DNA of 61,635 bases from a virus (lineage: Duplodnaviria > Heunggongvirae > Uroviricota > Caudoviricetes). The notes beneath the pieces were generated by a model. The model was given only the letters and a program-made list of their open reading frames with translations, did no database searches and was not told the origin of the DNA. Location: the IMG/VR virus record IMGVR_UViG_3300033049_000033, positions 64,001 through 125,635 of that record. The stretch is one strand, 5' to 3'. Positions 1-61,635 of the stretch are shown piece after piece; positions within the stretch are counted from its first letter, which is position 1; every line of letters begins with the position of its first letter. The position numbers and the translations under genes are program-made.

Positions 1-207
1 GACACGGTTACTCGAAGCCAAGCAAAGAAATTGGTGCTGAGGGAAGATGCCACGGGAAAACTATTTACATTACCTTTGGGTGGGCTATCAATTGCCAAGT
101 GTAAAGGTAATCCAAAACTACTAAGTCAATTGATTGGCATTGCCCAAAAACAAAAAGACTTAGGGTTCACAGTAATTAACCGAAATATAACCTTACCAAT
201 TAAATAA
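1..207 (+). CDS. 3' end of a hypothetical protein (partial)
   Basis: Frame 1 is open from the window edge to TAA at 205-207 (DTVTRSQAKKLV...TLPIK). Confidence 0.6.
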   Translation, partial: DTVTRSQAKKLVLREDATGKLFTLPLGGLSIAKCKGNPKLLSQLIGIAQKQKDLGFTVINRNITLPIK

Positions 208-208
208 T

Positions 209-526
209 ATGGGAGCGTGTAGTTTTGAAGTAATTTATGTGGCAAAGACCGCACAAGAAGCATACAATAATGCGGTGGAAGATGCTATATTTGAGGATGG
301 GCACAACCCGTATAATGGTACAATATCAACCACTGACGGATTCAGTATGGCTAAGGATGCGCCACGCTACGGGACTAAAAAATTCCAAGAATGGGAGAGT
401 GAGAAGGATGAAGCAATGGAGAAACGGTCATGCCTATGTGTTGAGGTAAAAGGTGTAAAGGCTAAACAGTATAAAACAGGTAGGGGGATGAAGGTCTTTT
501 ATTTCTTTGGGGTGGCTGCCGAATAA
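209..526 (+). CDS. hypothetical phage protein
   Basis: 105-aa ORF, abuts the upstream stop, followed by a promoter repeat. Confidence 0.75.
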   Translation: MGACSFEVIYVAKTAQEAYNNAVEDAIFEDGHNPYNGTISTTDGFSMAKDAPRYGTKKFQEWESEKDEAMEKRSCLCVEVKGVKAKQYKTGRGMKVFYFFGVAAE

Positions 527-563
527 ATTTGGTAGTGTGGAAATTTTTACTTAACTATGTGGT

Positions 564-650
564 ATGTTAATCGTAGCAACAATATTTTTTATAGGTCTTC
601 TTGTAATTGCGATACAAACAATTATTAAAGACAAAACCATAATGCGATGA
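564..650 (+). CDS. small hydrophobic peptide (28 aa)
   Basis: ATG directly after the 528 promoter; MLIVATIFFIGLLVIAIQTIIKDKTIMR has one TM-like stretch. Confidence 0.5.
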   Translation: MLIVATIFFIGLLVIAIQTIIKDKTIMR

Positions 651-705
651 ACACATTTGTGTACATGGGGTTGTATATCTCAATTTAATTACTTACCTTT
701 GAATT

Positions 706-903
706 ATGAAACAAAACGAAGGTATCACAAAAGAAGACGTATTAGACGTAGCTAATCAACTGAATCTCGACCCTACCGAAGCAGAAATACAAACTGTTAT
801 CGCGGAGTATAATGATGAGGCTGATGCTGACCCAACAGGTTACTGGCGCATCTGGATTGAGAGTTTACTATATAACAATGACGTTAAAAAGAAAGTGAAA
901 TGA
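706..903 (+). CDS. hypothetical protein
   Basis: 65-aa ORF directly after a gTTG-N20-TACCTTTG promoter. Confidence 0.7.
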   Translation: MKQNEGITKEDVLDVANQLNLDPTEAEIQTVIAEYNDEADADPTGYWRIWIESLLYNNDVKKKVK

Positions 904-1049
904 AAGACGTAATAATTGCCATGTTGATAGGAGTAGCGACTGCGCTATTTTTAGAATTAATAGGTCTTGACATCACCCAACTATTATGGTGGGTTAGTAT
1001 GTTACTGATAAACACAGGTCTGACCATTCTTTGGAAACTATCAGATTAA
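900..1049 (+). CDS. small membrane protein (49 aa)
   Basis: ATGA overlap with the upstream stop; MKDVIIAMLIGVATALFLELIGLDITQLLWWVSMLLINTGLTILWKLSD has two hydrophobic segments. Confidence 0.6.
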   Translation: MKDVIIAMLIGVATALFLELIGLDITQLLWWVSMLLINTGLTILWKLSD

Positions 1050-1106
1050 ATTTGGTAGTGTGGAAATTTTTACCTATCTTTGAAGTATAATCAAAAACCA
1101 TATAAC

Positions 1107-1397
1107 ATGAAAAAGTTTCTATTAGTAATGACAGTAATGTCATTATCGTTTTCGACCTTTGCCGATAATGATGATAAGTACCAAGACCTTGTTGATAGGC
1201 TTGATGTCATCGAACAAAGCACCGATACGTTACCCGTGTCCATTGTGGATAATTCGGTATTCATATTCACTAAGACTGGTGATGTGGTGTACGCTGAAAT
1301 CCCTAAACCTGCCGAACCTCTAAGCACTGCGGAGATTCTTATCGGTTTCCTATCGGTGATACTCACTTTAGCTTACTATTTGGGTTGGTTGCACTAA
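1107..1397 (+). CDS. exported protein with C-terminal membrane anchor
   Basis: Signal peptide MKKFLLVMTVMSLSFSTFA and a C-terminal hydrophobic helix; the ORF-track start at 1080 lies inside the promoter. Confidence 0.7.
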   Translation: MKKFLLVMTVMSLSFSTFADNDDKYQDLVDRLDVIEQSTDTLPVSIVDNSVFIFTKTGDVVYAEIPKPAEPLSTAEILIGFLSVILTLAYYLGWLH

Positions 1398-1512
1398 CCA
1401 TGTGGACAGCATTTATATTTACCAATACTATATCATTCATGCACATAGCATTGATAAGTAACTTCTTCCAATTCGGATTACTGTTCGTAGATTACATAAT
1501 AAACAAAGAATA

Positions 1513-1812
1513 ATGGCGACAAAAACTTGGAAAATAGGTGAATATGCCAAAGGTGGTGTAATAACTACTGAAGTGAGAGGCACTAAGATTGTCGTTATTG
1601 GCAAGGATTGGGACTTCAGTACTGGTAGTCGCAGAAGCTCTAACCAAAAGAATGCCAAAGAATGGTGTAGGTTAGAACTTGAAACTAAAGGTAAGAACAT
1701 AAGACGTGAAGTCCAAATGTTCATTGAAGATATTACTACTTCTTATTATACTGACCAGATTATTAAGTGGTTTGAGAGTAAAGGTGTAGAAATGTCAAAT
1801 TCTATTTGGTAG
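1513..1812 (+). CDS. hypothetical phage protein
   Basis: 99-aa ORF, A-rich leader. Confidence 0.75.
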   Translation: MATKTWKIGEYAKGGVITTEVRGTKIVVIGKDWDFSTGSRRSSNQKNAKEWCRLELETKGKNIRREVQMFIEDITTSYYTDQIIKWFESKGVEMSNSIW

Positions 1813-1859
1813 TGTCGTTTGTTATGCGTACTTATGCAGTACACTAACAAACACAACAC

Positions 1860-2069
1860 ATGACACCACAACAAGAGGCAAGAGAAATCGCAGAAAAGTT
1901 TATTGGCCAATCCTTTACCTTTTTAAGTGCATACGGTAATATGGAAACCCTATGCGCCTATGATTTGGGTTATCGTTTCAGGTTCAACAATAAGAAACGA
2001 GCCGTTGGAACTTGTAGTTACCGAAACAAGACAATTGAACTTTCGCTGCCTATTATTCTATCAAGATAA
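1860..2069 (+). pseudogene. truncated SprT-like metalloprotease remnant
   Basis: YRFRFNNKKRAVGTCSYRNKTIELS resembles the SprT N-terminal half; the ORF stops before any HExxH. Confidence 0.5.
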
Positions 2070-2135
2070 AGGTAAGCGACCTATGACACTAACTATTCTT
2101 AAACGAACAAGCTAAGACGTTGTTGTGTGGGATGG

Positions 2136-2157
2136 ATGAGCCGAAAGGCTCATTTAT
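2136..2157 (+). terminator. hairpin terminator candidate
   Basis: ATGAGCC-GAAA-GGCTCAT followed by TTAT. Confidence 0.55.
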
Positions 2158-2312
2158 TCGGCTCATATTGTAACAACATACACACGACAATAGGGTTCGG
2201 TATCCCTTATTGCCTGCTAAGGTATGGAAAAAAAATGACATACACAAGTTTATTTTTTATTTGGTAGTATCAAAAGTTTTACTATCTTTGTTTCATACTA
2301 AACACAACGACA

Positions 2313-2714
2313 ATGGAAACCTCAATTTTCAGATTAGAACATACCGATACGGACAAAATGGGGGTGGGCTTAGGGCCTTATGTAACACATAATTGCGTAA
2401 CACATAATTGCGTAACACATCCTTACAGTAAAAATCGTGATTTGTGTGCCGCACATAACAATTTTTCATATCCAACACCATACGAAGAAGGTATTAGAGA
2501 TATGACGCAGTATGATTATTGTGCCTGTACCTCTATTGATGGATTATCAAATTGGTTTGGCGAATGGTTAGAAGATATTATATCAGAGGGGTTTGAGGTG
2601 GTGGAATACGTTTTACATAGTAACGATATACGGTTAGGTGATAGACAATGTATATTTGATTTTCGAAAGGTAATCAAAAAGAAAAGTGTTACATATTTGG
2701 TGGTGTCGAATTAA
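2313..2714 (+). CDS. hypothetical protein (weak ADP-ribosyltransferase-like pattern)
   Basis: 133 aa behind a promoter repeat; contains an in-frame 15-bp tandem repeat (VTHNC x2.6, ~2382-2420). Confidence 0.7.
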   Translation: METSIFRLEHTDTDKMGVGLGPYVTHNCVTHNCVTHPYSKNRDLCAAHNNFSYPTPYEEGIRDMTQYDYCACTSIDGLSNWFGEWLEDIISEGFEVVEYVLHSNDIRLGDRQCIFDFRKVIKKKSVTYLVVSN

Positions 2715-2749
2715 TTACTTACCTTTATCATTGAACAAACACAACGACA

Positions 2750-3217
2750 ATGAAACAGAATATACTAAGTGAAGAATTAGGCAACGCAGTAGACCTTATT
2801 TGTACGCACCTAATGGAAACTAAAGGAACGCAAGAGACAATACACCATTGCGATACAATCGGGTTGAATTATGGCTATTGTAAAGGGTGTGAGGTTGAAA
2901 ACCCAATAATTGAAACTTATGAAAATTGTACTTGCGCATTATGTGGAACGGAAGTTGCCCGACCAGTAGAGGATGCCAAATATACGGAGTATCAACTATT
3001 TCTATTCGGGCAACTTCTATATGCAAACCTTGAAGGTTGTGAAATTGCTGACTTGGCATACGATATTATTTTCCCAGTTATAAAGCATGAGTTAGGTATG
3101 TTTCTTGGTGGGTTATTTGATGTTGATACTCAGTCAGAATACGATTGCATGAATGAGTATTTGGCTGCCAACATTGACCGAATCTCAATTACTTTGGCTG
3201 ACCATTCTAACATTTGA
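2750..3217 (+). CDS. hypothetical protein with Cys clusters (possible Zn binding)
   Basis: CKGC and CTCALC motifs; promoter repeat at 2696. Confidence 0.7.
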   Translation: MKQNILSEELGNAVDLICTHLMETKGTQETIHHCDTIGLNYGYCKGCEVENPIIETYENCTCALCGTEVARPVEDAKYTEYQLFLFGQLLYANLEGCEIADLAYDIIFPVIKHELGMFLGGLFDVDTQSEYDCMNEYLAANIDRISITLADHSNI

Positions 3218-3277
3218 AGTTAAATTTGGTAGTGTCAGATTAATTGCTTATCATTGTATTGACTTAAAACAACAACG

Positions 3278-3652
3278 ATGAAAATAGATGAAGTAGAAGT
3301 ATTGGGGGTTGATATTGTATTCGATGGTAAAATTGATTACGGAGTGGTCAATTGGGGTTCTATTACTTTACAAAACGATGGTCGAGAATTTATTTTAGAC
3401 CCTTACCAATCTAACATACTGTTTGAGGATGGACAAACTACAATATCTTCGGACTTACATAAAGATGAAGAGACATTTCCTGACTGTAAATGGGATTTGA
3501 CTAAAACAGACCTACACGGAAAATTGGATGTGGCGGTAATGTATGTGGATGAATTTGATGAAGAGCCTGAAAGTATCACACTATTTGTTAAGTTCATTAG
3601 TAAAGATGGTACGGGCATGACCAAAGCAATTGATTTAGATTTGGAAGTGTAG
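3278..3652 (+). CDS. acidic hypothetical protein
   Basis: 124-aa ORF behind the promoter repeat at 3225. Confidence 0.7.
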   Translation: MKIDEVEVLGVDIVFDGKIDYGVVNWGSITLQNDGREFILDPYQSNILFEDGQTTISSDLHKDEETFPDCKWDLTKTDLHGKLDVAVMYVDEFDEEPESITLFVKFISKDGTGMTKAIDLDLEV

Positions 3653-3668
3653 ATTATTTTACTTACCT

Positions 3669-4283
3669 ATGTACAACATGACAGACGCACTACTTTTAGC
3701 TATCTTTGAATGGACATTAATAATCTCATTAGGAGGGTCTTTAGGATTTCTTGCTTTCCATGTCCCCACTTTACTATTCGATTACATAGCCATTCGCAAT
3801 ATTGAGAAAAAGATGATTGGTCGGTACATTGATAGTGGCATGGTTGCAAAACAAACTTGTTGGTCGGCTAATACAGAACATAATGACTGTACGGTATTAG
3901 CACGAATGGTAGCGTTTGATATGTCTTACTCAGATGCACACAAGTATCTTGAAGTTAACTTTGGTCGTAAAGAAAGGGATGGTGTACCGACACTATTATA
4001 TTATGAAACGCTTAGATGTCTATATAAACGTGGCGATGTTGTTAATGGTAAATACTTTACAAGTGCCATTGACGACCCTAAGAGAGCCAATGGCACTCAA
4101 ATGATGGTTAAGGACTACTTAGAGAAAGATGGTACGTATATACTATCTATAAATGGTCATACCCTATGCGTTAAAGATGGTGTACTATTTGATTCAACCA
4201 CTAAGACATTTAGCTACAACGCAGTTGTATTTCTTGAAAATAAAGTAGAAAACTTTGACGAAAGTTTGCAATTGTCAAATTAA
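3669..4283 (+). CDS. membrane-anchored papain-like (Cys-His-Asp) peptidase-fold protein
   Basis: N-terminal hydrophobic segment; NDCTVLA...GHTLCVKDGVLFD has the spacing of a papain-like triad. Confidence 0.5.
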   Translation: MYNMTDALLLAIFEWTLIISLGGSLGFLAFHVPTLLFDYIAIRNIEKKMIGRYIDSGMVAKQTCWSANTEHNDCTVLARMVAFDMSYSDAHKYLEVNFGRKERDGVPTLLYYETLRCLYKRGDVVNGKYFTSAIDDPKRANGTQMMVKDYLEKDGTYILSINGHTLCVKDGVLFDSTTKTFSYNAVVFLENKVENFDESLQLSN

Positions 4284-4331
4284 TTTCGTATATTTACAGT
4301 TCTAAACAATTAACCTTAAATTATATCACGC

Positions 4332-4775
4332 ATGAAAAAAATGTTATCAGTAGTATTAATCCTGTCTATTCTTATGACATCTTGCGCAGACAGTCTGACC
4401 TATGAGAATGGTCAAGGACAAAAAGTAACCGTTACTTCAACTGGAGTATTCAATAAAGGCGATAGAGACCCTAACGTGAACTATGAGTTGTGCGTTGGTA
4501 ATGTGGTTTGGTCAATCATTTTGGTTGAAACCTTCTTTGCACCCGTTTACTTTGTCGGTTGGTCAATTATGGAACCAGTATCTGTAAGACAACAAGTTAT
4601 AATCGTAAGACCTGAAACAACATCGGAAATAAACGCTAAAGAAGTGCGCAAAGACAGTCTAAGACGGCAAGCATCGGCAGAACAAGCAAAGGTGGGTGAA
4701 AAGATTGAGGCACATTTGGATGCCGCAAGCAATGCCTTTTTCGGGAGCAATGAACCCGAACCTGATACGGAATAG
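4332..4775 (+). CDS. lipoprotein
   Basis: MKK + hydrophobic core + LMTS-C lipobox; internal hydrophobic segment. Confidence 0.7.
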   Translation: MKKMLSVVLILSILMTSCADSLTYENGQGQKVTVTSTGVFNKGDRDPNVNYELCVGNVVWSIILVETFFAPVYFVGWSIMEPVSVRQQVIIVRPETTSEINAKEVRKDSLRRQASAEQAKVGEKIEAHLDAASNAFFGSNEPEPDTE

Positions 4776-4800
4776 TATCATATAACATATTAGAATATTT

Positions 4801-4828
4801 AAGGTGGGATTTTTCTCACCTTTTTTTT
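4801..4828 (+). terminator. Rho-independent terminator
   Basis: AAGGTGGGA-TTTT-TCTCACCTT + T run, fused to the next promoter repeat. Confidence 0.65.
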
Positions 4829-4863
4829 GGTGGTGTGGATTTAATTGCTTATCATTGTATTAT

Positions 4864-4948
4864 GCCTAAGTGGTGGAATTGGTAGACACGCTGGACTTAA
4901 AATCCAGTTCTTGATAAAGGAGTACGGGTTCGATTCCCGTCTTGGGTA
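4864..4948 (+). tRNA. trnL: tRNA-Leu(TAA)
   Basis: Acceptor GCCTAAG/CTTGGGT; D loop GGAATTGGTA; anticodon arm CTGGA-CTTAAAA-TCCAG; long variable arm; T arm ACGGG-TTCGATT-CCCGT; promoter at 4826. Confidence 0.95.
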
Positions 4949-5069
4949 CAAACATGGTAATATCGATAGAAACAGATTTGGTGATTCTTATTATGTCTTG
5001 AAAAATTAACCTAAAATATTACGATAAAGGTTTGGTAGTGTGGATTTAATTGCTTACCTTTATGATTCA

Positions 5070-5134
5070 GATGGGTGTTAAGCGATAGGGGGGGCAAGAC
5101 CATCAAACTCCGACCCCTAACCCGACACTGGGTT
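5070..5134 (+). ncRNA. candidate pseudoknotted RNA at the predicted transcript 5' end
   Basis: GATGG(5070-74)/CCATC(5100-04) crosses TAGGGG(5086-91)/CCCCTA(5114-19); it starts a few nt after the 5031 promoter -7 box. Confidence 0.45.
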
Positions 5135-5138
5135 TATT

Positions 5139-5363
5139 CATGTCAAGAGGTAGTGTTCACTGACTTGACTACTTTATTAATGTTCTTTGAAATAAGCGGT
5201 TAGACTTAGTAATAAGTTCCACTGAATGTATTGAGTTAACATTATCGGGTTTATAGGGAAATGACCATACTTACCTATTTTAGAATGTGTTAGATACACA
5301 CATTTACCTTTAGTTGCAGTAATACTCATACCTAACCGCAAATACTAACCATGAATTGACATG
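5139..5363 (+). ncRNA. candidate structured RNA (~225 nt)
   Basis: Nested helices CATGTCAA/TTGACATG, GCGGTTAG/CTAACCGC, GTATTGAGT/ACTCATAC plus local hairpins; no ORF. Confidence 0.55.
5181..5193 (+). promoter_or_regulatory. boxA-like antitermination element
   Basis: TGTTCTTTGAAAT resembles rRNA-operon boxA; preceded by a GTAGT/ACTAC hairpin (boxB-like). Confidence 0.5.
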
Positions 5364-5368
5364 GTGAT

Positions 5369-5522
5369 AACGATATGGCGGAGCGGTTTAACGCGGAGGT
5401 CTCAGTCCAAATGATTGTGTGTGGGTGAACTCCACACTCTTTAGCTCATGGACGAAAACCACTAACTTTAGTAGAGAAGCTAATATCAAACAAGTTCACA
5501 GGTTCGAATCCTGTTATTGTTA
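5369..5522 (+). tRNA. Ser-type tRNA-like gene, anticodon CGA interrupted by a 50-nt insert
   Basis: AACGATA/TATTGTT acceptor; TG; GCG-GAGCGGTTTAA-CGC D arm; GAGGT-CT-C[5404-5453]GA-AA-ACCAC; 35-nt variable arm; ACAGG-TTCGAAT-CCTGT T arm. Confidence 0.7.
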
Positions 5523-5537
5523 TTTCCGAAAGGATAG

Positions 5538-5622
5538 AATCGTAGTGTGGAGTAAGGGGAGGTAAGTATACCTCATTGAGGCAATCCCGACCACTTAGCA
5601 GTCAAAGGACTTCGGTACGATT
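5538..5622 (+). ncRNA. candidate multibranch RNA
   Basis: AATCGTA/TACGATT closing stem with internal GAGGT/ACCTC and AGTC/GACT helices, followed by a T run. Confidence 0.4.
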
Positions 5623-5698
5623 ATTTTTAATTAATGTTTGGTAGTGTGGATTTAATTACTTATCTTTGTATTAAATAATTAACATAAAAACAATTAAC

Positions 5699-5878
5699 AT
5701 GAAATTTGTAGTGGCTCTTAAATATGCTAAGATGTTGTGTGGTGATGGTGACTATAACACAGAATATCATAGAGGTGTATGTGAAATACTGGCTGAAATA
5801 TACGGAGAAATGGATGTTCCGCATGAAGATAGAACTCAGCAGATAGCCGATATGTTAAACGTTACCATAAATCCATGA
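5699..5878 (+). CDS. hypothetical protein (59 aa)
   Basis: MKFVVALKYAK...VTINP, behind the promoter repeat at 5637. Confidence 0.6.
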   Translation: MKFVVALKYAKMLCGDGDYNTEYHRGVCEILAEIYGEMDVPHEDRTQQIADMLNVTINP

Positions 5879-5937
5879 ATTAACGTTTGATAGTATGGAT
5901 TTAATTACTATCTTTGTATTAAACAAAAACAAAAACA

Positions 5938-6162
5938 ATGTCGAATAGAATTAGTGATTTATCAGAGGACGAAATGGAAGATATGTTGGAACAAGTAATT
6001 GGCGACAGTTACACGTTAGTTCCTTTTCCTGAAAGCCAAGCATACATGACCGAGCCGTGGTTCGATGAAGAGGCTTCGTTGGATGTGGCGATGCTTGCAG
6101 GAGATAGTGCTTATTTCATCCCAACAAAATATGTGTTGGACGTTGAAATTGATGAAGATTAA
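5938..6162 (+). CDS. acidic hypothetical protein
   Basis: 74-aa ORF behind the promoter at 5886. Confidence 0.7.
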   Translation: MSNRISDLSEDEMEDMLEQVIGDSYTLVPFPESQAYMTEPWFDEEASLDVAMLAGDSAYFIPTKYVLDVEIDED

Positions 6163-6199
6163 ATTTGGTAGTGTAGAATATTTTACTTAACTTTACATT

Positions 6200-6436
6200 A
6201 TGACAACAGCAATAATAACAATCACACCAGTAACCAACATTAAAAATAATGTGGTGGTTAGTATGAATAAGGTTGAAACCGAATTCTACGATGCTAATAT
6301 GGATATGCTCACATTCTATAATGTTAAAACAGGTAAGACACGTAAGGGAAACCTTATGACCGTATCACTCTATGATGATAGAATAGTCAGAGAGGATAGT
6401 AGATACCATATTCTACATATGTTAACCAAAGGATAA
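6200..6436 (+). CDS. hypothetical protein
   Basis: 78-aa ORF behind the promoter at 6164. Confidence 0.65.
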   Translation: MTTAIITITPVTNIKNNVVVSMNKVETEFYDANMDMLTFYNVKTGKTRKGNLMTVSLYDDRIVREDSRYHILHMLTKG

Positions 6437-6574
6437 TTTGGTAGTGTGGATTTAATTGCTTACCTTTGAAGTATTGATTGGTTGCGCGAGTGTAGATAAC
6501 AATGACGTTGACCGACTTAGGGAAATAGTAGGAGAACTACAAGAGTTAGAAGCATAAAGGTGTTGGTGTGTGAG

Positions 6575-6616
6575 AGCCGCCCATGATACACATTTGTGTA
6601 CATGGCGGCTTTTTTA
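6575..6616 (+). terminator. Rho-independent terminator
   Basis: AGCCGC(C)CATG...CATGGCGGCT + T run; a related copy lies at 7648-7679. Confidence 0.75.
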
Positions 6617-7061
6617 TTACTCATAACTTGCAAGTATCAATTCTTTTGCGTATCTTTAAGAAAAACAAAACACAATGGCAAAACCAGTAACATATTTTGA
6701 TATTCAGATTGGTGTTAATATCTTGGGACTTCCTGAGTATCATCGCATTTTCTTAAACGATGATAAACCAAAATACACCAAAACGCGATGAAAATTACAG
6801 ACCATAGAACAAGACAGTACGCGGCATTCTTAATGATATTCGCATTGTTCAATTTAATAGGGTTGGGGGATACAAGCATTGTTCTTGTCAGGTAGTCCAA
6901 TAGGTGGGGCTTTTAACTTCGCTGATTATAGCTTTATCGGTTGGGTCGTTCAGCTATTATATTGGGTAGGACTTTCCACTTTATTTGGTAGTGGTATAGC
7001 AACTGAAGTTACATAACGTTTGGTGGTTTCAATTGTTTGTTGTATATTTGTATAGTACAAA

Positions 7062-7229
7062 ATGGCAAAGCAACGCAAACATACTATCACTACGGAGCAA
7101 ATCAGTAAGATGCACCGCAAGGTAAGTCGAGAGGAAAATCTGGGCGATGGATGGGTTGCAACCAAAAAGGTACACGCCTCGAAGAAAACCTACAACCGTA
7201 GGAAAAATAAACACAATGACTTGGATTAA
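7062..7229 (+). CDS. small basic protein (55 aa)
   Basis: MAKQRKHTITTEQ...HASKKTYNRRKNKHNDLD, behind the promoter at 7019. Confidence 0.65.
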   Translation: MAKQRKHTITTEQISKMHRKVSREENLGDGWVATKKVHASKKTYNRRKNKHNDLD

Positions 7230-7377
7230 CAAATATGGAGATATTAAGGTGGTATGGAATTGTACAAGGCAATCTTATACTGCGTGGCGTAACGGTAAAT
7301 GGATGGCCGTGGCCTACAAGTTCTCACATATTAAATGTTGGCTTGGAAATGATTATAATTTGGTAGTGTCGGATTAA
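7216..7377 (+). CDS. hypothetical protein
   Basis: MTWINKYG..., overlaps the upstream gene end. Confidence 0.55.
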   Translation: MTWINKYGDIKVVWNCTRQSYTAWRNGKWMAVAYKFSHIKCWLGNDYNLVVSD

Positions 7378-7413
7378 TTGCTTACCTTTACAATTCACTA
7401 ATCAATAAATAAC

Positions 7414-7629
7414 ATGAAAAAAGTATTTGGGTTTACACTAATTGTACTAATGGTCGCTATGACCTCTTGTTCAGAAACAACTATTTGTTGTGATTGTTCC
7501 AACGCGAATGGACTGTATGCTGGACAAAGTGAAGTTTGTTTCGGAGATAACCTTGCATCACAGGGAAAAGACCAAGACGATTGGAGGGATTGGATGGAAG
7601 GGAGTTCAATAGGTTGCAACTGTAACTAA
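7414..7629 (+). CDS. small Cys-rich lipoprotein
   Basis: AMTS-C lipobox; CCDC and GCNCN; promoter at 7359. Confidence 0.7.
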   Translation: MKKVFGFTLIVLMVAMTSCSETTICCDCSNANGLYAGQSEVCFGDNLASQGKDQDDWRDWMEGSSIGCNCN

Positions 7630-7647
7630 GACGTTGTTGTGTGTAAG

Positions 7648-7679
7648 AGCCGTCCATGTGAAAGCATGGCGGCTTTTCT
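7648..7679 (+). terminator. Rho-independent terminator
   Basis: AGCCGTCCATG-TGAAAG-CATGGCGGCT-TTT. Confidence 0.7.
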
Positions 7680-7744
7680 ACATTAAATTTGGTGGTGTGG
7701 ATTTAATTGCTTATCATTGTAGTACACTAACAAAAACAACAAAC

Positions 7745-8086
7745 ATGGACGCATTAGTAATAGGAGAAAAGATTGACGAGACAAAGTTGGGAGACCGACC
7801 AATTGACTGTAACGAAACATTAGCGCAGCTTAAAGCCTTTGGCGGTTGGATGGGTACAGGTTCTTGGGGTATGCACAAGCTGATTAACTGTGCCAACAAA
7901 GCACTTAGAATGACCGTACAAGGTCGCCTATTCAAAGGACACGTTTATATTAGCGTTAACGGTGCTGACCTTTACGATGTAACTTTTTGCAGCAATAGAG
8001 GCACAATTAAGAAAGTACTGAATGATGTTTATTTCGATGACCTATTCAGACTTATGGATTATGAAATTGAAACACCAAAACCATAA
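7745..8086 (+). CDS. hypothetical phage protein
   Basis: MDALVIGEK...; the ORF-track start at 7634 runs through the terminator and promoter. Confidence 0.75.
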   Translation: MDALVIGEKIDETKLGDRPIDCNETLAQLKAFGGWMGTGSWGMHKLINCANKALRMTVQGRLFKGHVYISVNGADLYDVTFCSNRGTIKKVLNDVYFDDLFRLMDYEIETPKP

Positions 8087-8223
8087 ATATTTGGTAGTCT
8101 GGATTATTAGTTATATATTTACATAAACAAACAACAAATGATTTACGCAGGTATAATATTAGGTAGTTATTTCTTATTTCTTATTCATAGCCATCAAAGT
8201 CGTAACCGTAAAAAGCTAAAGCA

Positions 8224-8436
8224 ATGTCAAGATTCAAAGTAGGTCAAACCGTTTATATGGGTCGGGATAAAACCCTTATAACACTTATTGTTAAGAGGGT
8301 TATAAAAAATCCACTATTACCTATTAGACAATACGGATTTGAAGCCCCAAATGACGGATTTATATGTGGCGAACAATCAATCAGAAAATCAATTAACGGT
8401 AAAGACCTAAGAGTTAGAGACTGTTTTATTGATTAA
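8224..8436 (+). CDS. hypothetical protein (SH3/KOW-like pattern)
   Basis: FKVGQTVY start; 70 aa. Confidence 0.6.
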   Translation: MSRFKVGQTVYMGRDKTLITLIVKRVIKNPLLPIRQYGFEAPNDGFICGEQSIRKSINGKDLRVRDCFID

Positions 8437-8474
8437 AGTTTGGTGGTGTGGATTTAATTGCTTATCATTGTAGT

Positions 8475-8885
8475 ATGAAGCAACTTACAAAAGTAGAAAT
8501 CATTGACCTCATATTCACTAATGGATATGAGAAGAAGCCCGAAAGTCGAGCAATTAATGTAACCAATAGTGGCTACCAATCAGGATGTTTTTATTACGAT
8601 AAAGAAACTAATCGTAAGTGTGCCGTTGGTGCTTGCATGAACGCCAAAGGCATAAATGACTATGGCGAATTTGGTGGTAGTGTTGAGGGGTTAAGCGAGA
8701 CAATCAAAAATGGTACAAGAAATCAACTGGATGATTATCTCTACAAGAAATATAGTGGACATTCAATTGATTTTTGGCTTGAGGTTCAAGCCTTACACGA
8801 TGTTGCTGCATATTGGGATGAGAAAGGTCTTAATTTAGAGGGTAAAAGAGTCAAAGACCAGTTGATAGAAGACCATTCCGAATAA
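8475..8885 (+). CDS. hypothetical protein
   Basis: MKQLTK..., directly after the promoter repeat at 8439. Confidence 0.75.
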   Translation: MKQLTKVEIIDLIFTNGYEKKPESRAINVTNSGYQSGCFYYDKETNRKCAVGACMNAKGINDYGEFGGSVEGLSETIKNGTRNQLDDYLYKKYSGHSIDFWLEVQALHDVAAYWDEKGLNLEGKRVKDQLIEDHSE

Positions 8886-8924
8886 TATTTGGTGGTGTGG
8901 ATTTAATTGCTTACCTTTAGTATC

Positions 8925-9218
8925 ATGGAACAAGACACATACACAACAGACGTTATCTTCAGAAAAGAAAAGGACAAAACTATTGTCGCAATCTTTCCCT
9001 ATTCAATTTATAACCAAAAAGGTTTAGTTGACTGTTACGCCCACTTAGGACAACATAGTGGATGCGACTACAATCACATGGTCAACACCACTAAATTAGC
9101 TACTCCAGTAGAATACGCTGACCTGAAAAAAGAATTAGAAGGGGTTGGATATAAGTTCAGGGTTATCCGTAAGCGACATTATAATACGTACATCAATAGG
9201 GTGTACGGCATTCGTTAA
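8925..9218 (+). CDS. hypothetical protein
   Basis: MEQDTY..., after the promoter repeat at 8888. Confidence 0.75.
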   Translation: MEQDTYTTDVIFRKEKDKTIVAIFPYSIYNQKGLVDCYAHLGQHSGCDYNHMVNTTKLATPVEYADLKKELEGVGYKFRVIRKRHYNTYINRVYGIR

Positions 9219-9283
9219 TATCCGTACACATTTGTGTATATGGATTCTTTTCCGTACCTATGTAGTACACTAACACAACAACG

Positions 9284-9649
9284 ATGAATATTCAAGACCT
9301 ACAAACAAAACTCCGTACTATTCCACAACTAAAAGACTTTGTGTGGACTGAGGATAATTATGGTACTATGGAAGTTGGCACTAAGACCTTCAAAGATAGT
9401 GGCAAAAATGAATACAAACTTGGTAATCAGTATTCTATTTTCCTTGCGCACATGTATGAAGGTCAACCAACAAAAGAATTCTTTTATATAATCATGGCAA
9501 GAAGTTCAGAATGTCGAGGCTTTAGAAAACACTCATTCTATACTATTGAGTTTAACAAAAGATTCATTAGTGGTAATAGCGTTGAGATAGTTTTCGCTAA
9601 GTTCAACGAATTGTTTACAAATACACGAAATCCTTACGAATTCTTATAA
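9284..9649 (+). CDS. hypothetical protein
   Basis: 121 aa, promoter TTTG(9231)-N20-TACCTATG. Confidence 0.75.
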   Translation: MNIQDLQTKLRTIPQLKDFVWTEDNYGTMEVGTKTFKDSGKNEYKLGNQYSIFLAHMYEGQPTKEFFYIIMARSSECRGFRKHSFYTIEFNKRFISGNSVEIVFAKFNELFTNTRNPYEFL

Positions 9650-9705
9650 AAAGATTTGGTGGTGTCAAAATAATTGCTTACCTATGCAATACACAAACAA
9701 CTACT

Positions 9706-10173
9706 ATGAGCAAATCAATTACAATAGAACAATTCAAGGAAATATACAAGGCATTCCGTCCACAAACACAACAGACCTTAATCACACGACACGCTGATGA
9801 AATTCTATTTGAGGAAGAGGTAATATTCTCACAAGAAGAAATAGCCGACCTTAGACCAAATGCTTCGACAACACAAGCCCAAGTATTAAATAACATCTTT
9901 GGCATTGCCGATAAAGGTCTGAAATGTGGAGACATTGTTAAGCTGATTGCATTTCCCGAAAACAAAGACTATTGGATATGTACCAATGTTAATACTAACT
10001 CAGGAGAAGTGGGTTTCCCAATAGGTTCTTACTTCGTGGTTATGAGTAAAACCAAGACTACGTATCAAGGTGGAATAATGCACACACTTGGAACAATTGA
10101 AGGTAATAGATTGGGTGGTTTGCCTGACGAATACATGGAAAAGGTGGCATTATTTATCCCAAATGATAAATAA
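9706..10173 (+). CDS. hypothetical protein
   Basis: 155 aa, promoter at 9655. Confidence 0.75.
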   Translation: MSKSITIEQFKEIYKAFRPQTQQTLITRHADEILFEEEVIFSQEEIADLRPNASTTQAQVLNNIFGIADKGLKCGDIVKLIAFPENKDYWICTNVNTNSGEVGFPIGSYFVVMSKTKTTYQGGIMHTLGTIEGNRLGGLPDEYMEKVALFIPNDK

Positions 10174-10242
10174 AATTGAAGAAAAACTTGCACAGTCCAA
10201 ATAAGTTACCTATATTTGTTTCACACTAAAGCGACAAGCACC

Positions 10243-10773
10243 ATGAACAACAAAACAAAATTAGTAATCCTTAAAACCCTTATCAACGATGGCGGTTCAG
10301 CTACATTTGCAAGGGTTGAAGCAACCGTATCACAAAAGCAACTGAAACGTGGCAATCCATTACGTGATGCAGTAGTTACGAAAGATGTAGTGTTCAATGT
10401 TATGCTGAACGCCAACTACGGCAAAATGGTTAATCGTAGATTGAAAGCGGAGAACAAAGATGCAAATTTTGTACCTAAGCAAAACTGGCATCAAAAAGCA
10501 TACGATGGGGTTAACGGCTCAATCGTAGAAAAGCGAAGCGACACTTCATGCAAATACCTAATGGTAATTGTAAGTAAGACCACAACCGAAGCGTACTTTG
10601 TTAACGGTGTTCTTGCAACTCCAAGCGAAGTGGAAACCATTAAGGAATTTAAGCCGAAAGTAAGTGGTTCGGAAGGACAAGGACTAAGCAAAGAAAAAGA
10701 AGTTATCGTTCGCACCATTGCACTTGACAATATCAACCTTGTAAAATGTGGCGCAACCGTACTATTCGGATAA
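10243..10773 (+). CDS. basic hypothetical protein
   Basis: MNNKTK..., own promoter CTTG-N20-TATATTTG and terminator. Confidence 0.75.
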   Translation: MNNKTKLVILKTLINDGGSATFARVEATVSQKQLKRGNPLRDAVVTKDVVFNVMLNANYGKMVNRRLKAENKDANFVPKQNWHQKAYDGVNGSIVEKRSDTSCKYLMVIVSKTTTEAYFVNGVLATPSEVETIKEFKPKVSGSEGQGLSKEKEVIVRTIALDNINLVKCGATVLFG

Positions 10774-10801
10774 ACCAATACCATACCATAAACCTATTAA
10801 G

Positions 10802-10827
10802 GAGCACTCTAACGGGTGCTCTTTTTT
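10802..10827 (+). terminator. Rho-independent terminator
   Basis: GAGCACTC-TAAC-GGGTGCTC-TTTTT. Confidence 0.8.
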
Positions 10828-10962
10828 ATTTGGTGGCATTACACCTATTAGCATAGATAATCCATTAGACACGTTGTTATGACCCTTACAAATAACTTAA
10901 ACTATTATTTGGTGGTGTGGATTTAATTGCTTAACTATGCAGTACACTAACAAACAGAAATA

Positions 10963-11286
10963 ATGACGTATTCACAACGATGGATTAGAGGAATTGAAAT
11001 CAAAGCTAACGATAATGAAATTGGTATTGCAATACTGAAATCCAAATATAAACACCTAAAGGTTGGTGATGTTGTTGGTTCGGCTTTTGACGACACAATA
11101 GGTCAAATAAAAGGGTTTTATTTCTGTTACACGACAAAAAGTGTTCACGCAATATTAGGTAACGAATCTTCATTGGGTGTGAAATTTTTAAGTGTTGGTA
11201 ACGAATCAGATAAACGTATATTCAACTACTTTGCCGATATAAATTCAAACCCAGTAAAACGTAGAATGGGAATGCTATTAAATTAA
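10963..11286 (+). CDS. hypothetical protein
   Basis: 107 aa, promoter repeat at 10908. Confidence 0.7.
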   Translation: MTYSQRWIRGIEIKANDNEIGIAILKSKYKHLKVGDVVGSAFDDTIGQIKGFYFCYTTKSVHAILGNESSLGVKFLSVGNESDKRIFNYFADINSNPVKRRMGMLLN

Positions 11287-11297
11287 TCCAATACAAT

Positions 11298-11504
11298 ATG
11301 AAAAAAAGTGAACGCATTGTTAATGTGAGATTTTCAGGTCATGGTCATTACAAAGTTACCATAGTCAGATACGGTGTTGAACACACGGCAACCATTGACG
11401 ATATGCCAACAATTGATAACTATAAAGATGGTACAGAGGTTGCAGCTAACAACCTATACGATATGGTCATTAGGAAATGTAACCTCGCCAAGTATTCTTA
11501 TTAA
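11298..11504 (+). CDS. hypothetical protein
   Basis: 68-aa ORF. Confidence 0.6.
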   Translation: MKKSERIVNVRFSGHGHYKVTIVRYGVEHTATIDDMPTIDNYKDGTEVAANNLYDMVIRKCNLAKYSY

Positions 11505-12118
11505 CCATACATCTTTAGCACGTTGTTAGAAAAAGTTAATAACGTGTCAACGTTAGCGGAGTTTTTCATTCGATTAGCCAAAAATGAAATAACTTGTATA
11601 TTACCTTTCACGTAACCCTTAGTGGGGTCTATTCTATCTAAAGAAGGTGAAAAATCAGTAGCCTCTGAATTGGAGTACTCTAATGGTACATTCAAAAATG
11701 GACATTCGTTAATCAATATTATGTCCTCACTAAAAATGTTAAACTCAAGTTTACCCTCTTTCGCCCTTTTAGACGCTCCATTATGTAAACGATTCCTAAC
11801 ACTCTTGCCACCATTAGGGATATGATTTTGTAATATTAATATAGTTTCACCATATTCAGAATATAATCTATTAACTACGTTGTCATTAATCATACCAATA
11901 TTCTTTAATACTTTTGGATAATACATTACTAATTCGTATATTTGTTTTTTAGTAGTATTATTAACATCAAATACTACTTCACATAATGTATCGTCTACCG
12001 TAGTGTCACTATCATAACACTCTACAATATATTGTAGAACCGATTCTGGATTGAAGAAATATCTATTATATAATCCACCCCTACGTTTTAATTTTCTTTT
12101 TACTTGTTTTAAGCTCAT
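11501..12118 (-). CDS. HNH-like (beta-beta-alpha) endonuclease, probably freestanding homing type
   Basis: CPFLNVPL...SPSLDRIDPTKGYVKGNIQVISFLANRMK; likely start MSLKQVK at 12118 with the late motif at 12123-12130. Confidence 0.65.
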   Translation of the reverse strand: MSLKQVKRKLKRRGGLYNRYFFNPESVLQYIVECYDSDTTVDDTLCEVVFDVNNTTKKQIYELVMYYPKVLKNIGMINDNVVNRLYSEYGETILILQNHIPNGGKSVRNRLHNGASKRAKEGKLEFNIFSEDIILINECPFLNVPLEYSNSEATDFSPSLDRIDPTKGYVKGNIQVISFLANRMKNSANVDTLLTFSNNVLKMYG

Positions 12119-12139
12119 ATTAATAAATATAATACTAAA

Positions 12140-12325
12140 CCCAAAAAGACCCCCTCCCCCGTTAAAACTTCCTACACCCCCCCCCATAGCCCCCTCCTAT
12201 GTAACCCCTCTTATATACCCCCCGTGTACCTTGTTATAAGGGTGTGTGATGTAGCGCGTAAAATTTCTGACAGATTTTTTTACTATTTTACTAAGGTCGA
12301 TACCCTCAATCAAAAAATTTTTCAG
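12140..12325. other. non-coding boundary with clustered C runs and an AAAAAATTTTT tract
   Basis: At least 7 runs of 4 or more C in ~90 bp in an AT-rich genome; separates the repeat-promoter region from the rest. Confidence 0.6.
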
Positions 12326-12330
12326 AAATA

Positions 12331-12362
12331 TTTGCATATGTCCCACAAAATGCGTATCTTTG
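12331..12362 (+). promoter_or_regulatory. Bacteroidota-type promoter
   Basis: TTTG-N20-TATCTTTG; same architecture at 16211, 20462, 23117, 23995, 25788, 27616, 33726 (+) and near 33685 and 51790 (-). Confidence 0.8.
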
Positions 12363-12384
12363 TAAAAAAATATGACAATGATTA

Positions 12385-12618
12385 ATGTGTCGAAGTTTAT
12401 TGGTGATGATTGATTTAGACAAATATGTGGGTGACACTAAGAGGAGGTTAATTATGACCAAGAGGGGTCATATATCTATAAATATTCACGATGACAATGA
12501 TTTGGATTTAGGTATTTTGATTGAGGGTGTCATACGGGATAAACTCAATGATGGTACCACACTCTATAAATATACACAAACCGTATTAGACTTAACGATA
12601 TTAACGGGTTGGAAATGA
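12385..12618 (+). CDS. hypothetical protein
   Basis: ORF after the promoter; start uncertain. Confidence 0.5.
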   Translation: MCRSLLVMIDLDKYVGDTKRRLIMTKRGHISINIHDDNDLDLGILIEGVIRDKLNDGTTLYKYTQTVLDLTILTGWK

Positions 12619-12863
12619 AATCACTGCATCAATATATTAATAACCCCAATTTCCATTGCTTATGTGTTGGTGAAGAGTGTCTTATAATCCCTACCAATCG
12701 GACAACTGATGGGTTTGATAGTATTATATTCAATATGGCTTTACGTTCGTTAACCCTTAGTCGTAATGTCAGGGAGGCTCAGAGAATAGTGGCTAACTCG
12801 GTACTTCAAGTGCAAAATTTGTCTAAGGTTATACAACCTACATCTATAATTTGGAATGATTAA
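12609..12863 (+). CDS. hypothetical protein
   Basis: 84-aa ORF, coupled to neighbours. Confidence 0.5.
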   Translation: MEMKSLHQYINNPNFHCLCVGEECLIIPTNRTTDGFDSIIFNMALRSLTLSRNVREAQRIVANSVLQVQNLSKVIQPTSIIWND

Positions 12864-13069
12864 TTTAGAAGAATATAAAAATAGGGATGACCTTTTCTTA
12901 TTAGCAATGGGTAATGTTGTGCTTAAGGTTAAGTCCCAGAATGTTAACTCACAATTCTCATTGATAGTCAGAGGGGTAATGTTGAGGAATAATAATTTAA
13001 TCAAAACGTAATATTCCACATTAAAGACAGCGTACCATTAACCGCCATACATATAACAGTATTACCGAA

Positions 13070-13552
13070 GTGATAGAAGATAATTTATATATGATTTTAG
13101 AGGATGGCACCAAGATACTTCTTGAGGTGGGCAGATGCTACGGTGCGTTCGATTATGGTTCATTCGATATGTATATTGATAACAGACAAGAGCATGACGG
13201 TATCTGGTCTGCTAAGTGGGGGGAGAGGCGTGAAGGAAGCCCCGACACTGAATTATACCTACACCTTGAGGGTTTTGTTAATGCCCAATTAAAGCTTAAA
13301 GAGTTGAGTGTGAATGAATATGTTAGAAATCTAAAAATATGGGCTAACGTATCGATTGAGAATCCTGTGGTATTGCCACAGAGTCTTGAATTTGCATATC
13401 TGAGTATTAATGCAGTTTATTCTAATTTGGTGGACTTTGCCCATACTGACACTGATATTGTCATATGCAGTGATGACTCAATAATATTAAACGATTGTCA
13501 TTTATTATCTTATAACAAGATATCCGAGGAGTTTACACATACCGAATGGTAA
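13070..13552 (+). CDS. paralog family member 1 (FNIP/LRR-like C-terminus)
   Basis: YMILEDGTKI...NPVVLPQSLEFAYL...SNLVDF. Confidence 0.75.
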   Translation: MIEDNLYMILEDGTKILLEVGRCYGAFDYGSFDMYIDNRQEHDGIWSAKWGERREGSPDTELYLHLEGFVNAQLKLKELSVNEYVRNLKIWANVSIENPVVLPQSLEFAYLSINAVYSNLVDFAHTDTDIVICSDDSIILNDCHLLSYNKISEEFTHTEW

Positions 13553-13556
13553 TAAT

Positions 13557-13772
13557 ATGGAAAATAGAGAAATAGATACATTAATATCCTACTACGTCAG
13601 ACTCTGGTCTGACGGCATGTATGAGGTTATAAAAACAATCAAAAAGATAGACATGTCAAGTTGGTCACATACTGAATTATCCAACATTAATGAGGTGGTT
13701 TTTACGGGTCGTATATCGGATTGTGAGAGCTTCATAAATTTAGATAGTCAAAGGTTAATTAAGGATGACTGA
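13557..13772 (+). CDS. hypothetical protein (non-paralog inside the array)
   Basis: 71 aa, lacks the family motifs. Confidence 0.6.
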   Translation: MENREIDTLISYYVRLWSDGMYEVIKTIKKIDMSSWSHTELSNINEVVFTGRISDCESFINLDSQRLIKDD

Positions 13773-14202
13773 TAGGCAAGGATATATGATATTAAAGGAT
13801 GGTCGAAAGGTAACACTATCGCTTGGTTGCGCTTACGGCTCATATGATTACAAACAGGATGACGAAGACGGGAAACGTAAAAATTATCCCCCCACATATA
13901 TGAATACTGGCCATTCCCATGGAGGTGTGGAAGGTTTGAATTGGGGTATGACTTATCCTAATGACGAATATGGTGACGCTTTAATTATTGAGAATACGGA
14001 CATTGAGCTTATTAGTTTGGTATTGCCAAAAGGTATTACTTATCTATCGCTCGACTATAAAATAACGGTTATGGAACCAGTAATCTTACCATCTGGAATG
14101 GAGGGGTTATATGCTGGGTCTAATATAACCTTCACCAACATAGGGGACTTTAGTGATACTGAGGTTGATTTTGTTTTAGGTTATGATAAATATGATGACT
14201 GA
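13765..14202 (+). CDS. paralog family member 2
   Basis: GYMILKDGRKV...LVLPKGITYL...EPVILPSGM...TNIGDF. Confidence 0.8.
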   Translation: MTDRQGYMILKDGRKVTLSLGCAYGSYDYKQDDEDGKRKNYPPTYMNTGHSHGGVEGLNWGMTYPNDEYGDALIIENTDIELISLVLPKGITYLSLDYKITVMEPVILPSGMEGLYAGSNITFTNIGDFSDTEVDFVLGYDKYDD

Positions 14203-14599
14203 CAGTAAAATGATTTTAATGGACGGTACTGAAGTATCGTTAAAACAATTTAGAATATACGACAATAAAGTGTTTGGTACTGCGTATGAAGACTGTAGAT
14301 GTGAATTAGATGGTAGAATATGGTCTGCGAAATGGGCTGATGCCACTTATGATGGTGTTACTTTTAAGCGTGGAGCATTTGCTCTTAATCTACTAATGGT
14401 AGAACCCATCAAAGAATTAATCATAGCTGACGACATAACACATGTCTTTGCCGCTAAAGCAATAGTAAAGCAACCAATTGTAGTACCAACTGGAATTATG
14501 GTTATTATAATAACCAATCATTGTACGATTGTAAACACTGAATTATTCATAGGTGTAGATTCAGCAATTTTGCAGATTATATCAGATGAACGACTCTAA
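14183..14599 (+). CDS. paralog family member 3
   Basis: MILMDGTEV...IWSAKW (shared with member 1)...QPIVVPTGI...NTELF. Confidence 0.75.
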   Translation: MINMMTDSKMILMDGTEVSLKQFRIYDNKVFGTAYEDCRCELDGRIWSAKWADATYDGVTFKRGAFALNLLMVEPIKELIIADDITHVFAAKAIVKQPIVVPTGIMVIIITNHCTIVNTELFIGVDSAILQIISDERL

Positions 14600-14601
14600 T
14601 C

Positions 14602-15000
14602 ATGAAATCACGATTAGAAGACGGTACAGAATTTGAAGTTAGGCTCAATTATAATTATAGTACGAGAGATTATAATGTGGGTATAACGTATTGTCGTTCT
14701 GGTGAATTAGGGACAACCCTGCGATGGGGCGAGTTAGACTTGACCAAGCCTTGGGTTAGTGATGGTTTGGATAGTTGTGTATTTGAAAATATACGTGGTA
14801 TCCACAGTGGGTATGTGTTGTCATTCGACAGGCTTATATTACCTAAAGACATTCAACAGATATTCATTACTCGTTTTATAACGATAAAGGAGCCTATAAT
14901 GCTACCTAAAACTATAATAGACGTTAAGATACCAAAATATATATCTATATCCAATTTAGAGGAGTTTACGTATATGGAAAATAACATAAGACTAATATGA
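14602..15000 (+). CDS. paralog family member 4
   Basis: LEDGTEF...LILPKDI...EPIMLPKTI...SNLEEF. Confidence 0.8.
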   Translation: MKSRLEDGTEFEVRLNYNYSTRDYNVGITYCRSGELGTTLRWGELDLTKPWVSDGLDSCVFENIRGIHSGYVLSFDRLILPKDIQQIFITRFITIKEPIMLPKTIIDVKIPKYISISNLEEFTYMENNIRLI

Positions 15001-15398
15001 TAGACGGATACGCAATAGGGTTGGATGGAACGAGATTTTCTATAAAGACTGGACTAATTTATTGTAGTGTTTTCGCACATAGAGACGAATGGGTATCAAC
15101 AATCGAACACTCTGGGTATGACAATGTTAGTATAGTTATACCCCATCTAGGTAATATGGCGTTCATTAATACTATATACCTTGAGGGTTCGGAATTAAGC
15201 CCTATAAGATTAAAATCGTTAGCATTACCATCAAGTGTTAGGGAAGTAGTAATGAACCAACACGTATACATTGAAGATGGTTTTACGTTACCATATGATA
15301 TTAGTTATATTGAACTTGATGGGCGATTATCTATTAACAATTTAACAGATTTTATAGATGATGATAGTGTCAATATAGCTTTATTCACAAATACATGA
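14997..15398 (+). CDS. paralog family member 5
   Basis: GYAIGLDGTRF...LALPSSV...FTLPYDI...NNLTDF. Confidence 0.8.
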   Translation: MIDGYAIGLDGTRFSIKTGLIYCSVFAHRDEWVSTIEHSGYDNVSIVIPHLGNMAFINTIYLEGSELSPIRLKSLALPSSVREVVMNQHVYIEDGFTLPYDISYIELDGRLSINNLTDFIDDDSVNIALFTNT

Positions 15399-15805
15399 AA
15401 AAAGGATACATAATACTGAATACTGGAGAACGTATCAAGATTGAATTAGGTTACACTTATGGTACGTATGACGTATTGGTGGATGCCACAACCACACCAA
15501 TATACGTAGGTGAAGAACTTGTTAGAATTAGGTTAGAGTCTAATGGGTTCGGTCTGGCTGCGACATATTACGAAACAACTATTCATTTTGAATCTAGCAG
15601 TCATCCTTTAATAATTAAAAAGATGGTATTACCAAAGGGTATAACAGAATTACATATTAGTCACGACATTTCAGTTTTGGAGCCTGTATGGATACCTAAC
15701 ACCATTAAAGAGTTAACGATTATGTCGACTGTGACTATAAGTAATTTAGATGAGTTTATTAATAGAGATGATACAATAATAGAATTAACAGTTCCATGGC
15801 TATAA
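15395..15805 (+). CDS. paralog family member 6
   Basis: GYIILNTGERI...MVLPKGI...EPVWIPNTI...SNLDEF. Confidence 0.8.
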   Translation: MKKGYIILNTGERIKIELGYTYGTYDVLVDATTTPIYVGEELVRIRLESNGFGLAATYYETTIHFESSSHPLIIKKMVLPKGITELHISHDISVLEPVWIPNTIKELTIMSTVTISNLDEFINRDDTIIELTVPWL

Positions 15806-16209
15806 AGACAGGATACGCAATATTAGATTCAGGAAAACGTATACCCATTAAAGTTGGCCATGCGTATAGTAAAATATCGGCTAAGTTGTTAGGGTTACAG
15901 TTGGAACCTCATAAGCATGATTTGGATTATATTCACGTTGTAGATTATAACAATATTAATATGGTCTTCGAGAAAGACCACACCAAAGTATTATCCATAA
16001 CGGGAGGGGTAGACAATCCATTTATCATCGACAAACTAGAGATACCGATTGAGGTAGAGAGCTTGGAAATACATAACTGGGTCTGGATTAGTACTCCTAT
16101 TACTTTACCAGATAGTATTAAAATAGCTAGAATGCCAAGTCACGTTTCACTAACCAATATAGATGATTTCACTAACAAGAGTGATGTCCGTATCGTTTTT
16201 AGACGATAG
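15796..16209 (+). CDS. paralog family member 7
   Basis: GYAILDSGKRI...LEIPIEV...TPITLPDSI...TNIDDF. Confidence 0.8.
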   Translation: MAIKTGYAILDSGKRIPIKVGHAYSKISAKLLGLQLEPHKHDLDYIHVVDYNNINMVFEKDHTKVLSITGGVDNPFIIDKLEIPIEVESLEIHNWVWISTPITLPDSIKIARMPSHVSLTNIDDFTNKSDVRIVFRR

Positions 16210-16272
16210 ATTTGCATTTGTCAAAAACATTTTGTATCTTTGTAACTCAATAGATTAATTAAATAACAAAAT

Positions 16273-16671
16273 ATGTATAAAGTAACAGTAAAAGGTAAGG
16301 CCACAGTTGTCGTATCAGATTACGAAGGTAATGATGTGGTATTTGATAACTTATCAGAGCTAAACGGCATTGATTGTCAGGATTGTTTTTGTGACTACAT
16401 TGACGATGATTATGACGGTGCAGTTTCTGGTGGATATATGGACTTCCGATATGAGGATGGCGAGTTAATAACTTACACCGTGTACGATTCCAAAAGAGAA
16501 TTAACTGACGATGAGTTGGCAAAATTGGAAGGGTATACTTCTGGTCAATGGTCAGATGGTATCGGAGAAGGATTCGAGCAGGTTGCATGTGCTGAGGTAG
16601 ATGAAGGTGAAGTATTTATTTCTCCTTGGTTTGGTGGTCAAACAAGAACAATCACTCAAGAAAAAGTATAA
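16273..16671 (+). CDS. acidic hypothetical protein
   Basis: 132 aa with a GQWSDGIGEGFEQ motif; promoter at 16211. Confidence 0.75.
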   Translation: MYKVTVKGKATVVVSDYEGNDVVFDNLSELNGIDCQDCFCDYIDDDYDGAVSGGYMDFRYEDGELITYTVYDSKRELTDDELAKLEGYTSGQWSDGIGEGFEQVACAEVDEGEVFISPWFGGQTRTITQEKV

Positions 16672-16724
16672 TGGGCTTTCTATCGCCATTCCACTTGGCA
16701 TAGCTAAGATAACCAAAAAATTAG

Positions 16725-17096
16725 ATGATAATGAGTAAAGAAATAGATAATTTTATTGGTACACTGTACCATCCCAAGTATTTAATCAGTATGAAGGACT
16801 TCACAATAAACTGCTATATGCACCACAACGATGGTGAGAGCGATGAGGATATTGCGAAGCATTCTGGTAGTTGCTATGGGTATGCTATATTCTTGAATCA
16901 AAGAACACATATAGACTTATTTTTGGGTAATACTACTAGGTTTAAGAATTTTGGTAAGTATACTGAATTAGAAAGCGGATATAGTCGCATTGTATTCAAT
17001 AATGGTACAGAGCTTATTTTCGACCCAGAGGGTTATGCTGGCGATGGAAGTGTTGAGCAATTGATTGGTCTTTATGATGAACTCGAAATGATTTAA
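16725..17096 (+). CDS. hypothetical protein
   Basis: 123-aa ORF. Confidence 0.65.
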   Translation: MIMSKEIDNFIGTLYHPKYLISMKDFTINCYMHHNDGESDEDIAKHSGSCYGYAIFLNQRTHIDLFLGNTTRFKNFGKYTELESGYSRIVFNNGTELIFDPEGYAGDGSVEQLIGLYDELEMI

Positions 17097-17140
17097 CAAA
17101 TAAATTTGGTAATGTCAAATATTTTACCTACCTTTGTAGT

Positions 17141-17524
17141 ATGGGATTAGCGATTAAACAATATAGACGCGCATATAGCACGATGCAAAGGATGCGCGAG
17201 TTCGTTCTCACTATAGAAGGTAATGACTACACTTTAGATGAGGTATATAATGGCGCACCAACTCTATTTAACGAGTTCATTTTTCATTCCGATTGTGAAG
17301 GAGGTTATATTTCATTTCGAACATTTGGAATAACTTCGTTAATATCTAAAACACTACAATGCGGTGACTTGGATAAGTTAAAGCTTGAAATGGAAGTATT
17401 GCGATTGGCATTAATTGGGTGGGACATAGATAGTACATCATCATCGTTAGACCCATTTAGGGACGCTATAAAGGAGTTTATATGTGATGTGGAGGAATCA
17501 GAAAACGTATTAGAATTTCACTAA
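17141..17524 (+). CDS. hypothetical protein
   Basis: Behind an outlier copy of the early promoter repeat (17105). Confidence 0.7.
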   Translation: MGLAIKQYRRAYSTMQRMREFVLTIEGNDYTLDEVYNGAPTLFNEFIFHSDCEGGYISFRTFGITSLISKTLQCGDLDKLKLEMEVLRLALIGWDIDSTSSSLDPFRDAIKEFICDVEESENVLEFH

Positions 17525-18120
17525 TGATAAAAGAAGACAAGGTAACGCTGTATAATACATTCATGAAAGAACTCACCGAAGGGCGAGTTACAGCTAAAAG
17601 CAAATGGAAAGAGGGTAGCTATGGTGACATCTATAGTCATCTATTTGAGATGTTACCCACTGAGGATTTTAAACAAACATTAACATATACCTACGACATA
17701 AGTCGAGGTAATGATAAGTATTACGGAAAAGATGGTAAGGAGGGCTGGTTCTTCAGTTTCCACAAGAGTATTCGTCAATGTGATTTCTATGATAATATAT
17801 TCGCCACATGTGAGCAGAAGCTATTATCAGATGATGAAGCGTCTGAGTATAAATTTCTTCGTACTAAAGTATTTGATAAGACTATCGTGAAGAAGAGTGA
17901 GGTAGATGGAGAATTATGGACTGAGGAGTACAATAGATATAAGGAATTACTAGGTAAGGTACAGAGAGAAAAACAAGACTATGAGATTTCTGGTCGTATG
18001 GATTCTATTTTATGGAATATGATTCACATAGATGAAGGATTCTTGCATGGTATTATGGAAATGACCTTTGCCAAGTGGGACGTGATTAAGCAGAACGTTA
18101 AATTAAAACAGAAAGCATGA
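17524..18120 (+). CDS. hypothetical protein
   Basis: 198 aa, TAATG coupling. Confidence 0.75.
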   Translation: MIKEDKVTLYNTFMKELTEGRVTAKSKWKEGSYGDIYSHLFEMLPTEDFKQTLTYTYDISRGNDKYYGKDGKEGWFFSFHKSIRQCDFYDNIFATCEQKLLSDDEASEYKFLRTKVFDKTIVKKSEVDGELWTEEYNRYKELLGKVQREKQDYEISGRMDSILWNMIHIDEGFLHGIMEMTFAKWDVIKQNVKLKQKA

Positions 18121-18335
18121 TAAACGTACTAATAGGACTTTGTTTGATATGTGCCATGGCACATTTCTTAGGTTACCAAATTAAGTTTGGTCAAGGAGGA
18201 CTTGCTTGGGAGAATAGTAATAAGACCATACGATATATTATGTATACGTATGTTACTATGATTGCATTTGGTTATGTTGGGATGTTAGTATTATTGTTCT
18301 TAGGGTTAGATTGTATTATTTCTCAAATACTCTAA
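18117..18335 (+). CDS. two-TM membrane protein
   Basis: Two hydrophobic helices. Confidence 0.65.
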   Translation: MINVLIGLCLICAMAHFLGYQIKFGQGGLAWENSNKTIRYIMYTYVTMIAFGYVGMLVLLFLGLDCIISQIL

Positions 18336-18336
18336 A

Positions 18337-18603
18337 TTGAAAATGCGAAATAAATATCCAGAGCGTAAAGAGTCTGTAATTGTTATAATCTTTAATATCA
18401 TTAAGGGATTATTTTTGGTACCATTAAAGTGGACATTAATTTTATTTGGGGTGATATTGGCTGGTAAGGCCATATATAGTTTTGGAACGTGGGACTCCAC
18501 AATAATGGTCGAAGCATTATCCAATCTAAGTTGGTTGAGGTGGACGTTCATCGCCTTTTTTGGATTTAATATTTACCTATACATAAGCGAATTAATACCA
18601 TGA
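18337..18603 (+). CDS. membrane protein
   Basis: Hydrophobic segments. Confidence 0.65.
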   Translation: MKMRNKYPERKESVIVIIFNIIKGLFLVPLKWTLILFGVILAGKAIYSFGTWDSTIMVEALSNLSWLRWTFIAFFGFNIYLYISELIP

Positions 18604-19019
18604 AAGTAAGAGTAGATGCAATAACCACATACAAAGACGGTGGAACGAAACAAATTGTACTTAGTGACGGACTCACGTACTATGTAGATAACCGTCTACT
18701 TTCTACAACTAAAGGTGAGGTGTACGCTTCGTACCCTAAAGGTGATTCAAATCTATCCCCAGTGACGGATAGGGAGAAAGAGATATTGATTGCGTGTTTG
18801 GAAGAGTACGGTAAAGAGAGTGCAATGTATGATGTTGGTGCTACGATTTATACTATCAGCGCCACCATGGTCAAACCAGAATCTTGGAGTTATACCGTTG
18901 TCAATGTACATACTGAGAATACAGTTGTAGGTTATACAATTATAACTGATAACGGAGACGAGCAGTATCTAACGGTACAAGAATTCACAGATTTTAAAAT
19001 CAGAAGAACAGAAGTATGA
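18600..19019 (+). CDS. hypothetical protein
   Basis: 139 aa, ATGA coupling. Confidence 0.7.
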   Translation: MKVRVDAITTYKDGGTKQIVLSDGLTYYVDNRLLSTTKGEVYASYPKGDSNLSPVTDREKEILIACLEEYGKESAMYDVGATIYTISATMVKPESWSYTVVNVHTENTVVGYTIITDNGDEQYLTVQEFTDFKIRRTEV

Positions 19020-19534
19020 TAAAGTATAATTTATTTGCAAATAATAGCAAAACAAAATACGCTTGTATTCGCAGGGCAAATAAAGCTGGACAATACATCA
19101 CATTATTTGATTATTTTCCAAGTGATTACGCATCAGAATTTAGACATTCATTTGATGTTATCAGACTCACTGAATTGTCCATAGATAGTGGTGGTATCTT
19201 AACATTAGAGGGCAAACGACAAACTAAAGTATCATGTTTTAAGTACGGTAGTGATGGTTATACCAAACTGGAATATTCCATTGCCGAAGTCGCGGAAAAA
19301 CAAGGAATTAGTGTTGAGGAATTAATGAACTTAAATAATACCACAGAAAGGACAATATGGGACAAGAGGTGGTATTGGTTTAACAAGGATACTGGTAGAA
19401 AGGAGACGATATTTGCATACTGGACAGTATTTAATGGTAAGGAAACTCCTATTACCGAAGTATTCTCAAACTTCACTTTAAGTGATGAGTATGAGATTTT
19501 ATCTTGGGGTGAAGAGGTTATCCTTAAGGGGTAA
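19016..19534 (+). CDS. hypothetical protein
   Basis: 172 aa, ATGA coupling. Confidence 0.7.
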   Translation: MIKYNLFANNSKTKYACIRRANKAGQYITLFDYFPSDYASEFRHSFDVIRLTELSIDSGGILTLEGKRQTKVSCFKYGSDGYTKLEYSIAEVAEKQGISVEELMNLNNTTERTIWDKRWYWFNKDTGRKETIFAYWTVFNGKETPITEVFSNFTLSDEYEILSWGEEVILKG

Positions 19535-19997
19535 TACTATCTGTACCAATAACGTTCTGAGATGAGAATGTTGCTGGAATAACATCAAAAACAATGGTTG
19601 AATTTGGCGATGGTTGAGCCATCACCGAGGCAGGTCTTTGGTAATTACCATTAACTCTATCACCCAAAGTGTTTGTACGTTCCATTACCAGCATAATACT
19701 CAAGTCTTGGTCGATATTCTTATCAGTATTAGGTTTTACCTCTTCCCTTTTAAGTTCCTTAAGAGCAGTTAGGATTTCTTTCTTGTCTTTAGCGATTAGC
19801 TCTATGAGAGCTTTGTCAGCCTCCTTACGCCCGTCTTCAGCTTTCCAGTATAGACCATAGGCAAACATTAGAATAGATATAGTCCCACCTATTAATGCAC
19901 CAATAGCATACTTCATTAGTTTAGTACTGATGGTCATACTACCTTTATCAGCGACAAGGTTTTCAGCTACGTTTAGGGGTTGATTTTGTTCTGACAT
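19524..19997 (-). CDS. membrane protein with coiled coil
   Basis: One TM (AIGALIGGTISILMFAYGLYW) then a helical segment; co-transcribed with 20000-20440. Confidence 0.65.
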   Translation of the reverse strand: MSEQNQPLNVAENLVADKGSMTISTKLMKYAIGALIGGTISILMFAYGLYWKAEDGRKEADKALIELIAKDKKEILTALKELKREEVKPNTDKNIDQDLSIMLVMERTNTLGDRVNGNYQRPASVMAQPSPNSTIVFDVIPATFSSQNVIGTDSITP

Positions 19998-19999
19998 AA

Positions 20000-20440
20000 T
20001 TAATATTTTATTGAACGAGTGTAAGGTGTGGCGTTATCATAACTAACGGAGAACTGATTATATGGACTATAAGACCAAAACCAAGCCACTGGAGAGCCTC
20101 TTTCATGGTCACATGATATGTAGGGTACATTTATGGTTACAAGGTTGTAAACGGCTCCATATTGATTAAGTTCACTCATTGTGGCATTAAAATTACGAAT
20201 GTAAGTTATAGCTTTATCATTATTATACCCATCTTCTTTGGTTCTATAGAATGAATTTGAGTGAGTGAAGACATGATAATAATAGATGTTACCTTCTTGT
20301 ACTCTTGTTATTTGCCAGAAGAAGGAACCCCACTCACCTTCGTTTTCAATTTGCCAATTGGTATGTTCAACTGGTTGTGATTGACCAATACAAATAAAGC
20401 TGGAAAATAATAGTCCTAATATTAATAATATTCGTTTCAT
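20000..20440 (-). CDS. exported protein
   Basis: Signal peptide MKRILLILGLLFSSFICIG; late motif at 20455-20462. Confidence 0.7.
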   Translation of the reverse strand: MKRILLILGLLFSSFICIGQSQPVEHTNWQIENEGEWGSFFWQITRVQEGNIYYYHVFTHSNSFYRTKEDGYNNDKAITYIRNFNATMSELNQYGAVYNLVTINVPYISCDHERGSPVAWFWSYSPYNQFSVSYDNATPYTRSIKY

Positions 20441-20497
20441 AATAATCTTTTTCTATAAATATTTGCATAAGTCAAAAAAATTCACTATCTTTGTACA

Positions 20498-20713
20498 ATG
20501 GATATAGGAAGAGGTATAGAAGGGCTATTTAAGAATTTGATAGCGATGGCTTTAATTGGTATTATTAGTACATTAGGTTTAGGTATTTACACAATTGTAG
20601 ATTTCTTTTCTGATGATGTGTATACTACAAAGGAACTAATAATACCAAATATTGAAATAGTCACCACTGATGGCGTATCAGATACGACATACACATATAC
20701 ATTTAAAGATTAA
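20498..20713 (+). CDS. membrane-anchored small protein
   Basis: N-terminal TM; promoter at 20462. Confidence 0.65.
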   Translation: MDIGRGIEGLFKNLIAMALIGIISTLGLGIYTIVDFFSDDVYTTKELIIPNIEIVTTDGVSDTTYTYTFKD

Positions 20714-20715
20714 TT

Positions 20716-21099
20716 ATGCCGACAGCATTAACTAAAGACCTACTTAGAGAATCTACTGAGAAGTATGATGACAGAAATATATATGTCACTCTAACCGCAG
20801 ACCAGAAAATAAAGATGAAGCTAAAGGGTATGAAATCTGGAGAGGTTTCTACCAGTATTAGAAGCTTGTATCTTGAATTGTGTGGTTGTGAGGACGAAGA
20901 AGGTACTGCACCTGTTAAAGAGGTTAAGTCCGTTAGTTATACTCGAAAAGAGTCTGGTAAATACGTTCAACCAGACCCAAGGATAGCTAAGGTCATACTA
21001 CAAGATTTGAGAAGTCAAAATGCCATTTCTGGATTAGACATAGAAACATTGGCCAAGTTTGACCAAATTATCGTTAATTTATTACAATCATACAAATGA
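20716..21099 (+). CDS. hypothetical protein
   Basis: 127 aa. Confidence 0.7.
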   Translation: MPTALTKDLLRESTEKYDDRNIYVTLTADQKIKMKLKGMKSGEVSTSIRSLYLELCGCEDEEGTAPVKEVKSVSYTRKESGKYVQPDPRIAKVILQDLRSQNAISGLDIETLAKFDQIIVNLLQSYK

Positions 21100-21389
21100 A
21101 ATACCGACCATTACCAGAAAATGTAACGATTAAGAACTCTACAATTGGAGGGTTAGGATTGTTTGCAACCGAAGACATCAGAGAGGGAGTCGAAATAGGG
21201 CTAACCCATATCCCAGAGGAACATGCTCCAAATGGATTTATTAGAACACCTTTAGGTGGATTCTATAATCATTCTGAAGACCCTAACTGTATTAGTACCA
21301 TATTTGCTGGGTTTAGGTTTTTGAGCACTATTAAAGACATAAAAGCTGGGGATGAACTTACTAGTTTTTACACTTTGTACGAGATTTAG
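21096..21389 (+). CDS. SET-domain protein (putative lysine methyltransferase)
   Basis: GLGLFA, NHSEDPNC and GDELTSFY are the three SET signature motifs. Confidence 0.85.
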   Translation: MKYRPLPENVTIKNSTIGGLGLFATEDIREGVEIGLTHIPEEHAPNGFIRTPLGGFYNHSEDPNCISTIFAGFRFLSTIKDIKAGDELTSFYTLYEI

Positions 21390-21524
21390 CGATTTATTCA
21401 AGTCACAAACACATTCTAATTCACCACAAAAGTCACACCTCCACGGTTGGTCAAACTGACAGACACACTTTCTTTCGGTACATATTTTGCACCAATCATA
21501 TTCATCTGGTTCAGAGCTATTCAT
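21252..21524 (-). CDS. Cys-rich small protein
   Basis: Two CxxCx4CxC units; its 3' part overlaps the SET gene antisense. Confidence 0.45.
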   Translation of the reverse strand: MNSSEPDEYDWCKICTERKCVCQFDQPWRCDFCGELECVCDLNKSLNLVQSVKTSKFIPSFYVFNSAQKPKPSKYGTNTVRVFRMIIEST

Positions 21525-21545
21525 ATAACGTTAGGTTAAACTAAA

Positions 21546-21568
21546 AAGAGACCCGATTAGGGGTCTCT
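21546..21568. terminator. hairpin terminator candidate
   Basis: AAGAGACCC-GATTA-GGGTCTCTT; on the minus strand followed by T run. Confidence 0.6.
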
Positions 21569-21632
21569 TAGTTGTGCCATACCCTAAAGGGAATGGTCTA
21601 ATTCCGCATCAAATTTTATTGATGGTGTCATA

Positions 21633-22124
21633 TTAATTTAAAGCTGTATTTCCACTCATTATCATTGTGTTATCCATTGAAGGGTTATACGTCATTGGCA
21701 CTTCGGTACCACTCATTGTTGCTGGCTCACAAATACACCCATTTTCACATCCATCATTGATACAATTAGCACACATACAAGGATTCGAATTACAGGCTCC
21801 ACAGCTAAGTAAACCACTATCTGTAGTACATACACAAGGGTTCATTTTACAGGTAATACATTGGTCGCTATAATCTTCGTAGACTGGTCTAGGTGTTACG
21901 GTAAATAATTTTCCTAGGTCGATACTCTGTAGGTTAAGGTTAATTTCAAACCCACCACCCATTTGCTCTTGAATTATTTCATATGCTTTGATTTCTGCCA
22001 TCAATGCCAACGCATTGCCAAACACATCTTTTTGGTCTTCGGGCATTGATTCAAAGAAGCCACCAGCCCCCAATAAAATCTTACCATATTCATCTAATTG
22101 TTGTTTCTTTTGTTCAATATCCAT
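21633..22124 (-). CDS. protein with Cys-rich CxxCx4CxC repeats
   Basis: CITCKMNPCVC, CGACNSNPCMC, CINDGCENGCIC. Confidence 0.7.
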   Translation of the reverse strand: MDIEQKKQQLDEYGKILLGAGGFFESMPEDQKDVFGNALALMAEIKAYEIIQEQMGGGFEINLNLQSIDLGKLFTVTPRPVYEDYSDQCITCKMNPCVCTTDSGLLSCGACNSNPCMCANCINDGCENGCICEPATMSGTEVPMTYNPSMDNTMIMSGNTALN

Positions 22125-22188
22125 TTTTGCTTTTAATTTGGTACTTTATAATGGGAGACTCCCGTAGATAAATAGAAACTGCGACACT

Positions 22189-22647
22189 CTAAATCTCTCT
22201 TACGATGAAGTTTTCTCTATATTTTTCTCGTGGTAGTAAAAAACCTCTGGTATTACTTCCCATGTCGCCACTAAATTGGGTTATAGGGATATTATCTTCC
22301 TCTTCTTTGAGTAAAATTCTGAGGTCTTCAACACTGATGTACCATGCCTCCTTTAGGAACTTATAATACATAACAAACCACTTAGCTTCAGTAACATATA
22401 TCCCAGATGCGTAGCCCCTACATTCGAATTCAATAAACATATTTCCAGTATCATATGTTGGCTTGCAATAGACATCAGTCTTAACTTCGTATTTAATTTG
22501 TTCTCCAGCTTTTTCCATCAGTAGGTCGTATCGATAATCCTTATTGGTATCAATGAGCTTGGCACCCATTTGTATTAGGTCATCTTTGATGACAATTTCT
22601 CCTTGTTCCCCCACAAGTATATCTTGTTTAAAATCGTAATTAGCCAT
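22189..22647 (-). CDS. PD-(D/E)xK nuclease-fold protein
   Basis: GEQGE...YDLL...YEVKTD. Confidence 0.65.
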   Translation of the reverse strand: MANYDFKQDILVGEQGEIVIKDDLIQMGAKLIDTNKDYRYDLLMEKAGEQIKYEVKTDVYCKPTYDTGNMFIEFECRGYASGIYVTEAKWFVMYYKFLKEAWYISVEDLRILLKEEEDNIPITQFSGDMGSNTRGFLLPREKYRENFIVREI

Positions 22648-22696
22648 GTTTTAAGTATAGGCAAAATTATTTGGATTGTCAAGCATATTTATTAAT

Positions 22697-23116
22697 ATGA
22701 AAAGGATTAAACTTACTGAAGGTCAAGTAGCTATGTTACGGCTAAATGAAGGTAGAATAGATATTGAAAAGACCATTGAGCCAGAGGTTAATGAGATTAA
22801 CGTAACGTTAATGGATATCGCTAAAAGATTGAAGACTATGACAGCTCCGAGAGCGATTAGTAACCCATCTATATTGGCAGACATGGTTAATACCTTAGAA
22901 CCTTTGGATGATAAAATCTATAATTTATCCAATAAGGTTGACCAATACAATGAAGACCCACAATACAGTAATGTTGATAAGTACATAGTTAACACTCTTA
23001 ACGGTTTGGAATTGAAGCGTAGAGAGTTAGCTAGAATTGCAGGCGCATTAGCTAAATTAGGTGCCGACTCCAATCTGAATGGGAAGCCAGAGGTTTTTGA
23101 CAAACTGTTCAAATAA
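22697..23116 (+). CDS. late hypothetical protein (possible head-packaged)
   Basis: ATATTTAT motif at 22685-22692; LTEG and LNEG motifs. Confidence 0.65.
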   Translation: MKRIKLTEGQVAMLRLNEGRIDIEKTIEPEVNEINVTLMDIAKRLKTMTAPRAISNPSILADMVNTLEPLDDKIYNLSNKVDQYNEDPQYSNVDKYIVNTLNGLELKRRELARIAGALAKLGADSNLNGKPEVFDKLFK

Positions 23117-23153
23117 TTTGCATTTATAAATAATATTTTGTATCTTTGTAGTT

Positions 23154-23720
23154 ATGAGATACCTTTTATTATTATTCGTAGGGTTCACTTCTTGCAATAT
23201 GCTATATGAAGATGAAGACCCCCAACCACCAATCACCCAAATAGAAGTACCTGAATGGGATACTGAAGAATTTATCCGTGGCCGATGGCTACTAATAAAT
23301 GGTCAGTTTTATGTTAATAATCACGTATCCGATAATACGGAAATTTATAACCACTTTGAGGGTGGTGATACTAGTAGCCTGAATATTGACGGAACAGCTT
23401 ACGATTTCGAAGAAATAATAAGGAATACTACTACTTGGACGTTTTATCCAGAAAATAGACCCATAGACCAGTTTTGGTTAAATAACGATTCAATAATGCC
23501 GTTATGGTTGACCAGCTTTGGCGATACAGTGTTTAATGTAAATGAATATCCTGTGCCGATTAACGTACAGCAAATCGGTGGGAGTACCAGACCAATCATT
23601 ATAATCAGTCATGAATATGATATGATGCGAATAATAGTACAAGAAGCCGAGGTTAACCACCAAGGATGGAATATAAAATATTGGTCAGAATTGACGTTTA
23701 GGAAAGTGGCGTCTTGGTAG
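23154..23720 (+). CDS. lipoprotein (lipocalin-like beta fold possible)
   Basis: VGFTS-C lipobox followed by acidic YEDED; GRWLLING; promoter at 23117. Confidence 0.7.
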   Translation: MRYLLLLFVGFTSCNMLYEDEDPQPPITQIEVPEWDTEEFIRGRWLLINGQFYVNNHVSDNTEIYNHFEGGDTSSLNIDGTAYDFEEIIRNTTTWTFYPENRPIDQFWLNNDSIMPLWLTSFGDTVFNVNEYPVPINVQQIGGSTRPIIIISHEYDMMRIIVQEAEVNHQGWNIKYWSELTFRKVASW

Positions 23721-23984
23721 ATTCTTCTTTGGTCTATTGTTTGTGAGATAGTCATTCATAGCTAATTCTATGACTGCATCAGTAACAGGAAACAATTCCT
23801 TTAGCGATTCAAATATAAGTGCTCGTAATTGACTACGTGTATGACTTCTCACGTATCTAATAGTACTAGCGTCAAAGATTATTCCTCTCTGAAATTTATT
23901 CGTATTAGTGTCTTTAATTCTGGCTATTTTATACCCAGACCTCATGAACTCGCTTATTAGTCCAGCTTTTTTATCGTCTTCCAT
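23685..23984 (-). CDS. hypothetical protein
   Basis: 99 aa, late motif at 23989-23996. Confidence 0.6.
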   Translation of the reverse strand: MEDDKKAGLISEFMRSGYKIARIKDTNTNKFQRGIIFDASTIRYVRSHTRSQLRALIFESLKELFPVTDAVIELAMNDYLTNNRPKKNLPRRHFPKRQF

Positions 23985-24030
23985 AATTATAAATATTGAT
24001 TTTGTGGAATAAAAATCGTATCTTTGTACT

Positions 24031-24396
24031 ATGCCTAACGAGAAACTTCATATGGACTTCATGGTTATTATGAGTGAGATGAGTGTAATGTACTACGTTC
24101 ACTATATTACTAGAAAACTATATAGTTTTGAGAGTCATTGTTTAAAAGTAACCAATGCGATGGAAGACCCGATTAAATACAAATCGGAGGTTAATAGTAC
24201 CAGTTATCAAAACTTGATATTATTCCTCATGATGGAATTGGAGACTCAATATGGACTTGTTGGGGGTAGAGCTACAAAAATTATAGTAGATTTCTATACT
24301 AACAGATTCTGGGTAGGTATTTATAATGCACAGATTAAGGTTAATAAAAGCCTTTTTCCTGATGGATATTACAAAAAGTTAAAAAAAGGAATATAA
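24031..24396 (+). CDS. hypothetical protein
   Basis: 121 aa, promoter upstream. Confidence 0.6.
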   Translation: MPNEKLHMDFMVIMSEMSVMYYVHYITRKLYSFESHCLKVTNAMEDPIKYKSEVNSTSYQNLILFLMMELETQYGLVGGRATKIIVDFYTNRFWVGIYNAQIKVNKSLFPDGYYKKLKKGI

Positions 24397-24698
24397 TGGA
24401 AGTTACAGATGCAAATATTGACGCCACAATTAAGGAAGGTGTTGTGTTATTAGATTTTTGGGCAGAGTGGTGCGGACCTTGTCGAACACTAACCCCTATA
24501 ATTGATGGGTTAGTAACGGATAACCCAGACATTAAGATTGGTAAAGTTAACGTTGATAGCAATGGTGTGGCAGCACGTAAGTACGGAGTAAGAGGGATAC
24601 CTATGTTGGTTTTTCTTAAAGATGGTGAAGTGGTTGATACTTCCGTAGGAGTTTTATCGAAAGCTCAAATTCAAGCTAAATTAGACGTACTTAAGTAA
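24396..24698 (+). CDS. trxA: thioredoxin
   Basis: DFWAEWCGPC active site; GIPMLVFLKDG cis-Pro motif. Confidence 0.95.
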   Translation: MEVTDANIDATIKEGVVLLDFWAEWCGPCRTLTPIIDGLVTDNPDIKIGKVNVDSNGVAARKYGVRGIPMLVFLKDGEVVDTSVGVLSKAQIQAKLDVLK

Positions 24699-24719
24699 GG
24701 TTGCCCCATATTTATTGAT

Positions 24720-25064
24720 ATGGGAAAAAGAATTATCATACGTGAGGGACAACTGAAAACTCTGGTGGGGCACATCAAAGAAAACAGTGACCACACAACT
24801 ATGGTCAAAAATATTCAAGATGATTTAGATAAAAATTACTCTCCAGAAGTAATGACACAAAGACAAGGAGGAGAATATTTTGAGAAGCCATCGTTTGTTA
24901 TTAAGGCTGACGGTTCCATGACCACAGGTAAAAATCTATTGCGATATTTATCTATGAAGTATGGAGATATGGTAGGAGACATATTTATCAAGCAAGTTAT
25001 ACGAGATTGGGCAGACGATTCAATCAGAGATGGTTATCTTAGCAAAAACGTTTCAATGAGCTAA
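24720..25064 (+). CDS. late hypothetical protein
   Basis: ATATTTAT at 24708-24715; IREG and IKEN motifs. Confidence 0.7.
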   Translation: MGKRIIIREGQLKTLVGHIKENSDHTTMVKNIQDDLDKNYSPEVMTQRQGGEYFEKPSFVIKADGSMTTGKNLLRYLSMKYGDMVGDIFIKQVIRDWADDSIRDGYLSKNVSMS

Positions 25065-25065
25065 A

Positions 25066-25380
25066 ATGAAAACGAAGATACGACATATGTTGCGAGAACA
25101 ATATGGAGAGTTCGACACATATCTTGAGCTTGTCTACGAAAAGCAATTATTAGAAAACGTATCAACAAAACATCGCAAAAAGGTTAGAGCATGGCTCACC
25201 TACAATCAAGTTATTTTAGAATTAAAGCATAACATCAAAGATTCACTCAAATTACGAGAATTACAGTACCGACTTACTGATAATGAGAATCCTAATAAGG
25301 TATGTTTGGAAGTTTTGAGCGAGTTGAAAGAATCGCATCCAGAAATTGAGAGGCTTTATTATAAAATAATGAACTTTTAA
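25066..25380 (+). CDS. hypothetical protein (paralog of next gene)
   Basis: YRLTDNENPNKV. Confidence 0.7.
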   Translation: MKTKIRHMLREQYGEFDTYLELVYEKQLLENVSTKHRKKVRAWLTYNQVILELKHNIKDSLKLRELQYRLTDNENPNKVCLEVLSELKESHPEIERLYYKIMNF

Positions 25381-25445
25381 CTGACGTTCCAGTGTGTAGA
25401 ATGATATTTATAATTGAATAACATTTTATTAAAAAAACGTGAGAT

Positions 25446-25787
25446 ATGAGCTTAAACGACTTCATAATTAACAACGGCTACACTGAAAAAAGCTACTTAA
25501 ATTACGCTTACAGGAGCCTACTCATGAACACCGTCACAACATTAGACGACAAAACCTTCGAAAGATGGGAAACATATCACATGATTATTGATGAACTTGA
25601 TAAGCAAGGATACGGAAAGGCGTTCAAAGAGATAAAGTATAGACTAACCGATGAGTTAGCTGATGAAAATCCTAACGATGTATTTATTGATGTTTTAAGT
25701 AGATTTGAATTAACTCCACTATTAGTCTTCTTACAACGAAGAATCGATATGTATATTGACGATGAGTTAATGAGTCGATTCCTGTAA
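25446..25787 (+). CDS. hypothetical protein (paralog of previous gene)
   Basis: YRLTDELADENPNDV. Confidence 0.7.
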   Translation: MSLNDFIINNGYTEKSYLNYAYRSLLMNTVTTLDDKTFERWETYHMIIDELDKQGYGKAFKEIKYRLTDELADENPNDVFIDVLSRFELTPLLVFLQRRIDMYIDDELMSRFL

Positions 25788-25823
25788 GTTGTAAAAGTCA
25801 AATAAATTCGATATCTTTGTATT

Positions 25824-27239
25824 ATGGCTAAGATTGATAAGCGTATTTCGTTTCTCGCTCAGAAGTTTAACGTCTTTGATATCGAAGATGTTGAGGATAA
25901 TGAGGAAGAGTTTACAAAAGCTGGATATAGCGATATTGAGGTGGTGGCAGACCCCCTTACTGAAGATACCATTGCGTTGTTATCGGAGAAGTACCGTAAT
26001 GAGAAGTCGACCAAGAAACTACGTAAGATAGCTGTTGAAATAACCATCTTTGGTAGAATGATTTCTGCCGACCCCACGAACAATAAGCAGTTCGTCCAAT
26101 GGATGTTAACTGTATTCACTAACTTCCTTAAAGACCGAGACATTAGTGAGGCCATCAGGTTTGCCTGTGAAGACCTCCCTAGGGCTAAAGAGTATTTAGA
26201 GGTTTTCGAAGCCAATAAACGTAAGGCCAGCTTTAAGAGGTTCTGTGATAAGAACTTCAGTTTAAGACATATCGATGACTGTACTAATATTGACCAATAT
26301 CACAGCCTTTCAGAGCTATTTGATGCAGTTGACCCATTCATTGAGAAGGATGTATCTGGCCTGAAAAGAGACCTTATGCGTTTCGTTAATAATGGTGATG
26401 CAGAGATTACGTTCAAAGACCGACATTTTATCGTTTACATTCCACTAACCAGAGACGCTTCAACCGTATTTAATAACTTTTCAAATTGGTGTACAAACTC
26501 TCCAGGAAATGGAATGTATAAGAGTTATACCGACAATCTAAGACCAGACAAGAGCAAATCTAAGTTATACGTGATTATTCCGACTGACTATTTTACAGGA
26601 GAAACTGAGGAAATATATCAGCTTCATTTTGAAAGTAACCAATTCATGGATAGAAAAGACCGTAGAGCTAACATTGTAGAACTATTTGACATTAGTGAGG
26701 AGCTATCTGAATACTTCGAAGATGAATTATTTGACATATTGGGTCAGTGTAATTCTATTATCGATAGGAACTATAAGAATTGGTTATTCCAGTTCAATCT
26801 TGGGTATGTTATGTTCTCTTTTATGGACGATAAAATGCTTAATCTCAGGTTCAAGAATGATATGCTTGGTAAAATACCAGATACTATCAGTAGATTCACA
26901 AACTTAAAACACTTAGTTGTGACCAAATGTAGGGTTAAATCAATTGATGAGAATATTGGTGACCTAACCAACCTAACTGTTTTAGGTTTAAATGACAATA
27001 AACTGACCAGATTACCTATAAATCTATGTAAGTTGAAGAGTCTCAAGTTTTTAAGCTTAACTGATAATCCCATTAAGGATATAGATAAGAGCATATCAAA
27101 TTTAGACATATCAAATGGAGGGTCGTTAGAATGGGTGGTGGTATCAAAAAAATCTGTCGCTGACAAATTATCTCGCTATTTACCTAATGCAGAGATAGAC
27201 GTAATCAGCAGAACAAAGCATAGCTACGAGAACCTATAA
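25824..27239 (+). CDS. leucine-rich-repeat fusion protein
   Basis: C-terminal LxxLxLxxNxLxxLP repeats (LTVLGLNDNKLTRLP, LKFLSLTDNPIKDI); N-terminal domain with ADPT.NK..QW and NWCT motifs. Confidence 0.8.
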   Translation: MAKIDKRISFLAQKFNVFDIEDVEDNEEEFTKAGYSDIEVVADPLTEDTIALLSEKYRNEKSTKKLRKIAVEITIFGRMISADPTNNKQFVQWMLTVFTNFLKDRDISEAIRFACEDLPRAKEYLEVFEANKRKASFKRFCDKNFSLRHIDDCTNIDQYHSLSELFDAVDPFIEKDVSGLKRDLMRFVNNGDAEITFKDRHFIVYIPLTRDASTVFNNFSNWCTNSPGNGMYKSYTDNLRPDKSKSKLYVIIPTDYFTGETEEIYQLHFESNQFMDRKDRRANIVELFDISEELSEYFEDELFDILGQCNSIIDRNYKNWLFQFNLGYVMFSFMDDKMLNLRFKNDMLGKIPDTISRFTNLKHLVVTKCRVKSIDENIGDLTNLTVLGLNDNKLTRLPINLCKLKSLKFLSLTDNPIKDIDKSISNLDISNGGSLEWVVVSKKSVADKLSRYLPNAEIDVISRTKHSYENL

Positions 27240-27349
27240 TGGGATTTCTTAGTGTATTTTATGGGATAATGGGAAATAAGGGAGACTTTTACCCTTTTCT
27301 GTCATATTTATTAAGTGAAAAATAATTTAAGCTTAAAAAATATTTTGAT

Positions 27350-27547
27350 ATGTCTAACAAAAAAACACCTATAAACGAATCCGTAAAAATTACCGAGAAT
27401 GACTTGGTTGCAATGATTGAAGGTATTGTCCTTGAAGAAGTTGCTAAAGCAAAAGGTAAGTGGTTACAAGAACAAAAAGAGTCTAAAGAGACACTATTGG
27501 AGAACCGACTTGCTGCTCTAGAGAAGAGACTCTCTACCAAGAAGTAA
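27350..27547 (+). CDS. small late coiled-coil protein
   Basis: Late motif at 27304; INES, ITEN and LLEN motifs. Confidence 0.7.
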   Translation: MSNKKTPINESVKITENDLVAMIEGIVLEEVAKAKGKWLQEQKESKETLLENRLAALEKRLSTKK

Positions 27548-27568
27548 TTTAACCTATTCAAACATACT

Positions 27569-27602
27569 AAAAGCCAAGGCGTGATTACACGCCTTGGCTT
27601 TT
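27569..27602. terminator. bidirectional Rho-independent terminator
   Basis: AAAAGCCAAGGCGTG-ATTA-CACGCCTTGGCTTTT. Confidence 0.9.
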
Positions 27603-27651
27603 AACGTTACAGAAACTTGTATTTCTCGATAATTATACGTATCTTTGTTTA

Positions 27652-28341
27652 ATGCTAGAAATAAAAGAGACTTTAATACGTAAAGATGTCCCCCTTACTG
27701 TATCAGTAGAGAAGGACGAATTTATAGAAGCGAGTGAGAAAGCTTTTGATTGTGCTTTCAATGGTACATCGGAGTTCTATCCTTGGGAGCTTCCTGAGTC
27801 ATTACCATCCGAATTCTCTCTTGGAGTCATTGTGGGTGGCTCTGGTTCTGGAAAGTCTACAATGCTTAAAGAGTTTGGAAAAGAAGAAGTACCAAAATGG
27901 GATATTAATAAAGCGATAGTATCACATTTTGAATCTCCAGATGAAGCAATAAATAAACTTACAGCCGTAGGTTTGAATACGGTACCTTCTTGGTACAAAC
28001 CATATCAATCATTATCAAATGGGGAGAAGTTCAGGGCTGACCTTGCCCGTAAACTAAAAGACGGTGCAGTTATCGATGAGTTCACTAGTGTTGTGGATAG
28101 AAACGTAGCTAAGGCCGCAAGTATGGCTTTGGCCAGATATGTAAAAAATAATAACCTTAAAAATGTGGTAATATCAACGTGCCACCATGATATAGTCGAC
28201 TGGCTTGAACCTGAATGGGTTATAAATACTGATATGGGTCATTTGTATGACGGTTTTTTTTTGTCCGACCAGAAATCAATATCGAAGTATATAAGGCAGA
28301 CCGCAGTATCTGGGGAATGTTTAAAGACCATCACTATTTAA
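27652..28341 (+). CDS. ABC-type ATPase (N-terminal part of an ATPase-GNAT fusion)
   Basis: Walker A GGSGSGKST, signature LSNGEKFR, Walker B VIDEFTS. Confidence 0.9.
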   Translation: MLEIKETLIRKDVPLTVSVEKDEFIEASEKAFDCAFNGTSEFYPWELPESLPSEFSLGVIVGGSGSGKSTMLKEFGKEEVPKWDINKAIVSHFESPDEAINKLTAVGLNTVPSWYKPYQSLSNGEKFRADLARKLKDGAVIDEFTSVVDRNVAKAASMALARYVKNNNLKNVVISTCHHDIVDWLEPEWVINTDMGHLYDGFFLSDQKSISKYIRQTAVSGECLKTITI

Positions 28342-28733
28342 GCGGAGATTTAGCCACAGCATCAAGATGTTACGTTGGTATAATGAATGGTGAGGTAGTT
28401 GCCTTTAGTGCCAGTATGACAATGCCAAATGGGTACATTAAAAATGCTTGGAGGGGTCACAGAACGGTTGTATTACCAGATTATCAAGGAATGGGTATCG
28501 GGATGAGATTCTCTAATGCCATGGGTGAAATTCATTTAGCCGAGGGGCATAGATACTTCTCACGGACGGCACATCCTAAGATGATTTACTATCGTGAACA
28601 TTCCCCGTTATGGCGACCCACAAGTAAGAATATGAAACTTAGAAAAGATATTACACATAATAATATTTTCAATAATCATTATGCTGACAATAAACGTATT
28701 TGTGGTAGTCACGAATATATGGGTGAGTCATAA
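28254..28733 (+). CDS. GNAT acetyltransferase domain (-1 frame continuation of the ATPase)
   Basis: The -1 frame is open from the T9 run: FFFVRPEINIEVY...WGMFKDHHYL...RTVVLPDYQGMGIG (acetyl-CoA motif A). Confidence 0.8.
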   Translation, partial: FFFVRPEINIEVYKADRSIWGMFKDHHYLSGDLATASRCYVGIMNGEVVAFSASMTMPNGYIKNAWRGHRTVVLPDYQGMGIGMRFSNAMGEIHLAEGHRYFSRTAHPKMIYYREHSPLWRPTSKNMKLRKDITHNNIFNNHYADNKRICGSHEYMGES

Positions 28734-29594
28734 CGACTCTATAAGTTTATTATCAATATCCTCATCGTATTTTATTCTTATTAATTTTATCCCCATATTC
28801 TCACAATAATTTGTTTTTATATTATCGTTGTGTAATGTCTGCATGTGTCCAGCTATACCACCAAAACGCTTTACTGGTTTATAATGTTGTATTCCATCAT
28901 ACTCAATACAGATATTAAGCTCTGGTAAATAAAAATCAAATGGTAGTGGTAACTCATTTCTACAGTCGTTAAATCTATATTGTGATATAAAATTAACCTC
29001 CTCATTACGTAAATGTTGTTTTATTTGTTTCTCACCTTTAGACTCGCCACATATATTACACCCATGACCTTTCTTATGGTTTTTAGGTGTCTGCACGAAT
29101 TTACCATGTTCTGGGCACACAATAATAACTTTAGTAACGTTATTAGTATAGGACACTAAAGAATAATCGTATTTGTCTCCGTGAACCTTTTTAGATTTTC
29201 CTATAAATTCACTTACGGTATCTTTAAGTTTATTAGACGTCCTTTTTTTACCACATCGATAACATCCTTTACCAATTAAATGTTTGTTCGGTGTTTGATG
29301 GAATTGTCCGTGTTTGGAACAAACTATATTAACCTCAATATTACTACGCATATATTTAACTAACGAATAATCGTATTTATCCCCATGCACCTGTATAGCC
29401 TTCTGAATAAAACTATCAGTATTACTGGTTTTTGTTCTTACCCTATTTAACTTTGCGCAGTCTGGGCACCCTTTTCCGTATAAGTGATTATATATCATTT
29501 GTTCGAACTCGCCATGCTCTGAACAAATAATTGTAACTTTATCTTTAGTGGATAGAAATTCATATTTAGAATAATCGTATTTATCCCCATGCAC
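28728..29594 (-). mobile_element. freestanding homing endonuclease (Zn-ribbon repeats + Vsr/DUF559-like PD-(D/E)xK domain)
   Basis: Three HGDKYDYS...CxxHGxF...GxGCxxC repeats; LPFDFYLPELNICIEYDGIQHY; late motif at 29617-29624. Confidence 0.8.
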
Positions 29595-29643
29595 CTAAAC
29601 GAATTTTGTTTTCTTAATAAATATACGTATCTTTGTAAAACGA

Positions 29644-29808
29644 CATCCTAAGATGGGGTTTTACCGAGAGAACTCCAAATTATGGAGGGCAACTAGTAAG
29701 AATAGGAAGCTACGAAAAGATATTACACATAATAACATATTTAACAACCATTACGCTGATAACAAACGAATTTGTTTCAGTCACGAATATATAGGATATG
29801 ACAGCTAA
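29644..29808 (+). repeat. diverged second copy of the GNAT 3' end (vs 28572-28733)
   Basis: HPKMGFYRENSKLWRATSKNRKLRKDITHNNIFNNHYADNKRICFSHEYIGYDS vs HPKMIYYREHSPLWRPTSKNMKLRKDITHNNIFNNHYADNKRICGSHEYMGES. Confidence 0.9.
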
Positions 29809-30550
29809 ACAGACTATATTTGGACTCGTTTTACTATTCTTAATAGGTGGAGCACAATTCTATCAGAATATTAGGAAAGATAATAATATCAAGGAGATAA
29901 AAGAAATGTTGGAAACACATATAGAGGCTTCTAAGGTAGAAATTAAACTTCCTGATGGGTTTACCTATGTTTATGACCGATTTGCCATCTACAACGCTAA
30001 AATCGATACTCAGACAGTTATTACCTACCTTTCGGTAGTAGATAGTTTCGGGTTGCGAGAAGATAGTACCCATTTTGACTGGTTTATAGGTCAAATACTT
30101 TACGAGAGTGGCGCTAGACAGCGAAAGGCTGATGGTAGTATTCTTAGAGGTACTTCTGGTGAGGTAGGCATAGCACAGATTATGCCTTCAACTGCATTGG
30201 GAGTGTTATCTCAGATTAAAGACCCTAATATCTTATTGAGGTTGGGTGTTCACGATTTCTCATTTGCTAATAATAAATCAATTAAAAAGGTAAATAAAAT
30301 TAAACTAACCATTGAATGGTTAAGTGACATTAATAATAACCTGACATTGTGGGGATATATTATGCGAGGTAAAATGGAACGTAATGGGCTATTAAAAGGA
30401 TTGGTAGCGTACAATGCTGGTACTGGTGGAATGATGAAATTCATCAGTCAATTTCGTAAGCCTGAAAAGCATAAATATATTAAAGGGATTAGGGATACGC
30501 TACGTTATATAGCCAATAAAGGTTTAGTGCCCTCTTTGGAAAGCGTGTAA
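29798..30550 (+). CDS. lytic transglycosylase (SLT) with N-terminal membrane anchor
   Basis: LYESG (catalytic Glu), GIAQIMPSTA, AYNAG. Confidence 0.85.
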   Translation: MTAKQTIFGLVLLFLIGGAQFYQNIRKDNNIKEIKEMLETHIEASKVEIKLPDGFTYVYDRFAIYNAKIDTQTVITYLSVVDSFGLREDSTHFDWFIGQILYESGARQRKADGSILRGTSGEVGIAQIMPSTALGVLSQIKDPNILLRLGVHDFSFANNKSIKKVNKIKLTIEWLSDINNNLTLWGYIMRGKMERNGLLKGLVAYNAGTGGMMKFISQFRKPEKHKYIKGIRDTLRYIANKGLVPSLESV

Positions 30551-31123
30551 CCCATCTTTAATTCGATTGGCTCCAGCTCTTTCCCAGAAGTCTCTATTCT
30601 TAGGGTTTGTCGGTATTAATAGAGTATTCATTGTAGGCATAGTTCTAAAGATTAATGGAATAGCGTCAGTAATTACCTTAATAGGTCGTTCCAATGGTGA
30701 TATTCTAATATCAATAATATTAGAAGTGTCATCGGTAAGTGAGCCAGTCACATTATCAATTTCAATTCCACCTATTGGAGTGTTACCTTTACATATAAAG
30801 TAGATTGTTGATTCAGGATTCTCGTCAGCAATTTTAATGTTAACATGTTCTCTAAGTCTACTTAGAATGGTTCTCTTAATAATCGGCATATCAGCTTCGT
30901 CAATCTCTACTTTTTCCATATCACTATAATATTTTGGATTACCCATTAAATGGTCTTTGGCGATTTCTTTACTGGTCGCTTCATCATCAGTATGCTCCAG
31001 TTCGTCCTCAGTACCCTTTTTAAGTTCACCTTTAAGGTTTTTGGTGTCCATGTCATGATGCTTGGCGATATCCTTCATTGAGAGGTTATCCGCTTTGCCA
31101 CCTTTAAGTTTATCTTTACTCAT
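30524..31123 (-). CDS. hypothetical protein (DUF5661-like N-terminus)
   Basis: KGGKAD...ELEHT...EIAKDHL...PKYY pattern; start MSKDK within the palindrome CATATTTATAAATATG. Confidence 0.6.
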   Translation of the reverse strand: MSKDKLKGGKADNLSMKDIAKHHDMDTKNLKGELKKGTEDELEHTDDEATSKEIAKDHLMGNPKYYSDMEKVEIDEADMPIIKRTILSRLREHVNIKIADENPESTIYFICKGNTPIGGIEIDNVTGSLTDDTSNIIDIRISPLERPIKVITDAIPLIFRTMPTMNTLLIPTNPKNRDFWERAGANRIKDGLHAFQRGH

Positions 31124-31134
31124 ATTTATAAATA

Positions 31135-31167
31135 TGAAAAGGTCGAGCAAAATACTCGACCTTTTCA
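31135..31167. terminator. bidirectional terminator (ends clpC)
   Basis: TGAAAAGGTCGAG-CAAAATA-CTCGACCTTTTCA. Confidence 0.85.
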
Positions 31168-31188
31168 CGTTTGTTATGATGTAGAGCC

Positions 31189-33672
31189 TTATGCTTTCAC
31201 AAACATCTCATCCTTCTTCTTATTGTATGATACGTTAATTACAGCATCTGAACTTACTGTATCCAATAGAATTTGGTCGGCAATTAAATTACCAACTACC
31301 TTTTGTAATACTCTAGCTAACGGCCTTGCACCATATTCTTCATGATAACCTTCTTCAGCTAAATAGTCAATTGCAGCCTTGTCAAGCTTGATTTCATATC
31401 CAGCATCGGCTATTTGAGCTTTAAGCTTTGCCAACTCAATGTGGATAATCTTATCAATATCTTGTCTAGAAAGACTGTTGAAGATAATAGCCTCGTCAAG
31501 ACGATTAAGGAATTCTGGTGGGAATTTCTTCTTAAGTGCCTTTTCAATGATACCTCTCTTACGCTCATCGCTGGCCGCAAGACTTGTATCTGTTTTGAAA
31601 CCAACACCTGCACCCATGATATTTAATTGTTTAACACCTACGTTAGATGTCATAATTATCAAACAATTCTTAAAGCTTACTTTACGACCTAAACCATCAG
31701 TAAGATGCCCTTCATCCAATAGTTGCAATAATGTATTGAAGATATCTGGGTGAGCCTTTTCTATTTCGTCAAATAGTACTACAGAATAAGGTCGTCTCCT
31801 AACCTCTTCAGTCAATTGTCCACCTTTTTCATGTCCAACATATCCTGGAGGACTACCCAACATTCTAGATACTGTATGTCCCTCTCGATATTCACTCATA
31901 TCAATTCGCACTAGAGCTTCTCGGTCACCGAACATTTCTGCCGCTAATTGCTTGGCCAGTTCTGTCTTACCAACTCCAGTAGGACCTAGAAAAATAAATG
32001 ACCCGATTGGCTTGTTTTTAGGTTTAAGACCTAATCTATTTCGTTTAAGAGCTTGTGTTACGGTATCTACCGCTTCGTCCTGTCCAATTAATACTTTCTT
32101 AATAGTTTCGTCCATATAAAGTAATTTCTTAGTCTCTTGACTTGAAATCTTGGTAATTGGAATGCCAGTCATAGTTGAAATTACATCACATATTTCTTCT
32201 ACACCAACTTCGGTTCTCTTACTATCCATTTCTTTAGACCAAGCTTCTTTAGCTGCATCCAAATCCTTTTGTATGTTCTTTTCTTGGTCTCTCAATTCTG
32301 CTGCCTCTTCATAGTTTTGGCTACGGACAACTTCTAATTTCTTTCTTTTAATGTTGGTCTTGGCTGTTTCCAAAGCTTTGATTCTATCTGGTTTTTCCAT
32401 ACCTACGTTCGTAGCGGCTCCAGCTTCATCCAAGACATCAATTGCCTTGTCTGGCATTGCTCTTTCGGTAATATACCTGTCAGACAACTTAACGCATTCT
32501 TCAATGGCTTCATCTGTATAAACTACCTTGTGATGCTCTTCGTACTTGTCTTTGATATTTTCAAGAATAATTTTAGTTTCCTCTAAAGATGGTTCATTTA
32601 CGAGTACTTGTTGGAAACGTCTTGTTAACGCACCATCCTTTTCCACATTCTCTCTGAATTCATCCAATGTAGTTGCACCTATAATTTGAATCTCTCCGTT
32701 TGCCAATGCTGGCTTAAATATGTTAGCTGCATCCATCGAGCCTGATGCGGCACCTGCTCCAACCATAGTGTGAAGTTCATCAATGAATAGAACTACATTA
32801 GGGTTCTCCTTAAGCTCATCCATCAGAGCTTTCATTCTTTCTTCAAATTGGCCACGGTATTTTGTTCCAGCTACTAAACTGGCTAGATTAAGTGAATAGA
32901 TACGCTTATCTGATATAATCATCGGTGCATCCTGTTCATGAATCAGTTTGGCCAATCCCTCAACGATTGAGGTTTTTCCAACTCCTGGGTCACCAATAAG
33001 TACTGGATTATTTTTCTTTCGTCTTGATAAAATTTGAGTGACACGTTTAATCTCTTTTTCACGACCAACTACTGGGTCAATCTCCCCTCTTTCTGCTGAT
33101 GCAGAAATGTCTCTACAGAAGCTATCTAATACTGGCGTATTTCTACCATTGTTAGATTGCTTACGTCTTTCCTTCACTCTTCTTTTAGGATTACCACTAT
33201 TTGGTGCTTCTTCATTTTCTGGGTCTTCAAAATCGCTCATAATTACTACTTTTTCTTTAAATTCTTTATAGTTAATACCATGGTTAGATAAAACACCGTT
33301 AATAGGTGAGTCTTTTTTAATCGCACTTAAAAACATATGTACCGTATCCAATGTGAAGTCACCTAAACTATTACATTCTTCGTCAATACCTTGAAATACT
33401 TCTTTGATGTCAGCACTCATTTCATTATGACGCTTCTGCTTACCAACCCTAGGTATGATATCTTTGTTATAAACTTCATCATATAGAGAGTCAAATAAAC
33501 CGTTTAGGTCTACGTCCATATTGAGTAGTACTTCAGTCGCTCTATTATCTCCATCTTCTACAATGGATAGTATAACATGTTCTGGTCGAAGTTGGTTACC
33601 GTTATGGTTTAACACTTCTTGCATAGCCTCACGGACTATAGCTTTAAGTTTGGGTCTAATGTTTCTATTCAT
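31189..33672 (-). CDS. clpC: ClpC-like AAA+ chaperone/Clp protease ATP-binding subunit
   Basis: Clp-N domain; [13 protein letters not shown]; UVR coil [10 protein letters not shown]; [10 protein letters not shown]; RIDMSEY; VGF ClpP-docking loop. Confidence 0.92.
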
Positions 33673-33793
33673 ATTATTTACTTATGCAAATATACGGATA
33701 ATATCCCAGTAAAACAAATTTATCTGTTGATTTTTTCAACTTTTATACGTATCTTTGTACTATAATAACAACAACAAACACAAAAGTAAACTA

Positions 33794-34210
33794 ATGTTAG
33801 TACACAAAAAACAAGTCGAAGAGACAACAAAGGCACTTTATAAATCAAGCAATATTTTAGCATCGTCATATAATCCAAGCGCAAAAACGTTGGAGATTAT
33901 ATTCAAAAAGGGTACCAAGTACGCTTACAGTGATGTAGATGCTACCGCTTATATGCGATTCGAAACGGCTGAAAGCCAAGGGAAAATTTTAAACTCTCAT
34001 ATCAAGAAATTTGCATTCACTAAGTTAGATGACGTTGACCCAAATGGAATTGAAACAATGATTACATCTTACCAATCTGCTAATGACGCTACTCTTATGA
34101 AAGAATTTGCGGTTAGGGTTACAGGATTATTGGGGGAAGAGGTAACTAAGGACACTATAATGACCATTAGAGACCTTACGGAAAAAACCATTACTATCTT
34201 AGAAGGATAA
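33794..34210 (+). CDS. KTSC-domain protein
   Basis: SSNILASSYNPSAKTLEIIF...YAY...AESQGK. Confidence 0.8.
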   Translation: MLVHKKQVEETTKALYKSSNILASSYNPSAKTLEIIFKKGTKYAYSDVDATAYMRFETAESQGKILNSHIKKFAFTKLDDVDPNGIETMITSYQSANDATLMKEFAVRVTGLLGEEVTKDTIMTIRDLTEKTITILEG

Positions 34211-34319
34211 TGGCAGAATCATATGATATGTATCGTACCCGAATAGATATAAGGCAGAGCTATTACAGGTATACATTGATTAGTCCTATAATAGACTTTT
34301 TATTTGAAGATTTATAAAA

Positions 34320-34592
34320 ATGGAAGAAAAAGAACCAGATGTTAAGGGCATCAAACACGGACTAATAGTCGTTGACCCCTCTCAAAAGGGTGAGATGTTA
34401 GAAATTCTACACTTCGTAGGATACTGGAAAGAACCGACCAAAGAATCAATTGATGATTTTAGACGAGAAATTAAAACCGATAAAGAATTCGGATTAACAG
34501 AGATTGCTGACAGGTTAAGTATATTGCCTGCACCCGACTACATAGTCGAGCGATTTAAAGAAATAGCTAAAAACGAAATAGAAGATGAGTAA
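34320..34592 (+). CDS. hypothetical protein
   Basis: 90 aa. Confidence 0.65.
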   Translation: MEEKEPDVKGIKHGLIVVDPSQKGEMLEILHFVGYWKEPTKESIDDFRREIKTDKEFGLTEIADRLSILPAPDYIVERFKEIAKNEIEDE

Positions 34593-34959
34593 AGAGAAGA
34601 TTGAACTGGATGAGTTTATAAAACTAGCAACAAAAGATTGGGACGATGTTCCTACAATTGACGAACGTTATGATGATGAATGGCAAATGGATTTCGTTAT
34701 GGGATTAGGCGAGTATAGCTGGGGTGAAGAGTTTGGGGAAGAGTTTCCTTACGAGTATGTCGAGTCAATAGAGGTTATCGGACATAAGAATAGTTATATT
34801 AACTTCACTATTATCAAGCGTAAGAGTGACGATAAATATTTTGAAATAAGTATTAGACATGGTAGTATGAGTTCCGATATGGAATACGATTCGTTTACTG
34901 AAACCAAAAAGGTGGTTGTAGAACCACGTTGGGAGTTTCAAGATTGGGATATGGATTAA
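34585..34959 (+). CDS. acidic hypothetical protein
   Basis: 124 aa. Confidence 0.7.
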   Translation: MSKEKIELDEFIKLATKDWDDVPTIDERYDDEWQMDFVMGLGEYSWGEEFGEEFPYEYVESIEVIGHKNSYINFTIIKRKSDDKYFEISIRHGSMSSDMEYDSFTETKKVVVEPRWEFQDWDMD

Positions 34960-34973
34960 AACGAGAAATAGAA

Positions 34974-36344
34974 ATGAATAAATTAGACAAAGATTATCAA
35001 GCACTATTAGCCGATATTTTAGAGAACGGAGTTATTAAAGGTGACCGAACTGGAACTGGAACTAAATCCGTATTTGGTAGGACAATCAGACACAAGATGT
35101 CAGATGGATTTCCACTATTAACAACCAAGAAGATGTTCCATAAAGGAGTATTCACAGAGCTACTATGGCTTCTGAACGGTGATACCAACATCCAGTGGTT
35201 AGTTCAGAACGATTGTAACATATGGGTTGGTGACGCTTATAAAAAGTTTGTTAAATTCATTAGTAATGAATGGAATGGTGGGAACTTAGATAAAATGGTT
35301 GAGGCAGGTTATATCATTGAGACCATGGTTCTTCAAGAGGAGAGTGGGATGGATTTCGATTCAGTTAATTATGCTCCTCTTTCTGAAAAAGGGTTTACTG
35401 AACGAATTAGGGTTGAGGACGACTTTGCTGAGAAGTGGGGAGACTTAGGTCCTATCTACGGAAAACAATGGAGAGATTGGGGCGATAGTACTAACTACAT
35501 TAAGCTTAGAGACGGTGATGAACACAAACTACATACCAAAGGTGTAGACCAAATATCCAAATTGCTTGACGATTTAACTAATAATCCTGACAGCAGAAGG
35601 ATGATGGTTAATGCGTGGAAGGTAGATGAGATTAATCAAATGACTTTGCCGCCATGTCACTACGGATTCCAAGTAACTACTAGAGAATTAAGTTTAGAAG
35701 AAAGAGTTGCCATCTGGGATGAAAGTCATTTGAAAAATGTTAAGCCTGAGAATTCTATGGATAACTTGGATTTAGATGGGGATGGAATACCTAAACGAGC
35801 AATATCTCTATTGTGGATTCAACGAAGTGTTGATACCTTCCTTGGCTTGCCCTTTAATATTGCGTCTTACGGAGCTTTACTAATGATTCTAGGGGAATTA
35901 ACCAATATGGTACCAGACGAGCTTGTAGGACAACTAGGTGACACTCATTTGTACAGTAATCATTTCAACCAAGCTGAGGAACAGATTGGGAGCGAATTAG
36001 ACGTATTCGAAAGATACAATTTAGTGGTTGAGGCTGGTAAGATGACGGATGGTATGGCAGCTAATTTCGATGCTGCGTTTGAAGCGTTAGAGAAATCTGA
36101 CCCTAAAGTGGCATCTACGACTTTATTCGATAGCTGGCATGGTATTTTTGATGAATTTGACGTCATCAGACATACTCGTAAGCCTTATGATTTACCAAAA
36201 TTAAGAATAAATACGGAGTTTTGGAATCCAGAGAACGTACTTGGAACTAATTGGGACGCAATTCTTGAGGGTATCGAGATAGATGACTTCCAATTGGAAG
36301 GTTATGAATCTCACTCAAGAATTAAAGCACCTTTAAGTAACTAA
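34974..36344 (+). CDS. thyA: thymidylate synthase with large insertions
   Basis: DRTGTGT, FPLLTTKK, LPPCH, QRSVDTFLGLPFNIASY, GDTHLYSNH. Confidence 0.95.
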   Translation: MNKLDKDYQALLADILENGVIKGDRTGTGTKSVFGRTIRHKMSDGFPLLTTKKMFHKGVFTELLWLLNGDTNIQWLVQNDCNIWVGDAYKKFVKFISNEWNGGNLDKMVEAGYIIETMVLQEESGMDFDSVNYAPLSEKGFTERIRVEDDFAEKWGDLGPIYGKQWRDWGDSTNYIKLRDGDEHKLHTKGVDQISKLLDDLTNNPDSRRMMVNAWKVDEINQMTLPPCHYGFQVTTRELSLEERVAIWDESHLKNVKPENSMDNLDLDGDGIPKRAISLLWIQRSVDTFLGLPFNIASYGALLMILGELTNMVPDELVGQLGDTHLYSNHFNQAEEQIGSELDVFERYNLVVEAGKMTDGMAANFDAAFEALEKSDPKVASTTLFDSWHGIFDEFDVIRHTRKPYDLPKLRINTEFWNPENVLGTNWDAILEGIEIDDFQLEGYESHSRIKAPLSN

Positions 36345-36345
36345 G

Positions 36346-36564
36346 ATGACTGATAATATGATATTAAAACTAACAGCTTACGACCCAGCAGGTGTTGAAC
36401 TAGGTTCGACACAGCCTATAAATTATACCAACTTAGATATGACTGAGGGAAGGAGAACTATTCGACATCTACTAACTATCGGTAAGTATGAATATTGGGT
36501 TAAATTAGATGGTGAGATTATAGACCAATTGGAAGACAATGAAAGCAATATTAGCCGTAAATAA
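36346..36564 (+). CDS. hypothetical protein
   Basis: 72 aa between thyA and DHFR. Confidence 0.55.
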   Translation: MTDNMILKLTAYDPAGVELGSTQPINYTNLDMTEGRRTIRHLLTIGKYEYWVKLDGEIIDQLEDNESNISRK

Positions 36565-36901
36565 TCTAGGATTCATTGGTCTAAACGATGGTCTACCGTG
36601 GAGAAATATAGAGGATTTCAAACACTTCAAATTAATGACTAATGGATGTAAACTTTTAGTTGGGTATAATACCAATGAAACTTTACCACCGCTTAGAAAT
36701 AGGGAAGTGATGGTGGACAAACGAGGAGAATTAACCTTCGTTGAGTGGTGTATAGGTGGTAAAAAGACATATGAGAAATATGCATCACATTTCACAGAAT
36801 TACATATCTCTCACATAGATGATAATACTATTGGTGACACCTTATTTCCAGACTTTTCCAATCTAAACCCAGATTGCGTTATCTACAATTACCATTTCTA
36901 A
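36539..36901 (+). CDS. folA: dihydrofolate reductase (compact)
   Basis: IGLNDGLPW...EDFKHFK...LPPLRNR...CIGG...GDTLFP. Confidence 0.88.
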   Translation: MKAILAVNNLGFIGLNDGLPWRNIEDFKHFKLMTNGCKLLVGYNTNETLPPLRNREVMVDKRGELTFVEWCIGGKKTYEKYASHFTELHISHIDDNTIGDTLFPDFSNLNPDCVIYNYHF

Positions 36902-36958
36902 CCAATATCCGTCTTTTTTGCTAGTTTGTTTATATTTATAAATGATAAATTAGATAAC

Positions 36959-37219
36959 ATGCCAAGAGCAAACGGAATATACTCAATAATTCACCCAGCT
37001 AGTGGGGCAACACTTAGTGCTTATACTTATTACGAAATATATGCTGGTGCTGGAGGTGGCGTGGCCACCGTAAATGGTACCGTCATTAACTTTGGCGAAA
37101 GTAGCAATATTGAAGTGTTGGTAAGGAAACTGAATAATGTTTCAGGTAACCTATACTTATTGGGGGAAATTAAGAGTGTTTCAACAGGTGGAACTTATAT
37201 TGGGGGGACATACGGATAA
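36959..37219 (+). CDS. small late protein (beta-rich, possibly structural)
   Basis: Late motif at 36932-36939. Confidence 0.6.
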   Translation: MPRANGIYSIIHPASGATLSAYTYYEIYAGAGGGVATVNGTVINFGESSNIEVLVRKLNNVSGNLYLLGEIKSVSTGGTYIGGTYG

Positions 37220-37232
37220 AAAATAAATTAGG

Positions 37233-38102
37233 ATGACTAAGAAAAAATTAAATATTAGACCAGTAGGTCTTAAAGGCCGAGAGGTCAACGAAAGAATGCT
37301 GGAACTTATGGATGCAACTCTAATAAAGGAAGGTGTAGACCGTGGAGTATTAGAAATTACTAAGAAAGGTCCTGACGGAAAAGTGTATGCAATCGTTCGT
37401 GAAAATAAATATTACTATATTAAAACTGCTGACATGAAAGAAGGTCTTGTAAAGGAAGACTTCAAATACATGGGTGGTCTGGCAAACAAGAAAGATTTCG
37501 CATATCCATCATATGCAAAAGCACTTAAACACTTAAACCTTAAGTTTCATTCACTTAATGAATCATTAGGACTTGTTAGTTCAGCTAATATCTTTCGAGA
37601 TGATGAAATTGTTGAGACTAATATGTCTTACAAAAATTATGGTCACGTAGAGTATGATGCTAATATTGTAGACAAGAAAGGTGAGAAGCTTTCTTCCGAT
37701 GGTGTATCTGATGCTGCTGAAGAAGGGGTAACTGGTGATAACCTTACCAAGAATAAAGGTAAAGGAAAGGCTGATAATGAGTTCGCTAAAGCCTCCGACC
37801 CAATATTCGAAGATAAGATTGAATTGACTGATGCGGAAAAGATTATAGAAGGTATGCTTACTGGTGAAGAAATTGTAATTCCTGAACCTGAAGCTGACTA
37901 TGTATTCGAAGGTAATAATATAACAGTTAAGAAGCCAATGAGTATTTCAACTACCATTGAAGCCATTGACGAGACTATTTACAAGGTAACTGGTGAAGGT
38001 ACTAAAGAAGCTATGAGTGAAGCTGCTAACATCCTTAGAGGATTGAAGAAGGAAGAGGTCATCGCTGTCTTAGAAACCATTACTGGTAAAAAAAAAGTCT
38101 AA
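37233..38102 (+). CDS. late head-associated hypothetical protein (frame 0 part)
   Basis: 289 aa ending GGT AAA AAA AAA GTC TAA; IKEG and LNES motifs. Confidence 0.8.
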   Translation: MTKKKLNIRPVGLKGREVNERMLELMDATLIKEGVDRGVLEITKKGPDGKVYAIVRENKYYYIKTADMKEGLVKEDFKYMGGLANKKDFAYPSYAKALKHLNLKFHSLNESLGLVSSANIFRDDEIVETNMSYKNYGHVEYDANIVDKKGEKLSSDGVSDAAEEGVTGDNLTKNKGKGKADNEFAKASDPIFEDKIELTDAEKIIEGMLTGEEIVIPEPEADYVFEGNNITVKKPMSISTTIEAIDETIYKVTGEGTKEAMSEAANILRGLKKEEVIAVLETITGKKKV

Positions 38103-38848
38103 CCGAGACTAAGTACAAGCTTAAAATTGATAATCCAGCGCCTGTTCCAGAAATGGGTGACGATGGATTAGGTGGAGGTGGATTTGACGAGCCTACAACC
38201 GATAAGCCGTTTAATGACGAACCGTTCGAGGCTGGTGTAGAGGCCGATGAAACCGAAGACCCAAAACAGTACATCCAACAATTGGCTGGCAAAATTGGCC
38301 AATCCCTTAGAAAATATGAAAAAGATATAGGTGACCCAGACTTTGAATTAGAGAAGTTTGTGGTCAATTCTGTATTATCGGCAACCAATACTGGTGAGAT
38401 GGATTCTGAAGACCAAAAGGATATTATTACTAAAGTTAAATCTAGTGGTCTTGATAATGGAGGAGGAGATGACGTTGATGTGAATATTGATGCTGGTGGT
38501 GATGAAGAGGTTGATGTGAATATTGATGAGCCTGCTCCAGAGCCAGAAATGGAAGAAGGATTAGTGGAAGCTGGTAATAAAGACTTGCAAACGTCAGATG
38601 AAATCGGTAACTTTGTAAAAGGAATACAAGCTTTAATGCAAAAAGGTGCAGAAGGTGGGATGGAAGAAACAATAGGTATACATAACAACGAAGAGGATAC
38701 AAGAGATGATTTAGATTTAGGTTTAGATAATATTCCAGTTGTAGAGCCTGAAGTTAAACCCATAGTAAAGCCAACGAGACGTAGGTCTCCTTTTACCCCA
38801 CCTGATAAGAAGCCTAAAGTTGACCCTAAACCTAAATTTGGAGTATGA
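38090..38848 (+). CDS. acidic -1 frame extension of the 37233 protein (or separate ORF from ATG 38153)
   Basis: The -1 frame is open from the A9 run: KKSLTETKYKLKIDNPAPVPEMGDD... Confidence 0.7.
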   Translation, partial: KKSLTETKYKLKIDNPAPVPEMGDDGLGGGGFDEPTTDKPFNDEPFEAGVEADETEDPKQYIQQLAGKIGQSLRKYEKDIGDPDFELEKFVVNSVLSATNTGEMDSEDQKDIITKVKSSGLDNGGGDDVDVNIDAGGDEEVDVNIDEPAPEPEMEEGLVEAGNKDLQTSDEIGNFVKGIQALMQKGAEGGMEETIGIHNNEEDTRDDLDLGLDNIPVVEPEVKPIVKPTRRRSPFTPPDKKPKVDPKPKFGV

Positions 38849-39255
38849 AACTAATATTTGTTAGAAAAATAGGTGAAGAATGGAATGGGAAATATATTTA
38901 CGAATTTATTTTCGCAAAGGATAGTGAAGGTGTAGATGGTGAGGGTTGGGATGCTTACCCTGCAAGTGGTAATCCCGAACCACCAGAAGAGACATATGTT
39001 GATAAAGTGGGCAGAGTAGAGACTTCCGCTTTCAATCTTAAGTGTGTTCAAGATAGCGATTCTTTTGCAGTCTGGGATGCCGTAGACGGAGTAGTAGCAT
39101 TGGCACATGAGGATATTACTGATTATGATGAATATCCTGAACATAGAATTAAATTCTTTTATGGTGACGATGAAGAGATAGTTTGTGACACCTTATACGC
39201 TAGAGACATAATTATAGAATGGAAATACGAAAAGAAAAATGAAATTAACGAATAA
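38845..39255 (+). CDS. hypothetical protein in the head module
   Basis: 136 aa, ATGA coupling. Confidence 0.75.
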   Translation: MKLIFVRKIGEEWNGKYIYEFIFAKDSEGVDGEGWDAYPASGNPEPPEETYVDKVGRVETSAFNLKCVQDSDSFAVWDAVDGVVALAHEDITDYDEYPEHRIKFFYGDDEEIVCDTLYARDIIIEWKYEKKNEINE

Positions 39256-39631
39256 AATAGCCCAAACCTTAAGAGAAGCCACAGTTAGTAGTACTATGGG
39301 TGATGATAATACCACCACAGTCGTAGCTAGCGCTAATAATCTAACTAAAACACTTAAAGATGTTGAATCTTCTAGGAAGCAAGGAGGTGGGGATGTTGAG
39401 GTAGAGGTTATGGATGAGAATATTGGTGACGATTTAGAATCTGTAGACAGAGGAGCAGATATGGGTGAGGAAGGTGAAGAGGCTCATGAAGAAGAAGAAG
39501 ACTTAAAGAATCAAGTCGCTATGGATGAGGTTGTAGCTAAGATGAGTAAGGGAGATTTAGAGAAATTAATTGAGACTAAGATTAGACCTAAGAAGCGAAT
39601 AATTAAGGTTGGAGACCTAAAGAGAAAGTAA
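39239..39631 (+). CDS. acidic hypothetical protein
   Basis: 130 aa. Confidence 0.7.
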   Translation: MKLTNKIAQTLREATVSSTMGDDNTTTVVASANNLTKTLKDVESSRKQGGGDVEVEVMDENIGDDLESVDRGADMGEEGEEAHEEEEDLKNQVAMDEVVAKMSKGDLEKLIETKIRPKKRIIKVGDLKRK

Positions 39632-40887
39632 TGGGTAAGAATTATAAAGATATTGCACGTAAAGCTCTTAGAATGGCTACGGAGAACAAGAATATTCTTA
39701 ATGAAGGGTTTGGATATCCAGAAGGTATGATGGAAAGAATCCACCCCACAATTGAGAAGAATATCATTGAGCGTAAAACCGCTATTGGTGACCACCCTGC
39801 ATTACCTAAAGGTGGTGTTAGAGGTTTCGACCAAAAGTTACTATTAGACCGTTTTTGTGAGGTGGTTAATCGGTATAAAGAAGCCTTTGAGGTTGAACAA
39901 ATAGATGATGAATCCATTAATGCAGAAATGCACCAATTACTTATGGATTGTCAGATGACTGAGCAGCCACATAAAAAGGCATTGGTCGAGTTGGCCGTGA
40001 ATATGGTCAGAGAGGAGTTTGATATGGATGAGGATATGGTTGATATTGAGGCTGATATCACTGAACAAATATCGCTAAGTCCAAATTTAGATAGAGAAAC
40101 TTCAGACGAGGAGTTTGAGATGGAATATGAAAGCCATGAAGATATAGATAGTTCTGAAAAAGAAGTAATGAAGAGACGTATGATTAATGCTCTTATTCAA
40201 GGCGCATCTATGAAGACTAATCATATGTTCAATTTAGTTAACGATGAATTAATGGAGCTGAACCCCACATTGTCAGGTAAATATAAAAAACTTATGGCAT
40301 CTGCTGACTATAGCTACTTTAAGAACTTAGCACCAGCAAGTGGTAATCATACCGCAGGTGGTGTATGTAATATCGAATCAGATGGTGAGAAACCTAAAAT
40401 CATTGCCGAAGCATTAACATTCCCAGTATTGATTCATGAATTGGTTAAGGGTATTATGGAATTGATTTCATTGCATGGATTTACCGAAGACGACCAACTT
40501 AACGAATTCGTTATGAGTCAAGCTGATTTCACTGGTGCAGAACCAAGTGATATGAGAATGGGACCTGCTCTATGGGGAAAATTCACTGGAGCGATTGACG
40601 CTGAAGATAATAAGTATAAACATCACATATACCATAATTTAATTTCTAAGCCCGTAGACGAGTTTAATGAGTGTCTTAGAGAGATATTTGCAGGTACCAA
40701 GAGAGGTAAGAAGTTGATAGAGGATATGGTAGACGAAGTTAAATCCAATATTGAACTTGACGAGATGGCAGAAATTACAGAGGAAGGTGGAGAGTCTTTC
40801 GAGGATATTCAAGCTACTCAGAAACAACTAAGAGACCTACTAAATCGAGACGATTTCGATGATATATTAGGTGGCATGATAGGCTAA
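39631..40887 (+). CDS. hypothetical protein immediately upstream of terminase
   Basis: 418 aa; PVLIHELVKG zincin-like HExxK. Confidence 0.8.
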   Translation: MGKNYKDIARKALRMATENKNILNEGFGYPEGMMERIHPTIEKNIIERKTAIGDHPALPKGGVRGFDQKLLLDRFCEVVNRYKEAFEVEQIDDESINAEMHQLLMDCQMTEQPHKKALVELAVNMVREEFDMDEDMVDIEADITEQISLSPNLDRETSDEEFEMEYESHEDIDSSEKEVMKRRMINALIQGASMKTNHMFNLVNDELMELNPTLSGKYKKLMASADYSYFKNLAPASGNHTAGGVCNIESDGEKPKIIAEALTFPVLIHELVKGIMELISLHGFTEDDQLNEFVMSQADFTGAEPSDMRMGPALWGKFTGAIDAEDNKYKHHIYHNLISKPVDEFNECLREIFAGTKRGKKLIEDMVDEVKSNIELDEMAEITEEGGESFEDIQATQKQLRDLLNRDDFDDILGGMIG

Positions 40888-40931
40888 AATAGTCAATTCC
40901 ATGTATTCAGCATATTTATATATAAAAAAGT

Positions 40932-42758
40932 ATGCTAACATCCTCCGAAATATTAACGGAATACGGTAAGTGCGTTTTAGACTCAACCTATCCCATTCAA
41001 ACGTTTTTTAAGACATTTGACAAAACCCAAAATGGGTTTGTTCCATTCAAATTATTTCCAAAACAAGTCGAAATTATCCACGACTATGAGGAATACCGAA
41101 TGAACTTAGTTACCAAGCCAAGACAGGCTGGTATATCCACAACTACAGCCGCATTCCTTGCGGTAGTCGTAGGGTTTGCAAGCAAAGACAACCCAGAAGC
41201 GATTCTAATTGTTGCTAATAAGCAAGATATGGCCTTCGAATTTCTTGGTAAGGTTAAAGATTTTATAAATCAATTACCTAGATGGGTATGGGGTTCCGAA
41301 TATTACGGTACCCCCGAAAAAGAAAAGAAGAAATTATTTGATACTGAATCTAAAAAGGAAATTAGACTTCCTAATGGCTCAAGACTAAAGGCAGTTGCGA
41401 CATCTCCAGATGCATTGCGTGGGTATACTCCTACATACTTAATCATGGATGAGGCTGCATTTATTGATAATGGAGCAGAGCTATTCGCTGCTGCCCTTAC
41501 TTCACTTGGTACTGGTGGACGAGCAACACTCATTTCAACCCCAAATGGGCAAGACCCACTATATTACGAAACATACGAGAATGCCAAGCCAGGAGAACAC
41601 TGTAATGGTTTTAACGTAATTGAAATGCGTTGGTATCAAGATTTAAGATACAATAAAGACCTTAGTTGGTGGAAATGGGCTGACGAAAACAAGACCAATA
41701 AGATTGTAGTCTTAGAGACCAAATTCACGTTTGAATCATACGATAAAATGGTTAAGGACGGATACAAACCAACTTCAAGCTGGTATGAAGAAATGTGTAG
41801 AGCAATGAATAATGATAAACGTATGATTGCTCAAGAACTTGATGTATCATTCCTTGGCTCTGGTGGTAACGTAGTTGATGAAGAGTATATTGAGCATCAC
41901 AAGACTGTTAACGTCATGGAACCAGAGTGGTATGATGATAAGGATAATGTAACTTGGATATGGCAACAACCAATTGAAGACCACGAATATATCTTATCTT
42001 CCGATGTTTCTAGGGGTGATGGTGAAGACTGGTCTACATTCACTATTATTGATTTCACGACAATGGAACAAGTAGTGGAATATCGTGCCAAAGTACCGCC
42101 AGACAAATTAGCACTAATTTTAGACGAATATGGTAGATTATACGGTAACGCATTATTAATTGTAGATATTACGGGTGGTATGGGTACAACCACCACTCTT
42201 AAGCTACAAGAAATGAAGTATCCTAACCTTTACTACGAAGAAAGGGTTAAACCTCTTAAAAAAAGAAAAGAAGAAGGAAAATATCACGAAAGGAATGAAA
42301 CTCCAGGATTCCAAGTTGGCGCTGATAGAAGCAGATTAGTTGCCCAATTTGAAAAGATGATTAGAATTAACTGTGACGAAGGTGCCGATAAAGGTATTAA
42401 AATTAGGTCTAGTAGAATAATCACTGAATTGAACACATTTATTTATAAAAATGGTAGACCTGACCATGCTACGGGTAAGCATGATGACCTTATTATGGCA
42501 ATGGCAATGGCACTATTCGTTATGGAATTCTCTTTTAAGAGATTGAAAGCGTTTAAGTCTAAAACAAAGAACATGTTAGCAAGTTGGGTTATGAATGCTG
42601 CTGACCCAATTGAGGTGGAGGTCACTAAAGGTTCGGGGTTCGTACCGAAGGGCGCTAAGAAAGCTACAGGAAGGCCACCAGCGTTTAATAGGAATGTAAG
42701 TAAAAACATGCAAGACCCAGAAGGTAAATATTTGTGGCTTTTCAGTGGTACACGATGA
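40932..42758 (+). CDS. terL: terminase large subunit (T4 gp17-like)
   Basis: KPRQAGIST Walker A, LIMDEAAF Walker B, LISTPNG, SSDVSRGDGED and HDDLIMA nuclease motifs. Confidence 0.95.
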   Translation: MLTSSEILTEYGKCVLDSTYPIQTFFKTFDKTQNGFVPFKLFPKQVEIIHDYEEYRMNLVTKPRQAGISTTTAAFLAVVVGFASKDNPEAILIVANKQDMAFEFLGKVKDFINQLPRWVWGSEYYGTPEKEKKKLFDTESKKEIRLPNGSRLKAVATSPDALRGYTPTYLIMDEAAFIDNGAELFAAALTSLGTGGRATLISTPNGQDPLYYETYENAKPGEHCNGFNVIEMRWYQDLRYNKDLSWWKWADENKTNKIVVLETKFTFESYDKMVKDGYKPTSSWYEEMCRAMNNDKRMIAQELDVSFLGSGGNVVDEEYIEHHKTVNVMEPEWYDDKDNVTWIWQQPIEDHEYILSSDVSRGDGEDWSTFTIIDFTTMEQVVEYRAKVPPDKLALILDEYGRLYGNALLIVDITGGMGTTTTLKLQEMKYPNLYYEERVKPLKKRKEEGKYHERNETPGFQVGADRSRLVAQFEKMIRINCDEGADKGIKIRSSRIITELNTFIYKNGRPDHATGKHDDLIMAMAMALFVMEFSFKRLKAFKSKTKNMLASWVMNAADPIEVEVTKGSGFVPKGAKKATGRPPAFNRNVSKNMQDPEGKYLWLFSGTR

Positions 42759-42779
42759 TATTTAGATAAAAGGAATAAG

Positions 42780-43007
42780 ATGGCACAAGAAAAGACATTT
42801 ACTAGAAAGAATTACGGAACACTGTATAAGTGGAGTGTGAGGACTGGACTGCAAGGTCGTAAAGGAATAAAACAAACGAGTATTGGGTGTACGGCTATTA
42901 TTGGAAGTCAAGGACAAGATTGGTTGACAGGGTATGTCTATAATAAAGTAGTTGTAGATGGCCAATTACAAAGATTAGCGTATGTACAATGCGGATACGC
43001 ACAGTAA
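42780..43007 (+). CDS. hypothetical protein
   Basis: 75 aa between terminase and portal. Confidence 0.6.
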   Translation: MAQEKTFTRKNYGTLYKWSVRTGLQGRKGIKQTSIGCTAIIGSQGQDWLTGYVYNKVVVDGQLQRLAYVQCGYAQ

Positions 43008-43052
43008 GTCTTTAGTTTCCAGACAAATCACCTATATTAAGAAGAAAAAGCA

Positions 43053-45134
43053 ATGGCTAAACAACAATTAACGGTATTTCAACGATTGAATAAAATTACT
43101 ACGCCTAATGGTTTTGAACCAGAGAAAGCGAAAAGTAATAAGTATAATATCGGTAATGGTGAGTTATTAAGAACTTCATCAAAAGAGGAATATGAAGCTA
43201 AGGCTTTACAAGCCAAACAAAATAAATATTTAGGACAGGTGTGGGGTAAGGTTGAAGACAACCTTTTTCAACAATCTATTCAATATGAAATGACCAGAAT
43301 TGGGGCGTACTCCGATTTTGAGAATATGGAGTTCTACCCTGAGATTGCGGCAACGTTAGATATTCTTATGGAAGAATCTACAACTGTTAATGATGTTGGT
43401 CGGGTACTGAATATTTATTCAGATAGCCCAAGAGTTAAGGGTATTCTTGAAGACTTATTCTTTAACAGAATGGATATTCATACTACTCTTCCTATGTGGG
43501 TACGAAACATGTGTAAATATGGAGATAATTTTCTATATCTCAATATCACAGATACTAAAGGTATCATCAGTGTAAAACAACTACCAAATTTCGAAATGGA
43601 AAGACGAGAAGGTGGGGTATATGATGTTATCACTGCTAAACTTAATAGTAGTGAAGGCGGTGGAACAACTGAAGAAGAAAGAGCCAATGCAGGTAAAGAA
43701 GAGAAAGTAAGATTCTTCTGGAGAGGTAGAGACTTAGAGTTCCAAGCATGGCAAATTGCTCACTTTCGTTTATTAGGAGATGATAGGCGATTACCATATG
43801 GAACAAGTGTACTTGAAAAGGCTAGAAGAATCTGGAAACAATTACTTTTAGCCGAAGATGCGATGCTTGTGTATCGTGTCACTAGGGCACCTGAGCGTAG
43901 AGTATATAAAGTTTACGTAGGTAACATTGATGAAGAAGACGTACAAGCCTATGTAAACGATATTGCGGACAACTTTAAACGGGCAAGTGTAGTTGACTCA
44001 CAAACAGGTCAAGTCGACCTTAGATTTAACCAATTAGCTAATGACCAAGACATTTTCATCCCAGTCAGGGATGAAAATGCTGCAACCCCTATTGATACTC
44101 TTCCAGGTGCTCAAAATTTAGACCAAATCGCAGATATTGAATACCTTCAAAGAAAGTTATTCACATCATTAAGGGTTCCTAAATCTTTTCTAGGATTTGA
44201 TGACCCAGTTGGTGACGGAAAGAATTTGGCGTTGATGGATATTCGATTTGCTAGAACTATTAACAGGTTACAACAATCGATTATTCAAGAACTAAATAAG
44301 ATGGCTATTATCCACCTATATCTATTAGGTTTTGATGACGACTTAGATAATTTCACCATCACAATGAATAATCCTTCAACTCAAGCCAAGATGCTTAGGG
44401 TTGAGAATTTACAACAACAATTCACTGCAATTCAAACTGCGGTAGCTGATGCTGGAAATGGATTTGGTATTATGTCGATGACAAGAGCTAGGAGAGAAAT
44501 TCTAGGGTGGAGTAATGAAGAAATTAAACAAGACTTACTTGAACAAAGAATGGAGAAAGCGGCTGCTGCTGAATTGGCCAATACTGCGGCTGTTATCAAA
44601 AATACAGGGTTCTTTGATAAGGTTGACAAATTGTACGGAGATATTGAGATTGCAAAGGAGGGTGGCCAAGTTGGTGAAGAGGGTGGTGATGGCGGTCCTG
44701 CTGGTGGTGGTGGATTCGGTGGTGGCGGCATGGGTGGAGAAGATATCGACTTTGGCGATGAGGATGTAGAATTAGAGGATGAAGGTGGTGATAATTTTGG
44801 TGGGGAAGAAGGAGCTGAAGACTTTGGAACTGATGCTGGTGGTGATGAAGGAGCTGAAGAAGCGATACCAGAAATGGGAGAAAGCCTTAAACGGGCTGGA
44901 AAGCTCTTAAATGAAGAGAAAATAATATTAGCTAATAAGTTACAAAATATTAGAACCAACCGACAAGACATTTGGATGAATGTCTTGATGAAGTCCTTGG
45001 TAGATAAAAAGGAAAAAACCATCAACGAAAATAAGATTAAGATGACTGACAGGGGATTACGAATTAATAATGATATTGACGGGGTGTTAGGTAGTATCGA
45101 TAAGTTATTAAGTGGTCGGGAGGTAAAGGACTAA
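43053..45134 (+). CDS. portal protein (T4 gp20-like) with long acidic/Gly-rich C-terminus
   Basis: YPEIAATLD, CKYGDNF, YRVTRAPERRVY, TLPGAQNL, LRVPKSFL. Confidence 0.93.
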   Translation: MAKQQLTVFQRLNKITTPNGFEPEKAKSNKYNIGNGELLRTSSKEEYEAKALQAKQNKYLGQVWGKVEDNLFQQSIQYEMTRIGAYSDFENMEFYPEIAATLDILMEESTTVNDVGRVLNIYSDSPRVKGILEDLFFNRMDIHTTLPMWVRNMCKYGDNFLYLNITDTKGIISVKQLPNFEMERREGGVYDVITAKLNSSEGGGTTEEERANAGKEEKVRFFWRGRDLEFQAWQIAHFRLLGDDRRLPYGTSVLEKARRIWKQLLLAEDAMLVYRVTRAPERRVYKVYVGNIDEEDVQAYVNDIADNFKRASVVDSQTGQVDLRFNQLANDQDIFIPVRDENAATPIDTLPGAQNLDQIADIEYLQRKLFTSLRVPKSFLGFDDPVGDGKNLALMDIRFARTINRLQQSIIQELNKMAIIHLYLLGFDDDLDNFTITMNNPSTQAKMLRVENLQQQFTAIQTAVADAGNGFGIMSMTRARREILGWSNEEIKQDLLEQRMEKAAAAELANTAAVIKNTGFFDKVDKLYGDIEIAKEGGQVGEEGGDGGPAGGGGFGGGGMGGEDIDFGDEDVELEDEGGDNFGGEEGAEDFGTDAGGDEGAEEAIPEMGESLKRAGKLLNEEKIILANKLQNIRTNRQDIWMNVLMKSLVDKKEKTINENKIKMTDRGLRINNDIDGVLGSIDKLLSGREVKD

Positions 45135-45180
45135 TAGTCTTTTACTTGTATAGGTGTCTATTTAATAGAAAAGATTAATT

Positions 45181-45945
45181 ATGCAAAATTTTGGTGAATT
45201 AAATCATATAGTTATGGAATTTTTAGCGGAAGGTGTTTCAACCAACAAAAAGTCCAACAAAAAGTTATTCAAGAAGTTCATGAGAACTCTTAAAGAAAAT
45301 AAAGTTTTGAGAGATGAATTTCTAGTTTATAATAATCTTCAGAATAAGTTTGGTGGTAGCGATACTAACATCTCAGAGTTTATTCAAGAGAATATTAGAC
45401 TTATGGAAATACATAGTAAAAAACAAATTGAGGAGGCAAACATTAAGTTGAGTGATTTGTTAGCAGTTGCTAACATCGAATACCCCGATAACCCATTAGC
45501 AAAATTACATGAAGCTATCCACCAATTAATGATTATTAAGGCTAACCTTAAGAATGTTGATGATAGACTTAACGCTAAAGATGTTATAGTTGAGTACATT
45601 AAAAATAATAAACCAGTCGAGAAAGGTGGTGATTATATACCAACAGACCTTATGACCAAGATTATGGTTGGTAATTTCAACAGGAAATATGAAAAACTGA
45701 ACGAGGATACTAAGAGTCTTCTAAAGAAAGTTATAAATTCACCTGCCGAAGAACGGGAAGCAATATTTGTAGAGCTGGTAAGAGAGTGTGTAGATTTGGT
45801 CAACGAAAATATTATCGAGGCGAATTTAACTGTAAAGGAAAAACTTCTTTCAACGAAAGATAAGTTACTAAGGTTAAAATATGATGGAGAGACTTTCATA
45901 ATGGAGGCCGCAAAGTTGCTAAACCTCAAGGTGACCCTAAAATAA
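45181..45945 (+). CDS. helical hypothetical protein in the head module
   Basis: 254 aa, TATTTA upstream. Confidence 0.8.
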   Translation: MQNFGELNHIVMEFLAEGVSTNKKSNKKLFKKFMRTLKENKVLRDEFLVYNNLQNKFGGSDTNISEFIQENIRLMEIHSKKQIEEANIKLSDLLAVANIEYPDNPLAKLHEAIHQLMIIKANLKNVDDRLNAKDVIVEYIKNNKPVEKGGDYIPTDLMTKIMVGNFNRKYEKLNEDTKSLLKKVINSPAEEREAIFVELVRECVDLVNENIIEANLTVKEKLLSTKDKLLRLKYDGETFIMEAAKLLNLKVTLK

Positions 45946-45951
45946 ATTATA

Positions 45952-46335
45952 ATGAATGACAGTTTCAATGATGATGTCATAACTACGAGTATTAAGTTTT
46001 CTAGTACAGAATTAATAAACGAAACGTCTTATGACCAGTGGAGTACAGTGACAATCTGTGAAGATGCTGTATGTAAGAGAATAAAAACCCCTAAAGACTA
46101 TAATGGTTTTTTAGTCAGGTATGAAACTGGCGCAAGAACAGTCAGACATGAAAATCATAATGAGTATGAAATCCTAGATATTCGAGTTGGTAGCATTCGT
46201 AACACTATTACGAATGAAGTATATCACGAGGGAGATACCATTATGTTCACTAAGGGTGAGGAGCATGAGCTTATATGTGAAGAAGAAGCCTATGTTTACT
46301 GTGTAATGTCCAAGAAACAGAGGCAGTTAGGTTAA
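45952..46335 (+). CDS. cupin-fold protein
   Basis: HENHNEYEILDIRVGSI...EGDTIMFTKGEEHEL. Confidence 0.65.
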   Translation: MNDSFNDDVITTSIKFSSTELINETSYDQWSTVTICEDAVCKRIKTPKDYNGFLVRYETGARTVRHENHNEYEILDIRVGSIRNTITNEVYHEGDTIMFTKGEEHELICEEEAYVYCVMSKKQRQLG

Positions 46336-46384
46336 CCACTTAAAGTACTTGATTAAGTCCTTTTTTTTGCTTATATTTAAAAGT

Positions 46385-46828
46385 ATGAAAAAGAAAGGTA
46401 AGAAATTTATATTTGCGGAGATTGAGGGTGGTGATAATTTCTCTATGTCATATGGTACGGTTGACAAAACAACAGATTCATCAGTATATTTAGATATTAC
46501 ATCTTGGGTAGAGCCGCTATTTGAGGATAGCGAAGATGCAGGTGCTCATATTAAGAGCATACGTAAATCAATTAAAACATGCGTATTCGAGAATGCGCCA
46601 AAAGAATTTAATAAGAACATGTTCATTGTCGACTTAGATTTGAGAGAGTCGGGTATTCATGTAGGTAAGAAAAGTTTCATGTCAATTGATATAACACTTT
46701 ACACGAACGTAAAGATTAATGAGATATGGAACAACCAATCATGTACCAAGATGCTCACACATGTCTTTACAATGCTTCTAAACGACTATTCAGATAAGTT
46801 CGTATTCCACAAAAGTAAGAAAACGTAA
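46385..46828 (+). CDS. hypothetical protein
   Basis: MKKKGKK... likely start. Confidence 0.7.
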   Translation: MKKKGKKFIFAEIEGGDNFSMSYGTVDKTTDSSVYLDITSWVEPLFEDSEDAGAHIKSIRKSIKTCVFENAPKEFNKNMFIVDLDLRESGIHVGKKSFMSIDITLYTNVKINEIWNNQSCTKMLTHVFTMLLNDYSDKFVFHKSKKT

Positions 46829-46867
46829 TCTTTACTCCCATTCAACATATTTATAAAAAAAGCGAAT

Positions 46868-47566
46868 ATGTTGGAATTAAGTACATTAAGGGCTGGAGAG
46901 ATAGGAACGGGATATTTAATCGAGCAAGATGCTGGATACATATCTCCAAGTGATGAGAGGAACTTACCTTTTATTAATGAGATAAAGAATTTAGAGAGAG
47001 GTAAACAAGTTATTGTCGAACCACTATACGTATATGCCGTACTACAGAAGTATGGTATCAAAAATAGAAACGGTAGGGTATATCCAGAGGCCGTTCTACG
47101 AACGCAAGAACAAGCGTATCAACAATTAATTCAAGAAAAACGGGCATTAGGAGAATTAGACCACCCCGAATCATCAATCATTTCAGGAAGTAAAGTATCA
47201 CATAACATCGTAGAGATGTGGTGGGAAGGTAATACTCTTATGGGTAAACTTGAGATATTAATGACACCAGGATTTGTTAATCTGGGAATCGCATCTACAA
47301 TGGGAGACCATGTTGCAAATTTATTAAGACTTGGCATAAAGGTAGGTGTATCATCAAGAGGTGTTGGTTCGGTTGAAGATGTTCAAGGTGTACAACTAGT
47401 ACAATCAGATTTCGAATTAATCTGTTGGGATGTCGTTACGAACCCAAGTACTCCAGGTTCTTGGATATTCAATTCACCAAACGAAAAAGCCGAATATCAA
47501 GAAAACGTAGAAATCATCAAGCCCAGTTTGCTTGAGGGTGGATTAGACAAATTTTTATTGAACTAA
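46868..47566 (+). CDS. prohead protease (T4 gp21-like)
   Basis: NRNGRVYP, ALGELDHP, GVSSRGVGS, WDVVTNPSTPG. Confidence 0.93.
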   Translation: MLELSTLRAGEIGTGYLIEQDAGYISPSDERNLPFINEIKNLERGKQVIVEPLYVYAVLQKYGIKNRNGRVYPEAVLRTQEQAYQQLIQEKRALGELDHPESSIISGSKVSHNIVEMWWEGNTLMGKLEILMTPGFVNLGIASTMGDHVANLLRLGIKVGVSSRGVGSVEDVQGVQLVQSDFELICWDVVTNPSTPGSWIFNSPNEKAEYQENVEIIKPSLLEGGLDKFLLN

Positions 47567-47710
47567 GAACAAATTTCGAAAGTCTATAGACTTTCGTTGG
47601 TTTGTAAGCTATTTATATTCAGGACGATAAATCTAAATTTTTAGACTTTTGCTCTAAGACGATATATTTATCTAGTAGAAAATAAAAACTTTCTAAATCC
47701 AACATTTAAA

Positions 47711-49183
47711 ATGGACGAAAAAAATAAAGAAATTACGAACGAGGCGTTGCTTGAAATCCAAGCGATTAAGGACGCTTTAAACGAAAACACTAAAGAAATA
47801 CTTCGACAGGTAGCCAGAGAAGAAATTGAAAGTGTTGTAAAGGAATCTTTAAACGAAGATTTCGAAGAAGAAGATGTAGAAGATGAAGTTTCAGACGAAG
47901 CTCCAATGGACTTGCCAGTTGACGCTGAGGGAGGACTAGGAGGAGAAGATGATTCGGTATCTCTAGATGTAGGCGCTGACTCTGTAGGTGGTGAACCTGA
48001 GAGTGGAGAAGGTCTTGATGACTTGTCATCAGACATAGGAGGCGAATTAGACCTAACATCGGCATCGGATGATGAAGTCATTTCAGTGTACAAGGAATTG
48101 TCAGTGGAAGATGAAATCGAGGTTGTAGGTGATGAAGTACATTTGAACATCTCAGAACCAGGAAAATATATCATTAAGCCAAATACAGGTGGAGCCGAAA
48201 TGGGAGGACTTGAAGAGCCAATGGGAGAACCAGAAGGTGAAGGTGAAGAAGAACTGGAATTTGAGGAAGGAAAAGTATATGAAATCACAGGTTTACATGA
48301 AAACGAAGGTGGACATGCCGAACACATGAAAGAAACTACACCACCTAATACAGGTGATATAGATTCTCAAACTTCTAAAGAATTACCAGCAGACTTAACA
48401 GGGGATAACCTTGAAGGTGGATTTGGTGAACAAGAAGCTAAGAATGGTTCAGGCGATGCACACGCAGAGCACATCATGGGAGCTGAAGGAAAAACCGACC
48501 CTACTGCAAAAACTAACGCAACTGCAAAACCAGCCGAAGAGAAAATCGAAGGAAACGGTGGTGGAAGTGATGGTAACCATGGCGCACACGTTATGGAAGG
48601 AGAAGAATCTGAAGAAGAAGAACTTACCGAAGGTGAGGAAGAAACTTTAGAAGAGCACATTCCTAAAGGACAATCTGATTCCAGACGAGTTCCAGGACAA
48701 GCCAAAATTGGCGCACCTAGAGGAGCTGGAGCAGTACCTATTGCAGCAGATGGTAAAGTACCTACGGCTGAGTCAACAGTAACCTATGCTGACCTTTTAG
48801 CAGAGTCAAAAGCTCTAAAAGAAGAAAATGCGTTGTTCAAGTCTAACTTGAGCGAATTCAGAAAGATGATAGCAACTACTGGTGTTTACAGCACGAATCT
48901 AACAAATGCAGTCCGAATCTTTATGGAACACGCTACTACTAAAAACGAAAAAGCAGCGATTATCAAGAGATTCGACAATGAAGTTAAGTCAATCACTGAA
49001 TCTAAAGAACTTTACAAGAAAATTGTAGGCGAACTTGATTCAAGAACCACATTAACTGAAAGTGTTAACTCTTTAGATAACACTATCGGAACTGGTTCTG
49101 CACAGCTTAACGAACAAAGCGTATTCGTAGATAAAGAAACTGCCCGAACGTTGGAATTAATCAATTTCCGAGCAGGAAAATAA
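47711..49183 (+). CDS. prohead scaffolding/core protein (gp22-like position)
   Basis: Highly acidic, coiled-coil C-terminus, between protease and MCP; many L/I-x-E motifs. Confidence 0.75.
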   Translation: MDEKNKEITNEALLEIQAIKDALNENTKEILRQVAREEIESVVKESLNEDFEEEDVEDEVSDEAPMDLPVDAEGGLGGEDDSVSLDVGADSVGGEPESGEGLDDLSSDIGGELDLTSASDDEVISVYKELSVEDEIEVVGDEVHLNISEPGKYIIKPNTGGAEMGGLEEPMGEPEGEGEEELEFEEGKVYEITGLHENEGGHAEHMKETTPPNTGDIDSQTSKELPADLTGDNLEGGFGEQEAKNGSGDAHAEHIMGAEGKTDPTAKTNATAKPAEEKIEGNGGGSDGNHGAHVMEGEESEEEELTEGEEETLEEHIPKGQSDSRRVPGQAKIGAPRGAGAVPIAADGKVPTAESTVTYADLLAESKALKEENALFKSNLSEFRKMIATTGVYSTNLTNAVRIFMEHATTKNEKAAIIKRFDNEVKSITESKELYKKIVGELDSRTTLTESVNSLDNTIGTGSAQLNEQSVFVDKETARTLELINFRAGK

Positions 49184-49216
49184 AATAACAATAATAAAGA
49201 CAAAAAACTATAAATC

Positions 49217-51034
49217 ATGTCATTTTTAAACTCTGGAACTGTCGGAAACATTGGTCTTGACCACATGAAAGACATCCGTCATAAAGTTCAATCAAAATGG
49301 GATTCAACAGGATTCCTTAAAGGATTGGAAGGCCACGTAAAAGAGAACGTAGCTCAATTATTCGAAAACCAAGCTTCTAGCTTGATTAAAGAATCAACTG
49401 ATGCGACTTCTTCAGGTTCTTTCGAGACCGTAGTATTCCCTATCGTAAGAAGGGTATTCTCAAAATTATTAGCTAACGATATCGTTAGTGTACAAGCTAT
49501 GAACATGCCAATTGGTAAATTGTTCTTCTTTGTACCTCAAACTTCATCTCGTTTCGATGAGAATGGAAACCAAGGAAACGATTACGCTAGCGTAACTCCA
49601 CCATATGGAAACACACAATTCTCTGCACATACATCAATGGGTTCAGATGGTCTTCCTGACTGTGTAGGGTCAACTGGATGTACCGTTCCAGGATGGATGG
49701 TAAAGAACCTATACGACATTTTTTACAATGACGGAATGTTCGATAACTCTAAGGGTGCGCTTACAATGATTACAGGTTCTACGAACCCAGTAACTCTTAA
49801 CGCAAACGGAGAGTTCTCACCAGCATTAGGTATCGCACTACCAACAGCTACTGACGGTTCAGTTCGTGAAGTAATTGTAGAAGTGTCTGGATTCTCATCA
49901 ATTAACAAAGGTCGATTGACTGGACCTGATGGAAATCAAATGGATACTGAATCATTCCTTGCTTCTTTGGCAGTATGGAACGGAACAGGTGCTGACATCT
50001 TAGACCAAGATGGTAACGTAATTGCTGCAACTAATGCATCAATACCATTTAGAGTTGTTACTCAAAAATACGGAAAAGGACTTGTTTCTTATGACGATAT
50101 TTGCGATGTAAACGGTGTTATTTACTTAGGAATTGACCTATCACATCCAGTATTTGCTGATGGTACATCAACTTATGATGGTTACATCGGAGCGACTGGA
50201 CAAACTTCTGGTTCTTCAGTGTTTACTGCAACAACTGACTCTTTTGGAGCAGTATGGGCACAGTACGCATCTCTAGAATTCGAAACTGAAATGGGAGAAG
50301 TAACCTTCACACTTGATGAGGTTGTTGTTTCTGTAGAAGAACGAAAGCTAAGAGCTACATGGTCACCAGAATTGGCGCAAGATGTTAGTGCATTCCACAA
50401 CATTGATGCTGAAGCTGAATTGACTGCATTGCTTTCTGAGCAAGTAGCGTCTGAAATTGATAGAGAAATCTTGAGAGACCTAAGAAAGGTAGGTGCATGG
50501 CAACTACGTTGGGATTATAACGGATGGAGAAAGGCTAGCCTTGCTGCAAACGCATACACCCAAAAGGACTGGAACCAAACTTTGATTACGAAAGTAAACC
50601 AAATTTCGGCTCAAATCCATAAATCAACACTTAGAGGTGGTGCAAACTTCATCGTAATCTCTTCAGAAATTTCTGCAATATTCGATGACTTGGAATACTT
50701 CCACGTAAGTGATGCTAGCCCAGAGCAAGACCAATACAACATGGGTATCGAGAGAATCGGTTCATTAGGAGGACGTTACCAAGTGTATCGTGACCCATAT
50801 GCGCCAGCTAACTCAATGATAATTGGACACAAAGGGAAATCTTTGTTGGACACAGGTTACATCTACGCACCATACGTGCCAATGCAACTTACACCTACAA
50901 TGTACAACCCGTTCAACTTCGCACCAGTGAAGGGTATCATGACTCGTTACGCTAAGAAGTCTGTTAATAACAGATTCTACGGAGCAATCCGAGTAGATGG
51001 TGTTGTAACATTTAACACTAACGAACTGAGATAA
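49217..51034 (+). CDS. major capsid protein (T4 gp23-like)
   Basis: FPIVRRVF, VSVQAMNMPIG, RKLRATWSPELAQD, IDAEAELT, YAPYVP, GIMTRYA. Confidence 0.95.
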   Translation: MSFLNSGTVGNIGLDHMKDIRHKVQSKWDSTGFLKGLEGHVKENVAQLFENQASSLIKESTDATSSGSFETVVFPIVRRVFSKLLANDIVSVQAMNMPIGKLFFFVPQTSSRFDENGNQGNDYASVTPPYGNTQFSAHTSMGSDGLPDCVGSTGCTVPGWMVKNLYDIFYNDGMFDNSKGALTMITGSTNPVTLNANGEFSPALGIALPTATDGSVREVIVEVSGFSSINKGRLTGPDGNQMDTESFLASLAVWNGTGADILDQDGNVIAATNASIPFRVVTQKYGKGLVSYDDICDVNGVIYLGIDLSHPVFADGTSTYDGYIGATGQTSGSSVFTATTDSFGAVWAQYASLEFETEMGEVTFTLDEVVVSVEERKLRATWSPELAQDVSAFHNIDAEAELTALLSEQVASEIDREILRDLRKVGAWQLRWDYNGWRKASLAANAYTQKDWNQTLITKVNQISAQIHKSTLRGGANFIVISSEISAIFDDLEYFHVSDASPEQDQYNMGIERIGSLGGRYQVYRDPYAPANSMIIGHKGKSLLDTGYIYAPYVPMQLTPTMYNPFNFAPVKGIMTRYAKKSVNNRFYGAIRVDGVVTFNTNELR

Positions 51035-51048
51035 TCATTCGTTCAAAT

Positions 51049-51082
51049 AAAAAAAAGCCTATCTTCGGATAGGCTTTTTTTT
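51049..51082. terminator. bidirectional Rho-independent terminator
   Basis: A8-GCCTATC-TTCG-GATAGGC-T8 between convergent genes. Confidence 0.92.
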
Positions 51083-51085
51083 ATC

Positions 51086-51286
51086 TTATAATTTCTTAGT
51101 GTGCTGATTAAAGTAATCCTTATCTTCATCATTGGTGAAGTAGTTGCAATTATTCTCTACATATATGACATCATCATCAAGTAATTCTTGTATAATGTTG
51201 AGTCTACGAGACCTTTCATCTTCATTCAGCCCAATTAATCTGGACGACACACATAACTTAGTGAATTCTTCTACTCTAGCGTCCAC
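51086..51286 (-). CDS. hypothetical protein
   Basis: 66 aa. Confidence 0.55.
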   Translation of the reverse strand: MDARVEEFTKLCVSSRLIGLNEDERSRRLNIIQELLDDDVIYVENNCNYFTNDEDKDYFNQHTKKL

Positions 51287-51501
51287 TATAATTGTAACTT
51301 TAATTTGGTTGGGTCTACTGTAGCACCCATAGCTCCATCTTCGTGCTTGAACTCAATTACGAAGTAAAAACCATCAAATGAAATGTTAGTTACGGTTACT
51401 GGCAATAAGTCCTCTACGTCATATTCCTTATAATTATAGGAATTTCCGATACGGATATCGTAATCTGTGGTCTTTTTCATCATATTATTATTATGTACCA
51501 C
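51286..51501 (-). CDS. hypothetical protein
   Basis: 71 aa, start uncertain. Confidence 0.5.
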   Translation of the reverse strand: MVHNNNMMKKTTDYDIRIGNSYNYKEYDVEDLLPVTVTNISFDGFYFVIEFKHEDGAMGATVDPTKLKLQL

Positions 51502-51571
51502 GAAATCACTATTATTGGGTAGGTTGCATGACTTTCGCCAAGTAGGATAATAGCTCTTTCGGGTATATAAT

Positions 51572-51760
51572 TTAGGCCGTAACCGCTTCTTCTAATTGTT
51601 CTGTCAATTTTTCACTCGCTTCGGACATTGTTTTACCAAAGGTATAATCTCCCTTTTGTTCATCTCTATTGAAGTAATGTCCAACACTCTCTCTCGTCAT
51701 CGCTCCCCATTGCTTAGAATAGGTATTATAATGGTAAATAAAATTGTAATTATGCTTCAT
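51572..51760 (-). CDS. hypothetical protein
   Basis: 62 aa behind a minus-strand TTTG-N20-TATCTTTG promoter. Confidence 0.6.
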   Translation of the reverse strand: MKHNYNFIYHYNTYSKQWGAMTRESVGHYFNRDEQKGDYTFGKTMSEASEKLTEQLEEAVTA

Positions 51761-51851
51761 CCGAATGTTTAAGTTAAATGTTTATGGTACAAAGATACAA
51801 AAAAAAAGCCAGTAAAACAAATTACTGGCAATTTTAATCGATTCTCTAAGG

Positions 51852-52748
51852 TTAAACCTTAGTCCCACACGTAGGGCAGAACTTGAAGTTGGACTTAGCT
51901 TTGGTACCGCAATTGGTACAATATCTTCTATTTCCCACTTCAGCTACACTAATTTCCTTTGTGGAAGTAGGCATAAGCTTAAGCTCAATTGTAGCAAATG
52001 GGAAGTATTCCCATTTCTTCTGTACGTCTTGGAACTTTTGGTCAGAATTAGACCCTTCGGCCACTACACCAGTTTCGGTCTTTCTCTTCTTATTAACGGT
52101 TCTTTTTCTCTTGAACTTATCACCTAAAGCGGCAAATTTCATATCACTAGCATCTACTGGTTGGATTACATCAGCGCTATAATTCATTGTAGTCGCATTG
52201 ATATTCATAGACTGTACATTAAACGATGAAGTGTCATTATTCATCATAGCTCCAGTAATATTATCACCACCGCAAACAGCATTAACCACGTCACCAGCCG
52301 ATGAGGTATATGCCCATCCACCATTATATGGTGGCGTTACAGTAATTGTAGAATTATCATATGGCTTATACTTTGGGGTAGTATCTTCTCTGTAGAATTT
52401 TACCTTTAGTGTACCGTTATCTTTGATTGCAGCTTGAACTTCTTTCGTGTTACTTACAATGTAAGTTTCGAATTTGAACCGTTTGGCTACATCTAGATAT
52501 CTTTCTAAGAAGACTCTTTCACCTTGTCGTAATACTAATCCACCTTGGCTGATTGGCTTATCATTTAGAATTATCTCAGCGACAATAACATCTGTTGTCG
52601 GATTGAATAGTTCAATTTCGAATTCAGCGTCTTTCTCTAAATAAATGGTTGGGGTTTGTGAGTCCTTGTTATAGACTTTGAGTCTATTTTTTGCTACGGA
52701 TACGTTTACAGTGGGCGTAGCTACCCCTGTTTTTGAAGTTGTTTTCAT
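51852..52748 (-). CDS. hypothetical protein with C-terminal double zinc ribbon
   Basis: CTNCG...FCPTCG. Confidence 0.8.
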   Translation of the reverse strand: MKTTSKTGVATPTVNVSVAKNRLKVYNKDSQTPTIYLEKDAEFEIELFNPTTDVIVAEIILNDKPISQGGLVLRQGERVFLERYLDVAKRFKFETYIVSNTKEVQAAIKDNGTLKVKFYREDTTPKYKPYDNSTITVTPPYNGGWAYTSSAGDVVNAVCGGDNITGAMMNNDTSSFNVQSMNINATTMNYSADVIQPVDASDMKFAALGDKFKRKRTVNKKRKTETGVVAEGSNSDQKFQDVQKKWEYFPFATIELKLMPTSTKEISVAEVGNRRYCTNCGTKAKSNFKFCPTCGTKV

Positions 52749-52781
52749 ACTATTAAGTTTTTTAATATGTTATTAACATTC

Positions 52782-52833
52782 CAATCTAATTGTTACCAGT
52801 GATAACTCAGACGCCATTGATGACGCAAGACTG
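52782..52833 (-). ncRNA. candidate three-way-junction 5' UTR element
   Basis: CAGTCT/AGATTG stem enclosing GCGTCA/TGGCGT and GTTATC/GGTAAC hairpins, between promoter and start codon. Confidence 0.4.
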
Positions 52834-52900
52834 AAATTTAGCTTAACTTTCAATTATAAATATACACAAAAGACTTTTAATTGTCAAGTCTTTAAAAAAA

Positions 52901-54310
52901 TTACTGAGAGTTACGAAGCTCTGACTGAGAAATAATATCAAAATATAGCTGTTCTTTAAGCGTTTTGACCTCATTATTGGTTGTAATTTTAATGTCTACA
53001 TAGTAGGTTGTAGGTATCAAACTAGCCGTATCAATTAGGAAATAATTATGATTATTTGCCAGTTGAATCGGTTGGTAATCGACAATTGTTAGTTGATTTT
53101 TACCCTCTTTTATGTAAATTCTGTATTGTGCATCATCTATAGATTGCTCTTGATTTGTGGTGTAGGGAATCTTCATTGTAAGGATGACTTTACGTATGTC
53201 ACCTCTCTTGATTTCTTCACCTCTGTCAATACCTGATGCCACAATTCCAACGCTCTTAGGTAACATATTATTGTCTCCAATATTATACCAATCATCGGCA
53301 GATTTTAGTGCGAAATCTAAGGTTATTGGAGGTCTTGTAATGCTATTAATTGTTACTCCAGACCATACATCGTTAAACATTATACAATCGACAGCAGTAT
53401 TGGTTGTTGGGATGGTAATATTTATGCTGTAGATACCTTTTGTAACGTGCGTAACGGCACTTTGAGTGTATGACGAGTACACACTACCATCTTGGTCTAA
53501 AATTTGCACAGTTGGCAGAGCATCTAGGTTTGTTGGCTCACCACCAATATTAGTGTAAAGATACAATTTATTGGCTTTATCTAAATAAAAATCGTGTCTA
53601 TCGTCAGTGATTACTTCCGAATAAGTTGTCTCTACATATGGTTCGTAAATCGTTTGTGTGTGCTGAGTGAAGAAGCCTACGTATTGATGGTTATCGGTAA
53701 TTAATACCTCATATTCTCGTTGATAGGCCAACGCTAATCCGTTATTAGTATCACCAGTTATTAATCCATTTACATAATCAGTAATATCAACCTCTATATT
53801 CTCATTTCCCAATGGGAAATTTTGAGTAGCTATCGTAACACCACTAGTAGCTCCAGTAATTACACCAGATTCACCCCAAGCATTTAAAGTCGTTGCTGAG
53901 TACCAATTAGATGGTACAGCCTTGTATGCTGGTTCACCTGCTGTATATGTACAATTAGAATAATCGTATCCAGTCCCACCTACCCAGTTTTGAGTGATAG
54001 GGAATATAATTAAATCAAATGAAGATGCTCTATCTTTCCCATCACAGTTCTCTTTTCCTAATAACTTCTTATCCAAACAACCAGTATTAACCATACGCAA
54101 CGTATGGGTCATTTTGGTTAGTTCTGGATATGTACCACCAGAATAAAATGCCTGTAATCGTGACACATCAAAATGGAATAAGAATCTTGTGTACTGGGTT
54201 TCGCCAGTGGTACCACCATAATATAATTCCGATACTGGATTTAGTCCAGTGTTAGTCCAACTATCTAATATAATAGTATTACTTCTATCAAAGTATGTTC
54301 TTATTACCAT
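52901..54310 (-). CDS. late, probably structural protein (beta-rich)
   Basis: 469 aa, TATTTA motif upstream, in the baseplate-associated minus-strand block. Confidence 0.65.
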   Translation of the reverse strand: MVIRTYFDRSNTIILDSWTNTGLNPVSELYYGGTTGETQYTRFLFHFDVSRLQAFYSGGTYPELTKMTHTLRMVNTGCLDKKLLGKENCDGKDRASSFDLIIFPITQNWVGGTGYDYSNCTYTAGEPAYKAVPSNWYSATTLNAWGESGVITGATSGVTIATQNFPLGNENIEVDITDYVNGLITGDTNNGLALAYQREYEVLITDNHQYVGFFTQHTQTIYEPYVETTYSEVITDDRHDFYLDKANKLYLYTNIGGEPTNLDALPTVQILDQDGSVYSSYTQSAVTHVTKGIYSINITIPTTNTAVDCIMFNDVWSGVTINSITRPPITLDFALKSADDWYNIGDNNMLPKSVGIVASGIDRGEEIKRGDIRKVILTMKIPYTTNQEQSIDDAQYRIYIKEGKNQLTIVDYQPIQLANNHNYFLIDTASLIPTTYYVDIKITTNNEVKTLKEQLYFDIISQSELRNSQ

Positions 54311-54340
54311 CTTCTTTTATTAGTAAATAGCCACAAAATC

Positions 54341-55315
54341 TTAATTAGCCATGATATTTTTAGATAAAATAGTCTCGGTTGGGAACTCTAAGTATTGCTT
54401 GATGAAGTCCTCACCGTCTACTGCCGACCACTTTAATCCAGGAAACCTATGAACGTGGTTAGCTAATGCTAATTCAAGTTTCTTCATATACTCTAATAGT
54501 GTGTCACCGAACGCAATTGGGTGTGCAGTGTCTAAGATATTAAGTAATTCTTCATCTGTAATGTTATTCTCACTGTCTGCTAATATAAATCTAGGTGCCC
54601 CACCCTTGTGTGTCAGTAGATTAATTTTGTTTGCAACAATGTTAGTCACACTACCAGTTTCAGGCTCATTATTATTCTCACCTTTTTTAATCGGAGCATT
54701 AAATCGTAATTGAATGTATGCTGGATTTTGTTTGTTGAATATCTTATTATCATTCAAATCATGTTGACCAGCTCTAAGTAGGGCTTGATTTTCCTTAAAA
54801 ATTATGTCAGAATTGCGCCTTCCTTGCAATGCAATATCCGATACATTTGGATAGACGCCTTTGGCATCGGTAATCGTATCTACGTCAACGTTAGGTGCTA
54901 CAGGTGAGATACTTAGACTAGCTAAAGCTGTCTTATCAATGGTATCTTTTTGAAGCGTTAGGGGGCTTGAAATGATGGGACCCATATAAAATCTATCAGC
55001 ATACTTTGTATCATCATCAAACGTGAAAATGAATACCGCCTCACCCACTTTAGGTACCACGTTTAAATGGGCTGGTAATAGTGGAAAGCAGTTAGCTAAT
55101 TCTTTATCATTCTTATTCTTATCCCAACTAGCTCCTTCTATTCGTACACGTATTACATTAGGGTCAGAGTTAAATCTTTCATCGGCTGCTCTTTGTTGGT
55201 CATTAGTGGTATCTACCCCTACCTTACCTATAAATTTAACAGTACCAATTTGTATGCCCTTATCACTAGGGGCTTTATTAAATGCACTTTTTTGACCGAA
55301 CGTATACTTAGACAT
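54341..55315 (-). CDS. baseplate hub/spike protein (gp5/VgrG-like OB-fold N-terminus)
   Basis: IRVRIEG...CFPLLP...VPKVGEAVFI...RFYMG; C-terminal HVH. Confidence 0.65.
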   Translation of the reverse strand: MSKYTFGQKSAFNKAPSDKGIQIGTVKFIGKVGVDTTNDQQRAADERFNSDPNVIRVRIEGASWDKNKNDKELANCFPLLPAHLNVVPKVGEAVFIFTFDDDTKYADRFYMGPIISSPLTLQKDTIDKTALASLSISPVAPNVDVDTITDAKGVYPNVSDIALQGRRNSDIIFKENQALLRAGQHDLNDNKIFNKQNPAYIQLRFNAPIKKGENNNEPETGSVTNIVANKINLLTHKGGAPRFILADSENNITDEELLNILDTAHPIAFGDTLLEYMKKLELALANHVHRFPGLKWSAVDGEDFIKQYLEFPTETILSKNIMAN

Positions 55316-55514
55316 TTCTACTCTTTAATACTCTATTTATGTTCTCAAATTTAGACTCAAATTCCAACAGCGTAGCATAACCTTTATCTAAATCTTGAAC
55401 TAATTTGTTTTTAAGTGCCGTATGTGCGTCTGATAGTCGCTTTGCCTCCATCGCTAACTCATCATTAGTCATATCTATAAATTTATCTTCTTTTACTTCT
55501 TCTATCTTATTCAT
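55308..55514 (-). CDS. small coiled-coil protein
   Basis: 68 aa. Confidence 0.6.
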   Translation of the reverse strand: MNKIEEVKEDKFIDMTNDELAMEAKRLSDAHTALKNKLVQDLDKGYATLLEFESKFENINRVLKSRNV

Positions 55515-55518
55515 AACT

Positions 55519-55974
55519 TTACTGTGCTACCCCACCACTACTAACAATGCTTGGGTTTGTACCAACGCTAGCCACTGGCCATCCAGCATACCCAACACCG
55601 TTGGATTGAACTAAAATTGAACCTGGGTCGATGGTTGATGAAATTTTCATTTCGGTTTGTATTGCATTAACTATTTCCTCCATTCTGATTACCTCCAACG
55701 CGGTCATAACATTATCACCACCTTGAAATATCTCCCCCCCGACAGCTTCTGCTTCTGAGAATCTTGAGATTACTCTAGCGGAAAGGTCTCTGGCCGATAA
55801 TCCTGGACGCATCTTACTACCAATCATAATCAATGGTGGTGGTAAGGTTGCTGCTGGGGCTTTCATAATAGAAAATGCTGCCATTATTATCTTCAATATG
55901 TTACTCATGGAACTGAAACTACCACCAGCTCCAGCTCCCATTTTTTGTGTGCTTTTATTACAATTATCTGCCAT
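55519..55974 (-). CDS. hypothetical (possibly baseplate) protein
   Basis: 151 aa, coupled. Confidence 0.7.
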   Translation of the reverse strand: MADNCNKSTQKMGAGAGGSFSSMSNILKIIMAAFSIMKAPAATLPPPLIMIGSKMRPGLSARDLSARVISRFSEAEAVGGEIFQGGDNVMTALEVIRMEEIVNAIQTEMKISSTIDPGSILVQSNGVGYAGWPVASVGTNPSIVSSGGVAQ

Positions 55975-55976
55975 GA

Positions 55977-57398
55977 TTATACACTTATAGGGCTATTTTC
56001 TCTCATCATTCGTATAATGTCTTGAGGTACACCGATAAGACTTAATAGTTGTGCTATTTTAGCTGACGCCTGTTCTTTTAACATTCCGAGAGCGCTGGCT
56101 GCAATTAATTTCATTATGAACTTCAATACCTTATCTAATAGAACTTTAACAATCATGTCTCTAATTTTATTCACTAGATTACGTATTAGTGTCTTATTCT
56201 TGGATAGGAAATCTAATCCATTATCGTATGTAGAGGATTGTCCGTATACTATCATATAATTAATCAAGAATATAGTTAATACTTTTGGACTTATTATCGA
56301 ATTTACAATAGACCTAATTAATGAAGTCAGCATTAGATTAATAAACCCTAACTCAATACCATATTGGTCAACTGGTTCAGAGCTTTCTGCTGTGCTTTCT
56401 GCCATAATTGTGATATTAGAATTGATGACATCCCTTCGTTCCACTTGGGTGGATGTCGCAGCCATTTCTGATTTTAATTTTGTTAATTGCTTAATAGGTA
56501 CGTCCACTTGTACATTACCACAAGTTTCTAAGTATCTAATTCCATTTCTCCTGTTAGTTGCATCCTCTTTAATCTTTAGTAATTGGTCGTTTGTGAAGGA
56601 GAAGTAAGTATCATCGAATACATCTTCAACATCAGCATTAATTAGACAGTTTATTACGTTATCAATCTTACCTTCCATTTCAAGTTGTTCTTCAGACTTA
56701 TTAACTTCAGGTTGGACGGCAATACTACCGAATAATGTATCAATAATACTAATAATTAAATCTTCAGAGGCAAATAGTTTAATACTATCTACAAAATCGT
56801 TATTTAAATCAGTTAAATTTGTATAGCTTGAGTTCGGTCTGAAGTTTAAAACATTGTTGTCTGGAGTGGAAATTTGAGTAAACTCAACATCAAAAATATT
56901 ATCCCACGTATATGTATTACCCTCTTCTTGAATTGTATAATAAAGATATGTATTGAAGTCGGTAGTATTTAATGGGTCACCGTCTGTTGGTACGTCATCA
57001 AATATTAGGCTACCTGCTTGCGTGACTGGGTTGATTTTCATGATGTTCATGAAATCAATTTTCTTCACGGGAATGGTAATTCCATCATTAATCAACCAAT
57101 CTGGTAATGATGGGTCAACGCCACAGGCCACAAGACCCTTTAATTCTGTTTTTAAGGACTCCTTAACGACTATCTCAGCTTCTTCAGTGGCATACACCAG
57201 AATATCAACCAAAGTGTCTCTAAGCTCCTCATATCCAACCAAAGCCTTTAACAAGTCTATAAGAAAGTCTTGGGCACTTCCTTGGTTGTTGATAGAAGGG
57301 AAAGAGTTATTTAATTTAAGTTTTGGAAAGTCATCGGTCAGCGTTCGTAATGCCGCTATGTTTCCAAAGGCTTTTTCCTTTTGGTCTAATATTGGCAT
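55977..57398 (-). CDS. hypothetical protein
   Basis: 473 aa, coupled. Confidence 0.75.
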   Translation of the reverse strand: MPILDQKEKAFGNIAALRTLTDDFPKLKLNNSFPSINNQGSAQDFLIDLLKALVGYEELRDTLVDILVYATEEAEIVVKESLKTELKGLVACGVDPSLPDWLINDGITIPVKKIDFMNIMKINPVTQAGSLIFDDVPTDGDPLNTTDFNTYLYYTIQEEGNTYTWDNIFDVEFTQISTPDNNVLNFRPNSSYTNLTDLNNDFVDSIKLFASEDLIISIIDTLFGSIAVQPEVNKSEEQLEMEGKIDNVINCLINADVEDVFDDTYFSFTNDQLLKIKEDATNRRNGIRYLETCGNVQVDVPIKQLTKLKSEMAATSTQVERRDVINSNITIMAESTAESSEPVDQYGIELGFINLMLTSLIRSIVNSIISPKVLTIFLINYMIVYGQSSTYDNGLDFLSKNKTLIRNLVNKIRDMIVKVLLDKVLKFIMKLIAASALGMLKEQASAKIAQLLSLIGVPQDIIRMMRENSPISV

Positions 57399-57793
57399 TA
57401 GTCATCTGTTTCTGTTTTAGCCGCTTCTTGTTCGGCCTTGTCTTTTATCATCTTTCTGACGGCTGTGAAGTCGTCAATTGAGACTTCACCATCAGATGCT
57501 TCATTTAATGTTGCTTGGATATCTCCAGCGTGTTTAACACTATCATTCTGCAATTTAGCTATTTCTAACTTAACCTTGATGTTAGTCGTCTTTTCCTTTA
57601 TAGCATCGGTTTTAGCTTTAGCAATCTTTGTGTGGTCATCCACATCTTCTGGTACGGTACCGTTAGTTAACTCATTAACGATACCTTGGGCATCTCTGAT
57701 GTTCCCACACGCTTCATTGTAAACCTCTTGCAACACGCCCTCTAGACTTGTTATATTATTTACCTTAACTACTTGTTTTCTTTTTCTTGGCAT
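57398..57793 (-). CDS. helical hypothetical protein
   Basis: 131 aa, late motif at 57821-57828. Confidence 0.7.
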   Translation of the reverse strand: MPRKRKQVVKVNNITSLEGVLQEVYNEACGNIRDAQGIVNELTNGTVPEDVDDHTKIAKAKTDAIKEKTTNIKVKLEIAKLQNDSVKHAGDIQATLNEASDGEVSIDDFTAVRKMIKDKAEQEAAKTETDD

Positions 57794-57857
57794 CTTAGTT
57801 CAGTTTTACTTGTTATACTAATAAATATCAATTACTTGACATTTTTCACCATAAAGT

Positions 57858-58616
57858 TTAATGTAACCCCTTTTCTATGCCATCTATTTTAATGAAATCG
57901 TAGAGACTTTTGTACCTCTTCATAGCTAATCTAATGTCTTTAGTAGTCAATCCTGTATTATTACGCATTGTCTCTAAGATAGCAATTTTATTATACTTAC
58001 TACCCGAACCCATATCTTCAAAAATGGTTTCCCAATTCTCTAAAATATCAATTAACGCATATCCCACTGATTGTTCATTATCAGTAAATTTCTTCTTAGT
58101 GAGAGATTTCTTATTTTCTTCTAACCCTTTCTCAATCTCTAGTTTAATCTCATCAACCAATTTTAACATGAATTTTGTAATACTAAAATCATCATGATTC
58201 GTTAACTCATATTGATATTCGTCTTTCGTTTCTAGATAGCTAGAAACGTCATCAAACGAGCTATATTTCTTCATATTCTTGTCATCTTCGATAAGTTTCA
58301 CTATCAAGTACCTTTTAATTATCGTTCCGTAGTAAGAGTAGGCTTTTTTGCCTCTTCCACCATCAAATTTATCCGCTTTCATTATGAGGTCACCCAGCGC
58401 ATCCATGTGCTGTTCCTCAAATGTCATGCCTTTTCTGTAGAGCTTGTATCTTTTTATGATGTATTCCACCATCTTATTCAGAGGCTCATGAAGGTTTCTG
58501 CTGTATATTATATTTCGTTCATGCTGGTCATCTGACGCAACATATAAAATTACCGCTTCTTCTTGTACAGGACCGAAGTAAGGTGCTATTGTCCTTTTTC
58601 GCCCTTTTGTTGCCAT
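57858..58616 (-). CDS. phage late sigma factor (T4 gp55-like)
   Basis: IIKRYKLY...DALGDLIMKADKFDGGRGKKAYSYYGTIIKRYLI resembles sigma region 2. Confidence 0.65.
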   Translation of the reverse strand: MATKGRKRTIAPYFGPVQEEAVILYVASDDQHERNIIYSRNLHEPLNKMVEYIIKRYKLYRKGMTFEEQHMDALGDLIMKADKFDGGRGKKAYSYYGTIIKRYLIVKLIEDDKNMKKYSSFDDVSSYLETKDEYQYELTNHDDFSITKFMLKLVDEIKLEIEKGLEENKKSLTKKKFTDNEQSVGYALIDILENWETIFEDMGSGSKYNKIAILETMRNNTGLTTKDIRLAMKRYKSLYDFIKIDGIEKGLH

Positions 58617-58618
58617 GA

Positions 58619-59422
58619 TTAAATTGTTTCGTATTTTAGTTCTCTGTTCTCAGACCAATGAAATTCTTTCTTAGCTTGTTCTAACCACCATTTACTTTCA
58701 TTACCATCTAACGTATCCGCATAACCTGCAAATAGTGAGCCTTTTCTTAAGTTCATGTGCTTATATCCAATTCTAGGAATTACCATAGTCGGTACAGCGT
58801 TATGAGTCATTCTCAGTAGGAATTCGTAGATAAATGTAAGCGTCATTTTGGATTTGAATCCACCGAAATCTTCTATCAGTTCTTTCCTTATTACAGCACC
58901 ATCAGTGTTGAAGTTTTGAAATCTTAATAAAGCCCCTTCGTCTAAGAATCCCATCTCGTCAGAGAATTGGTTTGCCCAAACAGCTTCGTTAGTTCCTCCG
59001 ATGTATACTCCATCCTCGTTTATATCTGCAATTATCGGCATGAAGATACCCACCTCTGGATACGCTTCTTGGTACTTGATTACATTATCAAACCATATTG
59101 TTGAGTATTCATCGTCAAATTCTAGAATAGAGAACCATTCAGTCCACGTATTCTTAATACCCAGATTAACTTGACTACAGAAATCTGTTTCACCATCATT
59201 CAGTATTGTAATTGCACTCGTTTCATCACCCAAGTTGAATTCATATTTCTTAATGAACTTTGCTGCGTCAGACCCTTTAGGTACTATCACTAAAACCGCA
59301 TCTGGTCTTACTTTTTGTTGACGGATACTCTCGATAGCAATATCGAATAGTTTCTTTGTTTCATCGTTAAATTCGTGAACTGGAATGACTACACTTATGT
59401 TAGTTCTTATTATTTTTTCCAT
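58619..59422 (-). CDS. glycosyltransferase family 2 (GT-A)
   Basis: ISVVIPVH, QVNLGI, FSILEFDDE (DxD-like). Confidence 0.8.
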   Translation of the reverse strand: MEKIIRTNISVVIPVHEFNDETKKLFDIAIESIRQQKVRPDAVLVIVPKGSDAAKFIKKYEFNLGDETSAITILNDGETDFCSQVNLGIKNTWTEWFSILEFDDEYSTIWFDNVIKYQEAYPEVGIFMPIIADINEDGVYIGGTNEAVWANQFSDEMGFLDEGALLRFQNFNTDGAVIRKELIEDFGGFKSKMTLTFIYEFLLRMTHNAVPTMVIPRIGYKHMNLRKGSLFAGYADTLDGNESKWWLEQAKKEFHWSENRELKYETI

Positions 59423-59432
59423 ATTTTTATTT

Positions 59433-60542
59433 TTATGTGGCAACTGTTGCCTGTTCTATTAATGCCTCAATCTCTTCAATTCGATTGTTTACTAATTGAG
59501 CATATACCGTTTCAATCTTGTCTTTTTGAGCGTCCATAGTATAATCACCAGTAGATTGTCGCATAGTTTCAAGAAGTTCTTCAGGTACTCCATCTTCCAA
59601 CCACACCTTGATGTAGGTGGCAATCAGTTCTGGAATATTATGTGGTGTATTTGTCCATACACCGTTATTTTTAATTGTAGGTTTATCATCAGCATCCTTA
59701 GTTTCCATCCATTCTGGTATAATATTAGGCATTTTACCGATTACTGGGGTGTCACATTCAAATGCTTCCAATGGGAACGTTCCAAATCCTGACATATCGT
59801 CCACCCAAACGGCTAAACAAGCCTTACCTAATTCCTCAGCGAAAGTCTTTCTTGGAAGTCCTCTTAGTTCCTTAAACGAAACCCATTTGTATTGTGGGTA
59901 CTGTAAGTAAAACGCTTTAGCCGCTTTAGCCGCATCGTTTTGATTTCTAGTTACCAATGCTACCAAAGGAATCTTTGGTTTATCATCAGCTTTGAAATAT
60001 TCTGGGATACCTATTGGAATAACATGAGTATTTACATCTCTAAATAAACTCTTGACATAATTTGCTTGCTTCTCACTTGTTGTGATAACATCGTGAAATC
60101 CGTAGTCCAATGTCCATCTCCTACCCACTGGTAATAATTCCAATAGGTATTCAGGACTTTGACAAAATACAATCTTCTTACACGGGAATGCTTTAACTTG
60201 CTCCATCACATTAGCGAAAATCTCAGGGATAATAATGAAATCGCTAGGCTTAACGGTAAGTTGTTGTTGTTCGATTGAGATATGGCTCAATTCACCATAT
60301 TCATCTCCAAGCCAATCTACCAATCCCATTCCGTTTTCGTCACCACGTAATTTGTAGTTATTCTTCTCATGTAATATATGCGCCTTATACCCTAGCCCCG
60401 TTAATACTTTAACGTGCTCATAAATGTTTGCCACACCAGCAGTTGGGTTACCCATGGTGTCCAATGTGAAGAAGTATAAGTTAATATCCTTGTTCTTCAA
60501 ATTAGCTAAAACATCTGTCAATTCTACTTGTTGATTGTTCAT
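59433..60542 (-). CDS. glycosyltransferase, GT-B fold (GT4/GT1-like)
   Basis: GGV-like AGVANIYEH, SGFGTFPLEAFECDTPVIG. Confidence 0.75.
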   Translation of the reverse strand: MNNQQVELTDVLANLKNKDINLYFFTLDTMGNPTAGVANIYEHVKVLTGLGYKAHILHEKNNYKLRGDENGMGLVDWLGDEYGELSHISIEQQQLTVKPSDFIIIPEIFANVMEQVKAFPCKKIVFCQSPEYLLELLPVGRRWTLDYGFHDVITTSEKQANYVKSLFRDVNTHVIPIGIPEYFKADDKPKIPLVALVTRNQNDAAKAAKAFYLQYPQYKWVSFKELRGLPRKTFAEELGKACLAVWVDDMSGFGTFPLEAFECDTPVIGKMPNIIPEWMETKDADDKPTIKNNGVWTNTPHNIPELIATYIKVWLEDGVPEELLETMRQSTGDYTMDAQKDKIETVYAQLVNNRIEEIEALIEQATVAT

Positions 60543-60544
60543 AT

Positions 60545-60868
60545 TTAATCTTTAAATTCTTTAATTAGTCCAAATTCTTCTAAAGTGTTAAATGCCACTC
60601 TAAAGCCCATTGAAGCGTCCTTTAATGCCCTGTCAATTCCCATAGTGAAATCTAATTCGGAAGAGTCTTGGCTTAGGAATACCTCTAATAAGGTATTCAC
60701 CATATTATACTTGGTTGTATCGATTTCCATTTGCTTTGGAAACTCTTTTTTGATTACCGTCTTTTCACCTTTTTCACTAACTATAACCTCCGTTTCAACT
60801 AATTTAGCCCCTTTCGGGTCAACTGTTACAAACTTGGATACTGCGTTTAAATCAATGTAATAATCCAT
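60545..60868 (-). CDS. hypothetical protein
   Basis: 107 aa. Confidence 0.7.
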   Translation of the reverse strand: MDYYIDLNAVSKFVTVDPKGAKLVETEVIVSEKGEKTVIKKEFPKQMEIDTTKYNMVNTLLEVFLSQDSSELDFTMGIDRALKDASMGFRVAFNTLEEFGLIKEFKD

Positions 60869-60871
60869 ATC

Positions 60872-61206
60872 TTATCTTTCTTCTGTGTTATACCCTAGTA
60901 TCTTATCTTGGGTGTCAATGTTATTAATAAAATCCAATAATGAATCTAATTCAAAATCTCCAACACTATTAGTGTTATACGGAGCTTTGATTTTAACCGC
61001 AGTTTTACCTTCTGGTTTAGATTCCAATGCTACTGGATTGGCGGTTATCAGTGTGTCCACATAATTCCACATATCTTCGTATTCATTTACAAATCTAATA
61101 TTAGGTATTTCACACTCAAGTTTAGATAGGAAAAAGAATGTTGCTGGTATTGCTCTACAAACGGAACGTTCAATGATGACAAATTCAATATCTTCTTCAT
61201 GTTTTC
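60872..61206 (-). CDS. 5'-truncated phage protein (HAD/5'-nucleotidase-like C-terminal half)
   Basis: AT-rich coding IPATFFFLSK...DTLITANP...KIKAPYN; its 5' part is replaced by GC-rich sequence. Confidence 0.55.
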
Positions 61207-61635
61207 TGGCCGGAAGTCGGCAAGGCGAGAAGAAAAATTCAGCGACTCGACTCTCTATGACCGCCGCCGGCACTCTGTACGCTTTTCGCTTCAGGGCGTG
61301 CCTAGATCGTCATCAAGGGAAAGTATTTCTCCTTGGGAAGGAACTCGTGAGCACACAAGCTATCAAAAATTTGCCCCGAGGGATCTTCGCTGTGCCGTGG
61401 GGGAAATTGATGGCAGAAAGCGGGTGCAGTCCTGTTCTTGAGCGTCTAAGGCTCTTTCTCTGGCATATAGTGCAGCTTATGAAGGCGCCTCAAAAGGCCC
61501 GGAGCCTTTTCGCGGTCGTATTTTTTCTCGGGCTAGGTGCCCTGCGAGGAACCGAGCCTGGGGCCGGCGAGATCTCGCCGCCGGAGGTTCGGCCAGACAC
61601 GATCCAGGAAGAGTTCCACTATCGGTGGCGGCTCA
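61207..61635. other. compositionally foreign GC-rich segment (probable chimeric join)
   Basis: Abrupt switch to CG/GCC-rich sequence inside a phage ORF; partial ORF from 61479 (MKAPQKARSLFAVVFFLGLGALRG...) with a signal-peptide-like start. Confidence 0.8.

Follow-up and report, generated by a model that had tools for sequence, protein, structure and literature searches.

A gene shaped like a class II tRNA, at positions 5369-5522 on the plus strand of a phage genome fragment, is split by a 50-nt insert inside its anticodon, and the native RNA as encoded is unable to read a codon. Judged by its sequence, the split gene is a real tRNA-derived phage gene, and we tentatively favour the possibility that its product acts as a tRNA-shaped RNA whose top half is functional but which takes no part in decoding. 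The fragment, referred to here at its full length of 61,635 nt as the window, forms the latter half of an IMG/VR virus record of 125.6 kb, which comes from a seawater metagenome, is rated 35% complete by CheckV and encodes, among other proteins, a large terminase, a portal protein and an HK97-type capsid protein. The phage is large and has a Bacteroidota host.

The early region of the window consists of a series of small genes, each with a near-identical promoter cassette in front of it. The cassette consensus (TTTG, about 19 nt, TAnnTTT(G)) is of the Bacteroidota type, as are the closest tRNA relatives of the split gene, and nine copies occur in the window compared with 0.01 expected by chance. 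One cassette (4826-4862) is directly followed by a canonical tRNA-Leu(UAA) gene (4864-4949, plus strand; called by ARAGORN, and 60.4 bits with the Rfam tRNA model), which matches TTA as the most frequent leucine codon in the phage (36%). Another of the nine, at 5031-5070 on the plus strand, opens a non-coding unit of about 560 nt between cassettes that holds no credible ORF and carries the split gene in its middle. The gene is preceded by a non-coding leader of about 295 nt (5075-5368) and followed by a non-coding trailer of about 114 nt (5523-5636), both on the same strand, the trailer ending in a T-rich tract directly after which the next cassette begins at 5637. The leader contains no credible ORF, has no Rfam match and folds no more stably than its shuffles; over leader and trailer together no Rfam family was found and the folds were not significant (z from +1.6 to -0.5, the latter for the trailer). 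A candidate second promoter near 5275-5315 was rejected, its spacer being about 4 nt over-long and TTTT standing in place of TTTG.

All arms of a class II tRNA are present where the earlier note had placed them, as borne out by stem pairing and universal nucleotides. The 5' strand of the acceptor stem (AACGATA, 5369-5375) forms seven of seven pairs, one of them G.U, with 5515-5521; the 3' strand TATTGTT and the discriminator A at 5522 together occupy 5515-5522, and CCA is not encoded. The D arm (5378-5394) combines a 3-bp stem, GCG/CGC, with an 11-nt Ser-type loop, GAGCGGTTTAA, that carries A14, G15, G18, G19 and A21, and the T arm (5498-5514) reads ACAGG-TTCGAAT-CCTGT. The universal tertiary nucleotides are all there (U8, A14, G18, G19, A21, G53, T54, T55, C56, A58 and C61), as are G9 and the G15:C48 pair. 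The 5' strand of the anticodon stem and the 5' part of its loop (GAGGT and CTC, 5396-5403) are separated by the insert (5404-5453), which RNAfold predicts to be rod-shaped, from the 3' part of the loop and the 3' strand of the stem (GAAA and ACCAC, 5454-5462). The anticodon stem thus formed by 5396-5400 and 5458-5462 has 5 bp including one A.A pair at 28:42, and its strands lie 57 nt apart instead of 7. An oversized, AU-rich variable arm of 35 nt follows (5463-5497), which is barely paired (-2.2 kcal/mol, z -0.1), whereas the variable arm of a typical tRNA-Ser has about 16-21 nt and is stably paired. At the acceptor end the gene has A1-U72, A2-U71 and A73, and the serine marks G1-C72, G2-C71 and G73 are missing; these charging determinants are known from E. 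coli SerRS and may not be the rule in the host of this phage.

Deletion of 5404-5453 or of 5403-5452 gives the same sequence with the loop CTCGAAA, so that the exact 7-nt loop reported in the earlier note is restored. Its uniqueness did not hold up: when the 50-nt deletion was shifted by 1 or 2 nt, the loops CTCAAAA (Leu CAA) and CTCAGAA (Leu CAG) resulted, which are equally acceptable, and an exact 7-nt loop is therefore not peculiar to the Ser(CGA) frame. We prefer that frame because of the homology to host tRNA-Ser.

With introns allowed, ARAGORN calls the split gene, and in the same mode it made no call in 2.5 Mb of Markov-random sequence (twenty genomes of the same size and dinucleotide composition); the element is therefore real, far beyond chance. 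In default mode, the comparison with and without 5404-5453 to which the earlier note had looked for a check gave no call on either form. The insert-less form was called by default ARAGORN in 405 of 405 variants from which at least 8 nt of the variable arm had been trimmed, so the length of this arm is the sole obstacle to a call. The Rfam tRNA model (RF00005) matched only the 3' part of the split gene, at 19.3 bits compared with a threshold of 29. Relative to a canonical tRNA, the stems and elbow of the top half conform, but the anticodon arm is interrupted and the score lies below the threshold.

When the native 154 nt were compared by BLAST with 401 Bacteroidota genomes, host tRNA-Ser(UGA) genes were returned, with alignments that run from nt 4 to nt 34-36 and end at the insert junction. 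A match to locus L179 lies in a GC-rich coding region and was set aside as chance. In the insert-less form, nt 8-43 are identical at 32 of 36 positions to one Bacteroidota tRNA-Ser(UGA) gene (comparison genes at loci L178, L181 and L182), the identical stretch spanning the whole D loop and GGTCT-NGA-AAACC. The D arm, which had been recognised as Ser-type from its pattern, is identical to that of the Bacteroidota tRNA-Ser(UGA), and alignment with 72 bacterial tRNA-Ser(CGA) genes agrees in that the D arm fits their consensus. The 3-bp D stem with C11:G24 is present in the gene as it stands, and the Ser-type anticodon arm GGTCT-NGA-AAACC appears solely after the insert is deleted. These similarities indicate that the D arm and the anticodon arm are descended from a host-type tRNA-Ser, and the alignment to the host genes places the insertion point at 33/34 or 34/35, beside the wobble base.

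The likeness to host tRNA-Ser(UGA) covers the D loop, the 3' strand of the D stem, the GGTCT...GAAAACC arm, the class II layout and the T loop, whereas the host genes have no insert, a variable arm of 16-17 nt, a GGAGAGA acceptor strand, G73 and T34. The split gene differs by C34, by A in place of G as the discriminator, by a variable arm twice as long, by seven compensated stem pairs and by the one A.A pair. In the acceptor stem five of seven pairs differ from host tRNA-Ser, four having changed on both sides and one having become G.U; in the T stem three of five pairs differ, each changed on both sides. Together the two stems hold seven fully compensated pair changes and no broken pair. All of the damage falls in the lower half and consists of the insert, the A.A pair at 28:42, in which both sides have changed, and the weak variable arm of doubled length. 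To judge from this pattern of paired changes, the upper half has clearly been under selection for its fold; the compensated stem changes may all be older than the insertion.

The insert folds into the rod that had been described, with GTCC/GGAC and ATGA/TCAT helices, an asymmetric internal loop and then a hairpin of 6-7 bp (RNAfold), and the rod extends the anticodon stem coaxially while leaving the mature domain intact. Its stability, however, is ordinary (z -1.3 to -1.5), and because about one in ten shuffles is equally stable the structure is no evidence in itself. The 125-kb record contains no second copy of the insert. That it is neither a group I intron nor of the bulge-helix-bulge (BHB) type stood up to closer scrutiny: over 4700-6000, Rfam searched with permissive settings returned neither a group I intron nor another ribozyme at E values up to 10, and an exhaustive scan in both geometries, with bulges of 2-4 nt and G.U pairs permitted, gave no BHB with bulges at 5402-5404 and 5452-5455.

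Neither class of established tRNA intron therefore accommodates the insert, although it resembles each in part. Group I introns in tRNA genes are about 200 nt or longer, with a P3-P9 core and a 3'-terminal G, and in cyanobacterial tRNA-Leu(UAA) such an intron lies between positions 34 and 35. The split gene shares with them the bacterial-type setting and an anticodon interrupted beside the wobble base, but its insert has 50 nt, ends in C (or in A in the alternative frame) and has no match to RF00028. Archaeal and eukaryal introns of the BHB kind are cut by EndA or TSEN at two bulges of about 3 nt, each with a splice site, that are separated by a 4-bp helix, and are sealed by RtcB or Trl1. The split gene has in common with these introns a short insert that prolongs the anticodon stem and whose removal would call for both an endonuclease and a ligase; in contrast to them, there is no BHB at the junctions, the position is not 37/38 and the 125-kb record has no EndA domain.

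A close published parallel is found in Lak megaphages, in whose tRNA genes 'enigmatic' introns are conserved that fall outside the Rfam families (Devoto et al. 2019, PMC6784885); how these inserts might be removed is unexplained, and bacterial tRNA finders miss the genes (PMC6784885). Here, too, a short insert in the anticodon region of a very large Bacteroidota phage is unclassified by Rfam and overlooked by tRNA finders. The Lak inserts, however, are conserved across genomes, one of them is tRNA-like, and their borders are fixed by alleles with and without the insert, whereas ours is an orphan plain rod inside the anticodon (33/34 or 34/35) with borders that rest solely on alignment to host tRNA-Ser genes. 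The split gene further differs from the Lak genes in its oversized variable arm and non-serine acceptor end, and deletion of its insert gives a callable tRNA only after the variable arm has been trimmed.

No orthologue, with or without the insert, was found in IMG/VR, INPHARED or protein-guided metagenome loci, and the covarying insert stems that the earlier note had hoped for in related phage contigs did not turn up. The patterns used in IMG/VR were the D arm plus T loop, a split Ser loop with a 40-65-nt gap, both junctions and an insert 20-mer; in INPHARED, blastn with the split gene matched generic T arms alone. The translated ORF that spans the insert has no homologue, and neither has the downstream 59-aa gene. 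The upstream 147-aa gene has homologues on at least ten contigs, of which L016 alone carries a tRNA-like element downstream of it; terminase (TerL) relatives at 88% identity lie on contigs too short to reach the tRNA locus. The sequence of the split gene is identical in three DNA runs, all from one seawater study, and since the contigs of these runs show no differing letter there is no natural variation to draw on. Two apparent joints in the run contigs proved to result from promoter cassettes matching one another. One contig of run X2 stops precisely at 5403 and leaves 5404-5437 uncovered, a break that is uninformative because contigs at depth 5-8 break every few hundred bases. A ligase of the RtcB or Rnl kind, as considered in the earlier note, was not found: the 125-kb record (35% complete) contains no member of the RtcB, Rnl1, Rnl2, LigT-like, EndA (PF01974) or CCA-adding families. 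RtcB was detected in a Bacteroides control genome, so the host could supply this enzyme.

An IMG/VR scan with the T arm and 3' acceptor strand found exactly one other phage species, on three contigs. This is a jumbo phage (G003) with a TerL 46% identical to ours and one contig of 270 kb that is 90% complete. In its matching gene, D_128, the T arm is identical and the 3' acceptor strand differs at one base, where pair 7 is compensated; D_128 also has A73 and a D arm with the same TGGCGGA start, and is preceded by a promoter of the Bacteroidota type. In contrast to the split gene, D_128 has no insert in its anticodon loop, which is uninterrupted and reads CUUAAUU; its variable arm has about 57 nt and its D loop is of the Leu type. 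Beside it lie further long tRNA-like paralogues whose acceptor stems are all paired, among them a Val(GAC) gene with a 53-nt variable region, a Tyr-like gene without U33 and several without a recognisable anticodon loop. Throughout this cluster the top halves are intact, and the anticodon loops either are unusual, with U37 or lacking U33, or are absent altogether. By this comparison the long variable arm appears as a trait of the lineage, seen in the tRNA and tRNA-like genes of the related jumbo phage. Among the oddities that the first reading had listed, the A discriminator and the A.A pair are present as described, but the 35-nt variable arm is nothing peculiar to this gene. An ATP-dependent RNA ligase is encoded by G003, where it is of the PHA02142 type, and by a further related phage, G005; RtcB was not found in G003.

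Two further contigs add to this picture. On L016 the homologue of the upstream gene (64% identical) is followed by a non-coding leader of at least 260 nt and, after it, a tRNA-like element 204 nt long, in which the acceptor, D and T arms are well formed and the bloated centre takes up about 130 nt. This element has no sequence similarity to the split gene, its leader has no detectable similarity to the leader or trailer of the split gene, and an IMG/VR scan with its 3' end gave no match. The more distant contig L030, which shares an early-gene homologue, encodes a tRNA-His(GUG) that is clean apart from a 48-nt insert next to its anticodon.

How might a tRNA-shaped RNA that cannot decode be of use to the phage? 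In the reading we favour, the part under selection would be the acceptor stem, the T arm and the D/T elbow. Host RNase P, RNase Z and CCA-adding enzyme would excise the RNA from the promoter-driven transcript of about 560 nt, and the top half would also stabilise it once excised. Charging by a host synthetase is conceivable because recognition by the serine- and leucine-tRNA synthetases does not involve the anticodon. The lower half, a 67-nt rod plus the long arm, would be either the working surface or free to drift. We infer that the RNA may be processed by tRNA enzymes, be stable, take no part in decoding and act as a carrier, decoy or scaffold. A decoy for host anticodon nucleases, as proposed in the earlier note, is unlikely because the RNA offers no anticodon loop to recognise; resistance to such nucleases, the other half of that proposal, is trivially true and would be useful only if the RNA were later spliced.

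A plain supply tRNA-Ser(CGA) is unattractive because of A73, the rebuilt acceptor stem and the rarity of UCG, the sole codon for a CGA anticodon, which makes up 7.5% of the serine codons in the phage; the long arm as a lineage trait and the odd or absent anticodon loops of the related phage argue in the same direction. It is the conservation of the top half, taken with these points, that leads us to favour a non-decoding RNA. Decay offers another explanation: a functional phage tRNA-Ser may have received 50 nt of inserted DNA in its anticodon and been left as a young, decaying pseudogene, tolerated because jumbo phages carry slack non-coding DNA. The gene is an orphan in all three collections searched, decoding is impossible as encoded, the A.A pair and the bloated, weak variable arm can be counted as further lesions, the 560-nt surroundings are non-coding with flanks devoid of significant structure, and the fold of the insert is ordinary, all of which agrees with decay. 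Even so we consider a pseudogene unlikely, given that 15 of 15 pairs in the acceptor, D and T stems and all elbow nucleotides are intact, that the long variable arm is a trait of the lineage and not a sign of decay, that a strongly conserved promoter cassette stands ahead of the gene and that the sequence is identical in three samples, though from one study. Furthermore, by our own estimate there is a chance of about 2% that four or five random changes would all fall in the lower 37% of an 88-nt tRNA, which disfavours plain decay. The halves of the anticodon loop, still exactly CTC and GAAA with the adjoining stem GGT/ACC as in tRNA-Ser, are what a recent insertion would leave behind, and they fit such an event or a spliced tRNA better than a long-standing non-decoding RNA. 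The latter is weakened further in that no orthologue was found that would show selection after the insertion, that the fold of the rod is not above chance and no partner is assigned to it, and that other phages have inserts whose removal gives clean tRNAs, as in the tRNA-His gene of L030 and in Lak.

Such inserts bring up the possibility, which we regard as somewhat unlikely here, of a true intervening sequence of the 'enigmatic' phage kind that is spliced by proteins. A phage or host endonuclease, other than EndA acting on a BHB, would cut at both ends of the rod and an RNA ligase would join the halves, to give the anticodon CGA, or CAA if the cuts fall one base further 3'; the discriminator A73 means that the product might carry leucine rather than serine. 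The insert-less loop, with C32, U33, A37 and A38, equals the tRNA-Ser(CGA) consensus, the trimmed insert-less gene is accepted by default ARAGORN, and the rod is coaxial with the anticodon stem and spares the mature domain, as in tRNA introns. The Lak introns and the tRNA-His(GUG) with its 48-nt insert are precedents, and an ATP-dependent RNA ligase is present in the related phages G003 and G005. On the other hand, neither an orthologue nor covariation was found, no ligase, healing enzyme or splicing endonuclease is present in the 125 kb (35% of the genome), and there is neither a BHB nor a ribozyme. Because the insert is not tRNA-shaped, the RNase P/Z route for other phage inserts is not obviously applicable. 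The A.A pair in the anticodon stem, the barely paired variable arm, the missing serine marks and the rarity of UCG likewise tell against splicing, as does a splice frame that could be Ser CGA, Leu CAA or Leu CAG. A bolder form of this proposal strikes us as distinctly doubtful, namely that the rod represents a kind of intron new to bacteria and their viruses, non-self-splicing and BHB-independent, cut by proteins and resealed by an Rnl-type ligase. The cuts would then lie beside the wobble base, at bonds that anticodon nucleases attack, and the product would be a class II tRNA with the serine anticodon CGA and the leucine-type discriminator A73, which could misread or recode UCG in the course of infection.

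Finally, the top half could serve as a processing signal, at which RNase P and RNase Z would cut to free leader (295 nt) and trailer (114 nt) as separate RNAs. Other long transcripts are punctuated by tRNA-like elements in this way, the promoter-bounded unit of about 560 nt has a long leader, and the same layout recurs on L016. We nevertheless think this very unlikely; it is weakly supported because the flanks show no significant structure, and leader and trailer belong to no Rfam family and do not resemble the L016 leader.

Short unclassified inserts in phage tRNA genes were already published in 2019 (PMC6784885). The sequence of the split gene is itself new, and it is set apart by its plain rod, its anticodon-internal position and its serine-derived scaffold, which carries a rebuilt, leucine-like acceptor end and a long arm. 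Each differently shaped insert narrows what a removal machinery, if one exists, can recognise, and this case adds borders placed by homology, a position within the anticodon, and an upper half that is kept while the lower half is remodelled. Splicing of the RNA would mean that a protein-based pathway of tRNA splicing still awaits discovery in bacteria or their phages; the lack of splicing would mean that large phages of Bacteroidota keep tRNA-shaped RNAs for a non-decoding purpose. Being a single orphan, the split gene does not by itself settle between the two, and the cluster of long-armed tRNA look-alikes in G003 points towards the non-decoding purpose. A comparable case, likened by description only, comes from T4, a phage of Enterobacteria, in which RNAC and RNAD are encoded in the tRNA gene region and are likewise stable non-tRNA RNAs beside phage tRNA genes with no assigned function. 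T4 is described as encoding 'RNAs of yet unknown functions' (PMC9697503).

Several other identities for the gene or its insert were considered and rejected. The gene is not a tmRNA, as it lacks G3:U70, is too short and leaves ARAGORN -m silent. It does not belong to the Asp-type giant-arm tRNA-like family either, having no GUC loop and a sole GTC (5405-5407) without a flanking 5-bp stem, and the UACUUCUA module is absent from 4776-5700. The rod is a single helix and not the three-way junction of a hammerhead; the A/GUC at the 5' junction that recalls a hairpin ribozyme is coincidental, with an unfitting opposite strand. The insert (CUCCACACU) is complementary over 9-10 nt to the trailer at 5544-5553, no more than chance would give (E 3.8). 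Excision by RNase III was discarded because its 2-nt stagger is mismatched to the junctions, and release of a tRNA-shaped insert by RNase P and RNase Z because a minihelix would need the spacer on the other strand. Cuts of the RNase P/RNase Z type at the insert would yield the loop CTCAAAA.

Window gene 4332-4775, located 5' of the tRNA region, encodes a 147-aa protein with a lipoprotein-like N-terminus (MKK, a hydrophobic stretch, then SC) and a conserved GWSI/EPV core, for which no match to a Pfam family was obtained. Homologues with 49-64% identity are encoded by several marine phage contigs. On one of these (L016), a non-coding leader (260 nt or longer) and a 204-nt tRNA-like element (L016:1785-1988) lie immediately 3' of a 64%-identical homologue. 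This element has an acceptor stem GCCCGTT/AACGGGC, a 4-bp D arm and a T arm GGTGG-TTCGAAT-CCACC, with a centre of about 130 nt between them. The element has no match in Rfam, and no sequence similarity was found between it and the Ser-type element at window 5369-5522. A second contig (L030), which is of low GC content and of phage origin, carries a gene distantly homologous to window 4332-4775, together with a clean gene for tRNA-His(GUG), its CCA end encoded (L030:1927-2050), that contains a 48-nt insert at position 36/37 or 37/38. This insert folds as a small three-way junction; of its two hairpins, one presents a T-loop-like 7-nt loop. Promoter cassettes of this phage group accompany a further homologue on a 2.3-kb contig (L017; NCBI GCA_026196215.1) from a metagenome-assembled genome labelled Candidatus Pacearchaeota; we regard this contig as most likely a mis-binned phage fragment.

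Within the non-coding unit of the window itself, neither the leader (5075-5368) nor the trailer (5523-5636) contains an ORF, matches an Rfam family or folds significantly. At its 3' end the trailer has a 7-bp closing stem and then a T-rich tract, a possible terminator of the unit. Inside the 50-nt insert (5404-5453), the sequence CTCTTTA, 3' of a hairpin, is reminiscent of a boxA and may be a candidate for such an element. Among the three DNA runs from a seawater study that contain this locus, run X2 yielded a contig that stops precisely at the insert's 5' junction (5403), and the next contig begins at 5438 with none in between; as contigs break often at depth 5-8, this gap speaks neither for nor against an allele lacking the insert.

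On the minus strand of the related jumbo phage G003 (a 270-kb IMG/VR record), aberrant tRNA-like paralogues, each 80-128 nt long, form a cluster (reverse-complement coordinates 55200-57450; L166-L167, L151). The acceptor 5' strand AGCAAGG is common to several of them, and their lower halves are oversized or unrecognisable; the Val(GAC) gene of the cluster features a 53-nt variable region with a T-arm-like hairpin inside. Outside the cluster the record contains 12 normal tRNA genes and, as called by ARAGORN, a predicted tmRNA gene (G003:120765-121186) whose tag peptide would end in VVAA. An ATP-dependent RNA ligase of 339 aa, composed of a PHA02142 OB-fold domain and PF09414, is encoded by G003 (L171:1465-2484; G003:228374-228862) and by G005 (L170), the related jumbo phages that bear the aberrant tRNA-like genes.

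Follow-up and report, generated by a model that had tools for sequence, protein, structure and literature searches.

Leucine-rich repeat (LRR) domains are a classic evolvable protein-binding scaffold of immune receptors as well as of bacterial and giant-virus effectors, and they often occur on bacterial cell surfaces. Among the described systems closest to the locus reported here, the LPX-type LRRs of IpaH/SspH (4nkg, 7ya7, 5kh1) combine 8-10 repeats of 20-21 residues, which contain an LP motif, with a fused E3 ligase domain, are delivered by type III secretion and recognize their substrates inside the target cell. The BspA-type LRR_5 proteins of Bacteroidota and Firmicutes (PF13306; 4h09, 4gt6, 4fd0) are large, secreted or surface-bound and carry many 23-25-residue repeats. 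The FNIP proteins of giant viruses and Dictyostelium (PF05725; Crov588, 6nyr; Crov539, 7zal; PMC9525666) show 12-25 rungs of ~21-22 residues with an (L/I)P junction and include virus-encoded multi-copy expansions (~70 genes in CroV; PMC9525666). In giant viruses, repeat-protein families expand with genome size (PMC5753266). In the literature searched, we found no description of LRR repertoires in bacteriophages.

Here, we studied a stretch of 61,635 nt (the window) from a large uncultured marine (seawater) phage that is distantly T4-like. Its record comprises 125 kb with an estimated completeness of ~35%, and the host phylum is likely Bacteroidota. All seven ORFs of 132-160 aa that the initial annotation had reported for 13070-16209 are intact at these coordinates (Table 1). 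The count of seven holds for this interval but not as family size: 10-11 further members form an upstream array outside the window in the same 125-kb record. That is, the fragment encodes 17-18 members (at least 17) of what we call the mini-LRR family, which together take up ~6% of its length. The window array sits in an accessory region among small genes without known function.

Table 1. Features of the array and its surroundings in window coordinates (m1-m7, members of the array).
Feature	Length	Position	Strand	Remarks
Bacteroidota-type promoter		12331..12362	+	TTTG-N20-TATCTTTG; opens the transcription unit with the array
ORF	77 aa	12385..12618	+	first in transcription unit; no Pfam/PHROG match
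ORF	84 aa	12609..12863	+	overlaps 77-aa ORF; without known family; not detectable as mini-LRR member
ORF	51 aa	12856..13011	+	first residues MINLEEYKNRDD resemble the mini-LRR C-terminal cap, not significantly
m1	160 aa	13070..13552	+	middle with IWSAKW; tail of ~25 aa predicted to be disordered
ORF	71 aa	13557..13772	+	between m1 and m2; not a mini-LRR member
m2	145 aa	13765..14202	+	identified by ORF, alignment, BLASTP and profile
m3	138 aa	14183..14599	+	IWSAKW in common with m1
m4	132 aa	14602..15000	+	groups with P0011 (TARA ocean contig), support 82/91
m5	133 aa	14997..15398	+	orthologue P0009 (47% identity), support 99/97
m6	136 aa	15395..15805	+	modelled by AF2; sub-threshold Pfam FNIP match
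m7	137 aa	15796..16209	+	BLAST-level link to upstream-array member (genome 33125-33535)
Bacteroidota-type promoter		16211..16242	+	next promoter; end of the array's transcription unit

For m1, the start codon is ambiguous (GTG at 13070 or ATG at 13091, the latter yielding the 153 aa of the public gene call). The subsequent 71-aa ORF retrieves itself alone in a jackhmmer search and has no Pfam or PHROG match. It is nevertheless conserved next to mini-LRR genes in related phage contigs, i.e., it shows 48% identity to ORFs of contigs L012 and L014 that likewise adjoin family members. Upstream of m1, a decayed eighth member at 12609-13011 was considered. The 51-aa ORF of this region shares a DNA repeat with 15737-15771 (D4; 77% identity over 35 nt), but scores only ~1 bit with the family HMM, and the candidate was rejected since this match is not significant.

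Two promoters of the Bacteroidota type enclose the array, which forms a single operon. The respective pattern (TTTG-N18-22-TAnnTTTG) is found 18 times in the window vs. 2.4 expected occurrences, and none of 100 shuffles reached 18. Furthermore, the 48-nt promoter copy at the 12331 site is 73% identical to 16205-16252. On the plus strand, no terminator-like sites were found from 12385 to 16209. The translational coupling claimed for most of the genes is borne out for m2 through m7, where m2/m3 overlap by 20 nt, m3 and m4 are separated by 2 nt, the pairs m4/m5 and m5/m6 each share an ATGA, and the overlap of m6/m7 is 10 nt long. The array contains no Shine-Dalgarno sequences, and the 18-bp TGTACA palindrome known from elsewhere in this genome does not flank its boundaries. 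Given promoter type and position, the operon is presumably transcribed early.

We compared the seven proteins with each other and with the remaining genome. Pairwise BLASTP E-values go down to 2e-14 (database size set to 1e6), and a profile of the seven window members (A1) recovers each of them (E 1e-40 to 1e-54) without matching any unrelated protein of the genome. The mutual homology on which the initial annotation had staked its reading is thus confirmed by both searches. Members of the upstream array are matched by A1 at 1e-13 to 1e-5. Among the seven, the mean pairwise identity is 36% for the N-terminal 24 residues, 15% for a middle segment of 36-47 aa and 24% for the C-terminal LRR module, which has a fixed length of 47-48 aa without indels. 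This agrees with the postulated conserved ends and variable middle. With regard to individual motifs, IWSAKW is indeed restricted to m1 and m3, while the N-terminal GYxILxDGxxI, said to be shared by all, is generally present but degenerate in m3 and m4. With pI values of 4.3-6.6, the proteins range from acidic to neutral. As expected from the initial annotation, they have no signal peptides; transmembrane segments are likewise absent.

No DNA-level similarity remains between the copies. Judging from this and from the fact that members have their own orthologues elsewhere, the duplications behind the array are old. The proposed origin through duplication and divergence is supported. A diversity-generating retroelement is not supported as a source of the variation: the fragment (~35% of the genome) encodes no reverse transcriptase, and positions 12000-17000 hold no template/variable DNA repeats.

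The C-terminal module is composed of two clear 21-residue units (LPxxIxxLxIxxxIxxxxPxx) that align free of indels across 7 to 15 sequences. A third, degenerate rung is found upstream, and a C-terminal cap follows (IxNLxDF, then one strand). Thus, of the features of the LRR superfamily, we find profile similarity as well as tandem hydrophobic repeats of 20-30 residues, the latter with two clear units only. Searching 1.84 billion representatives with A1 yields 26 proteins at E <=0.001. Beside small phage proteins, these are large proteins matched over many repeated stretches, all of which except P0014 are bona fide LRR_5, FNIP or LRR_4 proteins, i.e., carry these domains above the Pfam cut-offs. 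The best of the 26 is P0008 (E 1e-19, matched within its LRR region), where E-values against such multi-repeat proteins are inflated since many weak stretches of 7-13 bits each are summed. An hhalign comparison of A1 with canonical mini-LRR relatives results in 96% probability (E 3.8e-9, last 60 columns), and one such relative, P0020, clears the Pfam FNIP cut-off (25.2 vs. 21 bits). FNIP clusters are also the nearest neighbours in a protein language model (best score 0.91). Direct Pfam matches of the seven members are all sub-threshold, and among PDB sequences A1 finds SlrP alone (E 4.2). A profile of the 18-sequence alignment (A2) shows weak matches to BspA-type LRR_5 proteins (E 0.0012-0.017).

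The AF2 models of m6 (mf058b6a3a25c; pLDDT 81.8, above 90 for residues 70-130, low for residues 28-46) and m1 (mfa7e4edfd149; pLDDT 75, pTM 0.76, below 50 for residues 137-160) were obtained independently and predict the same all-beta topology with a confident C-terminal half. Within an exhaustive structural comparison (VIA-align), the FNIP-type LRR of CroV588 is the top match of m6 (Z 4.9, 26% identity over 81 residues), followed by the LRRs of SspH1 and IpaH. For m1, the top three are beta-helices of cyclase-associated proteins (Z 4.3-4.6), while most rows below are LRRs. All Z values are weak (<=4.9 for both models), and Foldseek finds no match at E <=0.001 in PDB, AFDB clusters and BFVD. 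The fold check suggested by the initial annotation, done on m1 and m6, points both ways: most structural matches are LRRs, but they are weak, Foldseek finds none, and beta-helices lead the list of m1. Taken together, the profile hits, the hhalign link and the two AlphaFold models with their weak matches (Z <5) point to a short LRR solenoid as the predicted fold of the C-terminal module, i.e., one strong and several weak lines of evidence support the LRR-type module that had been proposed. As it has only two clear repeats, its concave side offers very little area by the standards of classical LRR binding surfaces. The homodimer prediction for m6, run without an alignment, scored 0.00 and gave a poor fold for the monomer as well.

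Next to the repeat length, the (L/I)P junction and the multi-copy expansion, which they share with FNIP proteins, the window proteins show clear differences. They have Ile/Val/Leu in place of Phe, no conserved Gly and an Asn that is invariant in the last repeat only. They comprise 2-3 rungs, feature a hairpin at the N-terminus and a variable middle without repeats, lack fused F-box or kinase domains, and are encoded by a bacteriophage rather than a nucleocytoplasmic large DNA virus. Membership in FNIP (PF05725) was rejected: m6 scores best (19.1 bits, E 0.0014 vs. the cut-off of 21), the other six have no match, and both the FGxxFN motif and a double phenylalanine spine are absent. Of the suggested FNIP-like reading, an LRR with FNIP-like flavour remains, but not FNIP itself.

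The LPX-type LRRs of IpaH/SspH resemble the array in their repeats, rank high in the structural lists of both m1 and m6, and recognize substrates in the mode that we propose below. In contrast to the array, they are longer, fused to a ligase domain and secreted, and no significant sequence match was found. BspA-type LRR_5 proteins have the likely host phylum in common with the array and differ from it in size, location and repeat length. Here, no window member matched at the cut-off of 27.7 bits, a single A2 sequence reached E 0.089, and no signal peptide is present, such that membership was rejected as well.

The upstream array and arrays on freshwater contigs (L017, L025, L026) belong to one superfamily with the window array. 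Freshwater members are matched by A1 at 1e-6 to 1e-15. All these arrays share the C-terminal LRR with cap and the tandem coupled genes, and they are similar in the N-terminal hairpin and in protein size. The middle of upstream and freshwater members contains regular 22-residue repeats (YNNQLTELxLPxGV), and a Cys/His tail is present in some of them. In the window subfamily, a copy-specific non-repetitive segment takes the place of these repeats.

The comparison of copy numbers across related phages, called for by the initial annotation, reveals that they vary from 2 to 7 among syntenic relatives. The syntenic contigs L010 and L011, which both contain the m5 orthologue P0009, carry 2 copies instead of the 7 of the window, and the subsets found in other relatives differ again. 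Orthologues within the family are 28-47% identical at the amino-acid level vs. 43-92% for flanking genes, and synonymous sites are saturated. Using conserved neighbours as anchors, we found no further relatives in IMG/VR and one JGI contig that was already known. The fast divergence and the copy-number variation look like arms-race dynamics.

Given these observations, the seven proteins probably act as small binders inside the host cell and would be produced early in infection. The overall explanation, i.e., an operon of diverged mini-LRR paralogs that act as small intracellular protein-binding modules, is the one we favour with some confidence. Each soluble, mostly acidic protein of ~135 aa consists of an N-terminal beta-hairpin cap, the variable middle, two LRRs and a C-terminal cap. 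For these parts together, a very short, right-handed solenoid of the LRR type is predicted. The genes would be co-transcribed from the Bacteroidota sigma-A-like promoter at 12331-12362, presumably in an early region. Conserved caps and core would provide the scaffold, while the variable middle and exposed repeat positions may define the target of each copy. Targets could be proteins of the host or of competing elements, which would be bound early for host takeover or counter-defence. Indirect support for copy-specific targets and for host defence proteins among them comes from the location behind a host-type promoter, the fast divergence and the copy-number variation. Protein binding, differing specificities and the nature of the targets are what we infer here, and the same applies to a binder or counter-defence role; no match to a known anti-defence family was found in Pfam or PHROGs. 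A more far-reaching version is tentative: the arrays may be a germline-encoded binder repertoire, in which each copy neutralizes or redirects another host protein, e.g., a component of diverse defence systems, and would be arms-race hot-spots at which close relatives among the phages acquire copies, lose them or change their targets. Such a repertoire of large phages would be a viral counterpart to variable lymphocyte receptors or to the FNIP/ankyrin expansions of giant viruses.

Alternatively, the array could be mostly neutral baggage, i.e., a small and stable fold that expanded long ago and hitch-hikes without specific functions of the individual copies. The family is indeed confined to a narrow set of metagenomic phages: the 1.84 billion representatives contain just 6 full-length relatives other than the members themselves, tblastn of m6 and one upstream member has no match in 50,697 deposited phage genomes, and a profile finds nothing in the five deposited large phages closest to this one (among them Flavobacterium phage immuto and three uncultured ones of 484-635 kb). 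Also, contig L012 contains a truncated mini-LRR copy. On the other hand, all seven frames are intact although their DNA has diverged past recognition, the hydrophobic core positions and the C-terminal module without indels have been preserved, and individual orthologues persist across phages. The share of ~6% of the fragment also speaks against baggage, as does the recurrence of canonical mini-LRR tandem arrays of 7-13 genes on unrelated freshwater contigs of low GC (23%). We consider this explanation unlikely.

It is also quite improbable that the copies, produced in equimolar amounts by coupling, assemble via their caps into a larger solenoid, ring or scaffold. The tightly coupled operon and conserved ends that could serve as shared interfaces would fit, and so would the examples of Crov539, a cap-swapped dimer, and Crov588, a closed ring of ~30 repeats (PMC9525666). 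However, translational coupling is common across phage operons, and relatives with 2 copies or other subsets do not agree with a hetero-oligomer that is obligate and fixed in composition.

A role as virion-associated or assembly proteins (decoration, fibre adaptors, host-adhesion accessories) is very unlikely: LRR surface proteins of BspA type are found among the weak profile matches, and the non-significant BFVD rows include an LRR protein of the BspA family from an Aeromonas phage, but terminase, portal and major head protein (~40.9-51 kb) are ~20-35 kb away from the array, which lies in a small-gene block under host-type promoters, varies in copy number and content between close relatives even though neighbouring genes are conserved, and has no match to a PHROG structural family.

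What follows for the phage is, first of all, the investment itself: one large phage devotes ~6% of a 125-kb fragment to 17-18 miniature LRR proteins encoded in coupled operons. The mini-LRR arrays carry the rule known from giant viruses, i.e., repeat-protein families that grow with genome size (PMC5753266), over to phages. If the favoured explanation by small intracellular binding modules is true and the modules are target-specific, they would represent a new class of factors by which phages manipulate their hosts or counter defence, and, at ~135 aa, could be used as very small binding scaffolds of natural origin.

The initial annotation had placed seven tandem paralogs (m1-m7, 132-160 aa) at 13070-16209, and the ORF check reproduces their positions exactly. 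Their paralogy is borne out by BLASTP pairs down to 2e-14, most below 1e-3 (E-values scaled to a nominal database of size 1e6), and by the profile of their alignment (A1), which finds every member at 1e-40 to 1e-54. As had been proposed, conserved ends frame a variable middle, i.e., the mean pairwise identity is 36% for the N-terminal 24 residues, 15% for the middle (36-47 aa) and 24% for the C-terminal module (47-48 residues, free of indels). IWSAKW is indeed restricted to m1 and m3, the claimed lack of signal peptides holds and extends to membrane segments, and the pI ranges from 4.3 to 6.6 (acidic to neutral). Translational coupling is seen as well, with neighbours that abut or overlap (ATGA, 10 nt, 20 nt). 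Shine-Dalgarno sequences are missing from the array genes, which is expected under Bacteroidota-type translation. At the DNA level, similarity between copies does not exceed 20-nt motif echoes.

Direct Pfam and PHROG searches of m1-m7 returned nothing above threshold; the best Pfam result was m6 against FNIP, the FGxxFN-type leucine-rich repeat (LRR), with 19.1 bits (cut-off 21). An exhaustive A1 profile search among 1.84 billion representatives found 26 proteins. Alongside m1-m7, these are three members upstream of the window (P0018, P0026 and, by BLAST, others), six small relatives that match over their full length and come from other marine contigs, three small LRR proteins of canonical type, and eight large proteins. 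All but one of the large proteins are LRR_5, FNIP or LRR_4 proteins, with many repeated stretches aligned within the LRR regions. Here, E-values summed over the stretches (down to 1e-19) exaggerate the evidence because single stretches are weak (7-13 bits); despite this, the LRR pattern across the large-protein matches is consistent. When m1-m7 are compared, profile to profile, with canonical relatives from the mini-LRR family, i.e., small LRR proteins, the probability is 96% (E 3.8e-9) for the last 60 columns. Furthermore, the canonical relative P0020 clears the Pfam FNIP cut-off, and in language-model space the neighbours belong to FNIP clusters (best score 0.91).

The AlphaFold2 models of m6 (pLDDT 82; residues 70-130 above 90) and m1 (pLDDT 75) have a common topology. 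That is, N-terminal beta-hairpins are followed by a poorly defined or hairpin-like middle and, on the C-terminal side, by short strands at regular spacing, a one-turn helix at NLxDF and a last strand. In exhaustive structural comparison, the m6 model is matched best by Crov588, a giant-virus FNIP-type LRR protein (Z 4.9, 26% identity over 81 residues), and then by SspH1, IpaH and internalin LRRs, while CAP beta-helices top the m1 list with mostly LRRs below. With every Z value under 5 and no significant Foldseek match for the models, the LRR claim would not stand on structure alone. Taken together, profiles, models and language-model neighbours identify the C-terminal half as an LRR module in the FNIP/LPX/BspA neighbourhood. 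Of the FNIP/LRR-like C-terminus first described, the LRR module is thus upheld, but not FNIP proper. The FGxxFN phenylalanine spine is diagnostic of FNIP (PMC9525666), whereas m1-m7 carry Ile or Val instead and show only two clear repeats, which, judged by sequence, puts them outside FNIP proper.

The canonical relatives compared (P0020, P0024, P0025 and ORFs of the metagenome contigs L017 and L025) have the same ends as m1-m7: an N-terminal hairpin (IGKNINGxEVEF or NGWYITKDG) and a C-terminal NNPIxEITLPKTIKYAxLPLNCxVxNLDEFKN...I.F. In these relatives, regular 22-residue repeats fill the space between the ends, whereas the window subfamily keeps both caps and the last repeats around a non-repetitive, copy-specific middle. 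Conserved caps around a variable centre follow the logic of other LRR binders (LRRNT, variable LRRs, LRRCT). The array is a distinct sub-type of the mini-LRR family with a variable, non-repeat centre. In P0014 (1576 aa), residues 160-1036 form six near-identical 168-aa repeats, and Ig-like Big_3_5 domains are also present. Each repeat is a weak match to the family profile in its N-terminal half (8-11 bits; GxVxLxxGxxVxFxVGxxY), and homology to the family's N-terminal hairpin domain is possible.

Searching the whole record with the A1 profile and jackhmmer, we found 10-11 more members upstream of the window; one (genome 33125-33535) is tied by BLAST directly to m5 and m7. On these sequence searches, the upstream array is assigned to the mini-LRR family, the largest paralog group of the fragment, endonucleases aside; six minus-strand ORFs form a separate paralog group.

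Features in and around the array (window coordinates unless marked genome)
Feature	Position	Strand	Evidence or remark
Nine upstream members	genome 28.5-35.4 kb		A1 profile/jackhmmer
Other upstream members	genome 39.4 kb and 40.6 kb (weak match)		A1 profile/jackhmmer
HNH/endonuclease VII-type homing endonuclease	11501-12187	minus	phrog_3322, E 3e-24; just upstream of operon
Promoter motif copy before array	12331-12362		pattern match
51-aa ORF	12856-13011		start MINLEEYKNRDD resembles family C-terminal cap ISNLDEFINRDD
71-aa ORF	13557-13772		between m1 and m2; not a family member (jackhmmer)
Next promoter motif copy	16211-16242		73% identical to 12331 copy over 48 nt
132-aa ORF	16273-16671		directly after array
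146-aa protein	20000-20440	minus	66-73% identical in relatives; hydrophobic N-terminal leader MKRLLLILSLLF..

Next, we compared related contigs. L010 and L011 share synteny with window positions 14997-27239; they have only two family members, both of m5 type, with the counterpart of window gene 17141 directly behind them as its orthologue. In L012, an m1-type copy and the 71-aa ORF are joined by a truncated copy, one of m7 type and the beginning of a further one, while the subsets in L014 and L015 differ again. Identity between family orthologues is 28-47%, compared to 43-92% for flanking orthologues, whose identity climbs with distance from the array. The family tree is poorly resolved since branches exceed one change per site; within it, m5 pairs with P0009 (99/97), m4 with P0011 (82/91) and m6 with P0015 (81/58). 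By these pairings, the copies are old paralogs with differential retention, not recent duplicates. Tandem mini-LRR arrays thus recur in uncultured phage-like elements, since two freshwater contigs, possibly of phage nature (both 22.9% GC), carry them too: L025 with 13 canonical genes at 1951-11432 (nine in one coupled, overlapping run) and L026 with 7-8 at 2-9266. No family match was found in 50,697 deposited phage genomes (tblastn) or in the five nearest large phages (profile search).

The 125,635-bp IMG/VR virus record, whose bases 64001-125635 make up the window and which comes from seawater metagenome runs of one study, is about 35% complete (CheckV), and the complete genome therefore probably spans several hundred kb. 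It encodes a gp17-type large terminase, portal, major head protein, ClpB-like ATPase and ThyX. By terminase, the nearest deposited phages (Microcystis phage Mel-JY01, Flavobacterium phage immuto and uncultured phages of 484-595 kb) reach only 29-31% identity.

Bacteroides promoters follow the consensus TTTG, ~20 nt, TAnnTTTG. The respective pattern (TTTG-N18-22-TAnnTTTG) occurs 18 times in the window (2.4 expected; reached by 0/100 shuffles), mostly on the plus strand of the first 30 kb. The motifs span 1051-33718 (e.g., 1051, 2260, 5637, 5886, 6437, 7019, 12331, 16211, 17105, 20462, 23117) and recur every 1-4 kb through a block of small plus-strand genes; a longer consensus, TTTGGTAGTGTGGA...TATCTTTG or TTTGCAT.TGTC...GTATCTTTG, is common to many of them. 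Because promoter copies flank the array with no terminator-like site on the plus strand between them, it is predicted to be one transcription unit, with three small ORFs without assigned family at its front. The structural module starts about 20 kb downstream of the array. Promoters and position speak for, without proving, transcription early in infection by the RNA polymerase of a Bacteroidota host.

Among the array neighbours, only the endonuclease matches Pfam or PHROG. The 71-aa ORF, likewise without a match in either, is 48% identical to ORFs adjoining family members in L012 and L014 and may work together with the array as a functional partner. The 51-aa ORF shares 77% over 35 nt with 15737-15771 at a non-significant family-profile score, and may be a decayed remnant or a chance likeness. 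Within the 132-aa ORF, 16346-16660 matches LR745206.1 (634,780-bp uncultured phage; 68% over 315 nt); no other part of 12000-17000 matches deposited phages at the nucleotide level. The 146-aa protein has no Pfam match; its hydrophobic leader suggests a secreted or lipoprotein product.

The reading that fits these facts best is that m1-m7 are small, soluble binding modules, which would be expressed together from a host-type promoter and diversify rapidly from phage to phage. Such a profile would be that of host-takeover or counter-defence genes; here, we infer binding, copy-specific specificity and target identity. As rivals, the copies might assemble into a hetero-oligomer, or m1-m7 might have a virion or assembly role. 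Neutral persistence of the array is a further rival. Both LRR scaffolds and expanded repeat-protein families of viruses are well known. For mini-LRR operons in bacteriophages, we found no description in the literature searched, which covers part of the journals. If copy-specific targets of the proposed binding modules were found, the interest of the array would rise sharply.

Follow-up and report, generated by a model that had tools for sequence, protein, structure and literature searches.

A run of nine T residues (T9) at positions 28254-28262 of the phage DNA analysed here is considered, with a probability of about 0.9, to be a programmed recoding site, whether used by RNA polymerase or by the ribosome, at which an ABC-type ATPase is joined to a GNAT acetyltransferase encoded in the -1 frame. 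This reading is drawn from the sequence: the run and the two frames are conserved, purifying selection acts on the GNAT part, which lacks a start of its own, the outgroups are fused, and one sub-lineage carries a frameshift heptamer cassette in place of the run. A junction of this type had been proposed in the first-pass annotation of the DNA, and the proposal is borne out by the same observations. The window, i.e., the whole stretch of DNA analysed, makes up the final 61.6 kb of a seawater contig in IMG/VR that is 125,635 bp long; the contig is estimated by CheckV to be 35% complete, which implies a phage genome of about 360 kb.

Sequence of the ATPase-GNAT junction

The site reads GAC GGT TTT TTT TTG TCC, and an in-frame heptamer of the X_XXY_YYZ type, T_TTT_TTT, is present at 28254-28260 in the ATPase frame; run and heptamer are confirmed by the sequence as the first-pass annotation had described them. 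The features at the junction are as follows.

27652-28341, plus strand: frame-0 open reading frame of 229 aa, ABC-type ATPase with a 26-aa out-of-frame tail; product of standard decoding
28238-28251, plus strand: weak 5-bp hairpin, GTCAT-TTGT-ATGAC, ending 2 nt before T9; possible stimulator of slippage, acting in the nascent RNA
28254-28262, plus strand: T9, putative recoding site with the heptamer T_TTT_TTT in frame; codes for the linker residues FFF between the domains
28263-28341, plus strand: zone open in two frames, GNAT N-terminus (-1) and ATPase tail (0)
28263-28733, plus strand: GNAT acetyltransferase domain in the -1 frame; stop at 28731-28733

Translation likewise reproduces the frames described earlier, namely a -1 frame closed by TGA just upstream of the run, 21 residues added to the GNAT, and a 26-aa tail in frame 0. 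The TGA lies at 28248-28250, after which the -1 frame reads R-FFF-VRPEINIEVYKADRSIWG-MFKDHHYL and meets no further stop before 28731-28733; the 21 residues precede a Met at 28317. Joined through the run, 27652-28262 and the -1 GNAT frame yield a 360-aa fusion. Only three A/T runs of nine occur within the 61.6-kb window, the one at 28254-28262 included, and T9 is invariant in 59 of 80 related loci whose flanks are variable; T9 is therefore considered to be more than a chance occurrence.

The length of the run was judged from assembled contigs and not from raw reads, so that minority lengths in the population would not show. Logan assembled the probable source run into a 60-kb contig (depth 20) that is without an indel at T9. 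Over 28150-28357 a contig from a second sample, taken in the same study, agrees with the window at every position; over 28235-28338 a contig of ~91% identity, from an unrelated metagenome of the subsurface, shows 9 substitutions and no gap. A run of ten, which would leave the gene as a single intact frame, had been named in the first-pass annotation as the observation that would speak against recoding; the contigs, that of the second sample included, carry T9. An error of sequencing or assembly is ruled out by the independent contigs together with the 59 loci that carry T9.

Differences to the window are found elsewhere in these assemblies. The source-run and second-sample contigs share an A>C change at 29597 and a 25-nt insertion behind 29608, between a homing-endonuclease gene and an orphaned GNAT 3' end; these represent either an assembly difference or a population variant. 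In a contig from an unrelated subsurface metagenome (X4, record 15), position 27818 is joined to 28196 with 11 other letters between, which removes 377 nt of the ATPase core and leaves the region of the T run in place; as the left arm is only ~81% identical, this join is possibly spurious.

Domains and family of the encoded protein

The ATPase half is of a divergent ABC type, with a weak Pfam match to ABC_tran (E 7.6e-5); the window encodes a Walker A motif (GGSGSGKST), a signature (LSNGEK), a Walker B motif (VIDEFTS) and an H-loop (CHHD). The GNAT half is matched in Pfam by Acetyltransf_7 and Acetyltransf_1 only and displays a β1 strand (EINIEVY) and an acyl-CoA motif (QGMGIG; Q/RxxGxG/A), in which Q278, G279, G281 and G283 are invariant across a 42-sequence alignment. 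NCBIfam returns sub-threshold ABC transporter matches only and no named family. Both halves match a single phage family of 357 positions, phrog_11143, which spans them end to end: the ATPase at positions 8-203 (E 2.8e-61) and the GNAT at positions 200-351 (E 2.3e-37); from this it is concluded that the family is normally one protein. The JGI name for the protein is 'ABC-type ATPase with predicted acetyltransferase domain'.

An AlphaFold2 model was made of L065, a natural homolog of 363 aa in which T10 places both domains in frame, from the 42-sequence alignment (pLDDT 89, pTM 0.82). Residues 8-204 of the model form an ABC nucleotide-binding-domain fold (Z 12-13) and residues 206-359 a complete GNAT from the first residue (Z 13.4, to 1y9k). 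On these modelled boundaries the FFF encoded by T9 is interdomain linker with β1 coded directly behind it; the junction, ...DGFFFVRPE..., sits in the linker 3-5 residues before GNAT β1. The 21 added residues had been thought to look like a real domain start, and the model agrees, with the GNAT fold and its β1 beginning right after T9. The top structural matches of the GNAT are generic N-acetyltransferases; a Mom structure is not among them, an absence that is uninformative.

Iyer et al. (2013, NAR 41:7635) reportedly presented the phage ABC ATPase-GNAT as a predicted DNA-base acyl-modification enzyme. A GNAT coupled to an ABC ATPase, exemplified by Tenacibaculum phage pT24, is described by Iyer et al. 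(2021; PMC7824862), and the pair is predicted there to make an uncharacterised acyl modification of a DNA base; in the portion of that source that concerns it, the ATPase-coupled GNAT is another GNAT-superfamily protein, separate from the Mom family. The earlier description as a 'Mom-like' GNAT fused to an ABC ATPase is accordingly a loose one as regards Mom. Phage pT24 is homologous to both halves of the gene, with 43% identity in the ATPase and 37% in the GNAT. That the enzyme acylates a DNA base is a prediction taken from the literature, and an anti-restriction role may be supposed.

The temperate-phage versions of the gene typically have a ParB-like neighbour, whereas no such gene lies next to it in the window or adjacent to it in the jumbo-phage clade. 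ParB_N is absent from the window's 125-kb record, and one of three complete relatives has a ParB_N that does not adjoin the gene; the ParB link of temperate phages therefore does not carry over to the jumbo phages. A VSR/DUF723-type homing endonuclease gene (28728-29594, minus strand; phrog_559, E 5e-71) lies antisense at the GNAT 3' end; in a search of the phage collection for near DNA relatives, matches were confined to this endonuclease part. A 51-aa open reading frame at 29653-29808 on the plus strand repeats the GNAT C-terminus with 83% identity over residues 106-157, which suggests that the endonuclease brought along a substitute for the GNAT 3' end, by which the original was displaced; the C-terminal SHEY-G motif of the family is retained in the GNAT copy that is used.

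Conservation of the junction among related loci

The best 120 protein matches to the 229-aa open reading frame show 70-93% identity, and nearly all are exactly 229 aa long. At the DNA level, 80 related IMG/VR loci from many metagenomes were fetched and both halves were mapped by tblastn. The sequence GG-T9-G with the GNAT in the -1 frame is found at 59 of them, which have 60-77% identity to the window in the ATPase and 49-75% in the GNAT. One further locus (L016) carries T8 followed by C, giving TTC as the third Phe codon, and keeps the -1 frame; three (L062, L065 and L066) carry T10 and are in frame; three (L067-69) have A_AAT_TTT_A in place of the run with the GNAT in the -1 frame; thirteen more distant loci (52-59% identity) have no run and are in frame; and one locus is truncated. 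A conserved T-run with split frames among homologs, the pattern anticipated in the first-pass annotation, is thus seen at 59 of the 80 loci, and the length of nine is kept in 59 of the 63 that bear a run.

Constraint on the run extends to codon choice. Each of the 46 unique sequences in the alignment has GG-T9, with adjacent codons that vary freely, and the Gly codon before T9 is GGT in 51 of 51, compared with 39-82% GGT at 16 further Gly columns that are conserved. Of 49 unique -1 loci, 48 have TTT as the third Phe codon, compared with 10-31% TTC at other conserved Phe columns; the figure of 48 in 49 overstates independence, since Phe is preferentially encoded by TTT in any case and the loci share a phylogenetic history. 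The Arg after T9 is encoded by CGN in 94%, where AGR dominates other conserved Arg columns, and a conserved block, G-Y-CCG-N-CC, lies directly behind T9.

In a maximum-likelihood tree the run-bearing loci form one clade (support 95/92), whose rows comprise 48 unique T9, one T8, two T10 at separate tips and two heptamer sequences; the heptamer lineage is nested inside the clade, and the in-frame forms without a run fall outside. From this topology the fused state is considered ancestral, and the T9 split is considered to have arisen once and to have been maintained. Single fused proteins of ~360 aa are seen in the outgroups, in cultured phages (pT24, PX29, P12024S, phiE255 and Jace) and in phrog_11143; the natural T10 variants are in-frame fusions, and fused relatives of 361-365 aa are present in the protein database.

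The T10 tips bear on an explanation at the DNA level, whereby replication slippage would alternate the gene between T9 (off) and T10 (on) and neither RNA nor protein would be recoded. Long homopolymers are mutable, T10 is in frame at two independent tips (L062 and L065/L066), and the fused database relatives would fit such switching; however, a contingency locus would be expected to scatter in length, and the run-bearing loci, drawn from many samples, divide into 59 T9, three T10 and one T8. Almost every locus would also be in the 'off' state, despite the purifying selection on the GNAT; in the lineage with heptamer and hairpin the -1 split persists although no mutable run is present; and the source-sample contig (depth 20) has T9, with the proviso that contigs hide minorities. 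Switching of this kind is considered very improbable, and the suggestion in the first-pass annotation that the run may be phase-varying is not upheld.

Probable translation of the GNAT domain through the run

Compared pairwise, the T9 loci have a dN/dS of 0.136 in the ATPase and of 0.203 in the GNAT, values that point to purifying selection on the GNAT part. Of 48 unique T9 loci, 44 are without ATG, GTG or TTG in the -1 frame between its upstream stop and T9. The codon of Met 28317 is ATG in most relatives and is replaced by ATC in L064, CTG in L056 and GTG in L013; the 18 codons between T9 and this Met belong to the GNAT fold and form β1 in the L065 model, so that initiation at Met 28317 would delete β1. 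An independent start of the GNAT is ruled out by the missing start codons, the non-conserved Met and the beginning of the GNAT fold at T9. Over the 18 codons (~54 nt) behind T9, where both frames are open, dS is 0.44-0.46 compared with 1.12-1.15 in the flanks; lowered dS of this kind is usually the mark of an overlap or an embedded signal. The frame-0 tail measures 28 codons from T9 in 47 of 48 loci.

It is hardly credible, given these data, that the two domains have no functional link, i.e., that the locus is a decaying pseudogene, that the run is an artefact, or that an ATPase and a shorter GNAT from Met 28317 are made separately. Gene callers and public annotations do give two open reading frames, and ATG 28317 is present in most relatives; against this stand the dN/dS values of 0.14 and 0.20 for the two halves, the β1 strand encoded ahead of a Met that is not conserved, the recurrence of T9 in independent assemblies and samples as well as at 59 loci, and the fused state of the family profile and the outgroups.

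Proposed route of the frame shift

The route by which the frame is shifted is one that we infer. The gene would descend from a single ABC-ATPase-GNAT protein of ~360 aa; standard decoding would yield the 229-aa ATPase with its short tail, and a fraction of expression would shift to the -1 frame inside T9 to give the full ATPase-GNAT enzyme. In the transcriptional form of this event the 9-bp rU:dA hybrid would realign and one extra U would be added, so that ordinary decoding of the U10 mRNAs would yield the fusion; a contribution from -1 slippage of the ribosome on U_UUU_UUU is possible. The two products, short and long, may act together in a set ratio, in which case the proportion of free ATPase to ATPase-GNAT would matter.

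Slippage of RNA polymerase is considered the most likely route, ahead of ribosomal slippage, and is given about even odds of being the main one in the T9 clade. Bacterial RNA polymerase slips with high efficiency at nine A or T residues, the hybrid being 9-10 bp long, and a 5' nascent hairpin can stimulate the event; 9-mer A/T runs are used in Thermus dnaX and Shigella mxiE (these points from the part of PMC5009743 that treats slippage sites). At the present locus a homopolymer of about nine, the length of the hybrid, is present, and one added nucleotide leads into the frame of the GNAT. The length of nine is maintained, although seven T would suffice for the heptamer, and a homopolymer of at least nine (A9/A10) likewise marks the other conserved -1 junction of these genomes. 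Upstream of T9, 5' hairpins have a mean MFE of -4.4 kcal/mol compared with a background of -2.15 kcal/mol (median percentile 18%); this enrichment is modest, the registers differ among lineages, and the hairpin offers a weak hint only. The combination of a hairpin and T9 may also recall an intrinsic terminator; none was found by a consensus scan of 27200-30000, and the stem is weak. On the other side, U_UUU_UUU is itself a canonical in-frame slippery heptamer, and L067-69 show that a purely ribosomal signal can serve the gene; the transcribing polymerase may be that of the host or of the phage.

The competing route, -1 frameshifting of the ribosome on U_UUU_UUU (28254-28260) as the main event, with the mRNA kept at U9 and tandem tRNA-Phe slipping back, is a real but lesser possibility. 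It draws on the canonical heptamer in the proper frame, and on relatives with translational designs at the same junction: in the nested L067-69 lineage A_AAT_TTT is followed by a 6-nt spacer and a hairpin, and Streptococcus phage homologs with a -1 junction have a U_UUU tetramer and hairpins of z -3.9 and -4.3 with one compensatory change. The synonymous constraint over ~54 nt downstream of T9 could reflect a signal in the mRNA as well. However, the stimulatory RNA structure that a ribosomal cassette has 5-9 nt downstream is lacking in the T9 loci: folding of the alignment by RNAalifold gives -1.67 kcal/mol with 0 compensatory pairs, and z is -0.20 for the window and -0.23 for L020. The conservation of two T beyond the heptamer and the homopolymer of at least nine at the other conserved junction also speak against a ribosomal main route. 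Shine-Dalgarno-type 5' stimulators are unlikely to act in Bacteroidota. The routes are not cleanly separable from DNA, as both yield the identical protein (...GFFFVRPE...); polymerase slippage stays the favoured of the two for the T9 clade.

Probable recoding signals in relatives and at a second site

In L067-69 the run is replaced by A_AAT_TTT and, after a spacer of 6 nt, a stem-loop with folding energies of -25.5 and -19.2 kcal/mol (z-scores -5.84 and -5.20), a cassette that is, by its sequence and predicted fold, a textbook ribosomal -1 signal. Loss of T9 in this nested lineage implies that a full ribosomal cassette was then needed.

A GNAT in the -1 frame at the same linker, annotated as two genes, is also found in temperate phages of Firmicutes: Streptococcus phages 315.4 (L086), Javan141 (L002) and MismyG (L087), Oenococcus phage Vinitor-27 (L003), and Thomasclavelia phages TR-TP1 and TR-TP2 (L001). 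The annotations there are 'ABC transporter' together with hypothetical or GNAT genes. The Streptococcus phages share CAG GTT TTT C, which contains a U_UUU tetramer, a type of frameshift signal (PMC4066793), followed by a hairpin with z of -4.33, -3.89 and -1.15; the hairpin shows one compensatory change, U:A to C:G, between MismyG and Javan141. The candidate sites in the Oenococcus and Thomasclavelia phages are A_AAG_GGC and a G5 run, and no significant RNA structure was found at them. Judged by their reading frames, these Firmicutes temperate-phage homologs are probably unrecognised -1 frameshift genes. In-frame homologs are present in Aeromonas, Vibrio, Nonlabens, Tenacibaculum, Burkholderia, Pseudomonas, Gordonia and Pasteurella phages. 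The linker between ATPase and GNAT may tentatively be regarded, at a little short of even odds, as a recurrent hotspot of -1 recoding throughout the family, with at least three signals in unrelated lineages (T9; heptamer and hairpin; U_UUU and hairpin).

The only other coding A/T 9-mer of the window is A9 at 38088-38096 (GGT-A9-GTC-TAA), which forms a -1 junction between open reading frames 37233-38102 and 38153-38848 in the head module. The homologous spot reads NNA-A9, an A10 run, in five of five related genomes, three of them complete, and one codon and then a stop follow in four; in all likelihood recoding of the same type takes place at this second conserved junction. The third A/T 9-mer, A9 at 51799-51807, is intergenic. 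An A8...T8 palindrome around a GC stem at 51049-51082 has the appearance of a bidirectional terminator.

Comparison with known recoded genes

The mxiE gene of Shigella flexneri and other spa/mxi genes undergo transcriptional slippage at T9 (Penno et al. 2005, 2006; in part PMC5009743 and PMC3711429). The present locus resembles mxiE in that T9 lies on the coding strand, the mRNA must gain one nucleotide for the longer, functional product to be made, and a downstream RNA structure is not required. It differs in that mxiE is a bacterial regulator with a short upstream open reading frame, whereas the site here falls between the two domains of a phage enzyme, in their linker, with a whole domain as the upstream product; the site is kept across a large viral clade, and slippage is proposed from the sequence.

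A closer parallel in design is dnaX, whose tau and gamma products arise in E. coli by a -1 frameshift at A_AAA_AAG with a hairpin and in Thermus thermophilus by slippage at a 9-mer (Larsen et al. 2000; PMC5009743, in its treatment of dnaX). In both genes homologs reach two products sharing an N-terminal ATPase through either a homopolymer or a heptamer with a hairpin, here the T9 clade and L067-69. The recoded product is shorter in dnaX and longer here, the protein families differ, and a stoichiometric role is established for dnaX and would be expected by analogy here. Within its own family, the window's gene shares the domain order and the acyl-CoA motif of the ABC ATPase-GNAT proteins of Iyer et al., pT24 among them; the members described are single in-frame open reading frames, whereas the window's clade is split by a conserved -1 site.

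Among phage genes, the tail assembly chaperone G/GT is a structural-assembly factor that is recoded at a heptamer of the G_GGA_AAG type. Like the present gene, it is a phage gene that gives a short and a C-terminally extended product by way of a -1 shift, in a ratio that is set for G/GT and would be so here; the present gene codes for an enzyme, with a 9-mer homopolymer as its signal and a catalytic domain as its extension. TmcA/NAT10 joins a P-loop ATPase to a GNAT that acetylates a nucleobase; TmcA has an ATPase of the helicase type, and its substrate is tRNA. It may serve as a working analogy for an ATP-driven base-acylating enzyme, with the difference that the ATPase here is of the ABC type.

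Implications

Recoding in the ATPase-GNAT family was not found described in the literature on slippage, jumbo phages, ABC ATPases, GNAT and ParB, and the T9 junction appears to be an unreported case of a known mechanism, slippage of RNA polymerase or of the ribosome. To our knowledge, conserved recoding sites are few outside IS elements, dnaX, prfB and phage tail chaperones. What is new here, as read from aligned sequences, is an unusually well-conserved site and a dnaX-like alternation of designs among orthologs. The T9 site is kept across dozens of uncultured jumbo-phage genomes, and ~60% of the fetched related loci and most database entries for the gene are mis-annotated as two genes. Together with the A9/A10 of the head module, T9 suggests that runs of at least nine are a regular expression device in this phage group.

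A homopolymer and a heptamer-plus-hairpin at the same junction provide a natural side-by-side comparison, in which transcriptional and translational recoding can be tested. If the linker is a recoding hotspot throughout the family, polymerase slippage and ribosomal frameshifting would be interchangeable within one clade, and a fixed ratio of free ATPase to ATPase-GNAT would be required. ABC domains dimerise, and such a ratio could be met, for instance, by an asymmetric ABC dimer with one catalytic GNAT, as in dnaX tau/gamma. With recoding at T9, the predicted ATPase-GNAT DNA-modification enzyme would work as two products, which is relevant to reconstituting its activity.

Follow-up and report, generated by a model that had tools for sequence, protein, structure and literature searches.

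The closest described counterparts of the phage locus reported here are the WHO elements found at FBA1, the aldolase gene of yeast (Coughlan et al. 2020, eLife; PMC7282813). In both, an endonuclease gene has the full-length target on one side and a stranded piece of the target's 3' end on the other. Homing of WHO elements swaps the 3' end of the target for the donor's resistant one and displaces the old end downstream, and the stranded fragment has been proposed to serve as the right-hand homology arm. Repeated homing generates nested clusters in which the most recent arrival sits closest to the gene, the 5' and 3' parts of the gene have discordant histories, and sensitive and resistant allele classes are found (PMC7282813); all of these properties have counterparts, observed or proposed, at the phage locus. 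A similar arrangement is known from the mORFs of fungal mitochondria, which form gene hybrids in atp6 of Allomyces macrogynus and in atp6, atp9, cox2 and nad3 of Glomus sp. (Beaudet et al. 2013, PMC3630166). There, as here, a foreign C-terminal segment was inserted together with an endonuclease ORF and the native C-terminus was left downstream; the native copy matches that of a close relative (for Glomus atp6, 91% nt and 100% aa identity, with synonymous changes only), and the two copies are much more diverged from one another (PMC3630166).

In bacteriophages, the free-standing seg and mob endonucleases of T4-like phages spread by intronless homing in mixed infections, through double-strand-break repair (Edgell et al. 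2010, PMC2988022). They resemble the element proposed here in this mode of spread and in the co-conversion of flanking markers, in that some bring promoters for displaced downstream genes, and in that some reside inside genes (mobE in nrdA of Aeh1, mobA in gene 39/60 of T4). However, they occupy intergenic positions or divide a gene into two functional parts, and none has been described with a duplicate replacement gene end and an orphaned old end (PMC2988022). Phage-borne, free-standing members are also known in the EDxHD/Vsr-like endonuclease family (Taylor et al. 2011, PMC3239194; Dassa et al. 2009, PMC2677866). We found no published phage case of gene-end-replacing homing.

The locus lies in a window of 61,635 nucleotides of the genome of a marine phage of the Caudoviricetes (positions 64,001 to 125,635 of IMG/VR record IMGVR_UViG_3300033049_000033), to which all coordinates refer. 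Its target is a functional 138-aa ORF of the ORF list encoding a GNAT acetyltransferase (28317-28733, plus strand), which matches Pfam Acetyltransf_7/1 with scores short of the curated cut-offs, as well as positions 217-351 of phrog_11143. This PHROG also covers the upstream P-loop ATPase ORF (27652-28341, plus strand), which overlaps the GNAT start, belongs to the same operon and is preceded by a TATCTTTG promoter of its own at 27640. The last 51-54 GNAT codons are present twice, at 28572-28733 and 29644-29808 (84% aa and 76% nt identity), and a free-standing homing endonuclease gene (28728-29594, minus strand, 288 aa) separates the two copies, its stop overlapping the GNAT stop region tail to tail. 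The copies can be aligned without gaps from a shared 13-mer, ACATCCTAAGATG (28571 and 29643), up to the last few codons, with 118 of 156 nucleotides and 43 of 51 amino acids identical (BLASTP E-value 9e-32). The preliminary description had reported about 54 codons occurring twice around an antisense endonuclease; the duplication and the flanking arrangement hold, but the duplicated stretch comprises 51 well-aligned codons and a diverged end of 3-4 codons, not 54 equal ones. It had rightly pointed to a 20-aa core, LRKDITHNNIFNNHYADNKR, with identical protein and many synonymous changes: the codon table gives 11 such differences, and the fully identical block is in fact 23 aa long (KLRK...NKRIC), and all 12 changes in it are synonymous. 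The replacement end should not be called recoded, as these synonymous changes are the ordinary divergence of donor and recipient lineages and betray no special design.

The functional GNAT gene is chimeric, joining a resident 5' part to a mobile 3' part. The mobile replacement end occupies 28553-28721 (plus strand; GNAT codons 80-135, 'I...CGS' allele class), with its duplicated part starting at 28572. The orphaned resident 3' end (29644-29808, plus strand) runs from codon 86 to the stop and belongs to the 'G...CFSH' class; it lies in an intact frame open over 29599-29808, with an in-frame ATG at 29653. As noted earlier for this DNA, the orphan stop (29806-29808) overlaps the start of the downstream gene at 29798, by 11 nt; this gene (29798-30550, plus strand; Pfam SLT) encodes an SLT-domain lytic transglycosylase. 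The geometry of the overlap matches the GNAT-SLT junction of L001, the closest nuclease-free relative, where SLT adjoins GNAT directly, while in the window the insertion has left SLT 1.07 kb from its former operon partner.

Full-length GNAT relatives of 134-138 aa were recovered in 72 + 80 loci, the 80 being the best of 169 metagenome hits. The endonuclease is present at the same locus in seven related phage genomes. It lies between a full-length GNAT and a downstream GNAT 3' fragment in the window, L005, L034 and L061, and the window-like layout is seen in L005/L007, in L061 and in L034, which has two nucleases and three tails. In every element the nuclease gene lies antisense, overlapping a functional 'I-type' tail at its stop by 6-79 nt; in the elements compared, it is followed by a conserved spacer of about 40-45 nt and then by an orphan starting at codon 86. 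The stranded copy is always 'G-type' in the seven nuclease-bearing relatives. The orphans are broken in L013 and L016, and the element of L097 is truncated by its contig end. Among the best 80 of 169 hits of the metagenome scan, none was closer than L001 (= L073), and L097 apart there was no new intact element. Unlike the WHO nuclease, the enzyme of the phage elements is encoded antisense, overlaps the stop of the replacement end and has a predicted phage promoter of its own. The mORFs differ as well: their nucleases are of the LAGLIDADG or GIY-YIG type and mostly face the same way as the host gene, often in frame with it, and the elements reside in organelle genomes and have been described with neither an allele-class signature nor a nested series (PMC3630166).

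The class-defining differences between the gene ends are four linked amino-acid positions, at codons 90, 105, 130 and 132. All seven nuclease-linked tails, including that of the window, have I5 + G45 (tail positions), and all four intact orphans, again with the window's among them, read GNFH; CFSH is still readable in one of two decayed orphans (L013). Among 111 tail copies tallied, 70 fall into the GNFH/GNFY classes and about 33 into the I/V..G classes. The functional tail of the window is of an intermediate class, I-N-G-H, and not pure I-H-G-F. There are exceptions to the usual arrangement: in L021 an I-type fragment comes after a functional end of the G-type, and in L041 a 30-aa nuclease relic lies beside a G-type end.

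Which of the two ends is resident can be read directly where a nuclease-bearing genome has a nuclease-free sister. The backbones of L061 (with nuclease) and L059 (without) are 92-93% identical at the nucleotide level. The orphan of L061 is 89.5% nt and 98% aa identical to the gene end of L059, with homology continuing beyond the stop into the downstream flank, and is thereby the counterpart of the native copy in Glomus atp6 (PMC3630166); the functional tail of L061 is only 67% nt and 61% aa identical to the same gene end, and the switch falls at codon 84/85. Differences from L059 number 50/153 in the functional tail and 16/153 in the orphan (p = 3e-6). By this comparison the orphan of L061 is native and its functional tail foreign, with unambiguous polarity. 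In L034, judged against L021, native sequence of the functional gene reaches roughly codon 50, a first orphan is native for codons 53-85 and foreign thereafter, and a second orphan starts at codon 86; these are two successive nested insertions at two sites.

These comparisons bear on the simplest account of a direct repeat, namely that the gene end was tandemly duplicated in place and diverged locally, the nuclease landing between the copies later by chance or by illegitimate recombination. Direct repeats around an insert would be expected of a duplication, and both copies have kept an open frame. Yet this account is contradicted already by L061/L059 and L034/L021; in L061 the orphan equals the backbone in closeness to L059, and the functional end is foreign. 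Moreover, the 12 synonymous and zero replacement changes in the 23-codon core imply that the copies diverged as selected working ends, and so in different genomes; the copies represent two allele classes, both of which segregate in a set of about 110 genomes; and identical boundaries recur in unrelated backbones. We regard local duplication as extremely unlikely.

For the window itself, the comparison is with L001. Their identity is 71-82% over 28373-28552 and 93-100% over 28553-28723; the jump lies at codon 80, from 78% (40/180 differences) to 96% (6/169; Fisher p = 1e-7). The upstream end is thus closer to L001 than the flanks are, which marks it as a recently moved piece. After a shared AGTCACGAATATAT, the last codons of L001 track the end of the orphan; since L001 has an upstream-type tail followed by an orphan-type end, it is a product of nuclease loss or of conversion that carries the same mobile tail. 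A nuclease-free close relative of this phage with the resident G-type end was not found, the sole close relative, L001, being of the upstream type, and the polarity in the window therefore rests on the mosaic pattern together with the analogy of L061 and L034.

The opposite polarity would make the I-class end resident, with the endonuclease and a foreign G-class end (29644-29792) inserted at about 28721 and the orphan carried as cargo. The upstream-type end of L001 (96% nt) agrees with this, and so does the course of window-L001 homology, which stops exactly at 28721 and restarts at about 29793. Against it, L061/L059 and L034/L021 unambiguously show the opposite, the nuclease ORF overlaps the upstream end in every element, and the upstream end, at 96% against 78% for the flanks, behaves as a recently moved piece in the very comparison with L001. 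In addition, the nuclease-free members of the window's backbone clade have the G-class GNFH signature, L008 excepted. We therefore consider reversed polarity very unlikely. The preliminary description had taken the downstream copy for the probable ancestral end; this is confirmed directly in L061/L059 and L034/L021, and supported indirectly for the window through the mosaic structure of L001 and the G-class relatives of its clade. Its expectation that endonuclease-free relatives would match the copy at 29644 is borne out in kind by L059, which matches the orphan of L061, but not by L001, which matches the upstream copy. Taken literally, the latter is the outcome that had been named as refuting the model; nevertheless the model stands, because L001 is itself a mosaic with the mobile tail.

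The distribution of the element is patchy: at one fixed site among related genomes, nuclease presence changes six times independently on a tree of the ATPase and the 5' part of GNAT, and a tree test rejects a single clade of nuclease-bearing genomes (p-AU 1e-33). On the same tree the tail class changes at least 13 times, and L008/L014, which differ in class without a nuclease, suggest that tail class can change in its absence. The functional ends have moved horizontally, which ordinary homologous recombination between co-infecting phages might also have brought about, the nuclease being a passenger or relic at the boundary that does not cut GNAT. Phage nuclease genes are indeed known at the boundaries of genetic exchange (PMC10448857), the excess of class changes (at least 13, against 6 for nuclease presence) and the L008/L014 difference fit such an account, and in this record the nuclease start is lost. 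However, ordinary recombination would replace a gene end, not duplicate it. The stranded end always begins at codon 86 (or 53), directly behind the conserved spacer; nuclease-linked ends are always of one class and the orphans of the other; and in seven elements the nuclease ORFs are intact with conserved putative catalytic residues. Nuclease-free ends of class I can, furthermore, derive from elements, as in L090, where an I-type tail is accompanied by a nuclease of which just the final 35 aa are left (97% identity to the L034b nuclease). Recombination with a passive nuclease is accordingly unlikely in our estimation. A tree of the 141 non-signature tail columns is poorly resolved and has no class-specific clades, and it does not show nuclease and tail travelling together; in a pairwise table, tails are more alike than backbones solely in the subgroup of L005, L013, L016 and L034b, and L005 and L061 have similar nucleases (80%) with dissimilar tails (66%).

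Our analyses strongly favour the interpretation that the locus contains a 3'-end-replacing homing cassette, consisting of a replacement end and an endonuclease, which has left the resident end as an orphan. The element would comprise a replacement for the last ~53 codons, of a presumably uncut allele class, the antisense endonuclease, and a spacer holding a separate promoter for the latter. During mixed infection, the enzyme would cut a nuclease-free G-class GNAT near codon 86, and the break would be repaired from the element-bearing genome, whose left end could pair through GNAT codons 1-85 and whose right end through the donor's orphan fragment. The replacement end and the nuclease would be copied in and the recipient's own end displaced downstream as the new orphan, so that the GNAT protein would remain full length while the old target would be split. 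The new end would differ where the classes are defined, first of all at the nearest such position, codon 90 (ATG-ATT against ATG-GGG), and may thereby resist re-cutting. The mechanism proposed here equals that of the yeast WHO/FBA1 and fungal mitochondrial mORF elements, although WHO elements act on a nuclear chromosome in meiosis and the present one on a phage genome in co-infection; allele-specific cleavage has been shown for WHO6 (PMC7282813), whereas the observation here is the linkage of allele class to the nuclease. Repeated homing and decay have left their traces in the nested cluster of L034, the decayed orphans of L013 and L016 and the nuclease relic of L090.

A more far-reaching possibility, which we put forward tentatively and as a whole consider doubtful, is a layered gene-drive arms race at the GNAT locus of large marine Bacteroidota phages. 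In such a race, the site-86 nuclease might maintain G-N-F-H as the sensitive and I-H-G-F as the resistant class, a second nuclease lineage (L034a, at site 52/53 inside the acetyl-CoA motif) might have evolved to invade resistant genes, and the orphan might be an obligatory right-hand homology arm; in this phage, the orphan and a newly evolved promoter might have been co-opted as a leader ORF, with SLT transcribed and translationally coupled.

The locus indicates that homing by replacing a gene end and stranding the old one operates in bacteriophages too, with a different, Vsr-like nuclease family. The relatives form a natural life-cycle series, with fresh insertion, nested re-invasion, decay of the orphan, loss of the nuclease and resistant footprints all represented. 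In phage genomes, stray fragments of gene ends and 'hypothetical' ORFs on the antisense strand could be annotated as such cassettes, and mosaic 3' ends of phage genes could be recognised as homing footprints instead of ordinary recombination. The pair of allele classes, differing at four linked residues, also provides a ready set of substrates for the specificity of a Zn-ribbon/Vsr endonuclease.

The cassette spacer (29595-29642) contains, on the minus strand and upstream of the nuclease, a ATATTTAT box at 29624-29617. This ATAAATAT/ATATTTAT box is kept in 7/7 elements and is an enriched upstream motif of this phage, standing 4-25 nt before many starts. It was also considered as a rightward T4-type late promoter (TATAAATA), which was rejected: that orientation is not enriched before genes here, and the reverse, ATATTTAT, is. 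The plus strand carries a -33 TTTG at 29605-29608 and a -7 TATCTTTG at 29628-29635, and hence, in the genome's own consensus, the -33 TTTG and -7 TAnnTTTG elements of a Bacteroidota-type promoter, about 19-21 nt apart. The whole, TTTG-N19-cgTATCTTTGta at 29605-29637, is the consensus that precedes the ATPase and LRR genes and no fewer than 10 others (more than 12 genes overall); the TAnnTTTG motif is enriched upstream of ORFs in this phage, and the box at 29628 is flanked by cg..ta, as at 27640, 33750, 12355 and others. The preliminary description had drawn attention to this box, which fully matches the phage's own consensus but is specific to this element: the other six spacers read AAAAAGT at this position, ruling out TAnnTTTG as a conserved cassette feature. 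A sigma-70 scan of the cassette gave fewer promoter-like matches than in shuffled sequences, and a terminator scan found none inside it. The host-type promoter in the spacer, facing the orphan and the SLT gene, would be active and probably restores SLT transcription. Such an outward promoter toward the next gene, found in this phage, sets the element apart from WHO.

The endonuclease was characterised through Pfam and PHROG matches, an alignment of orthologues and a fold search. It consists of two to three treble-clef Zn-ribbon repeats (DUF4379/DUF723-like, Pfam) and a C-terminal Vsr-like nuclease domain, with a weak Pfam DUF559 match and matches to PHROGs 559/681/9084/7140; it also has DNA matches to genes annotated as VSR homing endonucleases. 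In an alignment with six same-locus orthologues, every conserved core residue is present in the window's enzyme; E188, D220, H237 and D257 are invariant across the seven, with D, H, Q or N at the variable position 233. From D to H the spacing is 17, the same as for D196-H213 in I-Bth0305I (PMC3239194), in a tentative mapping of the catalytic residues. With an AF2 model (pLDDT 75.5), Foldseek placed 3r3p (I-Bth0305I) and the Vsr structures 1cw0 and 1vsr at ranks 1-3 and 7, with probabilities of 0.99-1.00, TM-scores by target of 0.46-0.61 and weak E-values of 0.035-0.15. The model thus predicts that the Vsr-type (EDxHD-like) C-terminal domain adopts the Vsr fold. Searched against PDB sequences, neither the nuclease nor a seven-sequence profile gave a useful match or one to 3R3P.

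The enzyme shares the predicted Vsr-like C-terminal fold with the I-Bth0305I/EDxHD/Vsr-like family, including phage Hef-type members (PMC3239194, PMC2677866), and its invariant acidic and His residues may correspond to theirs. However, I-Bth0305I is intron-encoded and has NUMOD/HTH modules (PMC3239194); these DNA-binding modules are absent from the N-terminus of the present enzyme, which has Zn-ribbon repeats instead. Given this different DNA-binding architecture, it is related to the EDxHD family by its catalytic domain only. It differs likewise from the WHO nuclease, an intein-derived LAGLIDADG-zinc-finger protein (PMC7282813). No second endonuclease copy was found in the 125-kb record, and a DNA search of a phage collection returned distant nuclease homologues only, with no relative of the locus. 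Three sequencing runs gave no contig junction skipping the endonuclease, X2 and X3 covering the region in fragments only. In this record, the endonuclease starts with a GTG directly behind a TAG stop. Contigs of the probable source sample (Logan, X1 and X2) have a C at position 29597 and, behind 29608, 25 additional bases; in these contigs the endonuclease N-terminus is ATG-started, this ATG and an N-terminal helix having been lost here through a 25-nt deletion.

The end of the GNAT gene is present twice around an antisense endonuclease gene, as the preliminary description had stated, and the resemblance of the two copies is far beyond chance. The 138-aa GNAT ORF (28317-28733, plus strand) carries the upstream, functional end (28572-28733), and its final codons are overlapped by the stop codon of an antisense ORF of 288 aa (28728-29594). 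The stranded downstream copy, or orphan (29644-29808), lies in an open frame (29599-29808, with an ATG at 29653), and the SLT-domain gene occupies 29798-30550 on the plus strand. From an identical 13-mer (28571 and 29643) nearly to the stop, the two ends align without gaps, with identities of 118/156 nt and 43/51 aa (E 9e-32). The protein-identical core claimed earlier was also seen, as 23 codons (KLRK...NKRIC) with 12 synonymous and no replacement differences. The GNAT ORF matches Acetyltransf_7/1 with scores below Pfam's cut-offs, and phrog_11143 matches it with its C-terminal half and the upstream P-loop ATPase ORF with its N-terminal half. Behind a T-run, the ATPase ORF overlaps the GNAT ORF in another frame (28246-28320 in the window); this arrangement recurs in all relatives, and phrog_11143 covers both ORFs.

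Scans of viral and metagenome contigs yielded at least 152 loci, approximately 112 of them distinct, in which the ATPase-GNAT pair is conserved and the content behind it is variable. An endonuclease gene follows GNAT in the window and in loci L005/L007, L013, L016, L034 (twice), L061 and L097 (which ends at the contig end). In every element it is antisense to GNAT, its 3' end runs across the functional GNAT stop with an overlap of 6-79 nt, and a conserved spacer of approximately 40 nt with the box ATAAATAT lies between its start and the second GNAT end. Codon 86 is the first codon of this second end in the window, L005, L061 and L034b; the end carries an internal deletion in L013 and is reduced to approximately 17 nt in L016. 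On the backbone tree, endonuclease presence requires six changes, compared with at least 13 for tail class, and a tree holding the endonuclease-bearing genomes together was rejected (p-AU 1e-33).

The downstream copy had been proposed to be the original gene end, and this finds support in L061, which a tree of the ATPase and the GNAT 5' part places as sister to the endonuclease-free L059 with support 99 (nucleotide identity 92-93%). The L061 orphan matches the L059 gene end at 89.5% nt and 98% aa, with homology running beyond the stop into the flanking sequence downstream, whereas the L061 functional end matches it at only 67% nt and 61% aa, the switch falling at codon 84/85 (differences 16/153 versus 50/153; p 3e-6). 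This contrast shows that the L061 orphan is the resident end and that the functional end is foreign, having arrived with the endonuclease. Compared with L021, the functional GNAT gene of L034 is native only to approximately codon 50; the first of its stranded pieces begins at codon 53, with codons 53-85 native (90-97%) and the remainder foreign, and the second begins at codon 86. This pattern shows two nested events, in which an older element at site 85/86 was later displaced by another at site 52/53, resembling the WHO cluster model, where the newest element is nearest the gene (PMC7282813).

Endonuclease-free relatives were expected to match the downstream copy, which holds for the L059/L061 pair but not for L001, the closest such relative of the window among the loci listed. 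In L001, GNAT directly overlaps SLT, and the gene end is 96% identical in nucleotides to the upstream copy and 75% to the orphan. Viewed in isolation, this match goes against the preliminary description, but the identity profile points to a transferred tail: identity to the window is 71-82% over 28373-28552 and approximately 71-77% elsewhere, but rises to 93-100% from 28553 (codon 80) to 28721, with 40/180 differences left of codon 80 and 6/169 right of it (p 1e-7). Given this jump, the upstream-type end is a segment recently transferred in the window lineage, the L001 lineage or both. The left edge of the transferred segment coincides with that of the element, and beyond the common AGTCACGAATATAT, L001 tracks the final orphan codons and the junction with SLT. 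L001 seems to have arisen by direct-repeat recombination that deleted the endonuclease, or by conversion without it, and would thus be a footprint of the mobile tail. Independent support for endonuclease losses comes from L090, in which an I-class end is followed by only the last 35 endonuclease residues, 97% identical to those of L034b. Window positions 28238-28372 are 98-100% identical to L001, and the L001 ATPase ORF (1495-1818) is a 107-aa remnant without residues ~61-180, including the P-loop region, while its GNAT ORF is intact.

Four linked positions (tail residues 5, 20, 45 and 47) divide the tails into two classes. The G-N-F-H class accounts for 58 of 111 tail copies, with a further 12 being G-N-F-Y, and the I-H-G-F class for 23, besides variants. 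I5 and G45 occur in each of the seven functional tails linked to an endonuclease. The four orphans that are intact all belong to G-N-F-H, and CFSH is still present in the L013 remnant; the window functional tail is an intermediate, I-N-G-H, which L001 also has. Within the window's backbone clade, endonuclease-free members carry G-class, orphan-like ends (L002/3, L004, L006, L011, L012, L014/25, L018, L036/37 and L052), with the sole exception of L008. The tail tree without the signature codons was poorly resolved, and on it the L061 orphan groups with L059 (99) and the window functional tail with L001 (97). The synonymous changes described as recoding are real, but they are ordinary donor-recipient divergence. 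L008 and L014/L025 (6256-6408) share backbones at 97-99% nt but have tails of opposite class (I-N-G-H versus G-N-F-H), 78% identical; neither has an endonuclease, and the downstream genes are rearranged. In L021/L023 (6429-6509), a G-class functional end is directly followed by an I-class end fragment (NHYADNKRLCGSFEFIG) with no endonuclease, a reversed order that the simple model does not explain. L041 (6418-6510) has an antisense 30-residue relic of the endonuclease C-terminus right behind a G-class functional end, an exception to the class rule resting on a weak match (E 3e-4).

The Bacteroidota-type promoter motif of the window, TTTG-N19-20-(cg)TATCTTTG(ta), precedes the ATPase (27640), an LRR gene (25812) and no fewer than ten others, in many cases with only 4 nt between it and the ATG. 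The promoter box reported before the orphan, at 29628, is with TTTG at 29605-29608 a full match to this consensus, and transcripts would start at approximately 29640, in the first orphan bases. Such a box was absent from the six other spacers, so that it is a local feature outside the conserved cassette. In L005, L034 and L061 the next gene lies on the opposite strand, and in L013 a separate promoter match precedes SLT. The conserved spacer box reads ATATTTAT on the endonuclease strand, a second motif enriched 4-25 nt ahead of many starts in this phage, and is the likely endonuclease promoter. No terminator-like sites turned up within the cassette in a consensus scan. TATCTTTG and ATATTTAT repeatedly form back-to-back divergent pairs on opposite strands (e.g., 20462, 23996 and 29624 on minus with 20486, 24019 and 29628 on plus), and ATATTTAT could be the signature of a second temporal class.

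The antisense ORF matches phage endonuclease PHROGs 559, 681, 9084 and 7140, the Pfam Zn-ribbon families DUF4379/DUF723 and, weakly, DUF559; at the DNA level, it matches staphylococcal phage genes annotated 'VSR homing endonuclease'. PDB sequence searches found no match. An AlphaFold model from seven orthologues (pLDDT 75.5) gave as best PDB matches the I-Bth0305I catalytic domain (3r3p) and Vsr endonuclease (1cw0, 1vsr), with probabilities of ~1 but E-values of only 0.035-0.15. E188, D220, H237 and D257, invariant in the orthologue alignment, fit as candidate EDxHD residues, the pattern of the I-Bth0305I family (PMC3239194). Contigs of sequencing runs X1 (the probable source, depth 20) and X2 have C rather than A at 29597 and, behind 29608, an additional 25 bases, changes that together remove a TAG stop and restore an ATG-started N-terminus, MEKYLTKFVE-VHGDKYDYS, similar to that of L034a. 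The window record is thus a variant or assembly difference without the normal endonuclease start; the remainder of the ORF is intact. The restored extension comprises 13 residues ending in a leader helix (MEKYLTKFVE...), and short TTTGT repeats border the indel, the plus-strand promoter being kept in both versions.

Overall, our analyses support a homing cassette, refined with respect to L001, recoding and the promoter. The same mechanism is known from WHO elements at yeast FBA1 (PMC7282813) and from mitochondrial mORF gene hybrids (Allomyces atp6; Glomus atp6/atp9/cox2/nad3; PMC3630166). Free-standing endonucleases of the T4 type likewise home by co-infection and contain embedded promoters, but none is described with a replacement gene end (PMC2988022), and full-text literature searches returned no phage report of the replacement-end/endonuclease/orphan layout. 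The relatives provide a complete natural series of element states, and the two ends a pair of putatively sensitive and resistant alleles with which an uncharacterised nuclease architecture can be tested.

In L056/L057 (6458-8663), a 2.2-kb insert lies between the functional GNAT end and a 22-codon GNAT-end remnant; its two ORFs (378 and 310 aa) do not match the window's endonuclease, and it may be another cargo with the same displacement layout. In L009 (450-1526) and L010 (4454-5530), the Walker A motif of the upstream ATPase gene is interrupted (GASG|C...HN|SGKST) by an in-frame intein that has a LAGLIDADG block, which results in an ORF of 589 aa, indicating that a second kind of selfish element targets the same operon.
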